Origin: an uncultured Bacteroidota bacterium
Lineage (GTDB): Bacteria > Bacteroidota > Ignavibacteria > UBA10030 > UBA6906
Length of the DNA: 64,000 nucleotides
Direction: 5' to 3'
Assembly: GCA_963700635.1 (NCBI GenBank)
Contig: CAVOYH010000004.1
Location: forward strand, 32,001 to 96,000
A program made the translations under genes and the position numbers. A model generated the notes under the pieces. The model was given only the letters and a program-made list of their open reading frames with translations. It had not been told where the DNA came from and made no database searches. Shown here piece by piece: positions 1-64,000 of the stretch. The number at the start of each line of letters is the position of its first letter. The stretch's first letter is position 1.

Positions 1-921
1 TACTACCGGAAAGATTTTTTTGATGCCGCCGGGATTGCCTATCCGGACACGGCCTGGACGTGGGATGATTGTGTTGCGGCAGCACGGGCCCTGACGGTGC
101 GCCGGACCCCTTCGGAACCCCCCTCGCGGTACGGGATCTTCATCGGCAGTCACTTTATTGAAGCCCTCGAAATGATGAACGGAAGTCGGTTTCCTCCTCA
201 TGCCCTTACCGTGACCATCCCGGAGAGCTCCCTTGAAATCTACCGCAAGTATATCGCACTGATGGATGCGGAACTTATGCCTGATGTGCGGCGCATTCAG
301 GCAATGGGAATGCAGGCACCTCAACTCTTGCAGACCGGACGCATAGCCATGCTCGTCGAGGCAGTTCCTCATCAGACGCTCATCGAAACGTTATCGGTGC
401 CCTGGGGACTCGCGCCGCTTCCACGCTTTTCGGGAAAGACGCCTGCATACTTCAGATCGGCAAGCGGCGGACTTTCGGTCTCATCGACGACTGCCGATCC
501 CCGGTCAACGTGGAAAGCGCTCGTCTGGATCATCGGCGGCGCAAGCATCTATCAACCCAACCCGGTACTACGCGACGTAAACTTCGTGTCGGGCTGGGAA
601 CGGCGCTATCCAGCGCTCGTAGGGAGCGGATTCCGGGAAGTGTGGGACCTGAGCCTTGCGCGCAACGGGGGGGATCCTCGATTTTTTGTCCGTTACTCCA
701 CCTGGAGCTCGGGCCCGATACTGGAGAAGTTACAGCCCGTCCTGGACCAACTCTGGGCACGAAAACTTCCGGTTGAAGATCTGAACAAGACTGTACACAC
801 GATTAATGCAAGTGTCCGCATGCAGCTCGAGGGGATCCTCCGACACAGGAACCTCCTCCCTGCATTCCGCGACAACCTCGAGCACGCCATGGAGCAGCTG
901 GATGAGTCACCTGCGCGTTGA
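1..921 (+). CDS. Sugar-binding (family 1 extracellular solute-binding) domain protein, 5' truncated by window
   Basis: Frame is open from base 1: YYRKDFFDAAGIAYPDTAWTWDD matches the YNKDLF-x-AG...WTWD motif of sugar ABC SBPs. GRIAM and WGLAPLP segments follow. Confidence 0.75.
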   Translation, partial: YYRKDFFDAAGIAYPDTAWTWDDCVAAARALTVRRTPSEPPSRYGIFIGSHFIEALEMMNGSRFPPHALTVTIPESSLEIYRKYIALMDAELMPDVRRIQAMGMQAPQLLQTGRIAMLVEAVPHQTLIETLSVPWGLAPLPRFSGKTPAYFRSASGGLSVSSTTADPRSTWKALVWIIGGASIYQPNPVLRDVNFVSGWERRYPALVGSGFREVWDLSLARNGGDPRFFVRYSTWSSGPILEKLQPVLDQLWARKLPVEDLNKTVHTINASVRMQLEGILRHRNLLPAFRDNLEHAMEQLDESPAR

Positions 922-2341
922 ACAGACAGGTCCGGCGGATTGCCGTGTGTGGGCCGGTGAAATACAGCTCGCGGAAATCCGGAATCTCCGGCTTTCATTT
1001 CTGCGCCTCCGCGAACGTGGCGCGCAGCTTGTGGGTACGGACGTGCCACTCCCGCTCTTCTGGGAACAATATGCAGATCACGAAAATCCGGAACGGAATA
1101 CCTCGAGCGGAGCGCGTGTATCCGTTGAACAGCGGGCTGCGTACGACGGACCGGTGTCCGCCATGCAGCACACGGACGAGGATGTATCAGGTGGGCGGAC
1201 GGAATTGATGGACGGGCCGGTGTCGCTTCTCTGCCGGGGAACGACGGCGTCAGGATCAGTTCGCAGCGTCTACCGTCTGACTTTCGCCCGGACAGGCCAG
1301 GCACACTATGATCTTCTCATCCATGCCCGGTTCGAGGTGGTGGAAGGCCTGAGCTGGCTCATTACACCAAATCCTCATCACGGGGAGATAGAATTCTGCA
1401 ACCTCTGGCCGGCAGGATCTTTCTCGGCCATCGGAGGAGAGAGCAAGCGTTATACGACGACAGCAGTCCGGCGGGGCGAACACATTACCTTGATCCCGCA
1501 TAACCATCTGGAATCGGCGGAGAAGCACAATATCCCCCTTCATAAAGGCGACCGCATTGCGTGGCTCCTTGAGGACGAGAACCCGGTGCTTACTCTCGAA
1601 TCGGAGCAGGCTGTTTCAGCCGGACTGTGTGCCTACATGTGGGATATGCATCTTGCCTACAAAGTGTGCGAAGCCGGAACTCCACTTTTGCTGCCGCCCG
1701 GATGTTCGATGGAAGCGCACTTCCGTCTGGCGAGTATGTCGCGGACCGAGTGTGAACATTGGCTGGAGATTGGCAGGAGGGACATTTCCCCTGAAGATGC
1801 ACTGACTCCGGTGTACGTGCGCGGGGTGAATACATTCCGTCAGACGATCGATTCGTCCCCTGAGAAGTCACATCTCCTTTGGCCCTGGGTGTTTCAGGCG
1901 GTGACCGGACCGGCGGGGAGTATCCGCGGGGAGGTCGACAGGTCGGTGGGTTTTGATGACAGTGCGTCTGTTTCCATACGGAGTACGGAGAATTCATCGG
2001 GGCGATGGGTTGCGACCACACTGGGGCCGGCCTTCGGGGACCCTGAATTTCGCTCTGGCAGGCGGTTCCGCCTTTCCGCGCGGGTTCGTACACTCAACCT
2101 GAACGGACAGGCTCGCATCGCCCTCCGGCTGCACAGAACCGGCAGCCCGGATCTCCATCGTCCGGATGGTTATGAAGAATTTGCGGGTGTGGGTGCGGGA
2201 ACCGGAACGTCCGGGTGGCAGGAACTCACCGTTGTCACGCCGCCCATCGTGCCGGAACCGGACCGTATTCACCTCCACCTTTTCCATGAAGGAAGTGGGA
2301 CAAGCTGGTTTGACAATGTCCTTTTCGAGGAGATTGACTGA
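902..2341 (+). CDS. Hypothetical protein with C-terminal CBM4/9-like carbohydrate-binding domain
   Basis: Lies in ORF 806-2341. Likely ATG at 902 after GGAG, overlapping the upstream gene. C-terminal 'FRLSARVRT...GTSGWQELTV...GTSWFDNVLFEE' is CBM4_9-like. Confidence 0.6.
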   Translation: MSHLRVEQTGPADCRVWAGEIQLAEIRNLRLSFLRLRERGAQLVGTDVPLPLFWEQYADHENPERNTSSGARVSVEQRAAYDGPVSAMQHTDEDVSGGRTELMDGPVSLLCRGTTASGSVRSVYRLTFARTGQAHYDLLIHARFEVVEGLSWLITPNPHHGEIEFCNLWPAGSFSAIGGESKRYTTTAVRRGEHITLIPHNHLESAEKHNIPLHKGDRIAWLLEDENPVLTLESEQAVSAGLCAYMWDMHLAYKVCEAGTPLLLPPGCSMEAHFRLASMSRTECEHWLEIGRRDISPEDALTPVYVRGVNTFRQTIDSSPEKSHLLWPWVFQAVTGPAGSIRGEVDRSVGFDDSASVSIRSTENSSGRWVATTLGPAFGDPEFRSGRRFRLSARVRTLNLNGQARIALRLHRTGSPDLHRPDGYEEFAGVGAGTGTSGWQELTVVTPPIVPEPDRIHLHLFHEGSGTSWFDNVLFEEID

Positions 2342-2344
2342 AAA

Positions 2345-4366
2345 ATGAAATCCCGTCGTACATCATTGCCCGTCTCGATCATGGTGTGGAGCATTCATGA
2401 CGAGCTCATCGAAAGCGCCGCCGTGCGCGAACAACAGTTCGGGGACCTTGTTGCAGCCGGATTTGATGGCGTTGCGGCATTCGTTCGATGCAGCAGGTAC
2501 ACCTGGGATACCCCGCTTGCGCGGGCAGCACTCGGCCACATCAGCCGCATGTGCCGCGCGTCGGACAAGCACCTCTGGATTGGTCCTGATCCGCGGTTCA
2601 TATCCCGGGCGCTGATCGGGCAGTGCGGAGGGACGGATCTCCTGTTGTTCGGTGATACCAGTCGCGCCGCAGTCGTACCCAACTTCGGCCCCATCGTCCA
2701 GGATCGTTTTGCTGTCCGGTGCGCTCTGCACCCTCGTCATGTGCACATGTTGAACGAGGTGGCCATTGAATATCAGCCTCTCGAAATCATGCGGGCGTAT
2801 GCGGTCCGGGATGGGAAGAACACATTTCAGCAGGGTGATATCCGGGATATTACGTCGCGCTGCCAGATGTTCTACAATGCGCGGGATCGTTATGTAGAAG
2901 CCTTCGGCGAATTCTCCCCGCCGGACATATCAGCGTGGAAGGTGCTTGTGTTTTTCCGTGTCCGATCGTCTCATGTGGACTACTCCAATCGGGCCCATAT
3001 GCGGGAATATGCGCGCCGCCTGGCTTCGCTCAAAAAGAACGGGATACAGGCGCAGGGATTGATGTGGGATGAGCCAGGATACACATGCACATACGGGAGT
3101 CTGCCGTTCACTCCCGTTCTGCGAAAGGCCTGCGCTGCCGCCCTGGGATTTCCCCTTGAACGGGTACTCTGGAAACTGGCTCTCGATGCTGCTGACGGTT
3201 CCCATGTCCACGTACGCCAATGGTATTATCGTGTCGTCCAACAATCGGTGGTCGATGCCCAGCGGTCGGCCAACAGAGTCATGCGCCGCATCTGGGGACC
3301 GCAATGTGTTGCGGGGATACACGATACATGGCACTTCGAGTCGGCAGATATGTGCGATATGAACCACGGCAGCATGGATCTCTGGAAGGGGGCTGAGACA
3401 AAAAGTGGAGGATTTGTGGATCTCGGAGGGGTGAATGACCTCCGAGAACCGTCATCCCGGCATTACGCAGATCTTGCCGCCCTGAGCGTGATCGCCGCGT
3501 CGCTGGGAAGGTTTACACCGGGTAAGTTTGCGTACAACAACCTGTGGACCGTGGGGGACGATGACGGAGAAGGGTGGCAGGAGACGGTCATGGACCATTG
3601 TGTTAATGTTATGGCCCTTTTCGGGACACGCTGGCTGGCGCACGCCTACGGGCCTGTGGGGACGGTGGGCGAGGAACGGTCGTTTCTGGGATCACCGCCG
3701 CTTCCAGGATATCCCGATCACAGTACCTGGCCGGCTTTTCCGCGCTGGAACAAGAGACTGCAAAGCCATTTTTCTGTTACCGGCGGCCACCTGCCCGAAA
3801 CGAATCTTCTCGTCGTCTATCCTGTGGATACGCTCTACGGGCTGGCGGATGAACGGGCCGATCGTGTCGCTGCAGATGTCTTCACGCTCCTGCTCGCTCT
3901 TGTTGACGCACACTACCAGCCGGACGTGATCTCTCCTGCGCGGGCGGCCCGGGGACGCTGGAAGAATGGCAAGTTCGTGATTGGCCGGTTCTCGTATGAT
4001 GCCGTCATTATGCCGTATACTCCGGATCCACGCAAAGAGCTGGTTTCGCTCTTCCGAAAACATGAATCCAGATTGCTCCACATCGATGATGCACCGCTGG
4101 AGCCGGGCGTGTTCCTGAAAAAAATCGAAACTCTTGGCGTAGACCGGCCAGTCCGGGGCCCGAAGCAGAGCTGGGTGAGTCTCACGCGCCTGCACAATGA
4201 AACCATTGTCACCCTCATTCCTTCACGACACGGGGGTTCCATAGAGGGTTTGGTACGCTATGGCGGCAGCCAGATGAGCGTGCCGCGGTCTGGAGGACTC
4301 GTGATCGTTCGCTTCCGGGATGACCAAGCGCCGGTGCTGGTACAATTGGGGAGCACGGGCGGATGA
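2345..4366 (+). CDS. Hypothetical glycoside hydrolase-like protein (TIM-barrel plus GATase-like domain; GH106/GH42-like layout)
   Basis: 673-aa ORF with 'GLMWDEPG' (possible acid/base) and C-terminal 'LLVVYP...YDAVIMP' trimerisation-like domain. Operon context supports a glycan role. Family assignment is tentative. Confidence 0.5.
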   Translation: MKSRRTSLPVSIMVWSIHDELIESAAVREQQFGDLVAAGFDGVAAFVRCSRYTWDTPLARAALGHISRMCRASDKHLWIGPDPRFISRALIGQCGGTDLLLFGDTSRAAVVPNFGPIVQDRFAVRCALHPRHVHMLNEVAIEYQPLEIMRAYAVRDGKNTFQQGDIRDITSRCQMFYNARDRYVEAFGEFSPPDISAWKVLVFFRVRSSHVDYSNRAHMREYARRLASLKKNGIQAQGLMWDEPGYTCTYGSLPFTPVLRKACAAALGFPLERVLWKLALDAADGSHVHVRQWYYRVVQQSVVDAQRSANRVMRRIWGPQCVAGIHDTWHFESADMCDMNHGSMDLWKGAETKSGGFVDLGGVNDLREPSSRHYADLAALSVIAASLGRFTPGKFAYNNLWTVGDDDGEGWQETVMDHCVNVMALFGTRWLAHAYGPVGTVGEERSFLGSPPLPGYPDHSTWPAFPRWNKRLQSHFSVTGGHLPETNLLVVYPVDTLYGLADERADRVAADVFTLLLALVDAHYQPDVISPARAARGRWKNGKFVIGRFSYDAVIMPYTPDPRKELVSLFRKHESRLLHIDDAPLEPGVFLKKIETLGVDRPVRGPKQSWVSLTRLHNETIVTLIPSRHGGSIEGLVRYGGSQMSVPRSGGLVIVRFRDDQAPVLVQLGSTGG

Positions 4367-6714
4367 TGCCAGTGCCCCGGCATATTGCACGGCTTCCGCT
4401 GACCCGACGCCAAGAGACTTCATCCGCGTACGAGTGCACGCTCCCGACCGGAGAGAAGATCTGGCGCCGGCTTTTGCTGATGATCCAGACCACGACGTAT
4501 CCTCTGGACCACCATTGCAGATATGTGCGACACCGGGGGGAGGAATTTCCCTATACCTTCTCGAACATGCGGTTCGAATCTTCGCCTCCGGGTTTAAGAG
4601 TGGGGCCCTGGCCGGGCTGGAGAGGGATTCCCCCCTTCCCAAAGATTGTAGTGTCTTGGATCGGGGGTCAGACCTCCGCGGTCGTACACTTCTGGGGGGA
4701 CGAAATCACCTGCAAGCACCTCCGGGCGGTGGCCTGGCTTCCGCCGGAATGCGCCGGGATACTGCGTTGCTCAGTACATGACAGCCGACTCCAACCGGAA
4801 TATGCCGATCTCTTTGATGACACGCCGATCCAGCTGCAGCCCATCCCGGTCGCTCTCCGGAAGGCGCTCCAGGGAGTCCATCCCCGTTTGCTGATAACCC
4901 CGGATCTTGTCACCGGGCTCGCGGCAAAGGCCTCCACGACTCACAAGGCTCACTGGGATCGGTTGCACGCTCTGATCGAAAATACGCAACTGCCGCCGGA
5001 ATTGACGCCTGAGTCCAAAACAGTGCCGGGGCCCGAACGGCTCCGTCCGGAAGACCGCGCCATGATCACCGCGCTGTTGGCGGTTGTGGATCCCGGCGCG
5101 TTGAATACCGGCCGCGCCCTCGCTGCCTACAGGGAATTTGTTCGTACGAGCCGGGAACCGGGATACAGTCCGCTGACGATCGATACCCAGGCCGGGGAAA
5201 CTTTATTCCTGCTGGTCCTTGGGTATGACTGGTTGTATTCCCTCCTGGATGAGCGGGAGCGGAGAGATGTGCGTGATTGGCTGTGGACTGTGGCCGCGAG
5301 AGTCCGGGAGTTCCTTCCGAACGATCGCCGGGATATTGCACAGGCGCACTATCTGGGTTGCGCACTGGGGTTGCTCGCATGTGCATTTGCCTTCTGGGAG
5401 GATCATCCGAAAGCGAAACAGTGGGCTGCGGAATTCCGTGGCGCGCTTGATGTGATCATGCGGATGCTGCCCGGGGATGGCTTTCACCCGCACGGGGCTA
5501 ACCTCTGGATTTATGAATATGGATTCCTCCTGCGCTGGCTGGAACTGTACCGCGTGTGCGCGGGCGAGAGCGTCTGGGATGTACCTCACTGGAAACACGC
5601 CTCCGCGTTCAGGTCCGCAGCCCTCTCGCCCGACGGACTCTACGGCATCTCGTTCGGTGATCCCCAATACCGGGTGGGTGGTGATAGCTGGTGCCACTAC
5701 CTGATTGCTTCGCGGACGCGATCCGCGGAGGCTCAGACCGTTGGCGATCTGCTGGTCGAGGGTCCGCACGCCGGCGTGGATTACAGGCACATACCACCCA
5801 GACGCCGGGTGTACGAGTTTTTGTTCTATGACCCAACCGTTTCATCCGAAATCTCCACATCATCGATCAACAACTTCTCCGACGGGGGGCAGCTCATTGC
5901 CCGGGGTGGTGGCAGCGCAGGCGCAGTGTTTACTGCCCGTGCTGGCCTGCCCCTCGGTGCCCAACGCTACCGGGGAGGGGAACGGGGTGGGTACGGACAT
6001 GCAGACCCCTGCAACGGATCGTTTCTCTGGTTCCGGCATGGCGAGTTTGCAGTATCAGGACCGGGACCAACGTATCGGCGCGACTCGGCTCTCCATAATG
6101 TTATCACGTTTGGAGGCCAGGGCCAGATCGGGGATGGAACGGTCTGGCTTCCCGATTTTTTTCCTCCGGCCATTCTCTGCCCGGCCCCACGTGTCCGGAT
6201 CCATGATGAATCTGCTTCTTTTGATGTCGAACTTGCTCCATCCTATCTTCCGCATCTTGGAGTGCAGACGTGCCACAGGGCGATGTGGGTACATCCGGAC
6301 AGCACCATCGTGGGTGTTGACACCGTGGAATGCCGGCAGGCATCGGACATCCAGTGGAACCTCCACAGCTGGGGGAAGTTTGTTCCCGCGGCATCGACGC
6401 AATTGTGTCGGTGGACAATTCACTGCCCCAGGGAAGAATTGTCGCTTTTCCTTCTCCATCCGGACCCGGGGGCGGCCTCGACAGGGTTGACATCGATGGT
6501 ACCGGCATACCCCCACGACGGCAAACGCGACCATTTTCTCCGGTGGCAGGTTCATCGTGCAAGAGTACAACTGTTCTGGTGCCTAACGGCGCTCGACACC
6601 CCGGTGGTTCCCCATGTGACAGTGGAGGATGGCAGTACGTTGATCAGAATAACAAACGACCTTCGCCTGAAATTTTTAGATGGACAGCTTGTCCCCGAGG
6701 GGGGCATATGCTAA
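4363..6714 (+). CDS. Heparinase II/III-like (DUF4962) oligosaccharide lyase
   Basis: HPRLL motif, helical toroid region, 'YGHADPCNGSF' and 'HNVITFGGQGQ' motifs typical of the Hepar_II_III domain. Overlaps the upstream stop. Confidence 0.7.
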   Translation: MMPVPRHIARLPLTRRQETSSAYECTLPTGEKIWRRLLLMIQTTTYPLDHHCRYVRHRGEEFPYTFSNMRFESSPPGLRVGPWPGWRGIPPFPKIVVSWIGGQTSAVVHFWGDEITCKHLRAVAWLPPECAGILRCSVHDSRLQPEYADLFDDTPIQLQPIPVALRKALQGVHPRLLITPDLVTGLAAKASTTHKAHWDRLHALIENTQLPPELTPESKTVPGPERLRPEDRAMITALLAVVDPGALNTGRALAAYREFVRTSREPGYSPLTIDTQAGETLFLLVLGYDWLYSLLDERERRDVRDWLWTVAARVREFLPNDRRDIAQAHYLGCALGLLACAFAFWEDHPKAKQWAAEFRGALDVIMRMLPGDGFHPHGANLWIYEYGFLLRWLELYRVCAGESVWDVPHWKHASAFRSAALSPDGLYGISFGDPQYRVGGDSWCHYLIASRTRSAEAQTVGDLLVEGPHAGVDYRHIPPRRRVYEFLFYDPTVSSEISTSSINNFSDGGQLIARGGGSAGAVFTARAGLPLGAQRYRGGERGGYGHADPCNGSFLWFRHGEFAVSGPGPTYRRDSALHNVITFGGQGQIGDGTVWLPDFFPPAILCPAPRVRIHDESASFDVELAPSYLPHLGVQTCHRAMWVHPDSTIVGVDTVECRQASDIQWNLHSWGKFVPAASTQLCRWTIHCPREELSLFLLHPDPGAASTGLTSMVPAYPHDGKRDHFLRWQVHRARVQLFWCLTALDTPVVPHVTVEDGSTLIRITNDLRLKFLDGQLVPEGGIC

Positions 6715-9146
6715 AACGGCTGGACAACCTTGTTGACCGGTCATGCTGGATTTCCGGCGACCGCATCAATGCCTGCATTGCCGTCGAGGCACACGGTATT
6801 GCCGAGATCGGGTTCCATGGAGCTCAACCGGTCAGCCGGAATTCACGGATGCTGGTCCGGGACGGGGGAGTGCTCTCTCTGTCGATCAGAGATGAGAACG
6901 GGAGAGAGGAACCGGTGCGTTTTGAAACTGTGGAGTGGAGTCCCCACAGGGTGTCTGTGGAACTGTCGCCGTGGGGGAGGAGTATGCATCTTGAGATTCT
7001 GGCGACTGATCGTGTAATCCAGATATCCGTCACAGGGGAAGTGCATGGGTGTTATCTGAAGAGCATGTTCTTTTCGGAAGCGTGCACCACGATGGTCCGG
7101 GGCGAACGTGTCTGGGCAACTCCCCGCGTTCTTGATGGCTGGCTCACACTGCAATGCCATGATCGTATCCGTCTGGCCGATTGGATAAAGCAGAAGGGTC
7201 CATACGCCGGTGATTTTCTGATTCCCGAGTCATGGCGACGGACTATTTTCAGCCGCACGGTTCGTTCGGGTCTTGCCACGGCGGCGGATCTCAAGCCGGA
7301 ATACCGTGATGCCGACATCCCGATCTATGATGCCGGCACGTGGATCCGGATCGGCGCAGAACTTTGTAAGGTTGAACAGAACGTCCATGATATTCAGTTT
7401 CTTACGCCGCTCGCCGAGAGCACATCCCCCGACCCGGCGCTCATCATTTCCTGTGTGGAACACGATCAGCATAAGGTTCTGAGCGGTGCAGGCCAGAAAG
7501 GACTTGCGCAACGGACGAGGGTGGCGCACGAGGAGCTGGCGATGCTGGCCCCACGGCTTGCGGGTGAAACCATTCCGGAACTGGTGGAGTGCTTCAGCAC
7601 TGTCCCCGGCATTGTGCGCTCTTGTACCGTTCGCGAGATGGGAATGACCCGCGCAACGCCGGGGGCATACTACTGGATCTGGGCGTGGGATAATATGGTC
7701 ACCGGAGCGGAAAGTCTTCGGTGGGGCGATTACACTCTCGTTTCTGAGATGACACGCTTCATCACCACACACAGGGATGTGAACGGCTCCATTCCGGCGC
7801 GCTGGACGCGGAGTTCCCAGCCACTTGACACACCGCCGCACGGAGCCATGGAGTTTCTCCTTCTGCAGCTTGTGTACCAGCATGCTCTTGAAACCGGGGA
7901 GCGGCAGAGGTTATTGGATGTTTATCCTTACGCCGTTGCGCTCCTTCATCAATGCGTCGCGTTGTCCGGGGGGACCGGCTTTGTCAGGAATATCAGCTTC
8001 TATCCGGATCACCCGGCCCGGTTCGGGAGAACGGACCGGAGTGTTGTTGCTCTTGAAGCCGGATGCCTGTACGGTCTGGTGCGCATTCTGGAAAATGTGG
8101 CAATTCTTCTGAATGATGACCATGTCCGGGAAACCAGCCGGACCCTGGCCCGGAAGCTTGAGGCCGGTTTTCTGAACGCCTTCTGGGACGACGGGCGCAA
8201 GTTTCTTGTCGATTCATTTGATGGCGAAACGGGAGAACGTAACACGACGTATCCTCTGTTCTCCCTCCTGTTCCTCCAGACGCCTCTCGGACTCTCCCTC
8301 ATCAGAAAGGTCCTCCCGGAGATGGCCGGATTTATGGAACAGCATCTCCAATCGGATAGTGGAACGCAGATGCTCCCCCCCTGGGATATCCGGAGAGGGA
8401 GTGAGGAAGCTGTGGCGTCATGGTATCCCCACTGGGATCTCTACCTTCTCAAGGTGTTGCGGAGATCTGGCAGGAGTGATGGTATCATGCGCTGGGTGCA
8501 CGCCGCCGGAGAGACTCTCCGCCGCCTTGGGTACGTGCCGGAATTTCTTATGCTCGACGGGCTCAGCCAGACCAACCCGGAGACCTGGCGGCGGCACGGC
8601 TCGGTTTCAAATGTGAATTGTCTGACGGGATGGTATCATGGTATTCTGGAAGGTCTCCTCGGACTGGAGTTTGACCCCGGCGGAATGGGCATCGTGCCGC
8701 TCGGGCTCCCGCTGGGACGGCTGACTCTTCGTGGGCTCGTCCATCGGGGTTCACGATGGGACATTCTTGTTGCACAGGAGGGGGAACATCTGGCCGAGAT
8801 GCGAATCGACGGGGAACTCCTCCGGGGAAGCACGAAAGTCCCCGCCCGTTACCATGATACACGTTCTCACGAATTGACGGTGAAGTACGGACCAGCTCCG
8901 GACGAACTCCGTTTCCGTGAAATCCTCAACGCGGAGGTTCTGGAAAGTGAAGGGGGCACACACTCGTGCGCGGTCCGCATACGTGCCCTCGGAACCGTGG
9001 ATATCGTTGTGGATCAGGCGGACACGGTGCACTGTGCAGTGGACGGAAAGCCGGTAGCGATGAGCATTGATCCGGACTCCGGCATCGGAACGTGGCAGGT
9101 TGTTTCTTCACATATACATGTGTTCACAATCCACCGTAAATCCTGA
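6708..9146 (+). CDS. (alpha/alpha)6-barrel glycoside hydrolase-like protein (GH63/amylo-alpha-1,6-glucosidase-like)
   Basis: ATG 6708 after GAGGGGG, within ORF 6330-9146. 'YYWIWAWDNM' resembles the six-hairpin GH W-x-W-D motif. Also 'FWDDGR' and C-terminal 'GLLGLEFD'. Confidence 0.6.
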   Translation: MLKRLDNLVDRSCWISGDRINACIAVEAHGIAEIGFHGAQPVSRNSRMLVRDGGVLSLSIRDENGREEPVRFETVEWSPHRVSVELSPWGRSMHLEILATDRVIQISVTGEVHGCYLKSMFFSEACTTMVRGERVWATPRVLDGWLTLQCHDRIRLADWIKQKGPYAGDFLIPESWRRTIFSRTVRSGLATAADLKPEYRDADIPIYDAGTWIRIGAELCKVEQNVHDIQFLTPLAESTSPDPALIISCVEHDQHKVLSGAGQKGLAQRTRVAHEELAMLAPRLAGETIPELVECFSTVPGIVRSCTVREMGMTRATPGAYYWIWAWDNMVTGAESLRWGDYTLVSEMTRFITTHRDVNGSIPARWTRSSQPLDTPPHGAMEFLLLQLVYQHALETGERQRLLDVYPYAVALLHQCVALSGGTGFVRNISFYPDHPARFGRTDRSVVALEAGCLYGLVRILENVAILLNDDHVRETSRTLARKLEAGFLNAFWDDGRKFLVDSFDGETGERNTTYPLFSLLFLQTPLGLSLIRKVLPEMAGFMEQHLQSDSGTQMLPPWDIRRGSEEAVASWYPHWDLYLLKVLRRSGRSDGIMRWVHAAGETLRRLGYVPEFLMLDGLSQTNPETWRRHGSVSNVNCLTGWYHGILEGLLGLEFDPGGMGIVPLGLPLGRLTLRGLVHRGSRWDILVAQEGEHLAEMRIDGELLRGSTKVPARYHDTRSHELTVKYGPAPDELRFREILNAEVLESEGGTHSCAVRIRALGTVDIVVDQADTVHCAVDGKPVAMSIDPDSGIGTWQVVSSHIHVFTIHRKS

Positions 9147-9167
9147 ATCACACATACGCGAGATATC

Positions 9168-10952
9168 ATGATCGACTCCATAAAACAAGTTAATCTTCTT
9201 GATCTGGTGGTCATCATCACCTACCTTCTGCTCTTGACCGGCGTTGGAATTTACCTGACCCGGTTCAACAAGAGCGTGGATGATTTTTTTAAGGGTGGTG
9301 GAAAGATTCCCTGGTGGATTGCGGGACTCTCGACCTTTGTTGCGGGTTTTTCCGCATTTATGTTTGTGGCCGCCGCCGGGTATACATATAAGAACGGGCT
9401 TGGCGCAGTCGTGCTCTTTACCTCCGCGGTATGGGGATACGGTCTCGGATATTTGATCTATGCGGTGCGATGGCGCCGGGCCAGACTCTCCTCGCCCATG
9501 GAATTTCTGACGCGACGATTCTCCCAGGGAACAACGTATTACTACACACTGTTGTCCATTGTTCCGTCGATTATGGGTCTCGGGCTGGGGATCTATATCC
9601 TGTGTATTTTTATTGCAACAGCCCTCGGGATTATGTCGGTGACGGTGAATATCGGATTCATGATGCTCACCGGACTCGAGTTGTCCATGATCGTCACAGG
9701 GCTGGTTATGCTGGTGTATACAAGCGCCGGGGGACTCTGGGCGGTGGTGATCACGGATTCCCTCCAGTTCTTTATTATTCTCGTAATTTCACTTCTGATT
9801 TTCCCCCTCACCTTCATCGAACTCGGCGGGACCTGGAACATACTGGATGGTTTCCAGCGGCTGATCGCTGAGGCGCCGCCGGATTATATCAGCCTGGCCG
9901 ACGTGTTCACGCGTCCCCTGTTTTATCTCGCCTACCTGGTCAGCATCTTCATCGGCTACAATGCCGCCTGGCATATCGGCCAACGGTATTACAGCGTTCC
10001 TACGGAAGGTGATGCGCGCAAGATGGCCCTGCTCTGTGCGGGACTGAGTCTGGTGCTGCCGTTCCTGTGGATCGCACCGACCATGGGTGCACGGGTCCTC
10101 TTTCCTGATATCGCCTCACTCTGGCCACAACTGGCGGAACCGGCGGAGGCCTCATACGTGACCCTTGCCCTGACACTCCTGCCGAACGGATTGATCGGGC
10201 TGACACTCTCGGCGATTCTCGCAGCCACGATGACTTCTATTGACACCCAGCTGAACTACCTTGCGTCCATTCTGGTCCGCGATGTGTACGTCAAAATTCG
10301 TGAGGACTTTATGGGCGTGATTGCCGGGCAGAAGGAGCAGTTGACGGCCGGGCGCCTCACCGCTTTTACGCTGGGCATTCTTGCGATCATCACAGCCATC
10401 ATCGTTCAGAGGACCAAGGGAGTCTTTGATTTTGCACTGATGTACTATTCCTGGTTTGCGCCGTCGATGCTGACGCCGGTCATGCTGGGATTTGTGTACA
10501 AGAAAACACCATCCTGGTCTGCCATTGCTGCGGCCACGGCTGGTCTCGTGCTGGTGTTCGTCGTTAATGTGCTGGTGGACGTTGCTCCGTACCAGTACGA
10601 AGTGAACATCTTTGGCGGAGTGGGTGTGACCACGCTGGTCTTTTTTCTGTCCGGGTTGTGGAAGGAACGAAACCCTTCAATCCTGAAGAGCCAGGGCGCG
10701 TTCAGTGTGGATATGCAAACGCCCGCCGTTGATGATCATCTCCGGTGGTCCGGCAATGCACTGTCTTCGTACAGGATCGTCGGGTTTCTCACCGCCACGA
10801 TTGGCGTTGTGGTGATTGCCCTCGGGTTTGTGCCGACAACGATGTTCGTGCACGTGATCACCCTTGTCCTTGGTGCGGGCACGGCCTCGCTCGGGTGGTT
10901 GATGGTCTGGTATTTCCGGCGTCAGACGCGCCTTCTGAAAAAAGCGGAATAG
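9168..10952 (+). CDS. Sodium:solute symporter (SSS family)
   Basis: About 14 hydrophobic segments. Motifs 'DDFFKGGGKIPWW', 'YTSAGGLWAVVITDSLQ', 'LAATMTSID'. Confidence 0.92.
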   Translation: MIDSIKQVNLLDLVVIITYLLLLTGVGIYLTRFNKSVDDFFKGGGKIPWWIAGLSTFVAGFSAFMFVAAAGYTYKNGLGAVVLFTSAVWGYGLGYLIYAVRWRRARLSSPMEFLTRRFSQGTTYYYTLLSIVPSIMGLGLGIYILCIFIATALGIMSVTVNIGFMMLTGLELSMIVTGLVMLVYTSAGGLWAVVITDSLQFFIILVISLLIFPLTFIELGGTWNILDGFQRLIAEAPPDYISLADVFTRPLFYLAYLVSIFIGYNAAWHIGQRYYSVPTEGDARKMALLCAGLSLVLPFLWIAPTMGARVLFPDIASLWPQLAEPAEASYVTLALTLLPNGLIGLTLSAILAATMTSIDTQLNYLASILVRDVYVKIREDFMGVIAGQKEQLTAGRLTAFTLGILAIITAIIVQRTKGVFDFALMYYSWFAPSMLTPVMLGFVYKKTPSWSAIAAATAGLVLVFVVNVLVDVAPYQYEVNIFGGVGVTTLVFFLSGLWKERNPSILKSQGAFSVDMQTPAVDDHLRWSGNALSSYRIVGFLTATIGVVVIALGFVPTTMFVHVITLVLGAGTASLGWLMVWYFRRQTRLLKKAE

Positions 10953-10972
10953 CAAAGGAAGGAAACGAGGCA

Positions 10973-11896
10973 ATGCAGCGAATCATAAGGGTCAGTGCGG
11001 CACAGATGCCTACCGCGTTTGAGGGAAGATCGTTTGCGGTGAAACAGAAGAAAAACAGGGCAACGATTCTCGCAACGTTGCGTGTGGCAGGTGAACGGAA
11101 ATCCGATCTTGTGCTCTTCGGGGAATATGCAAACCTCCATCACCGTACCTGGTCGACCAACCTCAGGGAATATGTCCCGGATCCGATACCCGGGAGTTTT
11201 ACGAGGGCTGTCGGCGCTGCAGCCAGACGCTACCGCATGAATGTTGCCATGCCGATGTTTGGCCGGTACAAGGGGGTGCTCTCCAGCTATGTTGTCCTCT
11301 TTGATCGGTCCGGGGAGATTCTACACTGCTACCAGAAGGCTCACCCCACCGAGCCGGAACAGGATATGGGAATCCGGCCCGGAAATGACCTTCCTGTGTA
11401 CACGCTCGACTGTGCGCGCATCGGGATCATGACCTGCATGGACATCGAATACCCGGAAGTCGCCCAGGTGTTGATGGTGCGGGGGGCTGAACTCCTGCTG
11501 TTTCCCCACGTGCAGGCGTCATGGGGAGAGGTGGATTGGGAGATCCGATACCGGGCGCGCGCCATCGATACAGGACTCCCGGTAATTTCCGCGTGTTACG
11601 GGTATCCCGAAGGGGAGTGGCTTCCGGGGAAGATGACAGGCCGGACCAGCGTCGTGGGGCGGGACGGACTGATCCTCGCTGATCTCGCACGCCGGATCGA
11701 TACGCTGACATTCGATCTGGATCTTTCGCGAGGCCGGGTGACGCAATTCTTTTTTAACACGCCGTTTCCACGTACAGAGGCCGTCATTGCGTCCCGGCGT
11801 CCTGAATTGTATACCACTTTGGGGGAATCTGAGAGCAAGAACCGTATGCTTGAGCGCTTGCGCAAGCGTACAAAGAAAGGGGCTGCCAATGCCTGA
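10973..11896 (+). CDS. Carbon-nitrogen hydrolase (nitrilase superfamily)
   Basis: Glu-Lys-Cys triad in LFGEY, YQKAH and MTCMD. C-terminal RRPELY. ATG 10973 after GAGG. Confidence 0.88.
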   Translation: MQRIIRVSAAQMPTAFEGRSFAVKQKKNRATILATLRVAGERKSDLVLFGEYANLHHRTWSTNLREYVPDPIPGSFTRAVGAAARRYRMNVAMPMFGRYKGVLSSYVVLFDRSGEILHCYQKAHPTEPEQDMGIRPGNDLPVYTLDCARIGIMTCMDIEYPEVAQVLMVRGAELLLFPHVQASWGEVDWEIRYRARAIDTGLPVISACYGYPEGEWLPGKMTGRTSVVGRDGLILADLARRIDTLTFDLDLSRGRVTQFFFNTPFPRTEAVIASRRPELYTTLGESESKNRMLERLRKRTKKGAANA

Positions 11897-12683
11897 CACA
11901 ACACCCGTAGCGATCATTACCGGCGCGAGCCGCGGATTAGGCCGGGGCATCGCCCGCCGGCTTGCCGAGCAGGGACTCTCACTCGTCATTAACTATGCCG
12001 GAAACGCCGACGCCGCGGCGGAAACCGCTGAACTCTGCAAATCCAGACAATCACACCTGGACCAGCGGTTTATCACATTTCAAGCGGACATGGCTCTTCA
12101 GGAAGACCGGCAGAGGCTTGTACAGCAAACCCTGACCGCTCTCGGGCGTATTGATGTCCTCGTGAACAACGCCGGAATCGGCCCGCGTGTGCGTGCGGAT
12201 CTCACGGAAACGACGCCTGAGTCTTTTGCACATGTCCTCCAGGTTAACCTTGAAGGACCCTTCTTCCTATCCCAGGCGGTGGCGAACTACTGGCTGGAAC
12301 AACGACCGGATCCGATTCTCCCGCACGGCTTTACGGTGGTCAATGTTTCTTCCATATCGGCAAATACAGCATCTCTGAACAGAGGCGAATACTGCATTTC
12401 CAAGGCCGGACTGGCCATGGTCACCCAGTTGTGGGCGTTACGTCTGGCATCCTCACGGGTTCACGTCTACGAACTCCGACCCGGTATTATGGCCACTGAC
12501 ATGACTGCCAGCGCCAAGGACAAGTACGATAGACTGCTCGGAGAAGGCCTGGTGCCGCAAAACCGATGGGGAAGCCCCGACGACGTCGGAAAGGCTGTCG
12601 GTGCGCTGGTACGGGGCGATCTGGCCTACTCAACGGGTGAGGTGATCTACCTGGATGGCGGGATGCATATGAGGAAACTCTAG
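11889..12683 (+). CDS. SDR family oxidoreductase (FabG-like; probable sugar-acid reductase)
   Basis: TGASRGLG, NNAG and YCISK (YxxxK) motifs. Confidence 0.9.
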   Translation: MPDTTPVAIITGASRGLGRGIARRLAEQGLSLVINYAGNADAAAETAELCKSRQSHLDQRFITFQADMALQEDRQRLVQQTLTALGRIDVLVNNAGIGPRVRADLTETTPESFAHVLQVNLEGPFFLSQAVANYWLEQRPDPILPHGFTVVNVSSISANTASLNRGEYCISKAGLAMVTQLWALRLASSRVHVYELRPGIMATDMTASAKDKYDRLLGEGLVPQNRWGSPDDVGKAVGALVRGDLAYSTGEVIYLDGGMHMRKL

Positions 12684-12737
12684 GAACCATGAAGAACGGC
12701 AGGTGGAAAATCACTGCCTGAAAGGATTATCTGTACA

Positions 12738-14126
12738 ATGATACGGATTGAAGAGTCGATTACAGCGGAACACCTGCTGCCGCGCGTGACGCGAGTGTTT
12801 GACCTGTCCGCGAAAAAACTTACCCTGCTCCAGAACGCCTGGAATCCCCATCATGGCACACCCGTGTTCACGGAGAACGGGGTGTACACCTCGCGCGGAT
12901 GGACCGAATGGACACAGGGGTTCCAGTTCGGGTCAGCCATTCTGCAGTTCGATGCTACAGGAGAGCACGCGGCGCTGGAAACCGGAAGAAGGGCGACTGT
13001 GGATTGTATGGCTACCCACGTCAGCCATGTCGGAGTGCATGACCACGGTTTTAACAACGTGAGCACGTACGGCAATCTGCTCAGGCTGATGCACGAAGGA
13101 CGCATTCCGGACCAGGAGTGGGAACGCGCATACTACGAACTTGCCCTGAAAGTGAGCGGAGCCGTCCAGGCTGCGAGGTGGACTGATCTGGGCAACGGCG
13201 ACGGATACATCTATTCGTTCAACGGCCCGCATTCCCTGTTTGCCGATACTGTGCGTTCTCTCCGCGTGCTTGGTGTAGCACACCAACTCGGCCACGTGCT
13301 GATGGGCGAAAAAGACAGGAAAATCTCGCTCCTTGAACGTCTGATCGTCCATGCCTTTACAACGGCAAAATACAACGTCTACTTCGGCGAGGGCCGGGAC
13401 GCATACGATATCCGGGGTCGTGTTGCGCATGAATCGATCTTCAACCTGAACGATGGGTCGTATCGCTGTCCAAGTTCACAACAGGGGTACTCGCCGTTTT
13501 CGACCTGGACACGGGGGCTGGCATGGATTCTCTGCGGGTTTGCGGAACAGCTCGAGTACCTTTGTACCCTGTCAGACTCCGCTTTTCCGAAAGGCAGGAA
13601 GAAGGCCGAGGTGATGTCAACCTTCCTCAACACTGCCAGTGCAGTGGCCGATTTCTATATTGACCAGTCGCCGACCGACGGAATTCCGTACTGGGACACC
13701 GGGGCCCCCGGACTTGCCAGGATGGGGGACTACCTGCAGAAACCCGCCGATCCGCTGAATGACCACGAACCGGTGGACAGTTCCGCGGCGTTGATCGCTG
13801 CACAGGGCCTGCTCCGCCTGGGACTCTACTTGAAGGGGATCGGGAAAAAGGATAACGGGAGCCGGTACTTCCAGGCGGGACTCACAGTAGTAAAGCATGT
13901 TTTTGATGAGCCGTATCTCTCCCTCGGTGAAACCCATCAGGGGCTTATACTCCATTCGGTCTACCACCGCCCCAATGGGTGGGACTATGTTCCCGCGGGG
14001 GGGAAGATTCCTTGCGGCGAGTCGACAATGTGGGGTGACTACCACGCGCGGGAACTTGCCCTTATGGTGTTGCGGATGGCAAAAGGAGAACCGGTTCCGG
14101 CGTTCTTTCTCACCCCACGGCGGTGA
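12738..14126 (+). CDS. GH88-like unsaturated glucuronyl hydrolase
   Basis: Motifs 'WTEWTQGF', 'HDHGF', 'QGYSPFSTWTRGLAW', 'PYWD', 'DSSAALIAAQG', 'WGDY'. Confidence 0.82.
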   Translation: MIRIEESITAEHLLPRVTRVFDLSAKKLTLLQNAWNPHHGTPVFTENGVYTSRGWTEWTQGFQFGSAILQFDATGEHAALETGRRATVDCMATHVSHVGVHDHGFNNVSTYGNLLRLMHEGRIPDQEWERAYYELALKVSGAVQAARWTDLGNGDGYIYSFNGPHSLFADTVRSLRVLGVAHQLGHVLMGEKDRKISLLERLIVHAFTTAKYNVYFGEGRDAYDIRGRVAHESIFNLNDGSYRCPSSQQGYSPFSTWTRGLAWILCGFAEQLEYLCTLSDSAFPKGRKKAEVMSTFLNTASAVADFYIDQSPTDGIPYWDTGAPGLARMGDYLQKPADPLNDHEPVDSSAALIAAQGLLRLGLYLKGIGKKDNGSRYFQAGLTVVKHVFDEPYLSLGETHQGLILHSVYHRPNGWDYVPAGGKIPCGESTMWGDYHARELALMVLRMAKGEPVPAFFLTPRR

Positions 14127-15093
14127 AAAAGGCTTCCAGGTTTGCCAGCGGCACCTGGGCCGGGATGTCACAACCTGATGAAATGACGAAGTTTTTCCTG
14201 GATGACGTCTCTGCGAGCAGGGCCTTCGTCCGGGTACGTAGTTCATCGGCGGAGGCGCCGACAAAGATCTCTGATGGATCGAGATTCCCACAGAGAATGA
14301 TATCATCAGGCACCTGTTGCAGCGCGTTCACGAGATCCATGGGTTTCCCGAAATGGAGAATGCGCGCACCCGAATCAAGTGTTGCCTGGAGATGTCCGAT
14401 GCGTGCACCACAATTGTGCAAGATAATCTGAAATCCACCGTCCTCGACGGCCTCGATGATCCTTCGTACATAGGGGGATGAAAACTCCCTGACGGACGCA
14501 GGGGACATAAGGCCGGCAGTAGGCTCTGCGATAACCACACCGTGCGCACCCGCTTTTTTGAACTCTGCGGCATACCGCATCAGGTATGCCGTCGTCTTTT
14601 CGAGGAGTGTGTGTATCATTTCCGGTTCTCCTGCTGTTTCCACGAGGGACTCGCTGACGCCAAACAGCCTGCCGGCCAGTGAGAAGGGGCCGATCATCCC
14701 TCCCAGCACAATGGCATCGTCAACGGATGCAGCCAGTCTCTCAACGGTACCCAGGTACACGCGCGCACGGTTTGTCCCGATTGCGGGAACTGACAGGGCT
14801 CTGATCATTTCCGGATTGCTCACCAGCCGCCCTGTTACGGTCGGGACTTCCCAATCCGACATCAGGACCTCTGCGCCGAATTCTTCCGCCTCAACGCTCA
14901 AATCCATTGCCGACATCACAAAGGGCGTCTTGAACCTTCTGTGGAGTTCATGCTGGGCGGCGACCTGGCGTTCAACGTCGGTAACCATGGCCCGGACCGT
15001 TGTACCGGTCAACGGTGCGCCCGGGAATGTCAGCACAGGCATAGCCAGCCGCCCGGGAGATGAGAGAATCCGTTCAGAGAGAGAAACCATCAA
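14110..15093 (-). CDS. URO-D family methylcobamide methyltransferase (MtaA/CmuA, MT2-like)
   Basis: 'GPFSLAG', 'IAEP', Zn-ligand 'HNCG', 'GNLDP', 'SSGCD'. The 3' end overlaps the convergent GH88-like gene by 17 nt. Confidence 0.85.
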   Translation of the reverse strand: MMVSLSERILSSPGRLAMPVLTFPGAPLTGTTVRAMVTDVERQVAAQHELHRRFKTPFVMSAMDLSVEAEEFGAEVLMSDWEVPTVTGRLVSNPEMIRALSVPAIGTNRARVYLGTVERLAASVDDAIVLGGMIGPFSLAGRLFGVSESLVETAGEPEMIHTLLEKTTAYLMRYAAEFKKAGAHGVVIAEPTAGLMSPASVREFSSPYVRRIIEAVEDGGFQIILHNCGARIGHLQATLDSGARILHFGKPMDLVNALQQVPDDIILCGNLDPSEIFVGASADELRTRTKALLAETSSRKNFVISSGCDIPAQVPLANLEAFFTAVG

Positions 15094-15124
15094 CGATGCA
15101 TCCTTCGTGGTGATGACGAGATTG

Positions 15125-16648
15125 TTATTCGTGCGGGGTAAGTGGACCCGGGAAGATCATTTCTTCAACGTAGGTGTCCTGGAAGCCTTCGAGTCCACTG
15201 AGCGAGACGTGTTGTATACGCGCGGCGAGCCTGTCGAAGGTTTCCGGGGATGTAAAAAGAGCCATCTTGGCACCCAGCAGAGCCGTGTTGCCCGCAGGGT
15301 GGATCTGTGCGGAGTCGAATGGTAGAAGGCCGATACGCTGGGCGCTTGTTGTGTTGATATAGTTGCCGAAGGCCCCGGCCAGGAGTACCCGCCCCACCCC
15401 GTCATGGGTCGTTCCGAATTCCCGGAGCAAAAGCCGTATCCCGGCTCCTATGGCCCCCTTTGCAAGCTGTAACTCCCGGATATCGGTCTGGGAAATCTTC
15501 ACCGGCGGGCAGAGCATGATCGATTTTCCGCCATCAGTGAACCTCCCTCCGGTTTTGATGCGTCCGAGTGAAAGGGAGGCGGCGACTGCATCAACAAGGC
15601 CGCTTCCGCAGATTCCGCGAGGCGGAACATTGCCCAGGACCCGGCAGACAAGTTCCTCTCCTTCCACGTGTACGGCCGAAACCGCGCCGGTTGATGCCCG
15701 CATCCCCATGTAAATCCTCGCGCCTTCGAAGGCCGGTCCGGCCGCCGTGGATGCGCAGACCATCCGTTCGCTATTGCCCACAACGACCTCACCATTGGTG
15801 CCCAGGTCAACGAGGACCAGGACATCTTTGGAGTGATGCAGGCCGGTAGCGAATACGCCCGCAAGAATGTCGCTGCCCACGAATCCCCCGATGCCGGGCA
15901 GAAATCGGATTGTCGGAGTGCCCGGAGTGCTCCATCCCAGATCACGGGATGTAAATATTTTCTGTTCCAGGGTCTCCGGCTCAAAGGGGTAATGGGACAA
16001 CGGCGTGGTGTTGATATCACAGAAGAAGTGATGCATGACGGTATTTCCGACAAGGACGATGTCCTTGAGGGCGTGAACCTCTTCCGGTGTTGCGTCAAGG
16101 AGTTCACCGATCATCTTCCCGATCTGTTTCCGCAGTACGGTGACGAGCGTTGAGTGTCCGGTCGGATCGGCCGCATGGGAGACGCGGCTCATGATGTCAG
16201 CGCCAAACCGTGCCTGCGGATTGAGTCCGCTGCGCACAGCGAGCACTTCTCCGCGGCTGAGATCGAGCAGCTGGGCCACGATTGTTGTCGAGCCGACATC
16301 CACCGCGATGCCAAAACCCTCACGCGGCGTGAAAGAGAAGTCCGATGTATCGGCAAGAATTTGAGCTTCCCACTGAGCAAGCTCGAGGGTGAGGTCGCCG
16401 TCGGCACGACACTGGCACGAGAGACGCCACCCTGCGGCACATTCGTCGGGCGAGAGCATATGCTCCTGCACGGGTGACAGCGGGAGGGACCCTTCGAGCA
16501 CCCGTACGCGGCATCCTTTACATTTTCCGTTCCCACCGCAGGGAAACTCGACGCCGTAGGCGAAGAGGAGATCCTGCAGGGGGGTTCCCCGCGGGGTGTC
16601 AATATCCACGCCCATCGGGCGAAGGCGAATGCGGACCGTGCCACTCAT
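15125..16648 (-). CDS. ASKHA-domain reductive activator of corrinoid proteins (RACo/DUF4445) with N-terminal 2Fe-2S ferredoxin
   Basis: CGGNGKCKGC...LSCQC ferredoxin. Motifs DVGSTT, DLGTNGE, AGPAFEG, GICGSG, LAGAFG. Confidence 0.9.
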   Translation of the reverse strand: MSGTVRIRLRPMGVDIDTPRGTPLQDLLFAYGVEFPCGGNGKCKGCRVRVLEGSLPLSPVQEHMLSPDECAAGWRLSCQCRADGDLTLELAQWEAQILADTSDFSFTPREGFGIAVDVGSTTIVAQLLDLSRGEVLAVRSGLNPQARFGADIMSRVSHAADPTGHSTLVTVLRKQIGKMIGELLDATPEEVHALKDIVLVGNTVMHHFFCDINTTPLSHYPFEPETLEQKIFTSRDLGWSTPGTPTIRFLPGIGGFVGSDILAGVFATGLHHSKDVLVLVDLGTNGEVVVGNSERMVCASTAAGPAFEGARIYMGMRASTGAVSAVHVEGEELVCRVLGNVPPRGICGSGLVDAVAASLSLGRIKTGGRFTDGGKSIMLCPPVKISQTDIRELQLAKGAIGAGIRLLLREFGTTHDGVGRVLLAGAFGNYINTTSAQRIGLLPFDSAQIHPAGNTALLGAKMALFTSPETFDRLAARIQHVSLSGLEGFQDTYVEEMIFPGPLTPHE

Positions 16649-16650
16649 TG

Positions 16651-17397
16651 TTATCCGGGCTCCGCAGTAATGATACGATCGTCATGAGTCGGGACAACCC
16701 TGTGTCCGGGTGGCACGACAAGAAAGTCGCTTTCGTCCCACTCACCGCGAACGAGCCGTTCCAGCAGCGTCAGGTTTCCCTGGACGCGTTCGTAGGACCA
16801 GCCGTTTTCGCGAGCGCGGTCCTGCGCAGTGTTTTCGAACTGCGCATTAGGTTCTATGCCCATGGAGAGGAAGGTGATCTGGCGGTAATGTCTGGTCATG
16901 TCACAGAGTTGATCAAACAGAAACCGGGCGTTCTCTTCGCCGTATTTCTCCACGAGTTGCTCGTACGTGAGGTCCATGCCGTTTTTGTTCTGGATCGACA
17001 GCTGGCGGAGTTCCCCGGTGGGATCTCCCCCCCGTTCGATCCAGCCGGATGTCAGGAAATACGTGCCGGGATTATTCTGGAAGTAGTCCAGATACTTGTC
17101 CCTGCTCCCGAAGAACAAGGTCATACAATCATGGCCCCGGGGAATGACAACGGGCAGGGTTCGCGCACACAATCCTGTAATCCCATTGTTGCAGAGTGCG
17201 TATCCCAGGAGGATGGCATCATAACCGGGCGTGTCTGCAGCATCCACCGCGGCCTGCAGTCGTTCCACCATTCCTGCTGAACCGATATCGTGCAGCCCTT
17301 TGGGGAGGAAACAGTGGTCGACCTGATGCGGGGAATGCGCGATCAGGTGACACAACTCGCGGTAGAGGACTTCGCAGGATACCAGGTTAAATTTCAT
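16651..17397 (-). CDS. DUF1638 domain protein
   Basis: Start MKFNLVSCEVL. Motifs 'LPKGLH', 'LLGYALCNNG', 'HDCMTLFFGS', 'GTYFLTSGW'. Confidence 0.8.
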   Translation of the reverse strand: MKFNLVSCEVLYRELCHLIAHSPHQVDHCFLPKGLHDIGSAGMVERLQAAVDAADTPGYDAILLGYALCNNGITGLCARTLPVVIPRGHDCMTLFFGSRDKYLDYFQNNPGTYFLTSGWIERGGDPTGELRQLSIQNKNGMDLTYEQLVEKYGEENARFLFDQLCDMTRHYRQITFLSMGIEPNAQFENTAQDRARENGWSYERVQGNLTLLERLVRGEWDESDFLVVPPGHRVVPTHDDRIITAEPG

Positions 17398-17429
17398 GTG
17401 GTCAGACAGAATGGGTAAGAAGGGAAATG

Positions 17430-18323
17430 TCAGCGTATGGTATGGGACAAGGCCTCGACGAACATGGGCGAAGTCCCGCAACACCCGCCGATAAAGGCGA
17501 CGCCGGCATCGCGGAGCGCGAGGGCCTGTGTGGCAAACTCTTCAGGTGTCGTCCGGTAGGTTACCGTACCACCGACCATTTCAGGGAGTCCGGCATTCGG
17601 CTTGATCCACAGAGGGAGGTCCGTTGCAGCTCTGAGTCTTCTGGCGATGGGTATATATCCCTCCATACCCAATCCGCAATTCGCACCGACAACATCGACG
17701 CCGGCGGCGGCGAGCTCTTGTGCCACCTGTTCCGGCGTTGAACCCATCATGGTCCGGTCCTTATCTTTTCCCGAGTCAAAAACCATTGAGGCCACAACGG
17801 GGAGTCCGGTGGCGCGGGCGGCCTTGATGGCAAGCGTAGCTTCCTGAAGATCGGACATGGTTTCAATGACCAGCGCATCGGCGCCGGCCGCAGCGAGCGC
17901 GGTGGCCTGTTCTTCAAATGCTTGCAGAACATCGTTTTCCGTCACCTCTTCGGTCATCAACAATTTCCCCGTCGGTCCGATTGACGCAAAGACCGCTGCG
18001 CGAGAGCCGGCCGCGGCGCGGGAAATGCGTACGCCGATGGAATTGATTTCCGCAGTCTTGTCGGCCAGGCCAAAACCATCCAGCGCAATGCGGTTACTGC
18101 GGAACGTGTTCGTGAGGATGACGTTACTCCCGGCCTCGATATAAAATTGTCCGACACGCTTCACGTGCTCCGGATGCGTCAGATTCCAGCCGTCCGGGCA
18201 TTCGCCCGGAGGCAGACCGAGGGCCTGGAGTTGGGTTCCCCAGGCCCCGTCAGTGATAACTGGAGTTGAACGCAGTAAGCGTGTGAGGGTCGGATGCATA
18301 ACGTGCGCGTCTCCCCGGGACAT
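17430..18323 (-). CDS. Stand-alone homocysteine S-methyltransferase (MetH Hcy-binding domain)
   Basis: DGAWGT, TNTF, ETMSD, Zn ligands GANCG and GGCCG, KPNAGLP. Alternative start at 18299. Confidence 0.9.
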   Translation of the reverse strand: MSRGDAHVMHPTLTRLLRSTPVITDGAWGTQLQALGLPPGECPDGWNLTHPEHVKRVGQFYIEAGSNVILTNTFRSNRIALDGFGLADKTAEINSIGVRISRAAAGSRAAVFASIGPTGKLLMTEEVTENDVLQAFEEQATALAAAGADALVIETMSDLQEATLAIKAARATGLPVVASMVFDSGKDKDRTMMGSTPEQVAQELAAAGVDVVGANCGLGMEGYIPIARRLRAATDLPLWIKPNAGLPEMVGGTVTYRTTPEEFATQALALRDAGVAFIGGCCGTSPMFVEALSHTIR

Positions 18324-18326
18324 GAT

Positions 18327-18962
18327 TCAGGCAGCGACGAGTTTTCGGGCGAGTGCGACGGCCCCGTTGGCGTTGGTGCTGTATCCGTCTGCGCCGATCT
18401 CCTGCGCATACTTTTCCGTGACGGGTGCCCCACCGATCATGATTTTCACTTGGTTGCGCACGCCGGCGGCTTTGATCGCTTCCACGGTGGTTTTCATCGA
18501 GTTCATGGTAGTCGTCAGTAGGGCCGACATCGCCACGAGGGTGGCTTTTTTCTCGTTCAGGGCGGCGATGAACTTTTCGGGCGGAACATCAACACCAAGG
18601 TCGATGACCTCGAATCCTGCGCCCTCCAGCATGGCGGCAACAAGATTTTTCCCGATGTCGTGAAGGTCGCCCTTCACGGTGCCGATGACCACCCGGCCGG
18701 CCGGTTCCGCGCCTTTCGCGACGAGGAGGGGACGGATAAACTCGAGTGACGCCTTCATGGCGCGGGCAGAGATGAGGAGTTCCGGAACAAAGTATTCATT
18801 TGCTTCGTACCGGCGTCCGACTTCGTCCATGGCGGGGATCATGTGTTCCTGTACCATGGCCTGGGGGTCCGCACCTGCTGCGAGTGCTTGTTGCGTAATT
18901 TCCCTGGCTGCCTTAAAATTCCCCGTGAGGATTGCATCGTAGAGCTTTTTCAGATCTTCCAT
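18327..18962 (-). CDS. Corrinoid (B12-binding) methyltransferase protein
   Basis: Cap domain 'YFVPELLISARAM', DLHDIG (DxHxxG), SALLTTT, IGGAP, IGADGY. ATG at 18962 (MEDLKK). Confidence 0.93.
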   Translation of the reverse strand: MEDLKKLYDAILTGNFKAAREITQQALAAGADPQAMVQEHMIPAMDEVGRRYEANEYFVPELLISARAMKASLEFIRPLLVAKGAEPAGRVVIGTVKGDLHDIGKNLVAAMLEGAGFEVIDLGVDVPPEKFIAALNEKKATLVAMSALLTTTMNSMKTTVEAIKAAGVRNQVKIMIGGAPVTEKYAQEIGADGYSTNANGAVALARKLVAA

Positions 18963-18988
18963 GGCAGTAACTCTCCCGCGAATTGTGA

Positions 18989-20038
18989 TTACAATTGTCC
19001 GTGCTCGTGCACAGTCTCGTACATGGTCAGAATATTGACAGTTGGCGTGACGGGTTGAAGGTTGTGACACGGAGCGCAGATCCAGCGCGCCCCCGAAAAG
19101 AGACGGATATTGTCCAGAACTTCCGAACGAACCTCCTCGACACTGCCAAAGGGAAGCGTGTGCTGGTTATCCACTGCACCATGAAATATCACACGCTTGC
19201 CGAAATCACGCACCAGTCCTTCTCTCTCCATACCCGGACACCGCCACTGGATCGGATTAAGGATTTCTATGCCGGTCACATCCAGCAGGTCCGGAATAAT
19301 ACTCCGTGCGGCGCCGTCGGTGTGATAGAATACATGGATGCCGAAGCTGCGCGCAAGATCGGCCATTTTCTTCTGACGCGGGAGAATGAACCGGCGGATT
19401 TCCGGGACTCCGAAGAGGAGCGCCGTCTGTCCGCCCAGGTCTTCTGCGACATACGTGATGTCGATCCGCCCCTTCCCCAGCTCGAAGGTGCGCTGATTCA
19501 CAGTGTAGTAGTATTGAAAGATATGTTCAAGGGCTGTGTCGACGAACTCCTGATCGACCAGCAGGTCCATCATGGCCAGTTCCATTCCGCGCAACGCGCA
19601 GTACAGCAGGAATGGTTCATATTCTCCGGACCGCACAATACGGTGAGAGGGCGCCGCAGAAATCTCTCTGTGATACCGTTCAAAATCGTGATCCGCAGGC
19701 CGGGGCCAGGGATACGCGTTCAGTTCGTCAACCGTGGTCAGGTCGGCCAGGGGGTGGTTGGCAAATTCGTCGTATGATCCGGTTCCATAATCGATCGCCG
19801 TGCGCCGCAAACCCCAGATATCTGCCTGCTCATCTCCCGGAGGATGCTTCAGGGTCCGTTCGGGGTTAATATGGACAACGCCGTCGATATGAAGACGTGT
19901 ATACAGTGCTTCTTTATCTGCACAGCCAAGCTCTTTGAGGAGTCGCGCCGTGACTTCGTCTGTCGCCCAGTAATCTGTGGGAATTCTGTCGGGCTTTTCA
20001 CCGGCAAAGAGGGCAAGCCACCGTTCTCGAGGTGTCAT
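18989..20038 (-). CDS. URO-D family methyltransferase (candidate substrate:corrinoid MT1)
   Basis: MTPRER...KPDRIP N-terminus, 'LRGME', 'EDLG', 'HTDG', 'LNPIQ', 'APCHNLQ'. Confidence 0.85.
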   Translation of the reverse strand: MTPRERWLALFAGEKPDRIPTDYWATDEVTARLLKELGCADKEALYTRLHIDGVVHINPERTLKHPPGDEQADIWGLRRTAIDYGTGSYDEFANHPLADLTTVDELNAYPWPRPADHDFERYHREISAAPSHRIVRSGEYEPFLLYCALRGMELAMMDLLVDQEFVDTALEHIFQYYYTVNQRTFELGKGRIDITYVAEDLGGQTALLFGVPEIRRFILPRQKKMADLARSFGIHVFYHTDGAARSIIPDLLDVTGIEILNPIQWRCPGMEREGLVRDFGKRVIFHGAVDNQHTLPFGSVEEVRSEVLDNIRLFSGARWICAPCHNLQPVTPTVNILTMYETVHEHGQL

Positions 20039-20216
20039 ATGACATAAGATGCCCCATAATTACGACAGAAGCAACCGTTTTCGGGGAATGTTTCATATGC
20101 AAACTGCTGTTTCATTAGCTGGGCCATGATGCACCTCCGCAAAGCTTCACGACCCACCCGATTGTCATTGGAGATGGATTCCCGTACTATAGAAGGAACT
20201 CATTTTTTGGAGGGAT

Positions 20217-22604
20217 ATGCGACTCGGAATCCTGCTGCTGCCGGTTACAATAATCCTGGTCCTGGGTACAGGATACGGGGGAGACGTGGAGGACCGCGGA
20301 TACCTGGCGAAACCCGCCCTTACCGCCGCCGGTGTGATGTGTACCAACAGCTTTGGCTCAGCGCTGTACGTCGTACGGAACGATACGCTTCACGAGCTCG
20401 CCGCGGGACCCGGGATTGGGCTGTACTATACCGTCTCCCCGGCAGGGGACCTTGTGGGATGCAAGGAAATAACCGAGTCCGGTCTGCAGTCTGCACTGCT
20501 CATCAATCTTCACAACGGACAACGACAACTGCTCACCGGACCGGAAGCACGCGTCGGACAGGTCAGCTTTGCCACCAACGGCAGGATAGCGTTTACCGTC
20601 GGTACGGACCTGATCGTTACGGACGGCGTAACGCAGGAACGGTACCCCCTCGGGACGTATGCCAATATCGCGCCGGTCTCGCCCGATGCACGATTCGCAG
20701 CGTTTAATGATCCGGACGACCAGCTCTGGCTCCTGGAACTGGCCACCCGGAATAAGCGCCGCATCACGGATGGAACCGTGGGATTTTTTTCACCGCTCTG
20801 GTCTCCGGACGGGAACCGTATCGTGTACTCTACGCTCCACGGTATGCTGTCCGTGTACGATCTTGGCACCGGACAAACGTATGAACTCGGTCGTGGTTCT
20901 CACCCGGCATGGACGCCGGACTCAAGGACAATTGTGTTTCACCGGACGAGCAGCGATCGGGACGAGGTTGTGGCATCGGACCTGTTCAGCATCGGATATG
21001 ATGGGTCAGGTGAGACACTTCTCACCGCGGGGATGGACGACTTTGCCATGGACCCCTCTGTTACACCGGATGGCAAGGCGGTGCTCTTCCACACGTTTAC
21101 TACGCGGGAGGTACGGTGGAAGGCCCTCGAGAATGATGCACCCGTTCAAAAATCTGCCGATGCCAGACGAATCTCCGGGACCGCGTTGACCATCCGGGCC
21201 AGAACGCCCTCCACGGTCCCGGAGTCCGTCTCCGGACTCGATATCCCGTATGTGCATCAGGTCTATGATACACCGGACTGGTTCAACGGACACTGGGCAT
21301 GCGCTCCCACGCAGGCCATGATGGTACTCGCGTATTATCATGTCCTTCCCCCCTGGAACATCACCTGTACCTGGCCGTCCCCTCACACGACGCCATGGGG
21401 GAACTATGTTGCTGAACAGTACCGGTTCCGGGGAACCGACTATGCCAGCGTCGCGCAAGATCCCAATGGAGTCAACGGCAGAGGGGGGTACGGCTTTATG
21501 TGGACCGGCTCATTCAGTCCGCGCAGTCGTATGGCTGACTACTACAGGAGTCATGGTCTTTCAGCGGTGCAGACGGAGGGCACGGCTTACAGTGCCGCGG
21601 CTGCGGACATCTCCGCAGGATTCCCCTTCAGTATGTGCGTGCTGCTGACGACCTCAGGCCATCTTGTGCTGGCACATGGTTTCGGAGCAGAACCCCACAC
21701 GCTGATGTTTCATGATCCGTACGGGAATAAGAATCAGGGATACATGAATGCCTCCGGGAAGAATGTATTGTATGACTGGCCGGGCTACAACAACGGTTAT
21801 CAAAATCTGAACGAGGTGGCGTGGTGCATCTCCACGCGATTCTCTCCGCCGCCAGTGGAAAACACGGTCGTGGATGATCTGCAATTCAGCAACGGTTTTT
21901 CTATGCAGACAGCCCCGCCGGCCTCCATGAAAATCTGGCGAGACCTGAACCGGGGCTATCAGGGGCATCTCTGGTATGCATACACTTCACTGGGACCTGT
22001 TGACACGTTTTTTGCGGAGTGGAGACCGGTACTCTCCGATGCCGGTGATTACGATGTACAGGCATTCATCGAACTCAGCAACGCGACCGATGCACGGTAC
22101 GAGGTCACCCATGCTGCCGGGAGAGATACGGTGTTCTTGAACCAGAAACTTTTTAGTGCGGAGTGGGTATCCCTCGGGGTGTTTCCGTTCACCATCGGAA
22201 ACAGCGGAGCTGTGCGGTTGAGTCATCTCTCGAGCATCGCGGGGCAGGAAATCGTCTTTGACGCGGTTCGATGGATCAAGGCGGCTTCCACATCCACTGT
22301 GTCAGAGAAAGCGGGAGCAGGGGAACCGGCATTCCGTCTGGAGCAGAACTACCCCAACCCCTTTAACCCATCCACCCGGCTCCACTTTTTTGTCCCCCGT
22401 GAAGCCCTGGTGCGGCTTGAGATTGTAAATGCGCTCGGGCAGAGTGTGGCGGTCTTACGGGATGGGATCATCGGACCCGGAGCGCATGTGCACGAGTGGT
22501 CCCCCGGCCGACTCTCCTCGGGAATCTACATCGCGCGACTCCGGCTAACGACCAGTGACGGGACCAGTCATCAGTCCGTCGTTAAAATGCTTCTGACGCG
22601 TTGA
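20217..22604 (+). CDS. Secreted multidomain protein: TolB-like propeller + C39-like cysteine peptidase + golvesin-like domain + T9SS CTD
   Basis: Signal peptide and WSPDG/WTPDS repeats. Cys-His-Asp in WACAPT, SGHLVL, HDPYG. Also 'FDAVRW' and 'LEQNYPNPFNP'. Confidence 0.72.
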   Translation: MRLGILLLPVTIILVLGTGYGGDVEDRGYLAKPALTAAGVMCTNSFGSALYVVRNDTLHELAAGPGIGLYYTVSPAGDLVGCKEITESGLQSALLINLHNGQRQLLTGPEARVGQVSFATNGRIAFTVGTDLIVTDGVTQERYPLGTYANIAPVSPDARFAAFNDPDDQLWLLELATRNKRRITDGTVGFFSPLWSPDGNRIVYSTLHGMLSVYDLGTGQTYELGRGSHPAWTPDSRTIVFHRTSSDRDEVVASDLFSIGYDGSGETLLTAGMDDFAMDPSVTPDGKAVLFHTFTTREVRWKALENDAPVQKSADARRISGTALTIRARTPSTVPESVSGLDIPYVHQVYDTPDWFNGHWACAPTQAMMVLAYYHVLPPWNITCTWPSPHTTPWGNYVAEQYRFRGTDYASVAQDPNGVNGRGGYGFMWTGSFSPRSRMADYYRSHGLSAVQTEGTAYSAAAADISAGFPFSMCVLLTTSGHLVLAHGFGAEPHTLMFHDPYGNKNQGYMNASGKNVLYDWPGYNNGYQNLNEVAWCISTRFSPPPVENTVVDDLQFSNGFSMQTAPPASMKIWRDLNRGYQGHLWYAYTSLGPVDTFFAEWRPVLSDAGDYDVQAFIELSNATDARYEVTHAAGRDTVFLNQKLFSAEWVSLGVFPFTIGNSGAVRLSHLSSIAGQEIVFDAVRWIKAASTSTVSEKAGAGEPAFRLEQNYPNPFNPSTRLHFFVPREALVRLEIVNALGQSVAVLRDGIIGPGAHVHEWSPGRLSSGIYIARLRLTTSDGTSHQSVVKMLLTR

Positions 22605-22729
22605 CCGCCGGGTATGTTCCGTCAGGCCTCCCGCCGCGCAACATTCTCTGTGTGCCATCGTATCCAGACAGAGGAGCACTTTGAGTCTGGAAATGTTTGA
22701 GTGGATTCTAGCCTGTCCGGAGCGGAGAA

Positions 22730-23500
22730 ATGAAAGAGGGCCGGAGTATTGACGTGGTCATTGCGGCGGGGGATCAGTCCGTGACGGAACATATCCGGCA
22801 CTGTGCTCAGGGGCATCAGGGTGTGCGCATTGCGGCTGTGTGCAGGTCGTCAGCGGAGGTTCAGTCCTACATGCATGCCCGTCGTGCTGATGTATTGATC
22901 CTCGACACGGTATTGCCCGAAACCGGATGTTTTTCACTCCTTCACGCGCTGGGTAGTAAAGATCGTCCGATGGTCATTTTTACTGCCGCGTCGGAAGAAC
23001 ATGCCCTGATTGCATTCCAGTTCCACCCTTTGGACTATCTTCTGTATCCTCTTGATGCTGCTCTCCTGGCGAGAGCGTTTGAACGGGCATTGGAGCAAAC
23101 ACGGAGTGCCTCAGCAAGAGGCCTCCCGGCGGGGCTTCCCGGTCAACCCGGGCTGCAGAAGTCCCCACGGAAACGCCTCATGGTAAAGACCGGGGGCAAG
23201 ATTGTTTTCCTGACTCCTGAAGAAATTGACTGGGTTGAAGCCGATCGGGACTATGTCCGCATTCACAATGGTGGCCGAAAGTATCATATGAGGGGAACCA
23301 TTACCGGGATGGAGCAGCAGCTCCCGGATGAACGATTTGTCAGGATCCATCGCTCCACGATAGTGAATGTTGACCGGATTCGGGAGATGCAGCCCTTGAG
23401 TTACGGAGAGTACGCGGTCATTCTGCTTGACGGGACACGATTGACGCTGAGCCGGTCATTTCGGGAAAGAGTATTCCGCCGTCTTGTGACCGCGGCATGA
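22730..23500 (+). CDS. LytTR family response regulator with degenerate receiver domain
   Basis: LytTR motifs 'IDWVEADRDYV', 'FVRIHRSTIVN', 'LSRS'. Receiver lacks the DD pair, the Thr and the Lys. Confidence 0.88.
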   Translation: MKEGRSIDVVIAAGDQSVTEHIRHCAQGHQGVRIAAVCRSSAEVQSYMHARRADVLILDTVLPETGCFSLLHALGSKDRPMVIFTAASEEHALIAFQFHPLDYLLYPLDAALLARAFERALEQTRSASARGLPAGLPGQPGLQKSPRKRLMVKTGGKIVFLTPEEIDWVEADRDYVRIHNGGRKYHMRGTITGMEQQLPDERFVRIHRSTIVNVDRIREMQPLSYGEYAVILLDGTRLTLSRSFRERVFRRLVTAA

Positions 23501-23515
23501 CCTCATTTTTCTGCA

Positions 23516-23580
23516 CCTCGTCGCGTCTTCACGCGGTTCGCCGCCCCCTCCGTTGTTTCCAGCCTGAAAAAGGGTACCAT
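23516..23580 (+). promoter_or_regulatory. Putative LytTR direct-repeat boxes plus -10 (TACCAT) upstream of sensor kinase
   Basis: TCGTCGC at 23518 and TCGCCGC at 23538 (20-nt period). TACCAT at 23575. Confidence 0.4.
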
Positions 23581-23631
23581 GCACCCAGAATGTGGCAATG
23601 AGCCGCATCGTGTTCTCTCTGAAGGAGTGGC

Positions 23632-26600
23632 ATGCACCCATTCTCTACGCGGATAATACTCGCCGCTCTTGTGGCAACGGGGGGATCAGCCGTCACGTCT
23701 CCGGCTGAGGCTGATGGGCTGGATCCCGCTCGCGAAATCACACAGTACGCCCACCGAGCGTGGACGAAGCGGGATGGGCTTCCTCAGAACACCGTTGAGG
23801 CAATCGCGCAGACTCCTGATGGATACATGTGGTTTGGGACCGTCGAAGGCCTCGCGCGCTTCGATGGGACGAGATTCCGCACATACAATGTCCGAAACAC
23901 GCCGCATCTCGAACTCAACTATATTTCCGCCCTTCATGTCACGCGCGACAGCACTATGTTCATAGGGAACTATGGCGGAATGATTCTTCGCTGGCGCAAT
24001 GGAAAAGTCCGTCAGCTGCCAAATCCCGGCACCGTTGAACGCTATGCAATCCGCAGAATTGTTGAAGATCGGCATGGAGCTGTTTGGGTGGCGGCGGGGA
24101 GTAGTCTTATCGAGATCCGGGGAGATTCCATATTCAAAGTCCACGGTGTGTCCGATGGACTGCCTCACGTTATGATCAATTCTCTGTGCGCGAGCAATGA
24201 CGGGGGGATGTACGTCGCGACCCCGTTCGGCATCTGGATTCGCAATAATGCATGTTTTGAGCCTTGGATGAAAGGCCCCGAGATCAAAGGCGAAAACAGG
24301 GTACGAGTTCAACTTCGCTGCGCCCCAAGTACTACATGCCATGCCAACAGCACTCCTCTGTGACCGTGAGGGAGGTCTATGGATTGGGACACCGGGATCG
24401 TGGGCTGTTCCGGTATCACGACGGAGTGCTGACATCATATCGCGAGACTTCGATCATCAAAGACGCTCCGATTACGCAGTTGTACCAGGACCGACGAGGA
24501 ACGATCTGGATTGGGTCAGGAGCGCATGGATTGTTCCGCTTTGTGGATGGCCGTTTTTCCTCCTTTTCGTCTGGTGACGGACTCTCGGGGGATGATGTCG
24601 TGAGTCTCTTCGAAGATCGGGAAGGCAACCTCTGGGCCGGCGTTTCGACGGCGGGTGTTAACCGTTTTACGAACAGCAGATTTACTACCTACCGTGTCGG
24701 CTCAACAGTTGCTGAGAACATGATTTGGTCAGTGGCGCAAGGTCCTCGCGGCGAGATTCTGGCGAGTACGGCCGCCGGCAAGCTTTTTACATCTTCGGGA
24801 AAGAAATTTGAACCATCAACACGGTACGATGTGTTCAAGGGAGGGATTGCGGCAGCGTATCTGAAAGACAATTCCGGCGCATTCTGGGTAGGCGGTACCA
24901 GAGGGGTAGTGCGATTTGAAGGAGGGTCTTCCAAGCACTTTCCCCTGGGGATGATCCACGCCGCTGCGGAAGACCCTTACGGGCGTATCTGGTTCACAGG
25001 ATCATCGGGGATCTTCGTGTTCGGACATGGCCAGATGACGAAATTGGATATGGGTAACTCCGCCGCCCAGTATACCGGGCGTAACATCCTCTTCGACAAG
25101 CGCGGCAATGTATGGCTGGCATCCCGGAACCTCGGGGTCGGTCGTATTCCATTGCCGCCCATCACATCGCAGGCCCTCACGATCGATTCCTCGGACTTTC
25201 ATTGGTATCCTCTCCTTGAAGGACACCCCTCAGCGTGGGTAATGACGATGTCGATGGATTCTCTCGAAGGACTCTGGGTTACGACCATGGGAGCCGGAGT
25301 AAAAGTGATTCGGGGGGATTCCGTCAGGACCATTACATCCTGTGAAGGATTGCCTGAAGAGGTCATGTACATCGCCGTGCCTGACAACAGAGGGTTTCTC
25401 TGGTTCTCATCGAACAACGGTGTGTACCGGGCACGAACCGAGGAATTGTACGAGCTTCTCGACAGGAGACGCGAAACGGTCCAGTTCGAACGGTTCGGCG
25501 TCAGCGACGGCATGTATAGCGATGAGTGTAATGGCGGCTACGAGGCGAGCGCAGTAAAAGGAAAAGACGGGCGGTTGTGGTTCCCTACAACCGCAGGGGT
25601 TGTTATGGTTGATCCGGAACGGATGCCTTTGAACAGCGTGCCACCGGCTGTTGTTATTGAGCGGGTCAACGTCGACAACGTCGAGGGTATCGTTTCCTCG
25701 GACATCGTGTACCCGCCCGGGAATGGTGACCTGGAGTTTCACTTCATCGGTCTGAGCTTCGCTTCCCCGGAGCGCGTGCAGTATCGATACATTCTCGAAG
25801 GGTTCAACAAACAATGGATTGATGCCGGCGATCGAAGTGAGGCGTTCTATACGAACGTACCCCCCGGATCTTATCGATTCCGTGTCCAGGCCGCAAATGT
25901 TAATGGTATCTGGAACGAGCGCGGCTCTTCGGTGGCGTTTACGCTCCTCCCCCATTTCCATCAGACCGTGTGGTTTCCCGTGTTGATTGTTCTAGGTCTT
26001 GCCGGAACAATTGTGTTTGGACTGTTCATGTATAAGCGGGACCGGGATAGGGAGGTTCAGGCTTCTCAACTCGAATCGGAACTCGCGCTTGCCCAGGTGC
26101 AAATCCTGGAAATGCAACTCCAGCCTCATTTCCTCTTCAATACGCTCAACAGCATTATGGTGCTTATACGCGGGGAACCGGATTTGGCGAGTCGCATGGT
26201 GGCCCGACTCAGTGAATTTCTCCGGCTGACACTCGACAGTGCGGGCATGCAGGAGGTACCGTTGCGCAGGGAATTGGAATTCCTGGACAGGTACGTGCAG
26301 ATTGAGCGTATCCGTTTCGGCGAACGTCTTCACGTTGAGCAGCACATTGATCCCTTGCTGTTTGATGCACTGGTCCCCAATCTGATTCTTCAGCCGTTGG
26401 TGGAAAATGCAATCCGCCATGGAGTCGCGAAACGCCGCGGTACGGCGGTGATTGTTGTGTCGGTCGGGCGGCTTGACGGGCTCCTGACGATCCATGTGCG
26501 TGATAATGGGGCAGGACTGTGTTTGCGGGAGGGTGTGCACGTGAGAGAGGGAATCGGTCTCAGGACTACCCGACAACGACTGCACCATCTGTACGGGAAC

Positions 26601-26684
26601 GCCGCTGCCTTTGCACTCGAGAGTCCTCCGGATGGTGGCGTTAATGCCGTGATAACATTACCCCTTCACAGCAAGGTCGGCTGA
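23632..26684 (+). CDS. LytS-like sensor histidine kinase with periplasmic beta-propellers and Y_Y_Y domain (two frameshifts near 24300-24395)
   Basis: Reg_prop repeats (DGLP, QTPDGYMWFGT), 'YTNVPPGSYRF', a TM helix, 'QLQPHFLFNTLN', 'LQPLVENAIRHG', 'DNGAG', 'GIGL'. Pieces lie in three ORFs: 23632, 24341 and 24264. Confidence 0.88.
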
Positions 26685-26686
26685 TT

Positions 26687-27460
26687 ATGGACAGAATTCG
26701 CATTCTCATCGTGGACGATGAACCCCTTGCGCGGCAGGGTATCCGGTCGCATCTGGAGAATGACCCCGACGTGGAGATCCTCGGAGAAGCCGGCGACGGT
26801 GTCGAGGCCCTCGAACGAATCAGAACCGACCGGCCGGAGCTCGTCCTTCTGGATGTGCAGATGCCGGAGATGAACGGGTTCGAGGTGTTGGACGCGCTCA
26901 CCCCTGAGGAGATGCCTTTTGTGGTATTTGTGACGGCCTATGATCAGTACGCGTTGAATGCTTTCCAGGTGCATGCACTCGACTACCTGCTCAAACCATA
27001 CGAGGATGAACGGTTACAGGAAGCCCTGGATCGAGCAAAATCGCAGCTGCGGCAAAAAAACGGATCACGTGCAAGCACAAAGCGTCTTGTGGAAATGCTG
27101 GACAGCACGAAGAGCGACAGGGGGTGTGTGGGACGAATAATGGTGCGGAGTGGTGGCCGGATTACGTTCGTGCGTGTGGATGATGTTGATTGGATCGAGG
27201 CCCAGGGCGACTATATCTGTCTCCATACCCAGGGAAAGAGACACCTTGTGCGCGAAAAGATCAGCGAAATGGAAACACAACTCTCTCCCGATCACTTCCT
27301 GCGGATTCACCGTTCGACCATGATCAATGTCGCCCGGATAAAGGAGATGCAGCCTCTGTTCCACGGAGAATATGCCGTGGTCCTGCAGGATGGCACCCGG
27401 CTGACGATGAGCCGCTCGTTCCGTGACAGAGTGTTTGATCGCCTGACCGGAACCCTCTGA
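26687..27460 (+). CDS. LytTR family response regulator (AlgR/LytT-like), canonical receiver
   Basis: IVDDE, LLDVQMP, FVTAY, LLKP. LytTR motif 'FLRIHRS'. Confidence 0.95.
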   Translation: MDRIRILIVDDEPLARQGIRSHLENDPDVEILGEAGDGVEALERIRTDRPELVLLDVQMPEMNGFEVLDALTPEEMPFVVFVTAYDQYALNAFQVHALDYLLKPYEDERLQEALDRAKSQLRQKNGSRASTKRLVEMLDSTKSDRGCVGRIMVRSGGRITFVRVDDVDWIEAQGDYICLHTQGKRHLVREKISEMETQLSPDHFLRIHRSTMINVARIKEMQPLFHGEYAVVLQDGTRLTMSRSFRDRVFDRLTGTL

Positions 27461-27523
27461 TCCGGGCGGACGCGGATGGCGCCAGGGAGGAGGAACCATC
27501 CGCGCTGAGGATCCGACCCGGAT

Positions 27524-27977
27524 TCACCTGCGGCCGTATTCAACGGGCGCCGCAGGTTGTACCGCGACAAATTCAAAGGAGCCGGGCTTGACGTACTGAT
27601 TGTAGAACCAGGCACAAAGGGTTCTGACTTTTTCGCTGTCGTCAAACTTCGCAGCGCCCTTCACCGCATACACCCCCCTCGGGTCGCCGATCCGGCAGAG
27701 CGAAAGAGCGGCAATAATTCTTGACGATTCATCTTCTTCGTTTCGCAACATCTGCATGAGCGGCACCACTCCCCGGGATACCCTTTCCTCTCCCAGCAAG
27801 AATGCGGCACTCTCCTTGAGTCCTTTGTTCTTCGATTGTAGTCCGCGCAACAGGTTCGTAGCGACCAGTTCTTTCGCGATTGCTGGCGCCACCTGGACCT
27901 TGCCGGTTGCCCAGGCATGTCGCAGCGACAATCACGACGACTCCAACACATAAGCTCTTCTTCAATAACGTAAGCAT
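27524..27977 (-). CDS. Small exported HEAT-repeat protein (frameshift near 27920)
   Basis: GGAGG RBS with ATG 27977 gives signal peptide MLTLLKKSLCVGVVVIVAAT. It continues in another frame as AWATGK... with HEAT repeats 'SAAFLLGE' and 'RIIAALSLCRIGD'. Confidence 0.7.
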
Positions 27978-28025
27978 AGGAACCTCCGCGGTGATAGTTG
28001 TGTGAGAGCTGATTGGCCTACACTG

Positions 28026-28112
28026 AATATACCGTGCGATCGGCGCGTGGGATGCGTTTATGGGACAAACGCGATGCAGTGTAAGACGAATGTGTTGGAA
28101 TGACGGATGAAC
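28026..28112 (-). promoter_or_regulatory. Triple LytTR-type direct repeat (21-nt period) plus -10 TATATT for the HEAT gene
   Basis: Minus-strand GTTCATCCG (28112-28104), ATTCGTCTT (28091-28083), GTTTGTCCC (28070-28062). TATATT at 28031-28026. Confidence 0.55.
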
Positions 28113-28511
28113 TCGCAGCAGTGTTCGGAGTGACCGGAAATATTCCGCGGGTCGCTTGGACCTCGAAAACCAGCAACTCGTCGCAAACGGTTTGTCCGCA
28201 CGGCGAATCCACTGTACCATGGTGTACCGTGTTAGCCTGAAGATCACGATCCCGATGAACGGCCTCCGTAGGATCACAACATCCTGGTGAGTGGAAACGG
28301 AGTGTCGTTCATGCGGGTCGTGCCAGGTACACGACAAAGGGAGGTGATGAGATTCGAAGGTTGATACTCCTTTCATTGCAGTAAAAATCCCCATATCACC
28401 CATCTTCTTCCCGGTCGAGTGAGGGTGCGACCTCCTGTGGCAGGCGTGGATACGTACGCCCGCAGGGAGGGAAGGGATACGTCTGTTCACTAATTCCCAG
28501 GGAGACTCCCT

Positions 28512-31500
28512 ATGAGCAAGAGATTTGTGCTCCTTCCGACGATGTTGCTTCTCGTGCCGGTACTGGTGTTTGCTTCGGGCAAAATCAGAGGCACGATCGT
28601 TGATAAGGACACCCGCGAACCTCTCGTCGGCGCCAACGTGTCCATCGTCGGCACAACCTACGGCGCGGCAGCGGATGTCAACGGTGAATATGTTATTCTG
28701 AATGTCCCGGTGGGCGTGTATGCGCTAAAGGCGACATTCGTTGGGTATGCGCAATACACGGTCTCCAATGTCCGTGTGAATAACGATCTGACAACGGAAC
28801 TTGACCTCAGCTTGTCCAGTGAGGCGGTCGCATTACAGGCTGTGGAGATCGTCGCGCAACGCCCGCTGGTCAACAAAAATGCTACCAATGCAGTGCGCAT
28901 CAGCACATCGGAAGACCTGGCTGCGCTTCCTGTGAGGGGGATCAACAATATTCTCGCCGTCACGCCGGGTGTCGTCGTCCAGGATGGTGCAGTGTTTATC
29001 CGTGGAGGGCGCCTGGATGAAACTGGATACTATCTTGAGGGAGTCAGCATCCGGAATCCGTTGACGGGAGCCCGGGCCGTGACGCTTGTGCAGGATGCGA
29101 TAGAGGAGATCCAGGTTCAGGCCGGGGGGTACAATGCCGAATTTGGCGGTGCAAATGCCGGTATCATCCAGCAACAACTTCGGACCGGGACATCTTCATG
29201 GAAAGCAAGCGCGCAGTACATCACGGATAACATCTCGCTAAAACCTAAAAGTAAAGCCCTTGATGGAGAGAAGCGCCTGGGGAGCCACTGGTTCGGCTAC
29301 AACGAATTTACCGGGAGTGTCAGCGGTCCGGTGTTCAGTGATCGGTTCAAATTCTTCGGCCTGTTCAATTATCAGTACCAGCGTGACCAGAATCCGCAAC
29401 CGTTTCCCGGGATTTCGCTTGGACCGGTGGTCGGGCAGACGGGGGACACCGTAAATCTGACGTACCCCGCAGGATCCCTCATGAAGAACCCGCGCCAGGA
29501 CTACACAGGGACGGGGACCTTTACGTTGGATTTCATGCCGATCACCGTGCGTCTGGCAGGTACCTATACTGCCACCACGCAGTACAATGCGTACAATTCT
29601 CACCGTAACGCCGGTGCTATCGCAAATCTCCTGAACCAGGATCGTATAGAAGAAATTCGCCAGAAGAACGGGGCAGGGAGTCTGAAGCTGACGCACCTTC
29701 TGAATCCGACAACGTTTTATGAAGTTACGCTGGGTTATTTCCATCAATCCCAGAAACAGCTGGATCCCTATCTCGAAGATGATTTTCTGCATTATGGCGA
29801 CAGTGTGGCCAATGCAAACGTCGGCTGGGTGTGGGAGCGTACGGCTGCGGATATCGCCAGCGGACAAACCGGACGATACCTTCGTCCAACCCGGAGAATC
29901 CTCTATGATTTCGCCTTCAATTCGCCCGGCGAACCACTGGCAGGCTACGTCAAATGGAAAAGAGAGAATATTAGCGTTAATGGTGCCTTCTTTACCCAGA
30001 TCGGCTCGGAGCATTCCATAAAGATCGGTGGCGAATTTCAGCGGTACACCATCCGGAACTATTCTTGGTCGAACGAAAGTGTGTTGCACCCTTGCCGGTC
30101 TCCTGGCCGCAAATGACGCCCTTCCGGACGGTGACCCCAACAAAGTTGCCCGGGAGCAGGTGCTTATCAACCGCGGTGTCAACAATTACGGGTTCGACGT
30201 ATGGGGGAACGAGACGAACACCGGTGGATTCACCGGTCCCAAACATCCGGTATTTGCATCGGCCTATATCCAGGACAAGATCGAATACAAGGATCTTGTC
30301 GTGAATATCGGATTCCGGTATGACTACATCAACATTGACAACTATGCGTTTGCAGATCCAACCAGACCAGACCTGGCCATCGATCCCTACAGCGGGGCGA
30401 TTAGCCCGGCAGGGCTAGTAAAAGCCAGCCCGTTCCATTCGGTAAGTCCGCGACTGGGCCTTTCATTTCCTGTGACGGATCAGACTGTTTTCCATACGCA
30501 GTTCGGACAATTTGTGCAGCAGTCGCGCCTGGCGGATGTGTATCAGGGGATGTACGCCACCGCGTCCAACGTGCGCGGGGGTTTCTATATCCACACGCCG
30601 GTCGGGTACGACGTTCGGCCGACGCGCACGACTCAATACGAACTCGGATTCACCCAGCAGATCGGTGAGTTTGCCTCATTTGATATCACGGGCTATTACA
30701 AGGATATCAAAGACCAGGTTGTGTATGAGCAGTGGAACACCGCCCCAAGCTCTGCGCTGGGGGCATATTTCGCGCTCGCAAACGGCGATTTTGCGACAAC
30801 GAAGGGGATCGAGGTGACGTTCAACATGCGGCGGACCAAACGACTTCAAACAAACGCATCGATCGCTTTCCAGGATGCGCGTGGGACAGGGTCTTTCCCC
30901 AACTCCGCGCGCGGAATCGTGGGTGCTCCGCTTGACGGTGTAACACAATTCAAACCGGTGTATGTGTCTCCGCTCGAGTACAACAATGCGATCCGGGGAA
31001 ATCTGAATCTGGATTACCGGTTTGCCGAAGGCGAGGGTGGTGCGCTCCTCGAACGTCTTGGGGCATCCGCTTTGTTGATGTTCAGCAGTGGACACCCGTA
31101 TACGCGCGGCATCGGCGGGGCAGATCTCGAAGGTGAAGCGCGCAGTCGCGACACCTGTTGAGCCCTTGAACGCCTCGACGACACCGTGGACGTTCCAGGT
31201 CGACCTGCGCATCGACAAGACGGTCCGATCTGTTCGAGACCCTCAATGCCAACTTCTTTGTATACATCATCAACCTGTTCGACACAAAAAATGTTCAGAA
31301 CGTGTTTTTAAGAACGGGCTCCACTGATGACGACGGTGTTCTGAGTAATCCCACTCTCGGCGCGGCACTGATCAGGACGTACGGGTCCAGGTATGCCGAT
31401 GTGTACCGGGCACTCAACATCGATTATTACGAACGGTATCAGAACGCTGTAGGACTGACAACCGTGCCGTATTTTTATGGACCTCCGCGCCAGATTCGTT

Positions 31501-31523
31501 TTGGCGTCCGGCTTGAGTACTAA
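28512..31523 (+). CDS. TonB-dependent receptor (about 3 frameshifts near 30085, 31150, 31230)
   Basis: Signal peptide, carboxypeptidase-regulatory-like N-domain, plug 'FIRGGR...GGYNAEFG', 'SPRLGLSFP', C-terminal 'RQIRFGVRLEY'. Confidence 0.88.
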
Positions 31524-31525
31524 CC

Positions 31526-34500
31526 GTGAAGGAGCACACTCTTATGAATCGTGTAACCATACTTTGTGCGAGCCTGCTTCTGGTTGTGGCGATTGGCAGT
31601 GCTCGTGATGACGGGAGGAGCGCGAGTGGCCGGAAACAGCTGCACAAACCCGCCGGCTCTCCGGTATACACATTCCTGAATATCAACAACATTTCCACCG
31701 TGTACAGGAACGACGGGACGGCAGACATTGATCCTGCGCAGCAGAACTCGGGCCTCGTGTTTCCCAAAGGGAGCAGGCGGACCGCAATGTATTCCAGCGG
31801 ATTACTCTGGGGAGCGAAAATCGCGGGTGATCCTCAAGTCCGCGTTGGCGGCTCCGCTCATCGCAGCGGCCTCCAGCCGGGCCGCGTTTTGCCCGGCGGT
31901 CTTCCTGAGGATCCGAATCTGCCCCATGTGAGGATATTCCGGGTACGGCCGGATTACCGGACCGCGGACCTGAGCGCCGAAATCGCCGATGAACATGTCA
32001 GCGCGACGGAAATCAGGACCCAGTATGAGGCGGATTGGAATAGCTGGCCCGCCCGTACGGCGCTCCGTATACCGATGTCGACAGTAATGGAACCTACGAT
32101 CCGACCGTCGACATCCCCGGTGTGGTAGGGGCTGACCAAACTGTCTGGTTTGTGGCAAACGATCTCAACTCAACCAACACTGCCGACCTGTTCGGTGCAC
32201 AACCCCTCGGGCTGGAATGCCAGGTGACCAACTGGGCCTATGCCCAGGAAGGTCCTCTCGGCAACATGATCTTCAAACGTTTTCTGCTCATCAACAAGAG
32301 TTCTCGTAGCTCTCGACAGCATGTACGTTGCAATGTGGTCCGATCCCGACCTCGGGTTCTCGGATGATGACTTTGTCGGGTGTGACACGACACTCAGCCT
32401 CGGGTATGTCTACAATGCGCAGGTCGTCGATCAGACCTACGGTTCCCTTCCACCACCCGCGGCAGGATTCGATTTCTTCCAGGGACCGCTTGTTCCGGCG
32501 CCCGGCGAGTCTGCGACGTTCCGCGGAAAACTTATCGACGGGTACCGCAATCTGCCGATGACCGCATTCTTCTACTTCATCAAGTCAGACCTCACGCTGG
32601 CCGATCCGGTACAGGGAGACCCTGCAGGTTCGACGCAGATGTACAATTTTATGCGCGGCCGCATCGGGCTCACGGGCCAATTTTTCCAGGACCCGCAAGG
32701 AAATCCGACGACGTATGTCCTGTCGGGCGATCCTGTCACCGGTGGGGGATGGCTGGATGGTCAGCAGTATCCAATGGGTGACAGGCGCATGGGTCTCTCT
32801 TCCGGTCCATTTACCATGGCGCCTGGCGACACCCAGGAGGTCGTTGTAGCGGAAATCTGCGCCGGAGCAATCCCGGGCGTGGATCGTCTGACAGCGGTTA
32901 ACCTGCTCAAATTCTATGACAAGGCTGCACAGCTTGCGTATGACAACTTCTTCGAACTCCCTTCTCCCCCGCCGGCACCGAAAGTGACGGTGACTGAACT
33001 GGACAGGAAGATCCTGCTCAACTGGGGAAGTGACCCGGTTGCGGTTACGGCAACGGAATCAACGAACAACCGCGGTTTCAAGTTCCAGGGATACAACGTC
33101 TACCAACTTCCCTCGGGGGGCGCAAGTGTGTCCGAAGGGAAGAAGATCGCTGTCTACGACCTCGCCGGAGATGGGATCACCCGTATCACGGATCAGGTCT
33201 TTGACCCGGCGATTGGAGTAGTGACCAGCAAGGTCGTACATCTCGGAACGGACAGCGGGATCAAACGGTTCTTCACGGTCAACGGTGATGCGTTTAGCGG
33301 GGGGGCTCCCCTCGTAAACGGATTACGGTACTATTTTGCGGTCACTGCGTACAGCTTCAACGAAGATCCTAACGCCGTGCCGAATAATCTTGAAAACCCG
33401 CTGCAGGTATTCGTGGCTGTTCCACACACCACCAATCCGGGAGTCCGGTATGCAGGAGCTGCAGGAGACACTGTACATCCCGTGACCCACACAGGTTCGA
33501 GCGATGGCAGCATTATTCCGTTGGTCGTTGATCCTGCAACGACAACGGGTCACACCTATAACGTGCGCTTCGAGGATGCCAGTGGCGAGATCGTGTGGAA
33601 GCTGATCGACGTGACCGGTGGAGATACCCTGCTGCGCGGTCAGAATAATCAGTCCGGTGACGATGACTATCTGGTGTTGCATGGTATACAGGTCAAAGTC
33701 CTCGGACCGCCACCGGGCATGAAGGATTGGGATGTTCCGTCCGGTGCACGGCGGTGGACTTGGGCAGGAGGGGCGGATGGATTTGGCATGGAAGGATTCA
33801 ACGGGGCCATGGGCAGTGCGCTGCATGGATGGGGTGACGGTGTTACGGATGAGCTGTTGCGTAATGTCGTACTTCGACTGGCGGCGACCGACACGAATGG
33901 TGTCGTGACGGATCCGGCTGATCCCGATCTGTCATATGCATACCGGTATGTCCGTGGAGCTCAGAATCCGCCGGCAAAACCCGAATTTGAGGCATTTATC
34001 ACCAATACCTCGGGCAGCTACGCTTACCAGGGTTATACAAAGAGTATTCCCTTTGCCGCGTACAACACTGAGACCACACCGCCAACCCGTCTTATGGTGG
34101 GCCATGTGGAAAACAACGTTGCCGGCGGATCGGTGGACGGAAAATACTGGCCCCCCGACTACAACGTCGGTGACAATACCGCGGGTACGGGTCCGCGTGA
34201 ATGGTTCTTCATCTTCGACGTCCCGTACAGTGAGACACCCGATTCGCGGCTTATGGTCAATATTCTGAATGAGGTGGGATTGCCGATCATGTATTTCTGC
34301 ACGCCGGCGCGCCGCGGTAATGTTGCGTTCGCCGCTGACGACGAATTCCTGATCGAAGCGGACCACATAAACAGTACCGCTGATGTGTTTGGTTTCACTG
34401 CGCCGGCAGTTACCTACGATGCGTCGGTGGCAAAAGCTGATGCGGGTGCAATCAACGTGTTCCCCAATCCGTATTACGGCGTGAACACCGAAGAGATCAA

Positions 34501-34763
34501 CAAGTATAACCGCTTTGTGACGTTCTCCCACTTGCCGCAGGAAGCGATCATACGCATCTACAACCTCGCGGGCATCCAGGTGCGCGAGATTCGGGAAAAA
34601 CAGTCCGTCACAATTCGAACGGTGGGACCTGGCGAACGAATCGGGGCTTCCAGTGGGGAGCGGCCTGTACATCGCGCATATCGAAATGCCGGGTCTCGGC
34701 GGTGCGAAGAAAATCCTGAAACTTGCGATCGTCCAGGAGCAACAGATCCTCGATAGGTTCTAA
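31526..34763 (+). CDS. Large secreted protein with T9SS-like C-terminal domain (frameshifts near 32055, 32305, 34600)
   Basis: Continuous protein reconstructed across ORFs 31526, 32122, 32321 and the frame ending 'WDLANESGLPVGSGLYIAHIE...ILDRF*' at 34763. 'INVFPNPY' marks the CTD start. Confidence 0.72.
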
Positions 34764-34786
34764 TGTCCGAAGGAAAGAGGAACACT

Positions 34787-35825
34787 ATGAAAACAACAGT
34801 TCGATGCATCATCGTTCTGATAATGGTGGCTGGCTTCGGGTCTGTGGTCATTGCAGGGGCGGGCAACCGGGGAGGGACCAGCGGGGCAAGCGAGCTCCTT
34901 GTTCCCGTCGGCGTCCGTGACATTGCTCTGGGTGGGTCCACGATCGCCACCACGCGCGACATTGAGGCGCTGTTCTGGAACCCCGCTGCGGTCGCTCACA
35001 TGAACAACTCGGCCACCGTATATGTGTCGCATATGAGTTATATCGCTGATATTGGCATCAATTACGGCGCCGTAGCGGCGAACTTTGAAAGCTTCGGGGT
35101 CCTGGCACTGAGCCTGAAATCTATGGACGTGGGCGAGATTCTGGTGACCACAACCACTGACCCGGACGGCACCGGCAAGACATTTAGTCCGCAGTTCTTC
35201 ACGGTGGGTCTTACCTATTCGCGCCTGCTCAATGACCGAATCGCCGTGGGGCTGACAGGCAAGATCATATCCGAACGGATGGGCGACGTGAGTGCGTCGG
35301 GAATAGCCTTTGACGTAGGGGTCACGTATGATAATCTGGCGTCTGTGAACGGGCTCAGTCTAGGTGTTGCGATGAAAAACATCGGCTCTTCAATGCAATT
35401 CGATGGATCGGGATTGTTGACAGCCGCAACGGTTGATGCACAAAAACGGCCCGCAGGACTCTACCAGATCCAGGCCGCCCCGTTTGAACTGCCTTCCTCG
35501 ATCGAATTCGGGGTGGGATACAAACGTCGGAATTAACGACGCAAATACCGTTCTCCTGTCCGGGGCGTTCCAGTAGCAACAACTTCTCCGACGATGAATA
35601 CAAAGTCGGGCTGGAGTATTCCTATCAGGACATGTTCTTCCTGCGGGGAGGTTACAATCTTGCCCAGCGAGAGACTGAAGCCCGACAGTACTTGTTCGGC
35701 GGGACCTTCGGCGCGGGCGTGAAGTATGCCCTCGGAAACACGGATATTAGCGTCGATTATGCGTACCGTTCCGTGAGGGTCTTTCTGATGCGAGTCACGT
35801 ATTTTCCGTAAAACTCGGATTCTGA
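34787..35825 (+). CDS. porV: PorV/PorQ-family outer-membrane beta-barrel (frameshifts near 35530, 35575, 35785)
   Basis: 'ELLVPVGVRDIALG', 'ALFWNPAA', 'AFDVG'. The downstream frame gives 'FLRGGY...VDYAY...HVFSVKLGF*'. RBS GAGG before ATG 34787. Confidence 0.75.
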
Positions 35826-35959
35826 TCTCGGGTGATATGGCGTATTGGATGAGTATCATTGTCGGGTGTGCGGAGGCGCAGAGTGGCGTAGATCACGACA
35901 CTCTGCGCATTCGTGCCGGGACGGAATGTATACTTTTGGGAGAGATGCGTGGAATCTGA

Positions 35960-36284
35960 TCAGCCGTGAGCTTGATGCGGTGGGTGTGATGGATCGCGTG
36001 ATGATCCGTGCGTGGGGAACCAGTCTTCCCCGACACCGTACACGTGACGCAGATGCCAGAGGACTCCGGGTTTCGGGAGGCATACATCTTCTCTCGCAGC
36101 GTTCGACCGCGACCCATGAATATCCGATCTGTTCCGCGGCCTGCCGCAACGTCATGCCTGCCCCGAGTCTTGCCCCCCTCAGCCGTTGGCCCAACGATGC
36201 GCCAGAACGGCGATACGTAGTGATGGGCATTTCGATCTTCGTGCGATCTCCGCCGTTTCTCCAACGGAGTACGCGCTTTTCCAT
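35960..36284 (-). CDS. Small XRE-family helix-turn-helix protein (frameshift near 36090)
   Basis: 'LGQRLRGARLGAGMTLRQAAEQIGYSWVAVER', then in a shifted frame 'DVCLPKPGVLWHLRHVYGVGEDWF...*', completing an HTH_3 domain. Confidence 0.6.
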
Positions 36285-36490
36285 AGAGTACCCGCCGCAC
36301 ATCTGGTGTGAATCATCCGGATGTATTACCTGATCGGTAACCGAAAAACCCCACGGCCGCATGCGCAGACGTGTCTGACCGCCCCGGGTCGTGCATCGTC
36401 CTGTCCGTGCAGCGCTCAGGGATGGGATTTGTGTAGCTTGCTTCATGGTGCTCTTTTGTCGAGCATTCCGTTCCGGTTCCCAGGCCATTC

Positions 36491-36540
36491 GGGACAGGTT
36501 ACAGTTTCGTGAGACGAAATGCCGGAAATTGGCGATGAAT
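36491..36540 (-). promoter_or_regulatory. Putative triple LytTR-type repeat
   Basis: Plus-strand GACAGG (36493), GACGAA (36513), GATGAA (36534). Same order as the 28062-28112 array. Confidence 0.4.
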
Positions 36541-36562
36541 AACCGTTGCCGGATTCGGGGTA

Positions 36563-36591
36563 TTGACTGACACAAACGGGAGTGTTATAGT
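36563..36591 (+). promoter_or_regulatory. Sigma70-type promoter for the export operon
   Basis: TTGACT-17 nt-TATAGT with extended -10 TG at 36583-36584. Confidence 0.7.
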
Positions 36592-36604
36592 ATAGAAGAC
36601 GTGA

Positions 36605-37378
36605 GTGAATCATCTCGCCTCAGGAGCCCCAATGTCATCCCGTACGGTGTTCTCCCTCATTGTTTTTCTGCTTGCGGGCAGTCTGCGTTCCGCCGCCCAG
36701 GATCCGGAAGCACTCATCCGGGCAGCCGAGAATGCGATCAAGGGGAAGACCAGTTCGGGTATTTTCAGGATGAACATCGTTACCTCCGACTACGAACGCA
36801 CCATGCGGATGGAATCGTGGAATGTGGGAACGGAGAAGGCGCTGGTTCGTATCCTCGAACCCAAACAGGAGGCTGACAACCGCACACTGAAACTGGGCAA
36901 CGAGCTCTGGATGTATCTGCGCACGACGGAAACGACGATAAAAATCCCCCCTTCCATGATGCTACAATCCTGGAGTGGGTCAGACTTCACCTACGATGAT
37001 ATGGTGCGTGAGGCGGATCTGGCGAGAGACTATGTCATTACGCTGGAGGGTACAGAAACGGTCGAAGATGCAAAGAGCTGGAAATTGCGCCTCGTGCCCC
37101 GCCCTGACGCGGCGGTTGTCTGGGGGACACTCTATTACTGGATACGGCAGTCCGACAAGCTTCCCGCAAAGGTGGAATACCACGATGAACGGGGAAAATT
37201 GATCCGGACCATGTACTTCCGGGATTTTCGGGTGATGGGAGGGCGCCGGATTCCCGCCATCCAGCGGATGGAGAGTGCCATTGAACCGGGTCGCTACACC
37301 GAAGTGATCATCGAAACGATGACCTTTGACAAGCCCATCCCCGGGCGTCTCTTCAGTTTTAAAGGGCTCGAACGATGA
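36605..37378 (+). CDS. Outer-membrane lipoprotein-sorting (LolA-like) protein
   Basis: Signal peptide, 'LWMYL...IPPSMMLQSWSGSDFTYDD', 'VEYHDERGKL'. Start may be 36632. Confidence 0.82.
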   Translation: MNHLASGAPMSSRTVFSLIVFLLAGSLRSAAQDPEALIRAAENAIKGKTSSGIFRMNIVTSDYERTMRMESWNVGTEKALVRILEPKQEADNRTLKLGNELWMYLRTTETTIKIPPSMMLQSWSGSDFTYDDMVREADLARDYVITLEGTETVEDAKSWKLRLVPRPDAAVVWGTLYYWIRQSDKLPAKVEYHDERGKLIRTMYFRDFRVMGGRRIPAIQRMESAIEPGRYTEVIIETMTFDKPIPGRLFSFKGLER

Positions 37379-38613
37379 GGTCCGTTTCGATGATCCTGCG
37401 CCTGGCCTGGCGCAACCTCGGCCGCAACAAAAGACGCACGGCCCTCACCGCGGGTGCCATTTTGTTCGGGCTTGCGCTCGCAGGCATGCAGAGAGGACTG
37501 CAGGAGGGGACGTACGCAGAGAATATCCGGAGTTTCGTCCGGCTGGCGTCTGGCTATATCCAGATCCAGCGCGAAGGGTACCAGGAAAAACCCGGACTGC
37601 GGAAGAGTTTCGTTCTCGACGGTCAGTTGCGTGCCCGGCTCGCCAGCACCCCGGGACTCCGCGGATACGCGCCGCGGCTCCGGGGGGATGGCCTCGTGAG
37701 CAAAAAACAGCGGACCCATATCGCCTTCCTCATGGGGGTGGATCCCGGACGGGAGCTCGTTGTATCAGATTTCCCGAAGCGGGTTGTCGAGGGAGATTTT
37801 GTGAGCGACGATGATGAAGCCGGGGTTGTTGTCGGTCAGACCCTCTTCAAGAATCTCGATGCGGCGATCGGCGATTCGCTGGTGCTCATTGCGCAGGGAT
37901 TTGACGGCGTACAGCGGGACATGTTTGTGCGGATCAAGGGCGTGCTGAAGACGGCCTCACACGATTTTGACCGGACGATTTTGTTTATGCACATCCAGAC
38001 GGCGCAAAGGCTTCTGGCGATGGAAGATCGTGTGAGTCTCGTGGCGGTCGCACTGGATGATCTTCCGCGTATCCCCGAAGCGCGGACCCATCTCAGGACG
38101 GAGTTGATGCCGGGACTTCTCGCGCTGGCATGGGATGAAGTGATGCCGGAGATGAAGGCGAATATCGAGGCGGACAATGTCCAGGGGTGGTTCTATCTCG
38201 GAATTCTTTTTACCGTCGTGGCATTCGGCATTCTCAACACGATGCTCATGAGCGTCACGGAACGTTCCCGGGAATTCGGCGTCATGCTTGCCCTGGGAGT
38301 TGCCAACGGCACCCTGGTGTGGATCGTGTTCAGTGAACTGATCTTTCTGACAGCGCTCGGGTTGTTTCTGGGAAACCTGGTCGCCTACGGCGCGAACAGC
38401 GTCATCGTTGCAAACCCGATCGAGCTGGGGGGAGCCGACATGGCGCGAATGTATGAAGAATATGGATTTCTACCCATCCTGACATCCTCCGTCTCTGTCC
38501 AGGTATTCCTGGGATCCACGTTGCTCATTGGCGGCATATCCCTCGTGGCCGGTATCATCCCGCTGTTCCGCGTATGGCGCCTTCAACCACTCAAGGGGAT
38601 CCGATACACATGA
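37375..38613 (+). CDS. ABC transporter permease (FtsX/LolE-like)
   Basis: 'LAWRNLGRNKRRT', 'NTMLMSVTERSREFGVMLALG'. Confidence 0.9.
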   Translation: MRSVSMILRLAWRNLGRNKRRTALTAGAILFGLALAGMQRGLQEGTYAENIRSFVRLASGYIQIQREGYQEKPGLRKSFVLDGQLRARLASTPGLRGYAPRLRGDGLVSKKQRTHIAFLMGVDPGRELVVSDFPKRVVEGDFVSDDDEAGVVVGQTLFKNLDAAIGDSLVLIAQGFDGVQRDMFVRIKGVLKTASHDFDRTILFMHIQTAQRLLAMEDRVSLVAVALDDLPRIPEARTHLRTELMPGLLALAWDEVMPEMKANIEADNVQGWFYLGILFTVVAFGILNTMLMSVTERSREFGVMLALGVANGTLVWIVFSELIFLTALGLFLGNLVAYGANSVIVANPIELGGADMARMYEEYGFLPILTSSVSVQVFLGSTLLIGGISLVAGIIPLFRVWRLQPLKGIRYT

Positions 38614-39826
38614 TGATCCTCCGCATAGCCTGGCGTAATCTCTGGCGGAACCGGACACGGTCACTCATCGTGCTCACATCCGTGGTTCTGGGTGTTGCGG
38701 CCCTCGTGTTTACCGACGCCGTGACCTTGGGAATGATACGTCAGATGCTGGACAACAGAATCGCAAACCACGTGGGTCACATCCAGGTGCATGCGGAGGG
38801 TTTTCGTGATGATCCCTCTCTAGACAGGATCATCACGGACCCCTCCGGTGTGGAGTTTGCCGCCTCCCGGGATTCTCTTATCATCGGATTTGCGCAGCGG
38901 GTTACGACATTTGGACTGTCCGGTACGGCGTACAATACCGCCGGAGCCGCGATTATCGGCATCGACCCGTCGCGGGAACAACGGATCACCAGCATCCACC
39001 AGAATATTGTCGAAGGACGATATCTCGCCGGGACCGACCGCGAGATCCTGATGAGCCGCCGACTTGCCACGCGCCTGCAGGCATCTCTTGGAGATAAGGT
39101 TGTGCTCACCGCTTCCCGGTTGGATGGCAGCGTAGGGACCGATGTGTTCAGAGTCGTGGGTCTCTATAAAACGTTTGATTCAGCGGTTGATGAGGCATTC
39201 GTGTTCATCCCGATCCAGCGTGCACAGGCAATGCTGGGTCTGGGTGGGGCAGTAACAGAATGTGTGGCGCGGGTGAGCAACCCGGACGAGGCTGTTGTCG
39301 TTTCAACCCGTCTTCAGGCCGCCCTCCCCCTACTCTCGAAGTTGTAACGTACCGGGATGTCCTTCCCCTCGTCGTGATGCAGATAGAAATGTACGCGCAG
39401 GTGAGCTGGATTATTTATCTGATTGTCGGGATCGCCATGATGTTCGGCATCATCAATCTGATGCTGATGGCTGTCTTTGAACGAATCCGGGAATTCGGGG
39501 TGATGATGTGCATTGGCATGGGGAATGGTACAGTCTTCAGGATGGTGATGTACGAGGCCATGATTCTCGGATTGCTTGGCTCCCTCGCTGGACTGAGCCT
39601 GAGCTGGCTTGTGACGTATCCGTTTACCATCACCGGGCTTGATCTGGGATCCTTTGCGGCGGGTTTCACGCAGTACGGTGTGTCGCGCATTATCTACCCC
39701 CATTTCGCACCCGTCATGATCGTCAATGTGATGGCCGTGGTGCCGGCGGTCGTCATGGCCGGGGCCGCCTATCCCGCGTTCAGAGCAGTACGGTTACGGC
39801 CGGTGGAAGCCGTGAGACATACGTGA
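38610..39826 (+). CDS. ABC transporter permease (FtsX/LolE-like), frameshift in a C-run near 39330
   Basis: 'IAWRNLWRNRTRS' in ORF 38574 and 'MAVFERIREFGVM' in ORF 39260. The two join at gccctcccccta. Confidence 0.88.
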
Positions 39827-39830
39827 ATAT

Positions 39831-39870
39831 GCCGGCGCCCTACCTGCGCAGGGAGTCCGCCGGTCTTTTT
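39831..39870 (+). terminator. Terminator-like hairpin inside the operon
   Basis: GCCGGCG...CGCCGGT followed by CTTTTT. Confidence 0.35.
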
Positions 39871-39902
39871 CGCACGACCGTACACAGATCGGAAGCACAG
39901 AC

Positions 39903-40592
39903 ATGAATACCGTCGTCCTGGCAGAGAACATAGGAAAAGTATACAATGACCGCACCGTCCCCGTCCGCGCGCTCGACGGCGTGTCACTTGAGATTCGGGC
40001 AGGTGAATTTGTCGTGCTGGCGGGACCGTCGGGGTCGGGGAAGACGACATTGCTCAACGTGATGGGCGGACTGGATAGCCCGTCGGAGGGGCGTATCCTC
40101 CTTGAAGGGATGGATCTTGCGGGAAAAACCAGGTCAGCCCTCGCTGCCCTGCGTCTGCACAACATCGGGTTTGTGTTTCAGGCCTACAACCTGAACCCTG
40201 TACTGAGTGCTTATGAAAACATAGAATTCCCGCTTGTTCTCCAGGGTGTTCACCAGGGAGAACGGCGCACACGCGTGCACGAGCTGCTCGTTGAACTCGG
40301 GATTGCCGATCTTGCCGAAACCAGACCCAACAACATGAGCGGCGGGCAGCAGCAACGGGTGGCGGCCGCTCGGGCAATCGTGACAAATCCTGTTCTCGTT
40401 CTCGCCGATGAGCCAACAGCAAATCTTGATTCCGGGACGGCGGGCAAACTCCTGGACCTTATGGAACGGATCAACAGCGAGCGCCACATCACGTTCATAT
40501 TCTCCTCCCATGATCAGCTCGTCATTCAAAGGGCCCGGCGCCTGGTTCGCCTACGCGACGGAAGACTGGAAAGTGATGAGACGGTCCGCTGA
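39903..40592 (+). CDS. ABC transporter ATP-binding protein (LolD-like)
   Basis: GPSGSGKT, MSGGQQQR, LADEPTANLD. Confidence 0.95.
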   Translation: MNTVVLAENIGKVYNDRTVPVRALDGVSLEIRAGEFVVLAGPSGSGKTTLLNVMGGLDSPSEGRILLEGMDLAGKTRSALAALRLHNIGFVFQAYNLNPVLSAYENIEFPLVLQGVHQGERRTRVHELLVELGIADLAETRPNNMSGGQQQRVAAARAIVTNPVLVLADEPTANLDSGTAGKLLDLMERINSERHITFIFSSHDQLVIQRARRLVRLRDGRLESDETVR

Positions 40593-41754
40593 GATCTGTG
40601 CCACATTCCTCTTTCTTGTTGTCGGTGCGCCGGGCGCCGCCGTCGCACAGGATTTCCCCCTGATGAGCATGAACGGGTACGCCCTCTCCCTTGGCGGCTA
40701 TCAGGGGAGCATGACTTCTCCCGTGGACACGGCAGGGAGCCCGGTCGGTGAATCAGCATGGGGGCTTCTCCGCACCCGGCTCCGCGGCGGAATCAAGTTT
40801 GCAGAACCGCTCCGCCTCCAGGCGGAGTATGAACTCCGGGTATCGGGCTCAAGCATCCCAACCCAGGCCCCCGCATCACCCCGCATCCCCAGGCAATGGG
40901 TCAGTCTCGATGGTGCGCTCCTGGAACGTCCTTCAATGACCGTCCGGCATGGCCTTGATCGTCTGTATCTCAGGTACGACACCGATCAGGTCACATGCAT
41001 CGTCGGTAGGCAGCTTATCAGCTGGGGGACTGCAAGAGTCTGGCGGCCGACCGATCTCTTTAATCCGCATAATCCTGTTGACTATGGAAAGCCCGAAAGA
41101 GACGGCGCAGACGCCATTACCGTGCGCTGGTATTTCGGCGATCTCACCGACGTGCAGGCCGTGTACAACGCTGATCGTAGCACCCAATGGAACAACTGGG
41201 GAATACGTTTCCGCACCAACGTTGCGGAAATTGACCTGGGTGTGATGGGGGGGAGTATCGGCGATCGATTCCGGCTTGGGGGTGATTTTGCCGCCAACCT
41301 GTTTACCGCCGGCCTACGGGGTGAATTCCTCTACTCGAGAGACCGTTTGAGCCGGGATGACGGACCGCGCGATACCTGGTCATGGGTACTCGGTCTGGAC
41401 CATCAGCTGACGGGAGAGCTCTATATGATGGCCGAATTTTATCATGATGGAGCCGGTGCCCCCACCGCAAATCAATATCGCTACGACCTCCTTCTCTCGG
41501 GGGAAATCATCAACCTTGCCATGGACTATTTCGTCGTGTCCGCAAACTACCTGTTCTCGCCCTTGCTCCAGACATCCGTAACCGCAAACGTGAACATCCG
41601 GGACGGAAGCGGGTATTTTCTGCCATCCGTTACATATTCACTTCTTCAGGATATGCAGGTCAGCGCTTCCGGACTGTGGACCTACGGGAGCGCGGCGGCC
41701 GAGTACGGGCGGTATCCTTCGTCGGTATTTGCACGTGTCCAGCTTTTTTTCTAG
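40576..41754 (+). CDS. Putative outer-membrane beta-barrel protein
   Basis: Signal peptide, 'LDRLYL...GRQLISWG...PTDLFNP', alternating strands, terminal F. Confidence 0.7.
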   Translation: MRRSAEICATFLFLVVGAPGAAVAQDFPLMSMNGYALSLGGYQGSMTSPVDTAGSPVGESAWGLLRTRLRGGIKFAEPLRLQAEYELRVSGSSIPTQAPASPRIPRQWVSLDGALLERPSMTVRHGLDRLYLRYDTDQVTCIVGRQLISWGTARVWRPTDLFNPHNPVDYGKPERDGADAITVRWYFGDLTDVQAVYNADRSTQWNNWGIRFRTNVAEIDLGVMGGSIGDRFRLGGDFAANLFTAGLRGEFLYSRDRLSRDDGPRDTWSWVLGLDHQLTGELYMMAEFYHDGAGAPTANQYRYDLLLSGEIINLAMDYFVVSANYLFSPLLQTSVTANVNIRDGSGYFLPSVTYSLLQDMQVSASGLWTYGSAAAEYGRYPSSVFARVQLFF

Positions 41755-41761
41755 ATTCTCG

Positions 41762-41783
41762 CAGCCCCTTACGGGGCTGTTTT
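41762..41783 (+). terminator. Rho-independent terminator
   Basis: CAGCCCC-TTAC-GGGGCTG-TTTT directly after the operon's last stop. Confidence 0.7.
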
Positions 41784-41898
41784 GTAGAACTGTACAAGCC
41801 GGTTGGAAGGCCGGATCTGTCCATTGACATAGCGAGAGTTCGACCGCCCATTGCGTCGGCTTCGCCCAATACATCCAATCACAAACAGGGAGGCTCTG

Positions 41899-42873
41899 TT
41901 GAAACCGTTCACAAAGGTGCTCGTGTTTGGTGCAGGTGTGATTGTTGTCGCCGCGGCGGTCGGTCTGGGAATCCTCTATCTCGGATATCCCGATGGAGGA
42001 TCGGTTCCTCAGGTTTCTGTGGTGTCATCGCCGGAGCGTGTCGCCCGCGGGGCGTACCTTGCCAACCATGTGGCCATTTGCATGGATTGTCACTCCACGC
42101 GCGACTGGTCGAAGTTTTCGGGACCGCCTATTGCCGGCACGGAGGGGACAGGTGGAGACGCATTTGATGAGAAACTCGGATTCCCGGGAAGTATCTTTGC
42201 GGCGAATATCACCCCGGCCGGTATCGCGGGAATGAGTGACGGCGAGGTAGCGCACGCAATCGTGTCAGGTATCGGCAAAGGCGGCCGCCCTCTTTTCTCC
42301 ATCATGCCCTACCAGGCATACAACTCGCTCTCGCAGGAAGATCTTGAATCCATCATCGCATACCTCCGCACCCTCCCGCCGGTTCCCAGCACCATTCCCG
42401 AACGTGCGCTGAACTTCCCGGTCAATGTGCTTGTTCGCACGATGCCAACGGCGTACACAACACATGCTCAACCCGACAGAGCAAGGTCATCCGAGTATGG
42501 GAAATATCTGACCAGGTTGGCCAGCTGTATCCATTGTCATACGCCGCAGGAAAAGGGAGAGCTGTTCAAGGGGAAAGAGTTCTCGGGAGGGTGGGAAATA
42601 CCGACCCCTGAGGGAATCATGCGGTCGGCTAACATCACTCCGGATGAAGAGTCAGGCATCGGCCTGTGGACCAAGGATATCTTCATCGCAAAGTTCAAGG
42701 AATTTGACCATCCGGACAGCGCCAAACTCGATCTTGCCATCATGGGCCGGCAGACTCTGATGCCATGGACGATGTACGCAGGCATGACAGAGGAAGACCT
42801 GGGAGCCATCTACGACTACTTGCGGACGGTTCCGCCCATAAAAAATCGCGTCGAAGTGTGGACTCCCCGTTGA
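41899..42873 (+). CDS. Membrane-anchored diheme cytochrome c
   Basis: N-terminal TM, CMDCH and CIHCH, repeated 'ANITP' and 'MP' axial Met motifs. TTG start after GGGAGG. Confidence 0.88.
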   Translation: MKPFTKVLVFGAGVIVVAAAVGLGILYLGYPDGGSVPQVSVVSSPERVARGAYLANHVAICMDCHSTRDWSKFSGPPIAGTEGTGGDAFDEKLGFPGSIFAANITPAGIAGMSDGEVAHAIVSGIGKGGRPLFSIMPYQAYNSLSQEDLESIIAYLRTLPPVPSTIPERALNFPVNVLVRTMPTAYTTHAQPDRARSSEYGKYLTRLASCIHCHTPQEKGELFKGKEFSGGWEIPTPEGIMRSANITPDEESGIGLWTKDIFIAKFKEFDHPDSAKLDLAIMGRQTLMPWTMYAGMTEEDLGAIYDYLRTVPPIKNRVEVWTPR

Positions 42874-42876
42874 TCC

Positions 42877-45873
42877 CTATTCCAGGTAACGGAGGATACT
42901 ACCCATGAGCATTTCACGCTGCGACGCGCTGACCACAGTTTCGAAGGGGAACCCAAGAACGACGATGTTGTAGTCTCCTTTAAAACCGATCCCCGCGCTA
43001 AACAGATTGTCAGCATACCGTAGCAGTGTCTTCCCGCCGCGTACCGGTCCAAGTGCCTCGGGTGATTCGACAGCGTAGATGCTGTCGTTCTCCGAGGCAC
43101 TAAACTGAAGGGTGGTGCGGGCAGGAAAAAACGCCGTGTCTCCCGCGATTACCTGCCCGGTCCGCGAAGCATGCCCGGTGATCCACGTGCACTTCAGCGT
43201 CTCACGGGCGAAGCGCAGACCTGAGCTATCACCGGGGGCTGTGGACCACAGATCGCTCCCGATGTGGCTCCCTGACACCAGCAATCTTCCCCCGCCCGAT
43301 GTGAACGCCCCCAGCTCCCGCCGCAGCTCCTCCGGAAATGCTACAAACCGGACTCCGAGCAAAGAGTCCAGCGCCGTCCGCACGCGTGGAGTTGTCTTCT
43401 CCTCTCCCAGGATAAGATCTACGGTGCTATACTGACGCAGAAGAACAGTGCTGTCCATCACCGATTCATCGCTGCATGAGACAAACGACCGCCCGGTTGA
43501 CCGGATCGCAACACCATGGATAGTGGGGAAATCAAATGTGTTACCCGCAACAAGCCGGGTTTCATCGTCGGCGAAGCTGGCGCCGAATCCCGGGCTGTCG
43601 TTGGACCGGAAAGGCGATGTTGGCAGAAAATCGTGCTGGATCCCGGTGAAGTTGAAGTCAATTCTGTCGGGAACGCCTGCATCCGCCAGATTTACAAACC
43701 CGGCATAGGCGGGTGATTCCACGATTGCCGGGGCGGCAATCCTGTCAAAACCATTCACGATGAGAACAGGATCAGAACTGCCCGGCATTCTGCAAACCGA
43801 AAGAATCTCCGAAGGCATACTCTGTCCGCCATCATTGACCGCGCTGATCCGGTAGCTGGTGATCACGCCGGGCGATACGGGCGCCAGGACGCACTCAGTG
43901 GATTCGACAAGGTGTCCGTTGTCAAATCCCCTGTTCTCAACACGGGTGTACACGATATACCGGTCAGGCGTTGCAGTAGGTTCCAGCGGATCGTGCGAAG
44001 GCTTCCACCGGAGTTTCACCTCGCCCGACGGCAGAAGTTCCGCGGCAAACCCCGACACCGGCAACGGCTGGACCACATAGCTCCGGTTGTTCGGGAGAGA
44101 GAGGAATCTGAGCATGGACTTGTACACCGCACGGGCCACGTCGAACCGGAATTGGGGATCCAGCATGAATCGCATGTCAAGGAAGTTCTGGTGTGACAGA
44201 AGTTCCAGAAGCACACCGGGGAAGTTCGGCCGGACCGATTCGCTGTAGTCCGCGTTACGCAGATCGCGCCGCCGCCACGCCGGATCGTGCAGCGCGCGAA
44301 TGTCTTCCACGATCTGTGTCTGCATCAGATCCGCGAGGTCGCGGTTTGCCAGACGCGAGACACCATCGGGGTACACCAGGGCAGAGTCATACCCCTCAAC
44401 GCTATAAATGAGAAGCGTGCCGATCGTTGTGTCGTTGCTGCTTGTCCCCGCGTCGGTGTGGAAGGCAAGTGATAGATCGATGGGGATTCCCAGCCCTTTT
44501 ACGTTCCTGTCTTTGTTCGGACCGGAGGGCGCTCCGACGAGGTAATTGCCATACTCCGCGCGACTCTGATAATCATCCCGGTAGTCATTATTGTTTCCAT
44601 TCAGGTTATACACGAGCGTATCCGGCATACCGGCGAACTGCAGATAGTACCGCGCCCCTTCTACAAAGCGCGGCCGTCCGCTGACTGCTCCCCCGCGTTC
44701 CACAATCCCCATTCCTCCCCCAAAACGCACGGCATCCGCGCTGATACGGAGGCCCGGGACAACACCCGCGTTTGTCAGGCGTACACTTCCGCTATCCGGC
44801 GAAACGCCTCTACGAAACGTAAACGTGCCGAGGTAGTGCCAGGTACCGCCTCCGATGCGTTGATTTACCCTGAACACCGTTCGGCCGCCTGTGTGGTGGA
44901 CCGTATAGAGTGCCTCCGTGGTGCTGGTGTCGGTGGCCGCATACGAGATCGAGACGGCGTAGGAACCCCCCTCGGGAATAGCGGGTGTCCACCGGATCTC
45001 GCTGTCTGCCCTTTGGGCAGTATGGGTCCACCGGCTCGATCCAAGGAGAAACGGGTTGACATTCGCAGGGTACGACGCCGCGATTCGGAAACCCGGAACG
45101 TCGGTTCTCCAGAAGTTTTCCTTGCTGTGGACGATCTCTGTATAGCCTGGGGATTCTGTATCATTATCCAGGATCACTTCGTGTCTCTGAATGTCGCGTT
45201 CCCGCGGGAGCAGGGCTCGCGCACCGGCATTCTCGAGCATGGGAACAAGATAGGGGAGCGTATACGCCAGCGGTCCCAGGTCCTCCACTGACTGAAAAAG
45301 CCGCGGACGCTGCCATTCCCACCGTCCTTCCCCGTGGCTGTAGTACCAGCCATGACTGTGCCAGAGAAGGATGTTCCTGTTCTGGAGCCCGCGTGAGGGA
45401 TATATCGGTTGGCTGGTATTGACTACCACCGGCTCCGGCGCGGGGATCCGGGCCTTTGGAAACCGCGCTGTGTCCATGGGCGTCGGCGCTGAACGATAGA
45501 AGTTTGGCACCAGTTCCTCAATGGGTGTGCGCAGTGAGCGGAGGTCAAACCGGTAACCCCGATAGGGCTCGCCGAAGAACGTGCGCACGCCGGACAGTAT
45601 CCGGTCCACCAGATCGGTGCGGAAAGGCTGAGCTGCAAATTCCTTGCTCAGCGTGATCGTGACCACACGTGTCGAATCGTCGACATGCAAGGAATCAAGT
45701 TTGCTCCCGGGAGGAACGGGAAAGGGAAGATCGCGGCGTACGATCGCTTCGGCGAAGGATTCCGTTCGCTCCAGCTGAAGTTGCCGGGTTGAGACACATC
45801 CCGCCAGCATGAGGGCAACAGGGAAAATGCCAGCCCAGCTCCATCGTTGCAGCCGTGAAGATAGATACGTCAT
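42877..45873 (-). CDS. Lipoprotein with amidase_3-like, golvesin-like and FN3 domains ('xanthan lyase'-annotated family)
   Basis: Lipobox LAGC, 'WHSHG', 'LAFHTDA', 'LLELLSH', 'ISADAVRFGGG', FN3 'LRWKPS'. Confidence 0.7.
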   Translation of the reverse strand: MTYLSSRLQRWSWAGIFPVALMLAGCVSTRQLQLERTESFAEAIVRRDLPFPVPPGSKLDSLHVDDSTRVVTITLSKEFAAQPFRTDLVDRILSGVRTFFGEPYRGYRFDLRSLRTPIEELVPNFYRSAPTPMDTARFPKARIPAPEPVVVNTSQPIYPSRGLQNRNILLWHSHGWYYSHGEGRWEWQRPRLFQSVEDLGPLAYTLPYLVPMLENAGARALLPRERDIQRHEVILDNDTESPGYTEIVHSKENFWRTDVPGFRIAASYPANVNPFLLGSSRWTHTAQRADSEIRWTPAIPEGGSYAVSISYAATDTSTTEALYTVHHTGGRTVFRVNQRIGGGTWHYLGTFTFRRGVSPDSGSVRLTNAGVVPGLRISADAVRFGGGMGIVERGGAVSGRPRFVEGARYYLQFAGMPDTLVYNLNGNNNDYRDDYQSRAEYGNYLVGAPSGPNKDRNVKGLGIPIDLSLAFHTDAGTSSNDTTIGTLLIYSVEGYDSALVYPDGVSRLANRDLADLMQTQIVEDIRALHDPAWRRRDLRNADYSESVRPNFPGVLLELLSHQNFLDMRFMLDPQFRFDVARAVYKSMLRFLSLPNNRSYVVQPLPVSGFAAELLPSGEVKLRWKPSHDPLEPTATPDRYIVYTRVENRGFDNGHLVESTECVLAPVSPGVITSYRISAVNDGGQSMPSEILSVCRMPGSSDPVLIVNGFDRIAAPAIVESPAYAGFVNLADAGVPDRIDFNFTGIQHDFLPTSPFRSNDSPGFGASFADDETRLVAGNTFDFPTIHGVAIRSTGRSFVSCSDESVMDSTVLLRQYSTVDLILGEEKTTPRVRTALDSLLGVRFVAFPEELRRELGAFTSGGGRLLVSGSHIGSDLWSTAPGDSSGLRFARETLKCTWITGHASRTGQVIAGDTAFFPARTTLQFSASENDSIYAVESPEALGPVRGGKTLLRYADNLFSAGIGFKGDYNIVVLGFPFETVVSASQREMLMGSILRYLE

Positions 45874-45884
45874 GATTGCTCCTG

Positions 45885-48557
45885 CTAGAATTGAATCGTA
45901 CATCCGATGCTGGGAAGTATCGGAATCATAACCGTCTGGATAGCACGGTTTTCCAGGGTTAATCTGTCGAGATAGTACTCTTGCAGCGCGACATTCGTAT
46001 GATTGGTCACATTCATAATATCCAGATAGAGACTCCACCGCCATCCGAACCATTCCACGTATGTGGTTGCGCGAAGATCCAACCGAAAATAATCCGGAAG
46101 GCGGCCGCTGTTAAGATTGCGCAGGCCACCGCGGTCCGTGACAAACACAACGCCGCGCCAATCGGTGTCAAGGGTTGGTGTCACCGTTCCCGTAACGGAA
46201 TCGGTGGCCTGGTAAATGCGCGGCCCGAACCCGACGGGTGGCGTTGAGGGAAATCCGCTCCCGTAGGCTACGGTGACATTGAGATCCAGCCAGGATGCGC
46301 ACCGGTAACCCAGCACGATGTTCACGCTGTGCCGGCGATCAAAATCAAACGGATAGGTCCATCCCTGGCGTTCGCGGCTGGCCTTTCCGTATGCGTACCC
46401 GATCCAACCGTACAGGGGGGTGTCCTCGTTCCGGAATATCCTTTGAAGCACGATCTCACCGCCCGACGAGGTGCCGGTCCCGGTATTCCGCGGAAGTGTT
46501 GTGAGGGAATCCGCCTGCACCGCCGCCGGTGAAGTCCAGGCCTCCGGCTTTGTCAGGTCCGCGGCGCCTGTCCGCACGCTGCGGTAGGCTGTTCCCGTGA
46601 CAATGTCGGGGAACACCAGATTGCGGAATGACTTCTGATACACTTCAAGGCGCAGTTGCCAGTCCTCGGTCAGAAGGGTTTCCCACGACAGGGAAACATG
46701 TTGTGCCTCCTCCGGCCGGAGCCCGAGCGGTTTGTCGCCGGAGAGATCGAATGTGGTGCTGGAGATGTACGTTTCATAACCGGGGAGAAATGATTTTTCG
46801 TAGCCCGGAGACTGGTAGTACAGACCCCAGGCAAACCGGAGACTGTTCCCAGCGCCCCATGAATACGATGCTGCGAGGCGCGGGGCGATGGTCGATCGCC
46901 CGATGATGCTGAAATAGTCGAACCGGACGCCCGGCTCCAGCGTAATCGACTCTGTCAGCTGAAACGTATCGTGCACGAAGACTCCGAGTGAGAGCGACTG
47001 TTTTGAGGTGGAAAAATTGTCGGGGAGCATGGAAAAACGGAAGTTGGACTGCCTGATAGCAAAAATACGCGGATCAAACTGGACGCCGATGGCGACGTCG
47101 GTAAACAGGCGGTGTGCGATAATGCCTGCCTCCAGCGTGTGCAACGGCGAGGCTTTCCAGACCACGGATCCGGTAGCCGAAAATTTCCTGAAGAGGAAAT
47201 TGTAGGCGCCTGCGGAGCGGAGGAGATCGGGCACGCTTATCCCCTCGGCCCGGAGAGAATCCTGTAACCGCTCGAATTCTTCAGTAGAAAGATCGAGCCC
47301 GAAGGAGATCGCAGAGTTCTGGATGCCGGAGAAAGAGTTGGATCCACCGTTCTGGGTAAATGAAACGCCATACCGTCCGACAACCTCAGGCGTAAACGTC
47401 CATATCCACTGAATGCCCGCAACGTCATTAAACGTGAGATCATTCAGCGTAAGTTTCTTGATGGATCCTGCTGCAGGTGCTTCCGCGAGACTCGCACGAT
47501 CCCTGTTCGTGACGCCGGTAAAGATGATTTTATGCCGGTAGTCCGGCTGCAGGGACAGGCGGAACTGAAAATCCTGAAATGTGGGGAGGACAACATCACC
47601 TTTTGCCAGCCCGGCGGACTTAACAATCGGACCTGCTATCAGATCGTAGTATGTACGCCGTGTCGAGACTAACCAGGATCCGTTCCAGGGCGGGGCATCC
47701 TCGGTATAGTAGAGATCCGAACGGGCGGAATCCGCATCCTCCTGAGTTTCCAGGAGAAACGCGCCCTCAGCGACAAGATTCATGTTCGTGAGACTCAAAT
47801 TCGCCCGTGCGTTGAAAACGCCGTCACTCATGCTGCCGTCGCGATTTGTCACGTCCACAACTGCCGAAAGGCGGTCGGAGTAGCGTGCCGGAAACCCTCC
47901 TGTCATCAATGCAATTTGTTCGACCGTTTGAGGATTGAACATGGACACCACGCCGTACAGGCGATAGGGACTGATCACCTCTATGCCGTCCATGATGATA
48001 AGGTTTTGCTCAGGTCCCCCGCCCCGCACGATCAACTGGGTGGTGAAGTCATTGGGTGATGTCACGCCGGGGTAGGACTGGAGGGTCCGGAGCACGTCTT
48101 CGGCCGCGCCTGCCCTGAATTGCACCTCACGGGGCTGAAGTGAGGACACCGTGAATCCGGTCGAATGTTCTGTCGCGGTGTGGGGAGCCGCAGTGACGTC
48201 CACGCCCTGCATTTGATAGACGACGGGGACAAGTCGAAACAGATGGTCCTCTGAATCGTGAGCGGAGACCGTTACCGTGTCCTGTGCACGCCGGTACCCG
48301 ACGAGCGATATCTCGACGGTGTGGACGCCGGGCTCGTCGACGCGGAATCGGAATCGGCCGTACACATTGCTGAATGTGGAGGATTTGCCCTCATCGAGGG
48401 TGACATAGGCGCCAGCAATGCTCCGTCCCCCCGTGTCCACAACCCGCCCACGTAACACAAGCTGGGCGTCCACCTGTCCGAAACCCAGGCAGCAGAGTAC
48501 GGCTGCCAGCGCACAACGAGCCGGTATGCCACAAGCATCCATATCTGACAACCACAT
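45885..48557 (-). CDS. TonB-dependent receptor
   Basis: Carboxypeptidase-regulatory N-domain, 'VRGGGPEQN', 'GGFPARYSDRLSAV', C-terminal 'PSIGCTIQF'. Confidence 0.9.
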   Translation of the reverse strand: MWLSDMDACGIPARCALAAVLCCLGFGQVDAQLVLRGRVVDTGGRSIAGAYVTLDEGKSSTFSNVYGRFRFRVDEPGVHTVEISLVGYRRAQDTVTVSAHDSEDHLFRLVPVVYQMQGVDVTAAPHTATEHSTGFTVSSLQPREVQFRAGAAEDVLRTLQSYPGVTSPNDFTTQLIVRGGGPEQNLIIMDGIEVISPYRLYGVVSMFNPQTVEQIALMTGGFPARYSDRLSAVVDVTNRDGSMSDGVFNARANLSLTNMNLVAEGAFLLETQEDADSARSDLYYTEDAPPWNGSWLVSTRRTYYDLIAGPIVKSAGLAKGDVVLPTFQDFQFRLSLQPDYRHKIIFTGVTNRDRASLAEAPAAGSIKKLTLNDLTFNDVAGIQWIWTFTPEVVGRYGVSFTQNGGSNSFSGIQNSAISFGLDLSTEEFERLQDSLRAEGISVPDLLRSAGAYNFLFRKFSATGSVVWKASPLHTLEAGIIAHRLFTDVAIGVQFDPRIFAIRQSNFRFSMLPDNFSTSKQSLSLGVFVHDTFQLTESITLEPGVRFDYFSIIGRSTIAPRLAASYSWGAGNSLRFAWGLYYQSPGYEKSFLPGYETYISSTTFDLSGDKPLGLRPEEAQHVSLSWETLLTEDWQLRLEVYQKSFRNLVFPDIVTGTAYRSVRTGAADLTKPEAWTSPAAVQADSLTTLPRNTGTGTSSGGEIVLQRIFRNEDTPLYGWIGYAYGKASRERQGWTYPFDFDRRHSVNIVLGYRCASWLDLNVTVAYGSGFPSTPPVGFGPRIYQATDSVTGTVTPTLDTDWRGVVFVTDRGGLRNLNSGRLPDYFRLDLRATTYVEWFGWRWSLYLDIMNVTNHTNVALQEYYLDRLTLENRAIQTVMIPILPSIGCTIQF

Positions 48558-48560
48558 CGT

Positions 48561-49118
48561 CTAGAGGTAGACCTCCATCCCGATCGCGGGGCTGGCCAGA
48601 CCGAAATATGAAATCTTGCTCTTCCCTGACATTCCGATATCAAAGAACCGGACCTGGCCGATGAGTGAGAAGGTCTTGGACACATCATACGAAAGGCCAA
48701 AACTCCCCCAGAGGGATGAGTTGGATTCGCTTCTGCTTTCTCCCGCCGTGGTGTTCGTGCCCGGCAACTTTACGCTGTAGTTGATAAATGCAATGCTGAG
48801 TTTGAAGAAAGGACGGATATCCTTCATGCCGCCAAAGAGAATCTTACCATACGGTGCGATCTCAACGGCCGTGACGTTGTCAAAGGCCTTTGAATCTCCC
48901 GAGGAAGTCCCCGTGAGGAGCCCGAACTGGAGGCCTGCGTGGATGGACGGTGTCACGGCATAGAATCCTGAGGCGCCGTAGACTGGTACCGGCACAAGAC
49001 CGATACTGACGGCCTCCCCGACGGTAATACCGACACCGATCTTCGGCTGTGCGTAGGCCTGTGTGAGGATGCAGAGAGAAAGCGCTGTGATGGCGAGCAC
49101 TGCTGTAAGGTGTTTCAT
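48561..49118 (-). CDS. Small outer-membrane beta-barrel protein
   Basis: AAAGGAG RBS, signal peptide MKHLT...AYA, amphipathic strands, C-terminal 'GMEVYL'. Confidence 0.65.
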   Translation of the reverse strand: MKHLTAVLAITALSLCILTQAYAQPKIGVGITVGEAVSIGLVPVPVYGASGFYAVTPSIHAGLQFGLLTGTSSGDSKAFDNVTAVEIAPYGKILFGGMKDIRPFFKLSIAFINYSVKLPGTNTTAGESRSESNSSLWGSFGLSYDVSKTFSLIGQVRFFDIGMSGKSKISYFGLASPAIGMEVYL

Positions 49119-49234
49119 GGTTACTCCTTTCGGTTCAACAATGGGCCGCGAGATATCTCCTCCAAACGGAGAATCTGACACGCGGCGGAAATGAACAGGG
49201 TGGTCCAGCAGGATACAGGTGCAGAGTGTACGAC

Positions 49235-50215
49235 TCAGTCCGGGGATCCTGAATAAAAATTGCGGATCCATGACTGTTCGTGGAGTTCTTTCAGAGTCGC
49301 CCGGGAAAGTTCCTGTCCGTCGGACACCGCGCAGTTACTCTCCACATGCCGGACCGATCGCATGCCGGGAATTACCGTGGACACCGCGGGCGGATGGAGG
49401 CAGAACCGAAGGGCCAGCTCAGGCAGGGATGCCGCCTCGTTTCCCAGAAGATCTTTAAGTTTCTCCGTACGTTCGAACACCTGCCGCTTCCGTTCGCCCC
49501 GGAAGTATCTCTCTCTCCAGTCTCCTGCGGGAAATTTCGTTTCCGGCGTAATCCGTCCGGTAAGCCCTCCCTCATCCAGGGGGACCCGCACGATGGTACC
49601 GATGTCATGCCGGAGGCATGCGTGGAACAGATCGGTTTCGGGTGATTGATCAAATATGTTGTAGATGACCTGAACAACGTCGATCTTGCCGGACGCAATT
49701 GCGCGCAGGGCGTTTGCTGGTTGATGGTCATTTATTGAGATTCCGACAAAACGGATCTTTCCCTGAGTTTTTAGCTCGGTAATCGCCTCGTACCACTCTG
49801 CTTCATCGGTCCAGTCATCCTGCCAGACATGGAGTTGCTGGAGATCAATGGTGTCCAGACCCAGATTGCTGAGGCTCTGCTCGGTGGATTTGATGATATG
49901 CCCGTAGGGAAACGTTTCTGCGACTGAGCTTCCGGGACGGGCAGGCCAGAGCCCGTTCTTGGGAGGGATCTTTGACGCCACAAACAGTCGTTCCGAGCGT
50001 TCTTTGAGGAAATTGCCGAGGATTGTCTCGCTGTGGCCGTTCCCATAAGCAAGCGCAGTATCGAAGAAGTTTACACCGAGCTCCGCCGCCCGGTGGAGCG
50101 CTTTGGTGGATTCTTCGTCTTTCGCGCCGATCCACATCGTACCGCCGATCCCCCATGTGCCAAAACCGATTTCAGAGACCTCCAGATCGGTTCGCCCGAG
50201 TTTTCGTTTCTGCAT
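49235..50215 (-). CDS. Aldo/keto reductase
   Basis: 'GFGTWGIG', 'FFDTALAYG', 'IDLQQLH', 'VIPGM'. Confidence 0.93.
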   Translation of the reverse strand: MQKRKLGRTDLEVSEIGFGTWGIGGTMWIGAKDEESTKALHRAAELGVNFFDTALAYGNGHSETILGNFLKERSERLFVASKIPPKNGLWPARPGSSVAETFPYGHIIKSTEQSLSNLGLDTIDLQQLHVWQDDWTDEAEWYEAITELKTQGKIRFVGISINDHQPANALRAIASGKIDVVQVIYNIFDQSPETDLFHACLRHDIGTIVRVPLDEGGLTGRITPETKFPAGDWRERYFRGERKRQVFERTEKLKDLLGNEAASLPELALRFCLHPPAVSTVIPGMRSVRHVESNCAVSDGQELSRATLKELHEQSWIRNFYSGSPD

Positions 50216-50353
50216 AGCGAGAGTTCCGTACCTTCATGTTCCACTGCAGGTAGTAGTATAGCAAGCAGGGCGTACAAACACAAGACTGCCGGAGCCGGGA
50301 TTTTCTGGCGAAGGGATGCTTGTGCATTGATCCGGCATTTGTTAGATTTGGCC

Positions 50354-51799
50354 ATGGAGCGTAGTCCAGCTGACGCCATACGAAATGCGGTCAAACCCCA
50401 GATCCATGTGACGCTGGAGCGAGACGGAGTTCCCGAACTTCGGTTGAAGTTCTTCGACCGTTTTACCATAGGGAACGACCCTTCCTGCGATGTTGTCCTG
50501 CCGGACACCGACGTCAGCGGCTTCCATGCCGAGGTGTGGTACGAAAAAGGGAAGTGGCACATCAAAGATCTCGGGAGCAGGGGCGGCACGTACGTTGACG
50601 GAAAACACATCACGGAAGCGGTTCTTGAAGGAGAAAGCAGAGTCCTTTTTGGCGACGGCGGACAGGTTCTTGCCTTTGATGTACGGATGTTGCCGCACCA
50701 GGTCGTTACCAAACAGCTCCGGCAGGCCTTTCGCGCGTCGGGATATGTTCCCGTCACCCTCTACCGTACGGTGTTGCAGCGTATGGTCCGGCGTATCCTC
50801 CGGCTTCAGTCCAAAAAGTATGTCCGGGCAATCGGCGCGCTGGCAGTGGTCGCAGTCATCGCGGCTGGATACGCGTACCTCAAACACGAACAGGTGCGTA
50901 AACAGGAAGCCCTTGCGCAGGATGTGTTCTACGAGATGAAGGAATTCGAGCTTACGCTTGCCAGGCTTGAAGATCGTATCCGTCAGCGCGGGGACACGCT
51001 TTCGGGAGGTGAAGTTGCGGCCTCTCGAGGCCGTCTCCGGCAGTTGAGCGAAAGCTACGATAAATTTGTCAGTGAGCTCGGGGTCTATCGCGAGGGCATG
51101 GACGCAACCGACAAGCTCATCTATCGTGTCTCCCGGGTGTTTGGCGAATGTGAGCTCTCCATGCCGGACGACTTTGCCGCAGAAGTCCGCAAGTATATCC
51201 GCGTCTGGAAACTTTCGAACCGATTACCCAAAGCCCTCGAGCGGGCGAATGCCGAGGGATATGGCGCTCGGATCACTGAGGCCCTCCTTGCGGAGCAACT
51301 CCCTCCACAATTTTTCTTCCTCGCGCTGCAGGAGAGCGAGTTTGACAGCACAGCGTGTGGTCCCGCGACGCGATGGGGTATCGCAAAGGGGATGTGGCAG
51401 TTTATTCCAAGCACCGCCCTGCAATATGGACTTCGAACCGGTCCGCTGGTCGCCCTGCCCCGGCTCGATCCCCGTGACGAACGGCACCAGGTTGATCTTG
51501 CCAGTGCAGCGGCAGCACGGTATTTGCGCGATATCTACAATGGTGAAGCACAAGCTTCAGGTTTGCTTGTCCTTGCTTCCTACAATTGGGGCCATAATGC
51601 AGTTCGCGGCCTTATACGGAATCTTCCGGAAAACCCGCGTGAAAGGAATTTCTGGAAGTTTCTCGCGACGTACCGGAAGCGAATTCCCAAAGAGACCTAC
51701 GACTACGTGTTTCTTATCTTCTCGGCAGCCGTTATAGCCGAAAATCCCTCATTATTTGGGTTTAATTTCCCAAAACCCCTCCGTGACGCAACGCACTGA
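50354..51799 (+). CDS. FHA domain - TM - lytic transglycosylase (MltD/SLT-like) fusion
   Basis: FHA 'IG...VSGFHA...DLGSRGGTYVDG', one TM helix, SLT motifs 'QESEF', 'AKGMWQF', 'ASYNWG'. Confidence 0.82.
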   Translation: MERSPADAIRNAVKPQIHVTLERDGVPELRLKFFDRFTIGNDPSCDVVLPDTDVSGFHAEVWYEKGKWHIKDLGSRGGTYVDGKHITEAVLEGESRVLFGDGGQVLAFDVRMLPHQVVTKQLRQAFRASGYVPVTLYRTVLQRMVRRILRLQSKKYVRAIGALAVVAVIAAGYAYLKHEQVRKQEALAQDVFYEMKEFELTLARLEDRIRQRGDTLSGGEVAASRGRLRQLSESYDKFVSELGVYREGMDATDKLIYRVSRVFGECELSMPDDFAAEVRKYIRVWKLSNRLPKALERANAEGYGARITEALLAEQLPPQFFFLALQESEFDSTACGPATRWGIAKGMWQFIPSTALQYGLRTGPLVALPRLDPRDERHQVDLASAAAARYLRDIYNGEAQASGLLVLASYNWGHNAVRGLIRNLPENPRERNFWKFLATYRKRIPKETYDYVFLIFSAAVIAENPSLFGFNFPKPLRDATH

Positions 51800-51835
51800 T
51801 TCTGCAACAAAACTATCCCTATTTTATCCCATTGA

Positions 51836-53326
51836 ATGACTATGAATCCCGTTACTATACTGGCATATGATTTTGGCGCGAGCAGCGGCAGGGCTATTCG
51901 CGGAACTTTTGACGGGTCACGACTCACCATAACCACGTCCCATCAGTTCCCCAATGGTCCTGTCGAGCTTCACGGACACCTCTACTGGGACGTCTTGCGA
52001 TTTCTTCAAGAAATTCAGGATGGGATCCGCCGTAGCACACGGGAGTCAGGGATTCTCCCCGTCTCCATCGGAATAGACACGTGGGGGGTGGACTATGGCC
52101 TGCTCGACAGGCACGGCGATTTGATGGGGAATCCTTACCATTACCGTGACACACGAACCGACGGGATGTTTGAACAGGCATTTCAACGAATGTCCAGGAC
52201 CGAAATCTTTCAACGCACGGGGGTTGCGTTTCAGCCCTTTAACACGCTGTTTCAGCTCCTTGCGATGAGACTGAAGAAGCCGGATGCGCTGGACCGGGCC
52301 GGGACACTCTTAATGATGCCGGATCTTCTTGCATACGCTCTCACGGGCGTGCGGGGCACGGAGTACACCGGTGCAAGTACATCACAACTCCTGGATGTCA
52401 TGTCGCACCAATGGAGCACGGAAGTCCTTTCAGCGATGGATCTGCCGCGGTCTCTCTTCACGGACATCACCGAACCGGGGACAGTACGAGGAAAACTCCG
52501 GGATTCCTTCGCGGCCGCTGCGGGGATTCCCTCAATTCCGGTGCTTGCCGTGGCGGGACATGATACCGCTTCGGCTGTCGTCGCGGTTCCCATGCGCGGT
52601 ACGCGGTCTGCATATTTGAGCAGCGGCACCTGGTCTCTTCTTGGTATCGAGACGACAACCCCGCAGCTTGACAGCAGGGCAATGGAGGCGAATTTTACGA
52701 ATGAGGGAGGGTTTGGAGGTCAAATCCGCTTGCTGCGCAATGTCATGGGCCTCTGGATGGTACAGGAGTGTAAGCGGGAATGGGACGCAAAGGGTGACGC
52801 CGTTGAATTTGATGAACTGGTCCACAGGGCAGGCCAGAGCAAACCCTTCTCCTGTTTTGTGGACCCTGATGCGCAGCTCTTTTATGCTCCCGGACCTATG
52901 GAACATCGTATCAAAGAGTATTGCCGCAAAACCGGGCAACACGAACCTTCCTCACAGGGGGAGGTCGTCCGTTGTGTGTACGAGAGTCTGGCTCTGAAAT
53001 ACCGCTGGGTGATTGACCGTCTTGAGGAGATCACCGGAACATCCATCGAGGAGCTTGTGATCGTGGGCGGCGGAGCACGGAACGTTCTGCTGAACCAGCT
53101 TACAGCCAACGCGCTGGGGCGCAGGGTGACAGCAGGTCCTTCGGAAGCCACGGCCATCGGGAACCTGCTGGTGCAGCTCCACGCACTCGGCGAAATCGAG
53201 GGTTTAGAACAAATGCGAGATGTTGTACGTGGATCGTTTCCGACGACCCCCTACGAACCGGAAGCATCGGATGCCTGGGGATCGGCCTATCAACGATTCA
53301 CAAAACTCGTCACGAACGGGGGTTAG
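51836..53326 (+). CDS. rhaB: Rhamnulokinase (FGGY family)
   Basis: 'YDFGASSGR', 'IGIDTWGVDY', 'HYRDTRT', 'GHDTASA', 'LSSGTWSL', 'FTNEGG', 'EATAIGN'. Confidence 0.88.
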   Translation: MTMNPVTILAYDFGASSGRAIRGTFDGSRLTITTSHQFPNGPVELHGHLYWDVLRFLQEIQDGIRRSTRESGILPVSIGIDTWGVDYGLLDRHGDLMGNPYHYRDTRTDGMFEQAFQRMSRTEIFQRTGVAFQPFNTLFQLLAMRLKKPDALDRAGTLLMMPDLLAYALTGVRGTEYTGASTSQLLDVMSHQWSTEVLSAMDLPRSLFTDITEPGTVRGKLRDSFAAAAGIPSIPVLAVAGHDTASAVVAVPMRGTRSAYLSSGTWSLLGIETTTPQLDSRAMEANFTNEGGFGGQIRLLRNVMGLWMVQECKREWDAKGDAVEFDELVHRAGQSKPFSCFVDPDAQLFYAPGPMEHRIKEYCRKTGQHEPSSQGEVVRCVYESLALKYRWVIDRLEEITGTSIEELVIVGGGARNVLLNQLTANALGRRVTAGPSEATAIGNLLVQLHALGEIEGLEQMRDVVRGSFPTTPYEPEASDAWGSAYQRFTKLVTNGG

Positions 53327-53358
53327 CTCCACACAGATTTCCGAGGGATCAAAACACT

Positions 53359-54192
53359 ATGAAAAAGGTGGTACTCGTACCGGAGGAAATCTCTCAGGAT
53401 GAGCCGACCTACCGGTTCGATTGTTCGATTGAGAATGATACGATGTTGATTTCCTTTGCCGTGTTTCCGGCCCCCGGGGGCAAATCTGCATTTGACTTCG
53501 TCCGGACAGTCTCACCGATCAAGGTCAAAAAACTTTTTCTCCGGGATCCGAACATGATGTGGTATCAGAAAGGGAGTCCGGGAATAGGCGATGATGTCCC
53601 TGGTGTGCTCACCTTTCTCAAGACGGCCATAACGAAAGAGCGAGTCCGCCGTGTGGTCACGATTGGCAATTCCGGCGGGGGCTATGCCGCAATCCTGTTT
53701 GGCGTGTTGCTCGGAGCTGATGAGATTCACGCCTTCAATCCGGTGACGCTGTTACGGGGGCCGGAGGACACGAGTGCGCCAGACCAGCTGGAGCTTCTGA
53801 AGCAGGAGAGGGGGTTGGACATTCCATACCTGGATCTAAGGGCAGTGCTTGACCGTCATCTTCAACCGGGGGCAAAAATCTACATTCACTACTCCCGGGG
53901 TGACAACCGGGATAGACGGCACGCGAAGTACCTGCGCCGCTTTCCGAATGTCCGGCTGTACGAGTATCCCTTCGTCACGCATCATGTTGCCCGGTTTTTT
54001 GCCGAGCGAGACATGCTCACGCCACTCCTGCACGCCGCGGCACTGGGTGATGGGCAGCAGTTAGAGGCCATCACGCGCAGGATGGTGAGGATCGCTGCAC
54101 CCCGGTATATCCCGGCACGTATAGTATGGTTTTTCGGAAAGGTCATTTGCCGTACAAGGAAATTGTTAGGGATACGCACACCGAAAGGGTAG
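53359..54192 (+). CDS. Alpha/beta-hydrolase-fold protein
   Basis: GNSGGG nucleophile elbow, downstream Asp/His candidates, basic amphipathic C-tail. Confidence 0.6.
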   Translation: MKKVVLVPEEISQDEPTYRFDCSIENDTMLISFAVFPAPGGKSAFDFVRTVSPIKVKKLFLRDPNMMWYQKGSPGIGDDVPGVLTFLKTAITKERVRRVVTIGNSGGGYAAILFGVLLGADEIHAFNPVTLLRGPEDTSAPDQLELLKQERGLDIPYLDLRAVLDRHLQPGAKIYIHYSRGDNRDRRHAKYLRRFPNVRLYEYPFVTHHVARFFAERDMLTPLLHAAALGDGQQLEAITRRMVRIAAPRYIPARIVWFFGKVICRTRKLLGIRTPKG

Positions 54193-54198
54193 TCCATC

Positions 54199-56736
54199 GT
54201 GACTCGTTTCAGAAATTCTGTTCGTACTATTGTCCTCATCACGTTCGGATTGCTGGTGTTCGGCCCCCCGGCTTCACACGCCGGGATCCCCGACGCGAGC
54301 GTTTTTCGAGTAGTCGTTCTAGGCTCCTCGACTGCTGCGGGGGAAGCGGCGATGCCCCTGGACAGTTCCTGGGTGAACAAATACAAGAATCATCTCGGTA
54401 CGATCTTCCAATCCTATGAAGTTGTCAATCTCGCCGTGGGGGGATTTACGACATTTAAGGTTATGCCGAACGGGTACCAGCGTCCATCCCCATGGGATAC
54501 CGTTTCATCCCTTGCGGTGGACCCCAACCGGAACATCACGAAGGCTCTTTCTCTTAATCCCTCGCTGATCCTTATCAATCTCCCGACCAACGATTGTGCG
54601 ATCTGGATTCCTGTGGCACAGCAGCTTTCCAACTTTGACGCTCTCATTGGCGCCGCACAAAGCCAGGGTGTCCCCGTCTACCTCAGCACGACGCAGCCCC
54701 GGGGCTCGGTGCAATCGGTACGCACATTGCTCATTCAGATGCGTGATGCCATCAACATTCGTTATCCCGGGAAAGTGCTGGATTTCTGGACCGGCCTGGC
54801 CAATCCTGACGGAACGATTGCTCCTGCGTACAACGCCGACGGCACCCATTTTAACAACGGGGGGCATGCGGTTCTTTTTGAACGGGTACGATCAACCGTT
54901 CAGCTTAATGTTCCCGTCGCTGCAGCCCCAACCCCCCTGGGGTTTGGTAACCGCAAAGTCGGCATTCCGGCCGTTCTCCCCGTGACAATTACAAATTTCT
55001 CGGCCTCGACAATCCTGTTTAATACCATATCCACAGGGACCGCGAGGTTTACCTCAAATCGCGGCAGCGCCAGTGTGCCGCCCGGAGGAACAGCAGACGT
55101 GCTGGTGACCTTCACGGCGCCGGGACTCGGCACATTCAGGGATACGTTGTTTCTCTATAACAACTCATCCATCCAGCTCATGAAAGTCCCTTTGAGCGGA
55201 GTCGCCCCTGCTCCGGTCCTCCAGGCTGTCCCCGGGACGCTGAGTTTTGGAGATGTCGCAACCTCTTCTGGCAGGCAGCTGAGTCTCACGCTGCAAAACG
55301 ATGACCTCAATGCGGGAGTGGTCTCCTCGATAACAAGCAACTCGGGACTTTTTGTCGCGACCCCCGCAAGTGGCACCATCAATCCGTCCGAATCGTGGAA
55401 TGTAAACGTCACGTTCACACCCACGGCATTCGGGGTTGTCACCGACACACTCCGGATTAACGGATCAGTGTACGGGGGTACATTCAAAATACCGGTGAAC
55501 GGACGGTCGCCTGTGCCCGTGCTTGCGGTGACTCCGACAGAGCTGGACTTCGGCGACGTGCCTCTCACAATCCCCCGGACACTCCAGATAAGTCTCGGCA
55601 ACACAACGGTGAACACGCTCACGCTCGACGCCGCGGCGAATTCGAAGTCCGAGTTTTTCGTCGATCCGTCAAGCGGGTTCGTTCCCGCAAACGGATCCCT
55701 CCTGGTGTCCGTCACATTTGCACCCTCGGCATTCGGGACAGTCACTGATACGATACAGATCATCAGCAATGCGACGGTATCGCCCCTTCGTATACCCATC
55801 CGGGGCCGCTCACCCGTTCCCTCAGTATCACTCTCTCACACCTCTGTGGCATTCCCTGTGGTTGGGCAGGGAGATGGAACAACCCGTACAGTTTATCTTC
55901 GAAATACGGGAGTGAATCCACTCACCCTGCAGTCCTTTGTGGCCCGGACCACCCACTTTGCAGGTCTCACGCCAACCCCCGTGGTGGTGCCCGGGTCGGA
56001 CAGTCTGGCGCTCGTCATTCGTTTTGCTCCCCAGGCATCCGGAGACTTGCGGGACACGCTGACCATCGTCACTGACGGAGGGGATGCACAGGTGGCGGTG
56101 ACCGGTTCTTCACCGGTTTCGTACCTCCGGGTATCTCCTGCGCCGATGGACTTTGGCTCCGGAAAGGTCGGAACTACGGTCTGGCAGTCGTGTGTCCTGA
56201 AAGTCCAGAGCCCTGACCCGTTGTTTTCAATTGCCGTTGATTCTGTCCGCCTGCGCGGCGCCGGCTTTGTTGTCAATGATCCCGGGGGGAGAAGAATGCT
56301 GGGATGGGGCGATAGTCTGCAGCTTCTCGTGGGCTTTGCTCCGACACAGCACAGAGTGTTCGCGGACACTTTGCTGGTCTATAATAACAGCGCCCTGACT
56401 GTCACCCGTGTCCCCATTTCGGGCAGGGGAGACACATTCACCGAGATCGTGCCGGAGACTCAGGGTATCCCCGGGGCGCTCGTGCTGCATCAGAACTATC
56501 CCAATCCCTTTAATCCCACAACGGAGATATCGTACGCTCTCGCTGGTCCGGGCCGGTTGGTGTTACAGGTGTTTGATCTTCTGGGGCAGGATGTTGCCAC
56601 CCTGGTAGATGAATGGCAGGAGGCTGGAGTGTACCGAGTACGGTTTGCTGCGGCGGGGCTACCGAGCGGCATGTATGTCTACCGGCTCCGTGCGGGCGAG
56701 AGCGTGATCGTCCGCCGGATGCTGTTGCTGAGGTAA
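54199..56736 (+). CDS. Secreted SGNH/GDSL esterase with five ASH/choice-of-anchor-D Ig-like repeats and T9SS CTD
   Basis: 'VLGSSTAAG', 'PTND', 'DGTHFN'. Five '(L/M)xFGxV...DTL...(V/I)xG'-type repeats. 'LHQNYPNPFNP'. Confidence 0.82.
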   Translation: MTRFRNSVRTIVLITFGLLVFGPPASHAGIPDASVFRVVVLGSSTAAGEAAMPLDSSWVNKYKNHLGTIFQSYEVVNLAVGGFTTFKVMPNGYQRPSPWDTVSSLAVDPNRNITKALSLNPSLILINLPTNDCAIWIPVAQQLSNFDALIGAAQSQGVPVYLSTTQPRGSVQSVRTLLIQMRDAINIRYPGKVLDFWTGLANPDGTIAPAYNADGTHFNNGGHAVLFERVRSTVQLNVPVAAAPTPLGFGNRKVGIPAVLPVTITNFSASTILFNTISTGTARFTSNRGSASVPPGGTADVLVTFTAPGLGTFRDTLFLYNNSSIQLMKVPLSGVAPAPVLQAVPGTLSFGDVATSSGRQLSLTLQNDDLNAGVVSSITSNSGLFVATPASGTINPSESWNVNVTFTPTAFGVVTDTLRINGSVYGGTFKIPVNGRSPVPVLAVTPTELDFGDVPLTIPRTLQISLGNTTVNTLTLDAAANSKSEFFVDPSSGFVPANGSLLVSVTFAPSAFGTVTDTIQIISNATVSPLRIPIRGRSPVPSVSLSHTSVAFPVVGQGDGTTRTVYLRNTGVNPLTLQSFVARTTHFAGLTPTPVVVPGSDSLALVIRFAPQASGDLRDTLTIVTDGGDAQVAVTGSSPVSYLRVSPAPMDFGSGKVGTTVWQSCVLKVQSPDPLFSIAVDSVRLRGAGFVVNDPGGRRMLGWGDSLQLLVGFAPTQHRVFADTLLVYNNSALTVTRVPISGRGDTFTEIVPETQGIPGALVLHQNYPNPFNPTTEISYALAGPGRLVLQVFDLLGQDVATLVDEWQEAGVYRVRFAAAGLPSGMYVYRLRAGESVIVRRMLLLR

Positions 56737-56922
56737 GCACTTTTCGCACCTTCTCTCATCCGCCCCCCGGTCCGCAAATCGTGTCCGGCTGCCAATGCTT
56801 GTTTCTTCTTCCTGAGCGTAGTATCTTATTTCCAGCGTGCGCCCGTCCGCAAGTGGGTGCCGGGCCGTCTCGTGCGTCCTTTTTCTCTTGCCTCACGCAG
56901 TACATAACACGAAGGACACTCT

Positions 56923-58206
56923 GTGGAATCCATGCCTGTCCTCATCTTCATCGGTCTTCTGGTGTTCTTTGCCCACCTCTTTGTTGCCCTTTTCGAGCGG
57001 ACGAAGATCCCGGATGTGCTGTATCTGATACTCATCGGTGTCGTGATCGGCCCCGTGCTTCAGGTCGTCACCCCGATGGATTTCGGGAAGGTGGGGCATG
57101 TGTTCACCACGATTGCCCTGGTGGTCATCCTGTTCGAGGGGGGGCTTGAGCTGAGCTACGAACATTTGCGCGTCTCGTTGCGCAGCACGCTGATTATCAC
57201 CATCGTAAGCTATTGTTCGGCATTCGTGCTGGTTGGTGCCGTTGCGATATGGCTGATGGAACTTCCGATTCTGCTTTCGATGTTCGTGGCTGCGGTCATC
57301 GCAGCTCCCGCCCCTGCGGTGGTGATCCCGCTGATCCGTCAATACCCGCTTGGACCATCAACACGGGTCGCGCTCACGCTGGAATCGCCCCTCGGAGAGG
57401 CCTTCGGTATTGTTGTTGCACTTGCCCTGCTTGACACAATTCGTTATGAATCAATCCAGGTCGGCCACATCATCGGCAAGTTGTTATCGTCGTTCCTCTT
57501 CGCTCTGGTGATAGGTGGTGCCGGTGGATTTTTATGGTCGGTGCTTCTCCACCGGATCCGCCAGCTTCGTCATGCGATATTCACGACGCCGGCATTTCTC
57601 CTGGTGCTTTTTGGAGTCACGGAGTTCCTTGGTTTCAGCGGCGCGGTGTCAGCGCTCACCTTCGGCTTCACGCTTGCAAACGCCGGGGCAAAGGAGATAC
57701 CCTGGCTTTCCAGGAAGTATAATCTTACTCCGATGCAGCACAATGAAACCGAGAGGGCCTTCTTTGGCGAGATCGTATTCCTGATCAAGACATTCTTCTT
57801 CGTCTATCTCGGCCTCTCGGCCACATTTGTGGATTTGTGGACGGTGGAGCTCGCGCTGGCTGTGACATTGGCGTTACTCATTGCGCGTGTGCTGGCGATC
57901 CGCGTTTCAGCCAGGAAGCGGGACACATCGCGCAGCGAAGCGCTGCTTATGGGCGTCATGATTCCGAAGGGAACTGCGGCTGCGGTGTTGGCGGCGATCC
58001 CCCTGCAAATGGGACTTGTGGGCGGCGATCAGATCCGGAATGTCATCTATGCCGTTGTCGTCCTGAGTATCGTCACGACGGCTTCACTGCTCTTCCTCGT
58101 GGAAAAGACGTTTGTCGCAAATATAGTCGGTCTTGCCTTCTCCGGATACCGCAGAGATGATGTACGCGAAAAAGCGGGGAACCGGAAGGCAGTCAAGCAG
58201 GAATAG
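56923..58206 (+). CDS. Cation:proton antiporter (CPA1/NhaP-like)
   Basis: About 12 TMs, 'ILFEGGLEL', 'LESPLGE', 'FFFVYLG', 'PKGTAAAVLA'. Confidence 0.88.
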   Translation: MESMPVLIFIGLLVFFAHLFVALFERTKIPDVLYLILIGVVIGPVLQVVTPMDFGKVGHVFTTIALVVILFEGGLELSYEHLRVSLRSTLIITIVSYCSAFVLVGAVAIWLMELPILLSMFVAAVIAAPAPAVVIPLIRQYPLGPSTRVALTLESPLGEAFGIVVALALLDTIRYESIQVGHIIGKLLSSFLFALVIGGAGGFLWSVLLHRIRQLRHAIFTTPAFLLVLFGVTEFLGFSGAVSALTFGFTLANAGAKEIPWLSRKYNLTPMQHNETERAFFGEIVFLIKTFFFVYLGLSATFVDLWTVELALAVTLALLIARVLAIRVSARKRDTSRSEALLMGVMIPKGTAAAVLAAIPLQMGLVGGDQIRNVIYAVVVLSIVTTASLLFLVEKTFVANIVGLAFSGYRRDDVREKAGNRKAVKQE

Positions 58207-58459
58207 GAAACGCAGACGTCGGTTTTTTACCGGGCTGACTCTCCTGGTTCCCGCCGGTGTTCAGGTGGTGCCGGGGTCAGCTTAATGGCTCGGTTAGCTG
58301 CCGAGTCGCCGCATTGGACCCTGTTCCAGTTCCTCCGCTGTAGAGCCCGCTCTGACGACCCGTCGAAACCAATCCGAGCCTCAAAAAAACTCCACCACCG
58401 GAATGTCGATTCGGATGGCCCGTGGAGATCTCTGAACCCGAATAACCAGAGGAGCGGAC

Positions 58460-59506
58460 ATGACACGACGAACTTTGTATCTTCTCGCCGGCATGTTGTG
58501 GATCACGCTTGCCGGTGCGTCACAGGCGCAGAACCTGCTCACCGAGGATTTCGAGTACCCCGTGAGCGACAGTCTGGAGGGAGTCAGTTCGTGGTCGGGG
58601 CACCGTTACACGAACAATGTCCGTGTTGTCTCTCCCGGATTGTCCTTTGCCGGATACGTCGGGTCCGACAGAGGAAACACCGCGTATCTTTCAAATGTCC
58701 CTGAGGGAGACCTCGTGACCCGCTGGTTTCCCGCGGTGAGTTCAGGCAGCATCTATCTCTCGCTCCTTTTGCTTGTGGACAGCCTCACACCAACGGCGAC
58801 GTCGGGATATGTTACAGCGCTTGACCAGTCAGGCGGAGCCACGAATCTTGGTGCACGCCTGACCATACGCAGGGTGTCTGCAACGACGTTTAATCTGGGC
58901 ATAACGAAGATAGCACCAGGAGCTGTGTACGGAGCGGCCACCTATGAAACCGGTACGACCTATCTGGTTGTCGTACGGTACACATGGCTGGCGGCCACCA
59001 CCACGGACGACACAGTGAAGCTGTTTGTTTCCGCATCAGGTGTTCCGGCTGCTGAACCGGAACCTGTCGCCGTCACTGGCGGGGGGAATGATGCCATTGA
59101 CGCCGGAGAGTTGTGTCTGAGTAATTCATTCGTTCAGTCGGGCCTTGCGGGTTCGCCCGTCCGGGTCGACGGGATGCGTCTCGGCACAACCTGGGTTGGA
59201 GCAGTGTTGAGCGATGTTCCTGAGGCGGGATTGCAGGTGCCGCGGTCGATCGTCCTGGAACAGAATTACCCAAATCCGTTCAATCCGGTCACGACAGTCC
59301 GATACGGGCTTCCCGGTGATTCGCGGGTGACACTCGAGGTGTTTGATGCCGTTGGCCGGCAGATCGCCGTGCTTGTCAACGGCGAGGTAGGACCGGGATA
59401 CCACCAGGTTGCTTTTGATGGAAAGAATCTCTCAAGCGGTGTCTACGTGTGCCGGCTGAAGGCGGGGACGGTCATTCAGACAAAGAGGCTCTTGTTGTTG
59501 AGGTAG
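58460..59506 (+). CDS. Secreted protein with T9SS CTD (lectin-like beta-sandwich N-domain)
   Basis: GAGGAG RBS, signal peptide, 'LEQNYPNPFNP...SSGVY'. Confidence 0.78.
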   Translation: MTRRTLYLLAGMLWITLAGASQAQNLLTEDFEYPVSDSLEGVSSWSGHRYTNNVRVVSPGLSFAGYVGSDRGNTAYLSNVPEGDLVTRWFPAVSSGSIYLSLLLLVDSLTPTATSGYVTALDQSGGATNLGARLTIRRVSATTFNLGITKIAPGAVYGAATYETGTTYLVVVRYTWLAATTTDDTVKLFVSASGVPAAEPEPVAVTGGGNDAIDAGELCLSNSFVQSGLAGSPVRVDGMRLGTTWVGAVLSDVPEAGLQVPRSIVLEQNYPNPFNPVTTVRYGLPGDSRVTLEVFDAVGRQIAVLVNGEVGPGYHQVAFDGKNLSSGVYVCRLKAGTVIQTKRLLLLR

Positions 59507-59558
59507 ATGTGCGAGGGCAAAACTCCGCATGTCGCTGCGGTAACCCGGAGTATCCAGA

Positions 59559-60293
59559 TCACGAATCGGCACGCTGCATGGGACCGGGCACATCCACGGA
59601 AAGTACTCCGTTGTGCAGGGTTGTCACACGATCGCAGAACGTATGCGCCGTGTGCTCATCGTGCGTGATAAAAAGGATCGAACATCCGTGTGTCTCCTGC
59701 AGGGATTTCACCAGCTGCAGAAGTTGTGCCGATGTCAGCACATCCAGCGCTGAGGTTGGTTCGTCCAGAATGAGAAGCCGTGGGGCAACCGAAAGCACCC
59801 TTGCCAGGGCGACTCGTTGGCGTTGGCCTCCGCTGAGAGCGTGCGGCAAACGACCAAGACACCCAGCGGGCATTCCGACTGAAGTGATCAGCCGTTCGGC
59901 CGTGGCGGCATAGCTGGCGGCTGGTTGTCTCTCCGGGTGTGCGCGTATTCCCTCAACAAGCGACTCCATGACGGTCATCGTCGGATCCAGAGAGGCACTC
60001 CCGCCCTGGAAGAGCATCTGAATCCCTACTCCCACAGCATCGCGGTTCTTCGTCTCAGGAAAGATATTCACTCCGTCGAATGTGATCACTCCCGAGTCAG
60101 GTCTCAACAATCCGGCAATACACTTTGCAAGTGTCGATTTGCCGCTCCCGCTCTCACCGAGCAGCGCGAGTGAGGTCCCGGCGTCAAGAGTGAAGGACAC
60201 ACCATTCAGCACCGGTTTCTTTCCCGATCTGAGCCGTGATACCGAGTCGAGGCGCAGCGAACAGAACAGACTCTTCACTTCCAGTAAAAGCAT
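59559..60293 (-). CDS. Oligopeptide/dipeptide ABC ATP-binding protein (OppF-like)
   Basis: GESGSGKS, LSGGQRQR, LDEPTSALD. Confidence 0.9.
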   Translation of the reverse strand: MLLLEVKSLFCSLRLDSVSRLRSGKKPVLNGVSFTLDAGTSLALLGESGSGKSTLAKCIAGLLRPDSGVITFDGVNIFPETKNRDAVGVGIQMLFQGGSASLDPTMTVMESLVEGIRAHPERQPAASYAATAERLITSVGMPAGCLGRLPHALSGGQRQRVALARVLSVAPRLLILDEPTSALDVLTSAQLLQLVKSLQETHGCSILFITHDEHTAHTFCDRVTTLHNGVLSVDVPGPMQRADS

Positions 60294-61237
60294 CGTATCT
60301 CTCTTCCATCGGATGTCTGCTCCAGTTCTGGTTCGGACTGATAACATCTCTCTTGCACTTCCGGACAATATGCACAGAACCTGCATCCATTCCCGGAAGC
60401 GGTTCTGGCGGCGCCGGGTGACGCCGGGCCCGTCGTCATCATCCCCTTCACCGGTCCTGGCCGTGCCCGGGCCAGCAGTTGGGAATAGGGATGCAACTGC
60501 CTCTTGAAGAAGGCCTCACAGGATGCTGACTCGACGATCCTTCCTGCGTACAGCACCAGAATCGTATCTCCCATGCGCCGCGCTACATCGATATCATGCG
60601 TGATCAACATCAACGACATACCCGTGTTGCGCTGGATCGACATCATCACATCGAGCAGCGAATCTCGCAATGAACTGTCAACGGCACTCGTAGGTTCATC
60701 GGCAACAAGCAGGGATGGAGATGGCAGAATTGCCATGGCAATGCAGACTCTCTGAGCCATCCCTATGCTCAACTGATGCGGGAAGAGGTTCAGCACGACA
60801 TCCGCGTCGAGACCCACCGAGCGGAGCGTCTCATGGCAGGCGGAGTCGTTCCCTGATGCCAGGCCACCTGAGAGCCGCAATTGAGTCCGGATATCGGCCA
60901 GCGGATTAAGTGACTGCAGAGGTTCCTGAAACACGTACCGGATCTTGTTCTGGCGAATGGGCGCGAGTTCGGCTTGATCAAGGGACAGCAACTCCCGTCC
61001 TTCAAAAATCACCGAGCCTTTAACGCTCATCGGGCGGGTTCGTGGGAACAACTTTGTGATCGAGCGGCTAAGAATGGTTTTGCCGCTGCCGCTTTCGCCG
61101 AGAAGGACCAGGACTTCATTGCGACAGAGAGTCAAGGAAACGTCGTGGATGATGTCTGTCGGGTCAGTCCGCGAGAAAACTGAAACGCAGAGATCCCGTA
61201 CGGTCAGAAGATGGGATGGTTCGATTGCAGGGTTCAT
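60275..61237 (-). CDS. Oligopeptide/dipeptide ABC ATP-binding protein (OppD-like)
   Basis: GESGSGKT, FQEP, PHQLS, ADEPT, HPYS and C-terminal Cys cluster. Confidence 0.92.
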   Translation of the reverse strand: MNPAIEPSHLLTVRDLCVSVFSRTDPTDIIHDVSLTLCRNEVLVLLGESGSGKTILSRSITKLFPRTRPMSVKGSVIFEGRELLSLDQAELAPIRQNKIRYVFQEPLQSLNPLADIRTQLRLSGGLASGNDSACHETLRSVGLDADVVLNLFPHQLSIGMAQRVCIAMAILPSPSLLVADEPTSAVDSSLRDSLLDVMMSIQRNTGMSLMLITHDIDVARRMGDTILVLYAGRIVESASCEAFFKRQLHPYSQLLARARPGPVKGMMTTGPASPGAARTASGNGCRFCAYCPEVQERCYQSEPELEQTSDGREIRCFYWK

Positions 61238-61324
61238 GTGTCCGCAGTGAAACTACCGAAAATGTATTTCAAACTCAAACAGGTTTGCCGCGGGGGTCTT
61301 GTCCCCCCCCCTCCGCGGATTCTA

Positions 61325-61353
61325 TTGACAAACCCGCAAATCATGGGTATATT
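61325..61353 (+). promoter_or_regulatory. Sigma70-type promoter for peptide SBP/permease
   Basis: TTGACA-17 nt-TATATT. Confidence 0.7.
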
Positions 61354-61396
61354 CACCAGCACAATTGCCTTCCGGAGACGCTGGAGAACCGTGCCG

Positions 61397-63100
61397 ATGA
61401 AAACACGAATTGTACTGCCGTGTATCGTGGCGATTACGCTGGCGTGCTGTGGCACACCGGAAGAGCGCACGTCGAGCCGGGCACAGCGCTCCATGGTTGT
61501 TGTTGCCATTGAAGGTGACATTGACACCTTTAATCCGCTCTTTGCCGAGGACATTACCGCAGGAGAAATCAATGACCTCTTCTTTCCCTCCCTGGTAAGG
61601 TCTGATTTCGACCCCGATTCGGGTCTACTGCGCTACTCACCCATGCTGGCTCGGTCGTGGGAGTACAGCAACCAACAGAGAGACATTACCTTTCATCTGC
61701 TTTCCAACGCCCGATGGGCTGATGGCACGCCCGTCACGGCCAGAGATGTTCAGCTCACGTTTGAGTTGTATGGCGATCCGGATGTTGCGAGCATCCGGCA
61801 GGCCTCCGTCGACAACCTGAGGCGGACCGACGGAAGTCTCGATATTACGAAGAGCGTCGTTCAGAAAGATGATACTACCGTCGTGTTTCACTTTTCCAGG
61901 GCATACTCCGGACAACTCTTCGATGCCGGACTTCCCATCCTGCCGGCTCACCTTCTGGAGAAGATACCCCGGAAAGATCTTCGATCAGCCCCCTTCAATC
62001 GATCTCCCGTCGGGTGCGGGCCATACGCGCTTGCCGCATGGACGCCATTGCAGGAGACAATCCTCGAGCCGAATCCGCACTCCGTTGTTCCGTATCCCGG
62101 GAAGCTTTCACGCCTGGTATTCCGCGTCATTCCTGATTACCGGACCCGGTTGGCCCAGCTTGGTTCGGGAGAAGTTGACCTGGTAGGGGGCGTAAGGCCG
62201 GACGATGCCGACAGGCTCTTGAGAGAGGTACCGTCAGTCAAAATAATCTCGATACCCGGCCGGGATTACGACTTTCTTGGCTGGAACAACGTGGATCCCG
62301 AGGCCTATGGGAAATCGAGAGGCAAAACCATACAACCGCACAGGCTCTTCGGAAAAAGTAACGTCCGGCGGGCACTCACCATGGCGGTGAATCGGGAGGA
62401 GTTTGTTGATGCCTATCTCGGCTCTCATGGCCGTGTTGCATTCGGCGGAGTTTCTCCGCTTTTCACATGGGCCTACAATGATCGCCTGCACCCGTTACCG
62501 TTTGACCCTCAACAGGCACGAGTGTTGTTGGAAAGGGAAGGGTGGAAGGATACCGACCACGATGGTGTGCTCGACAACAAGGGAGTTCGGTTTTCATTCG
62601 TACTCAAACTCCCTGCAGGCAACCAGCTCAGGAATGTCGTTGCCGCGGCAGTGCAGCAGCAGCTGAAAAACGTGAAGATCGAAATGAAGATTGAGCAGAT
62701 TGAACGGGGAACGTTCTGGCAGGAAGTCGCGACCAGAAAGTATGACGCATGGATGGCAGGCTTTAGCGTGCCCCTCCAGATGCAGCTGGATGAACTCTGG
62801 GGTTCCGATCTTGCAAAATATCCTTTTAATCTGACCGGATTCCAGAACGTGCGCGTGGACGAAATCCTCGCAACGGCGAGAACCCTTACGTCTGAGACCG
62901 ACGGCGCCGCCCTGTGGAAGGAATTTCAAGAGATCGTTCACGAAGAACAACCATGTACATTTCTCTTCTGGATCAATAACATCGTGGCGGTTAACGATCG
63001 TGTTCACGGCACACACATCGGCGTTCTTGGCACTGCTCATCACGCCTGGGAATGGCATGTGAATACCGGTGGAACGGTTGCCTCAGAAAACGTACGCTAA
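61397..63100 (+). CDS. Peptide ABC transporter substrate-binding lipoprotein (family 5)
   Basis: Lipobox-like 'LACC', 'WADGTPVTARDV', 'PVGCGPY', 'VRRALTMAVNR'. Confidence 0.9.
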   Translation: MKTRIVLPCIVAITLACCGTPEERTSSRAQRSMVVVAIEGDIDTFNPLFAEDITAGEINDLFFPSLVRSDFDPDSGLLRYSPMLARSWEYSNQQRDITFHLLSNARWADGTPVTARDVQLTFELYGDPDVASIRQASVDNLRRTDGSLDITKSVVQKDDTTVVFHFSRAYSGQLFDAGLPILPAHLLEKIPRKDLRSAPFNRSPVGCGPYALAAWTPLQETILEPNPHSVVPYPGKLSRLVFRVIPDYRTRLAQLGSGEVDLVGGVRPDDADRLLREVPSVKIISIPGRDYDFLGWNNVDPEAYGKSRGKTIQPHRLFGKSNVRRALTMAVNREEFVDAYLGSHGRVAFGGVSPLFTWAYNDRLHPLPFDPQQARVLLEREGWKDTDHDGVLDNKGVRFSFVLKLPAGNQLRNVVAAAVQQQLKNVKIEMKIEQIERGTFWQEVATRKYDAWMAGFSVPLQMQLDELWGSDLAKYPFNLTGFQNVRVDEILATARTLTSETDGAALWKEFQEIVHEEQPCTFLFWINNIVAVNDRVHGTHIGVLGTAHHAWEWHVNTGGTVASENVR

Positions 63101-63159
63101 CAAGTGTGCGCGCATCAAAAGGTCTGGAACAACATGTTCTATAGCCCCCGGATGGTGAC

Positions 63160-64000
63160 GTGTCCCTCCTGATGTTCCTGATCCGGCGACTGCTCCAAGC
63201 GATACCTACGCTGTTTGGGCTGGTGACCCTCGTGTTCTTCCTCTCGCGGCTCCTGCCGGGAGATCCTCGACTCTCTACCTGTATCCGGGAATTCCGCCTG
63301 CGGTCGCCGAACAGCTTAGCGCTCAGTTCGGTTTCAACCGTCCTGTCCTGGACCAGTACGTGTCCTGGCTCTCTTCCGTTCTCACCGGTGAACTGGGGCA
63401 TTCCTTTGCTCACAATGCACCCGTGACGGAGGTCATACTGCGGGTGTTTCCGAATACGGTGCTCCTCGGCGGAACGGCACTGGTTCTGGAATGTATTCTT
63501 GCGGTTCTTCTGGCGGCGATCGCGGTGCGGGAGGTGGGATCACGGATGGACAGATCCGTTTCGACGCTTACCCTTGTTGTGTACTCACTCCCATCTTTCT
63601 GGGTTGGCATAGTGTTGTTGTGGATATTCTCATACTCCCTGGGGGTGTTTCCTTCATCACAGATGTACTCCATCGGAGCAGAAGATCTCGATGGGACGGA
63701 AGCATTGATCGATCTGCTGCGGCACCTGGCGCTCCCCGCGTTTACGGTCGCGATCCCGGGTGCTGCGGCCATCACCCGGTATCTCCGGACGAACATCACG
63801 GAGACCCTGGGAGAGGATTATGTTGTTGCGGCGACAGGCATGGGGCTGTCGAAAGCCAGGGTGTTTCGATCCTATGTCCTGCCGAATTCCATCGGACCGG
63901 CGGTTTCGTTGCTGGGCATCGAAGTGGGCGTGCTCCTGACAGGCGTACTGGTTACCGAAACTCTCTTTGCATGGCCCGGAATGGGAAGGATTGCAGTCAT
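63160..64000 (+). CDS. Peptide ABC permease (OppB/DppB-like), frameshift near 63270, 3' truncated
   Basis: 'LIRRLLQAIPTL...LPGDP'. The shifted frame continues 'GELGHS...YSLPSFW...HLALPA...EDYV...VTETLFAWPGMG'. Confidence 0.85.

Follow-up and report, generated by a model that had tools for sequence, protein, structure and literature searches.

Candidate corrinoid-dependent methyl-transfer hub with homocysteine as conserved acceptor in an FCB-group sediment bacterium

In the window, the whole 64,000-nucleotide stretch of DNA analysed here, positions 14110-20038 are filled exactly by six minus-strand open reading frames. With modest confidence, these are read as an operon for folate-bypassing, corrinoid-dependent methyl transfer in which homocysteine is the conserved acceptor and which serves as a hub for URO-D paralogues. 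A sequence-only reading had described six co-oriented, tightly packed genes of the families listed below, with neither a pterin-binding nor a SAM-reactivation domain. The ORF listing and Pfam searches bear out both points, with zero matches to Pterin_bind (PF00809) or Met_synt_B12 (PF02965) in all six cassette proteins.

18989..20038, minus strand: MT1, methyltransferase of the URO-D/MtaA fold, 349 aa (Pfam URO-D, 53.3 bits)
18327..18962, minus strand: corrinoid protein (CP), 211 aa, made up of a cap and a Rossmann B12 domain (Pfam B12-binding_2, 82.7 bits; B12-binding, 110.5 bits)
17430..18323, minus strand: stand-alone homocysteine S-methyltransferase (HMT), 289-297 aa (Pfam S-methyl_trans, 222.4 bits)
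16651..17484, minus strand: DUF1638 protein (Pfam DUF1638, 131.9 bits)
15125..16648, minus strand: RACo/RamA-type ATP-dependent reductive activase, 507 aa, 2Fe-2S ferredoxin domain at the N-terminus (Pfam Fer2, 36 bits; Raco_middle, 158 bits; RACo_C_ter, 221 bits)
14110..15093, minus strand: MtaA-like URO-D methyltransferase, 327 aa (Pfam URO-D, 186.8 bits)

The open frame of the CP extends over 18327-19070 (247 aa), and its start probably lies at 18962, which would match the 211-aa length of the orthologues; the DUF1638 product measures 248 aa when started at 17397. Taking the shorter starts, the intergenic gaps are 2-32 nt, and the six genes would form a single operon. The activase scores 297.7 bits against the NCBIfam AcsV model, which is under the model cut-off. 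The proposed FCB-group affiliation of the host, a sediment bacterium, is supported by the nearest related loci, which belong to Bacteroidota/Ignavibacteriota MAGs, and by the type IX secretion parts present within the window.

The arrangement exceeds chance, since the same order recurs in a paralogous cassette and in other genomes. A second six-gene copy lies at C3:1868427-1874316 of the host genome (66-91% amino acid identity). The comparison of synteny that had been proposed as a check covered 80 loci of other species-level genomes, many of them truncated by contig ends, and recovered all six genes in conserved order in 15; MT1 and CP occur together in 27/80 and MT1, CP and HMT in 19/80 (at least 100 bits in each case). 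Reduced variants consist of CP-HMT-RACo (G110) or CP-HMT-DUF1638-RACo (G087), L021 has HMT and lacks the MtaA-like gene, and a Verrucomicrobia locus (L064) carries CP, about nine URO-D-like ORFs and then HMT. Judged from gene content, the conserved core of these variants is CP-HMT-(DUF1638)-RACo. The nearest longer relatives of HMT are fusions, CP-HMT (P0242) and HMT-DUF1638 (P0241, P0244), all devoid of a pterin domain; as single-member clusters in gene order, these three could be read-through artefacts. In Planctomycetota, MT1 orthologues adjoin a CP-MetF-pterin methyltransferase set in 4/80 loci, so that the MT1 methyl group can reach folate in other lineages.

Motifs and folds are consistent with the proposed roles. 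The Pfam URO-D match of MT1 covers only its C-terminal half, and the AF2 model (pLDDT 94.2) shows an MtaA/UroD fold, with MtaA (4ay7_A) as the top Foldseek match (E 3.5e-13, TM 0.68/0.70). The aligned columns His239-x-Asp241 ... Cys321-x-x-Cys324-His325 (H-T-D ... C-x-x-C-H) are invariant, and MT1 is regarded as a candidate methyl-donor:corrinoid methyltransferase. Species genomes contain 319 relatives. The CP carries D99-x-H101-x-x-G104 (DxHxxG) in invariant columns, and its NCBIfam scores (MtgC-type 220.9 and pyl_corrinoid 200.4 versus metH 141.3 bits) place it in the methylotroph class (MtgC/pyl-corrinoid). HMT aligns over 279 residues to the homocysteine domain of Thermotoga maritima MetH (1q7m), keeping DGAxGT, ETxSD, NC and GGCCGT. 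The MtaA-like protein retains LHxCG and GC against MtaA 4ay7, a sulfur-type His-x-Cys ... Cys zinc motif, and scores 120 bits with MtaA/CmuA and 131.7 bits with PRK06252, both below cut-off. As stated elsewhere, H-x-C...C marks S/Se-methyltransferases and O-type enzymes exchange Cys for carboxylates (Kountz and Balskus, PMC10418091). With its His-Cys-Cys site, the MtaA-like enzyme would therefore act on a sulfur or selenium atom.

Structure prediction assigns a possible partner to DUF1638, which is predicted to dock on the B12 site of CP. The modelled complex scored 0.63 against 0.01 for the best control, contact agreement among the three runs was 92% or better, and the partner had a pLDDT of at least 85. 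The score mark is reached by 116/157 solved complexes versus 2/215 mismatched pairs, counts that are only rough because author-built alignments were used. On the CP side, residues 148-154 and 179-182 fall within the predicted interface, as does the DxHxxG loop.

The cassette had been termed a "split methionine synthase", a description that holds insofar as it contains no folate or SAM module and fails as an account of methionine synthesis in the host. The genome has two MetH loci bearing pterin and SAM-activation domains, this MetH being split into a [Hcy+pterin] gene and a [B12+activation] gene, together with two genes of core-MetE-like type and one of YitJ-like type. The cassette is thus neither the sole nor the main methionine synthase and, given the classical MetH, not the housekeeping one either. 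Furthermore, the MetH activation domain occurs in 19/19 HMT-bearing genomes of the family, so that prototrophy does not depend on the cassette, whose methionine output is putative.

Another feature of the host is the disproportion between URO-D and core genes. Its genome contains 24 URO-D matches versus two RACo and two DUF1638 copies, one of each per cassette and none outside. Across 41 related family genomes, which are kin and hence provide no independent statistic, URO-D matches number 4-32 per genome (median 20) with an HMT orthologue (n = 19) and 1-16 (median 1) without (n = 22). Gene content suggests that the cassette most likely acts as a hub, supplying CP, activase and acceptor enzyme in common to some 20 unlinked URO-D-like putative methyltransferases, a role that the earlier term "self-contained" understates. 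Many of the host paralogues sit within sugar-catabolic loci, near ROK, PfkB and GHMP kinases, DeoC aldolase and lyxose/fucose-isomerase-like genes, as well as GH97, GxGYxYP, RhaM, MFS_2, SSF and AXE1. This sugar link is circumstantial, and the MT1 orthologues in 14 PVC loci, with mixed neighbours including many housekeeping genes, speak against it. The genes flanking the cassette are as follows.

806..9146, plus strand: four large proteins (511, 673, 783 and 938 aa) with no firm family, part of the duplicated block
9168-10952, plus strand: SSF symporter (Pfam)
10745-11896, plus strand: CN-hydrolase (Pfam)
11787-12683, plus strand: SDR (Pfam)
12738-14126, plus strand: GH88-like protein (GH88 at E 5e-4 only, below cut-off)
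20217..22604, plus strand: type IX secretion-sorted protein, 795 aa (Pfam PD40, Peptidase_C39_2-like, Golvesin_C)

The four large proteins gave zero Pfam matches at 1e-5; weak hits (E 5e-4 to 1.3e-3) hint at heparinase II/III, an MGH1-like glycoside hydrolase and GH106, the last appearing in 26% of one Atlas cluster at 0.94; their C3 paralogues share 46-63% identity. The genes at 9168..14126 are conserved neighbours convergent with the cassette. Among them, the GH88-like gene was detected in 13/80 loci, and its Atlas clusters carry the automatic names GH88 or unsaturated glucuronyl hydrolase (0.99). The type IX-sorted protein, which matches Por_Secre_tail (NCBIfam), is encoded by a conserved neighbour divergent from the cassette and found upstream of MT1 in L009, L011, L013, L017, L032, L073 and L112.

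The concept has close precedents in published work (Price et al., 2018; Mausz et al., 2025; Kountz and Balskus, 2023), and the cassette appears to be a variant of the split methionine synthases that recent studies have reported from marine bacteria. CdmBCA-type O-demethylase/dehalogenase systems resemble the cassette in combining an MT1 of the URO-D superfamily with a small corrinoid protein and an activating enzyme that depends on ATP, and Odm, Mtv and Mto are further acetogen or methanogen examples of MT1/CP/MT2/AE demethylases. In such systems, a pterin-binding MT2 methylates THF/H4MPT, from which methyl groups flow into the Wood-Ljungdahl pathway or methanogenesis, whereas the acceptor enzyme of the cassette is a homocysteine methyltransferase and acetyl-CoA synthase (CdhC) had no match in the host genome. 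Methionine synthesis in Phaeobacter is reported to require stand-alone HMT, CP, RamA-like and DUF1638 genes (Price et al., 2018, PMC5764234). The three-part split MetH of P. inhibens shares with the cassette the stand-alone HMT, the stand-alone cap-plus-B12 CP, the lack of a SAM activation domain, a DUF1638 gene beside the CP gene and a ferredoxin-DUF4445 (RamA/RACo-like) activase. It is an essential methionine synthase with a pterin-binding donor module, whereas the cassette is a single operon with two URO-D-fold methyltransferases, no linked pterin module and a coexisting MetH. In Ruegeria pomeroyi, one CP is reported to join a substrate demethylase to the homocysteine methyltransferase MtgE and so to methionine synthesis; RamA and DUF1638 are co-induced, and a single core is proposed to be supplied by several MT1 paralogues (MtgBCDE; Mausz et al., 2025, PMC12478193). 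Those MT1s are described as MttB-family (PF06253) enzymes acting on glycine betaine, with transfer via the bidirectional pterin protein MtgD and MetF2. The cassette differs in its URO-D-fold MT1s, its FCB-group host, whose genome has no MTTB-family match, and the lack of an MtgD-like gene in most carriers. A methionine link has also been proposed for type 1 mlp clusters (Kountz and Balskus, 2023 preprint, PMC10418091). Those clusters are characterised by two or three Mlps, no homocysteine methyltransferase or DUF1638, a mostly Firmicutes distribution and ties to selenium or methyl-sulfur metabolism, while the cassette includes both an MT1 of O-type and an explicit HMT. Core-MetE/Mes enzymes likewise convert homocysteine to methionine, drawing the methyl group from a methyl-corrinoid instead of a methyl-folate; they are described as MetE-type (PF01717) barrels (Deobald, 2020; Price, 2021), and the cassette acceptor enzyme has a MetH-type PF02574 domain.

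Three other explanations were weighed against a homocysteine-directed hub. The classical MT1/CP/activase/MT2 layout would make the operon a demethylase in which methyl groups pass from MT1 through CP to the MtaA-like enzyme and onto a small thiol sink (sulfide, methanethiol or another), with HMT as a side branch. Physiologically, anaerobes such as Holophaga foetida are known for sulfide-dependent O-demethylation with methanethiol and DMS as products, the His-Cys-Cys site resembles that of methylcobamide:thiol methyltransferases, and most carriers have no detected folate sink. In addition, the Ignavibacteriae locus L022 (MT1-CP-RACo-MtaA-like, without HMT or DUF1638) fits the MtaA-like protein as acceptor enzyme, but stand-alone-sized HMT matches occur at other sites in that genome. 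The direction of MtaA-type enzymes is not readable from sequence, L021, G110 and G087 hold HMT without the MtaA-like gene, and the conserved core is CP-HMT-RACo, which leaves this explanation improbable. HMT might instead work alone, as a cofactor-independent BHMT/MmuM-like enzyme with a sulfonium or ammonium compound as donor (S-methylmethionine, DMSP or betaine), beside an unrelated, merely co-located corrinoid demethylase. In vitro, the Phaeobacter homologue Bmt does make methionine with DMSP or betaine as donor and needs neither THF nor cobalamin, and the HMT/MTHFR bifunctional (272.3 bits) and betaine-homocysteine methyltransferase (220.5 bits) NCBIfam models, both below cut-off, outscore metH (155.3 bits). 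This is nevertheless considered very unlikely, as the HMT gene lies between those of CP and DUF1638 in each of the 15 full cassettes, adjoins CP in reduced variants and occurs in CP-HMT and HMT-DUF1638 fusions, and the same Phaeobacter gene is reported to be genetically part of a split B12-dependent synthase (PMC5764234).

The remaining explanation concerns the donor. CP, HMT, DUF1638 and RACo could constitute a Phaeobacter-type split MetH fed by CH3-THF, with the two URO-D genes in an accessory role. A separately encoded pterin methyltransferase acting as the real donor was the finding named in advance as counting against the sequence-only reading, and the host does encode a MeTr-like stand-alone one at C4:926055-926927, adjoining MetV/MetF (NCBIfam PRK07535, 99.7 bits, below cut-off), but that locus has its own corrinoid protein. 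The stand-alone pterin methyltransferase or the split MetH, notably its [Hcy+pterin] half, could methylate the cassette CP in trans. The pterin module of Phaeobacter is reported to be unlinked to the CP, DUF1638 and HMT genes (Price et al., 2018, PMC5764234), and methionine synthesis in Ruegeria to need MtgD (Mausz et al., 2025, PMC12478193). Among five lone-MT1 PVC genomes, weak pterin matches lie in stand-alone-sized frames in G128 and G132 (291 and 326 aa), adjoining HMT in G132, with additional pterin matches of ambiguous type in G129 and G131. However, the C4 enzyme has orthologues in only 6/41 family genomes (6/19 HMT-bearing ones), and a stand-alone pterin methyltransferase is absent from 5/5 examined relatives with the cassette (92-100% complete), whose only pterin matches are a FolP-like and a MetH-type one. 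Moreover, a second folate-dependent synthase would be redundant because all carriers have a complete MetH. A folate donor is judged improbable.

Under the preferred hub model, the activase would spend ATP and use its 2Fe-2S domain to reduce CP from Co(II) to Co(I), as its family membership suggests, and DUF1638 may bind the B12 face of CP and help loading or reactivation, a role that the in silico prediction and Phaeobacter genetics point to. MT1, as a zinc-type enzyme (His-x-Asp...Cys-His), would transfer a methyl group from an oxygen-linked donor to give CH3-Co(III), and HMT would pass it to homocysteine, yielding methionine, a step proposed on the basis of synteny, the fusions, the precedent in roseobacters and the conserved homocysteine and zinc motifs. 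For the MtaA-like enzyme, two roles are conceivable: it may demethylate methyl-thio compounds as an additional donor enzyme, or methylate a thiol as an additional acceptor branch. What is new here is the co-occurrence of the cassette with many URO-D matches per genome and the predicted docking of DUF1638 on the CP B12 site. As many URO-D paralogues lie among sugar-catabolic genes, methyl salvage is proposed, in which methyl groups stripped from methylated substrates would enter the methionine/SAM pool through the cassette hub.

The cassette is real and conserved. Its span in the window, 14110–20038, is filled exactly by six minus-strand open reading frames (ORF listing), which Pfam and NCBIfam identify, listed in the direction of transcription, as follows.

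Genes of the cassette (window positions)
18989–20038, minus strand: MT1, a URO-D-fold methyltransferase; Pfam URO-D 53.3 bits, C-terminal half only
18327–19070 (shorter start 18962), minus strand: corrinoid protein (CP); cap and B12-binding domains
17430–18323 (shorter start ~18299), minus strand: stand-alone homocysteine S-methyltransferase (HMT); PF02574 222.4 bits
16651–17484 (shorter start 17397), minus strand: DUF1638 protein; Pfam DUF1638
15125–16648, minus strand: ATP-dependent activase (RACo); Fer2/Raco_middle/RACo_C_ter
14110–15093, minus strand: MtaA-like protein; URO-D 186.8 bits

The lengths of paralogues and orthologues indicate the shorter starts for CP, HMT and the DUF1638 protein, and the intergenic gaps are 2–32 nt when these are taken. 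For CP, the best NCBIfam models were MtgC-type and pyl_corrinoid, scoring above metH. The sequence-only reading had described six co-oriented, tightly spaced genes of these families, encoding neither a pterin-binding nor a SAM-reactivation domain. The gene arrangement is borne out by the ORFs, Pfam and NCBIfam, and the domain content by Pfam, with no match to Pterin_bind (PF00809) or Met_synt_B12 (PF02965) in the six proteins. No riboswitch was found, as no Rfam family reached its gathering score anywhere in the window, and a scan for promoter-like sites (6 against 2.8 expected) and terminator-like sites (8 against 5.5 expected) was uninformative.

At E ≤ 0.001, 4029 homologues of MT1 were found, the best 120 of which are all at least 65% identical, and a scan of species genomes returned 319 relatives. 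Among the best 80 of these 319, the Bacteroidota/Ignavibacteriota MAGs show 64–85% identity, and the others (Planctomycetota, Verrucomicrobiota, Lentisphaerae and one Anaerolineales MAG) 52–68%. All ORFs of the 80 loci were scored by phmmer against the window proteins at a threshold of 100 bits; the resulting co-occurrence counts are lower bounds, many of the loci being short contigs. MT1 and CP occur together in 27/80 loci and are joined by HMT in 19/80. The six-gene set is kept in 15/80 loci, all of them Bacteroidota/Ignavibacteriota, and it stands a second time in the source genome. The same-genus genome G075 carries the full cassette with flanks as in the window. Reduced variants (CP-HMT-RACo in G110, CP-HMT-DUF1638-RACo in G087, HMT-MtaA-like in G119) retain the cassette core. 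One further locus, L021, lacks the MtaA-like gene, and another, L022, reads MT1-CP-RACo-MtaA-like without HMT or DUF1638, with two stand-alone-sized PF02574 matches elsewhere in the same genome. Around the lone MT1 genes of PVC (Planctomycetota/Verrucomicrobiota-side) loci, ORF clustering within 7 kb revealed no conserved neighbours beyond overlapping-frame artefacts. A pterin methyltransferase is found in 4/80 loci, all Planctomycetota. In three Planctomycetota MAGs (L079, L083, L086; ~4.4–11.1 kb), a row CP-MetF-pterin methyltransferase-URO-D-like-MT1 was observed; there the donor enzyme thus has a folate module, not HMT, as its acceptor partner. In a Verrucomicrobiia MAG (L064, ~3.7–19.5 kb), one strand carries CP, a row of about nine URO-D-like ORFs, among them the MT1 orthologue, and after these an HMT relative (363 bits).

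The second cassette of the source genome lies on contig C3 (C3:1868427–1874316; the window is C4:32001–96000), with the same gene order and 66–91% amino-acid identity per gene. The duplicated block is longer, comprising 17 collinear genes of 46–91% identity that begin ~1.3 kb ahead of the window and run to 22604, a stretch collinear with C3:1853037–1878010. Further doubled stretches were noted (C4:13000–24500 against C3:1836500–1847500, and contig C6 against C3:1.69–1.80 Mb); the MetH locus and the core-MetE-like gene are each doubled, on C6 and C3, and another paralogous sugar-catabolic cluster lies ~27 kb upstream of both cassette copies (L104, L093). With marker contamination at 6.7%, these doubled regions may stem from an old segmental duplication of large size or from a relative binned together with the genome. 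The same-genus genomes G025 and G075 hold only one cassette of this type each.

The active sites suggest how the individual enzymes work. HMT aligns over 279 residues with the homocysteine domain of Thermotoga maritima MetH (1q7m) and keeps the DGAxGT, ETxSD, NC and GGCCGT motifs, whose roles we take to be those of the MetH literature, the NC and GGCCGT residues presumably being the zinc ligands. The MtaA-like protein (327 aa) places LHNCG and SSGCD opposite LHICG and APGCG of MtaA (4ay7), and so has a His-x-Cys ... Cys zinc site on a URO-D fold, as in the MtaA/MtbA methylcobamide:CoM methyltransferases. It stays below the NCBIfam cut-offs (PRK06252 131.7 against 244, mtaA_cmuA 120 against 235.4, MtaA_Meth 91.4 against 400) and is the only His-Cys-Cys gene of this kind in the cassette. 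In MT1, Y-H239-T-D241-G and C321-A-P-C324-H325 are invariant across 30 sequences of 54–82% identity. By sequence, MT1 had no match in the PDB as a single query, and as a profile only one at a chance-level E of 0.48. Its AF2 model (pLDDT 94.2) is nearest to MtaA (Foldseek E 3.5e-13, TM 0.68/0.70), with UroD next. When 26 real URO-D-like paralogues from the source genome are aligned with MAFFT, one short fragment row being left out, HTD of MT1 stands opposite HNC and CH opposite GC, with the third ligand placed to within ±1 position. According to Kountz & Balskus 2023 (PMC10418091), His-Cys-Cys marks the S/Se-methyltransferases of the superfamily, and O-methyltransferases carry carboxylates in place of Cys. 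From the zinc-site motifs, this rule, the MT1 model and the paralogue alignment, we infer that MT1, as a donor enzyme, is of the oxygen type and the MtaA-like enzyme of the sulfur type.

The DUF1638 protein is modelled as two alpha/beta lobes (AF2 pLDDT 77.6), for which Foldseek returned no match at E ≤ 0.001. The best VIA-align Z values, 9.0 (LacI core) and 7.8 (Asp racemases), lie in a range common for the tool, and no function was drawn from the fold; a CbiK match at E 9e-3 was likewise not relied on. In a complex prediction with CP, from alignments of 26 (CP) and 30 (DUF1638) rows, the pair reached a median score of 0.63 against 0.01 for the best control, passing a mark that 116/157 solved complexes and 2/215 mismatched pairs pass, counts that are a rough guide here, with our own alignments in use. 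At least 92% of contacts agreed between runs, and partner pLDDT was at least 85. Predicted contacts on CP involve the DxHxxG loop (98, 100–103, 106–107), 148–154, 179–182 and the cap (14–17 and 58–67), and those on DUF1638 include the invariant H89/D90. The pass probably does not stem from a known complex already learnt by the predictor, because two fold searches gave no solved DUF1638-like structure. The prediction supports binding of DUF1638 to the corrinoid protein at its B12 face, which, if true, would give DUF1638 a testable role; Price et al. 2018 (PMC5764234) make no specific proposal for its function. Among longer relatives of HMT, the closest are HMT-DUF1638 fusions (protein clusters P0241, P0244) and a CP-HMT fusion (P0242), all without a pterin domain; they are single-member clusters in gene order and may be read-through artefacts.

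Whether the cassette could draw on a folate module elsewhere was assessed in the whole source genome (4.2 Mb, 6 contigs, 97% complete, 6.7% contamination). Pterin_bind matches occur at four places, all outside the cassette: in a FolP-like gene, in a stand-alone MeTr-like gene and at two MetH loci. At each MetH locus one gene carries homocysteine and pterin domains and another cap, B12 and SAM-activation domains; the two loci are 75–80% identical and the only ones to match PF02965. On C6 the copy is unbroken (606 aa); in the C3 copy (C3:1688848–1690567; L003/L005/L008) Pterin_bind extends over two frames (profile 1–197 and 196–244), hinting at a frameshift or at an indel in the assembly. PF02574 is found elsewhere in a YitJ-like and an MmuM-like gene, and RACo and DUF1638 are confined to the two cassettes. 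Three further genes bear on methionine and methyl transfer.

Further methyltransferase genes of the source genome
C4:926055–926927: stand-alone MeTr-like pterin methyltransferase; Pfam Pterin_bind
C6:24704–25681: core-MetE-like gene, single-barrel Meth_synt_2 (PF01717), ~360 aa
C3:1802542–1803510: core-MetE-like gene, single-barrel Meth_synt_2 (PF01717), ~360 aa

The two core-MetE-like genes are candidates for corrinoid-dependent, folate-independent Mes-type methionine synthases. The stand-alone pterin gene lies in a cluster (L006, C4:923925–928195) with a URO-D-like protein without the His/Cys motif, MetV (DUF5981), MetF and a corrinoid protein of its own. No activase was found in this locus, and it probably borrows RACo from the cassettes, because the only RACo genes of the genome are there. 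A pterin methyltransferase with an adjoining URO-D match recurs in G037, G057, G120 and G127. A pterin methyltransferase encoded elsewhere, as the true methyl donor to the cassette CP, would have overturned the proposed split methionine synthase; a candidate is indeed present, but it has its own corrinoid protein, and it may serve that one or the cassette CP. The source genome also holds, in this cluster, a separate folate-linked demethylase locus.

Across 41 genomes of the same family, the MetH activation domain is present in 37, RACo in 20, the HMT orthologue in 19, the MT1 orthologue in 15 and the stand-alone pterin methyltransferase in 6. All six of the last fall within the 19 HMT-bearing genomes; the other 13/19 gave no orthologue with the source-genome query. 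Five cassette-bearing relatives (92–100% complete) each have only two Pterin_bind matches, FolP-like and MetH-type, and an extra pterin domain in 0/5; a dedicated folate methyltransferase is therefore probably not needed by the cassette as a rule. In the wider order, DUF1638 occurs in 9/101 genomes. All five PVC genomes with a lone MT1 encode a ~300-aa HMT relative (39–62% identity) and RACo. Weak Pterin_bind matches in stand-alone-sized frames were seen in G128 and G132, and further pterin matches, of uncertain type, in G129 and G131. G128, a complete Planctomycetota chromosome holding locus L063, shows only two Pterin_bind matches, FolP-like and weak stand-alone (48 bits), none of MetH type, together with a stand-alone HMT relative and RACo; it may rely on a split synthase. 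In the source genome the cassette itself lacks a folate module, yet the gene inventory is well supplied for folate-dependent methionine synthesis, and all 19 HMT-bearing family genomes carry the MetH activation domain. Of the 'split methionine synthase', which was to pass methyl groups from an environmental donor to homocysteine, the folate-bypassing route stands as probable, but the cell does not have its methionine synthase in this cassette, which is an accessory system.

Known systems share parts of this design. Classical MetH has the PF02574 homocysteine domain in common with the cassette, whose proteins lack its pterin and SAM-reactivation domains. The cassette also resembles the split MetH and MtgCDE systems of Price et al. 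2018 and Mausz et al. 2025: separate HMT, cap-B12 protein, DUF1638 and RamA/RACo-like activase are all present here and adjoin each other (Pfam). Their stand-alone pterin module (MtgD/PGA1_c16040 type) has one candidate in the source genome, the C4:926055–926927 gene with its own corrinoid protein. Phaeobacter fitness data in the former source show stand-alone HMT, CP, pterin protein, RamA-like protein and DUF1638 to be required for methionine synthesis (Price et al., 2018; PMC5764234). In Ruegeria, the same CP also serves MttB-type glycine betaine demethylation, and several MT1 paralogues are proposed to feed one core (Mausz et al., 2025; PMC12478193). The MttB-family (PF06253) substrate methyltransferase of MtgCDE-type systems has 0 matches in the 97% complete source genome, and a pyrrolysine or MttB route was rejected; acetogenesis was also rejected, with no CdhC match in this genome. 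Phaeobacter HMT (Bmt) is active alone in vitro with DMSP or betaine (Narvaez-Barragan et al., 2025). Acetogen O-demethylases likewise combine a URO-D-superfamily MT1, CP and ATP-dependent activase, and differ in the pterin-binding MT2 that passes the methyl group to THF, which the cassette lacks. Core-MetE/Mes synthases, which take methyl groups from corrinoids, are PF01717 barrels, whereas the cassette HMT is PF02574. Kountz & Balskus 2023 (PMC10418091) describe MtaA-like/CP/Ram clusters without a folate methyltransferase and propose methyl-sulfur or methyl-selenium salvage towards methionine. In literature lying largely outside subscription journals, no description was found of URO-D MT1 with CP, HMT, DUF1638 and RACo, nor of a corrinoid route for methylated sugars.

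Altogether, the cassette probably bypasses folate in bringing methyl groups from O-methyl and perhaps S-methyl donors to homocysteine. Methyl groups would pass to CP and from there to homocysteine, RACo would reactivate the corrinoid protein, and DUF1638 would act as a CP partner. The cassette is also likely a hub. URO-D matches number 24 in the source genome, 4–32 (median 20) in the 19 HMT-bearing family genomes and 1–16 (median 1) in the 22 without HMT, a pattern among kin genomes and not a test; the single match in 17/22 of the latter is presumably HemE. Unlinked paralogues in the source genome, near which no corrinoid protein or activase was found, adjoin ROK, PfkB and GHMP kinases, DeoC aldolase, lyxose-/fucose-isomerase-like genes, GH97, GxGYxYP, RhaM, MFS_2 and SSF transporters, acetyl-xylan esterase and beta-helix proteins. 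A PycTM (Pycsar effector-like) ORF also lies beside two paralogues (L096, C3:1282859–1283344), and a HipA-type toxin gene pair near another (L101, C3:1461525–1462807).

The cassette flanks hint faintly at a sugar or glycan link. They include an SDR, a CN-hydrolase, an SSF symporter and large proteins whose leads to heparinase II/III, MGH1-like and GH106 families are weak. A convergent GH88-like neighbour, found in 13/80 loci, matches the Pfam family at E 5e-4, which is below cut-off, and falls in Atlas clusters that carry the automatic name GH88 at 0.99. The MT1 orthologues of PVC genomes have mixed neighbours, often housekeeping genes (Pfam scan, 14 loci), which speaks against MT1 itself acting on a sugar, and an enzyme conserved as highly as MT1 might just as well use a small, universal donor. 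Just past the divergent neighbour, the window holds two LytTR response regulators and a Reg_prop/Y_Y_Y histidine kinase (22730–27460), and a similar hybrid kinase lies close to the pterin methyltransferase locus at C4:926 kb; the glycan loci may be under the control of such proteins. Farther on (37375–39826), an intact MacB_PCD+FtsX permease gene (412 aa) precedes a second copy in two ORFs (MacB_PCD 257 aa, FtsX 188 aa), a possible frameshift.

A joint reading, tentative and on balance rather doubtful, would make the cassette the core of an anaerobic, B12-dependent removal of methyl ethers from polysaccharide-derived sugars and uronic acids. Each of 15–30 zinc-type URO-D enzymes per genome would act on one methylated sugar (4-O-methyl-glucuronate is a conjectural example), all loading one CP, with the methyl group passed to methionine or a thiol and DUF1638 as CP chaperone. 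If true, this would be an oxygen-free counterpart of P450 sugar demethylases, widespread in Ignavibacteriota, Bacteroidota, Planctomycetota and Verrucomicrobiota. Should the reading of the cassette hold, corrinoid methyl transfer would be run by common sediment and soil polysaccharide degraders outside acetogens and methanogens, and a function would be found for the large expansions of the 'uroporphyrinogen decarboxylase family' that stand unannotated in these genomes. Environmental methyl groups would enter methionine and SAM directly, an extra B12-dependent sink in anoxic carbon and sulfur cycling.
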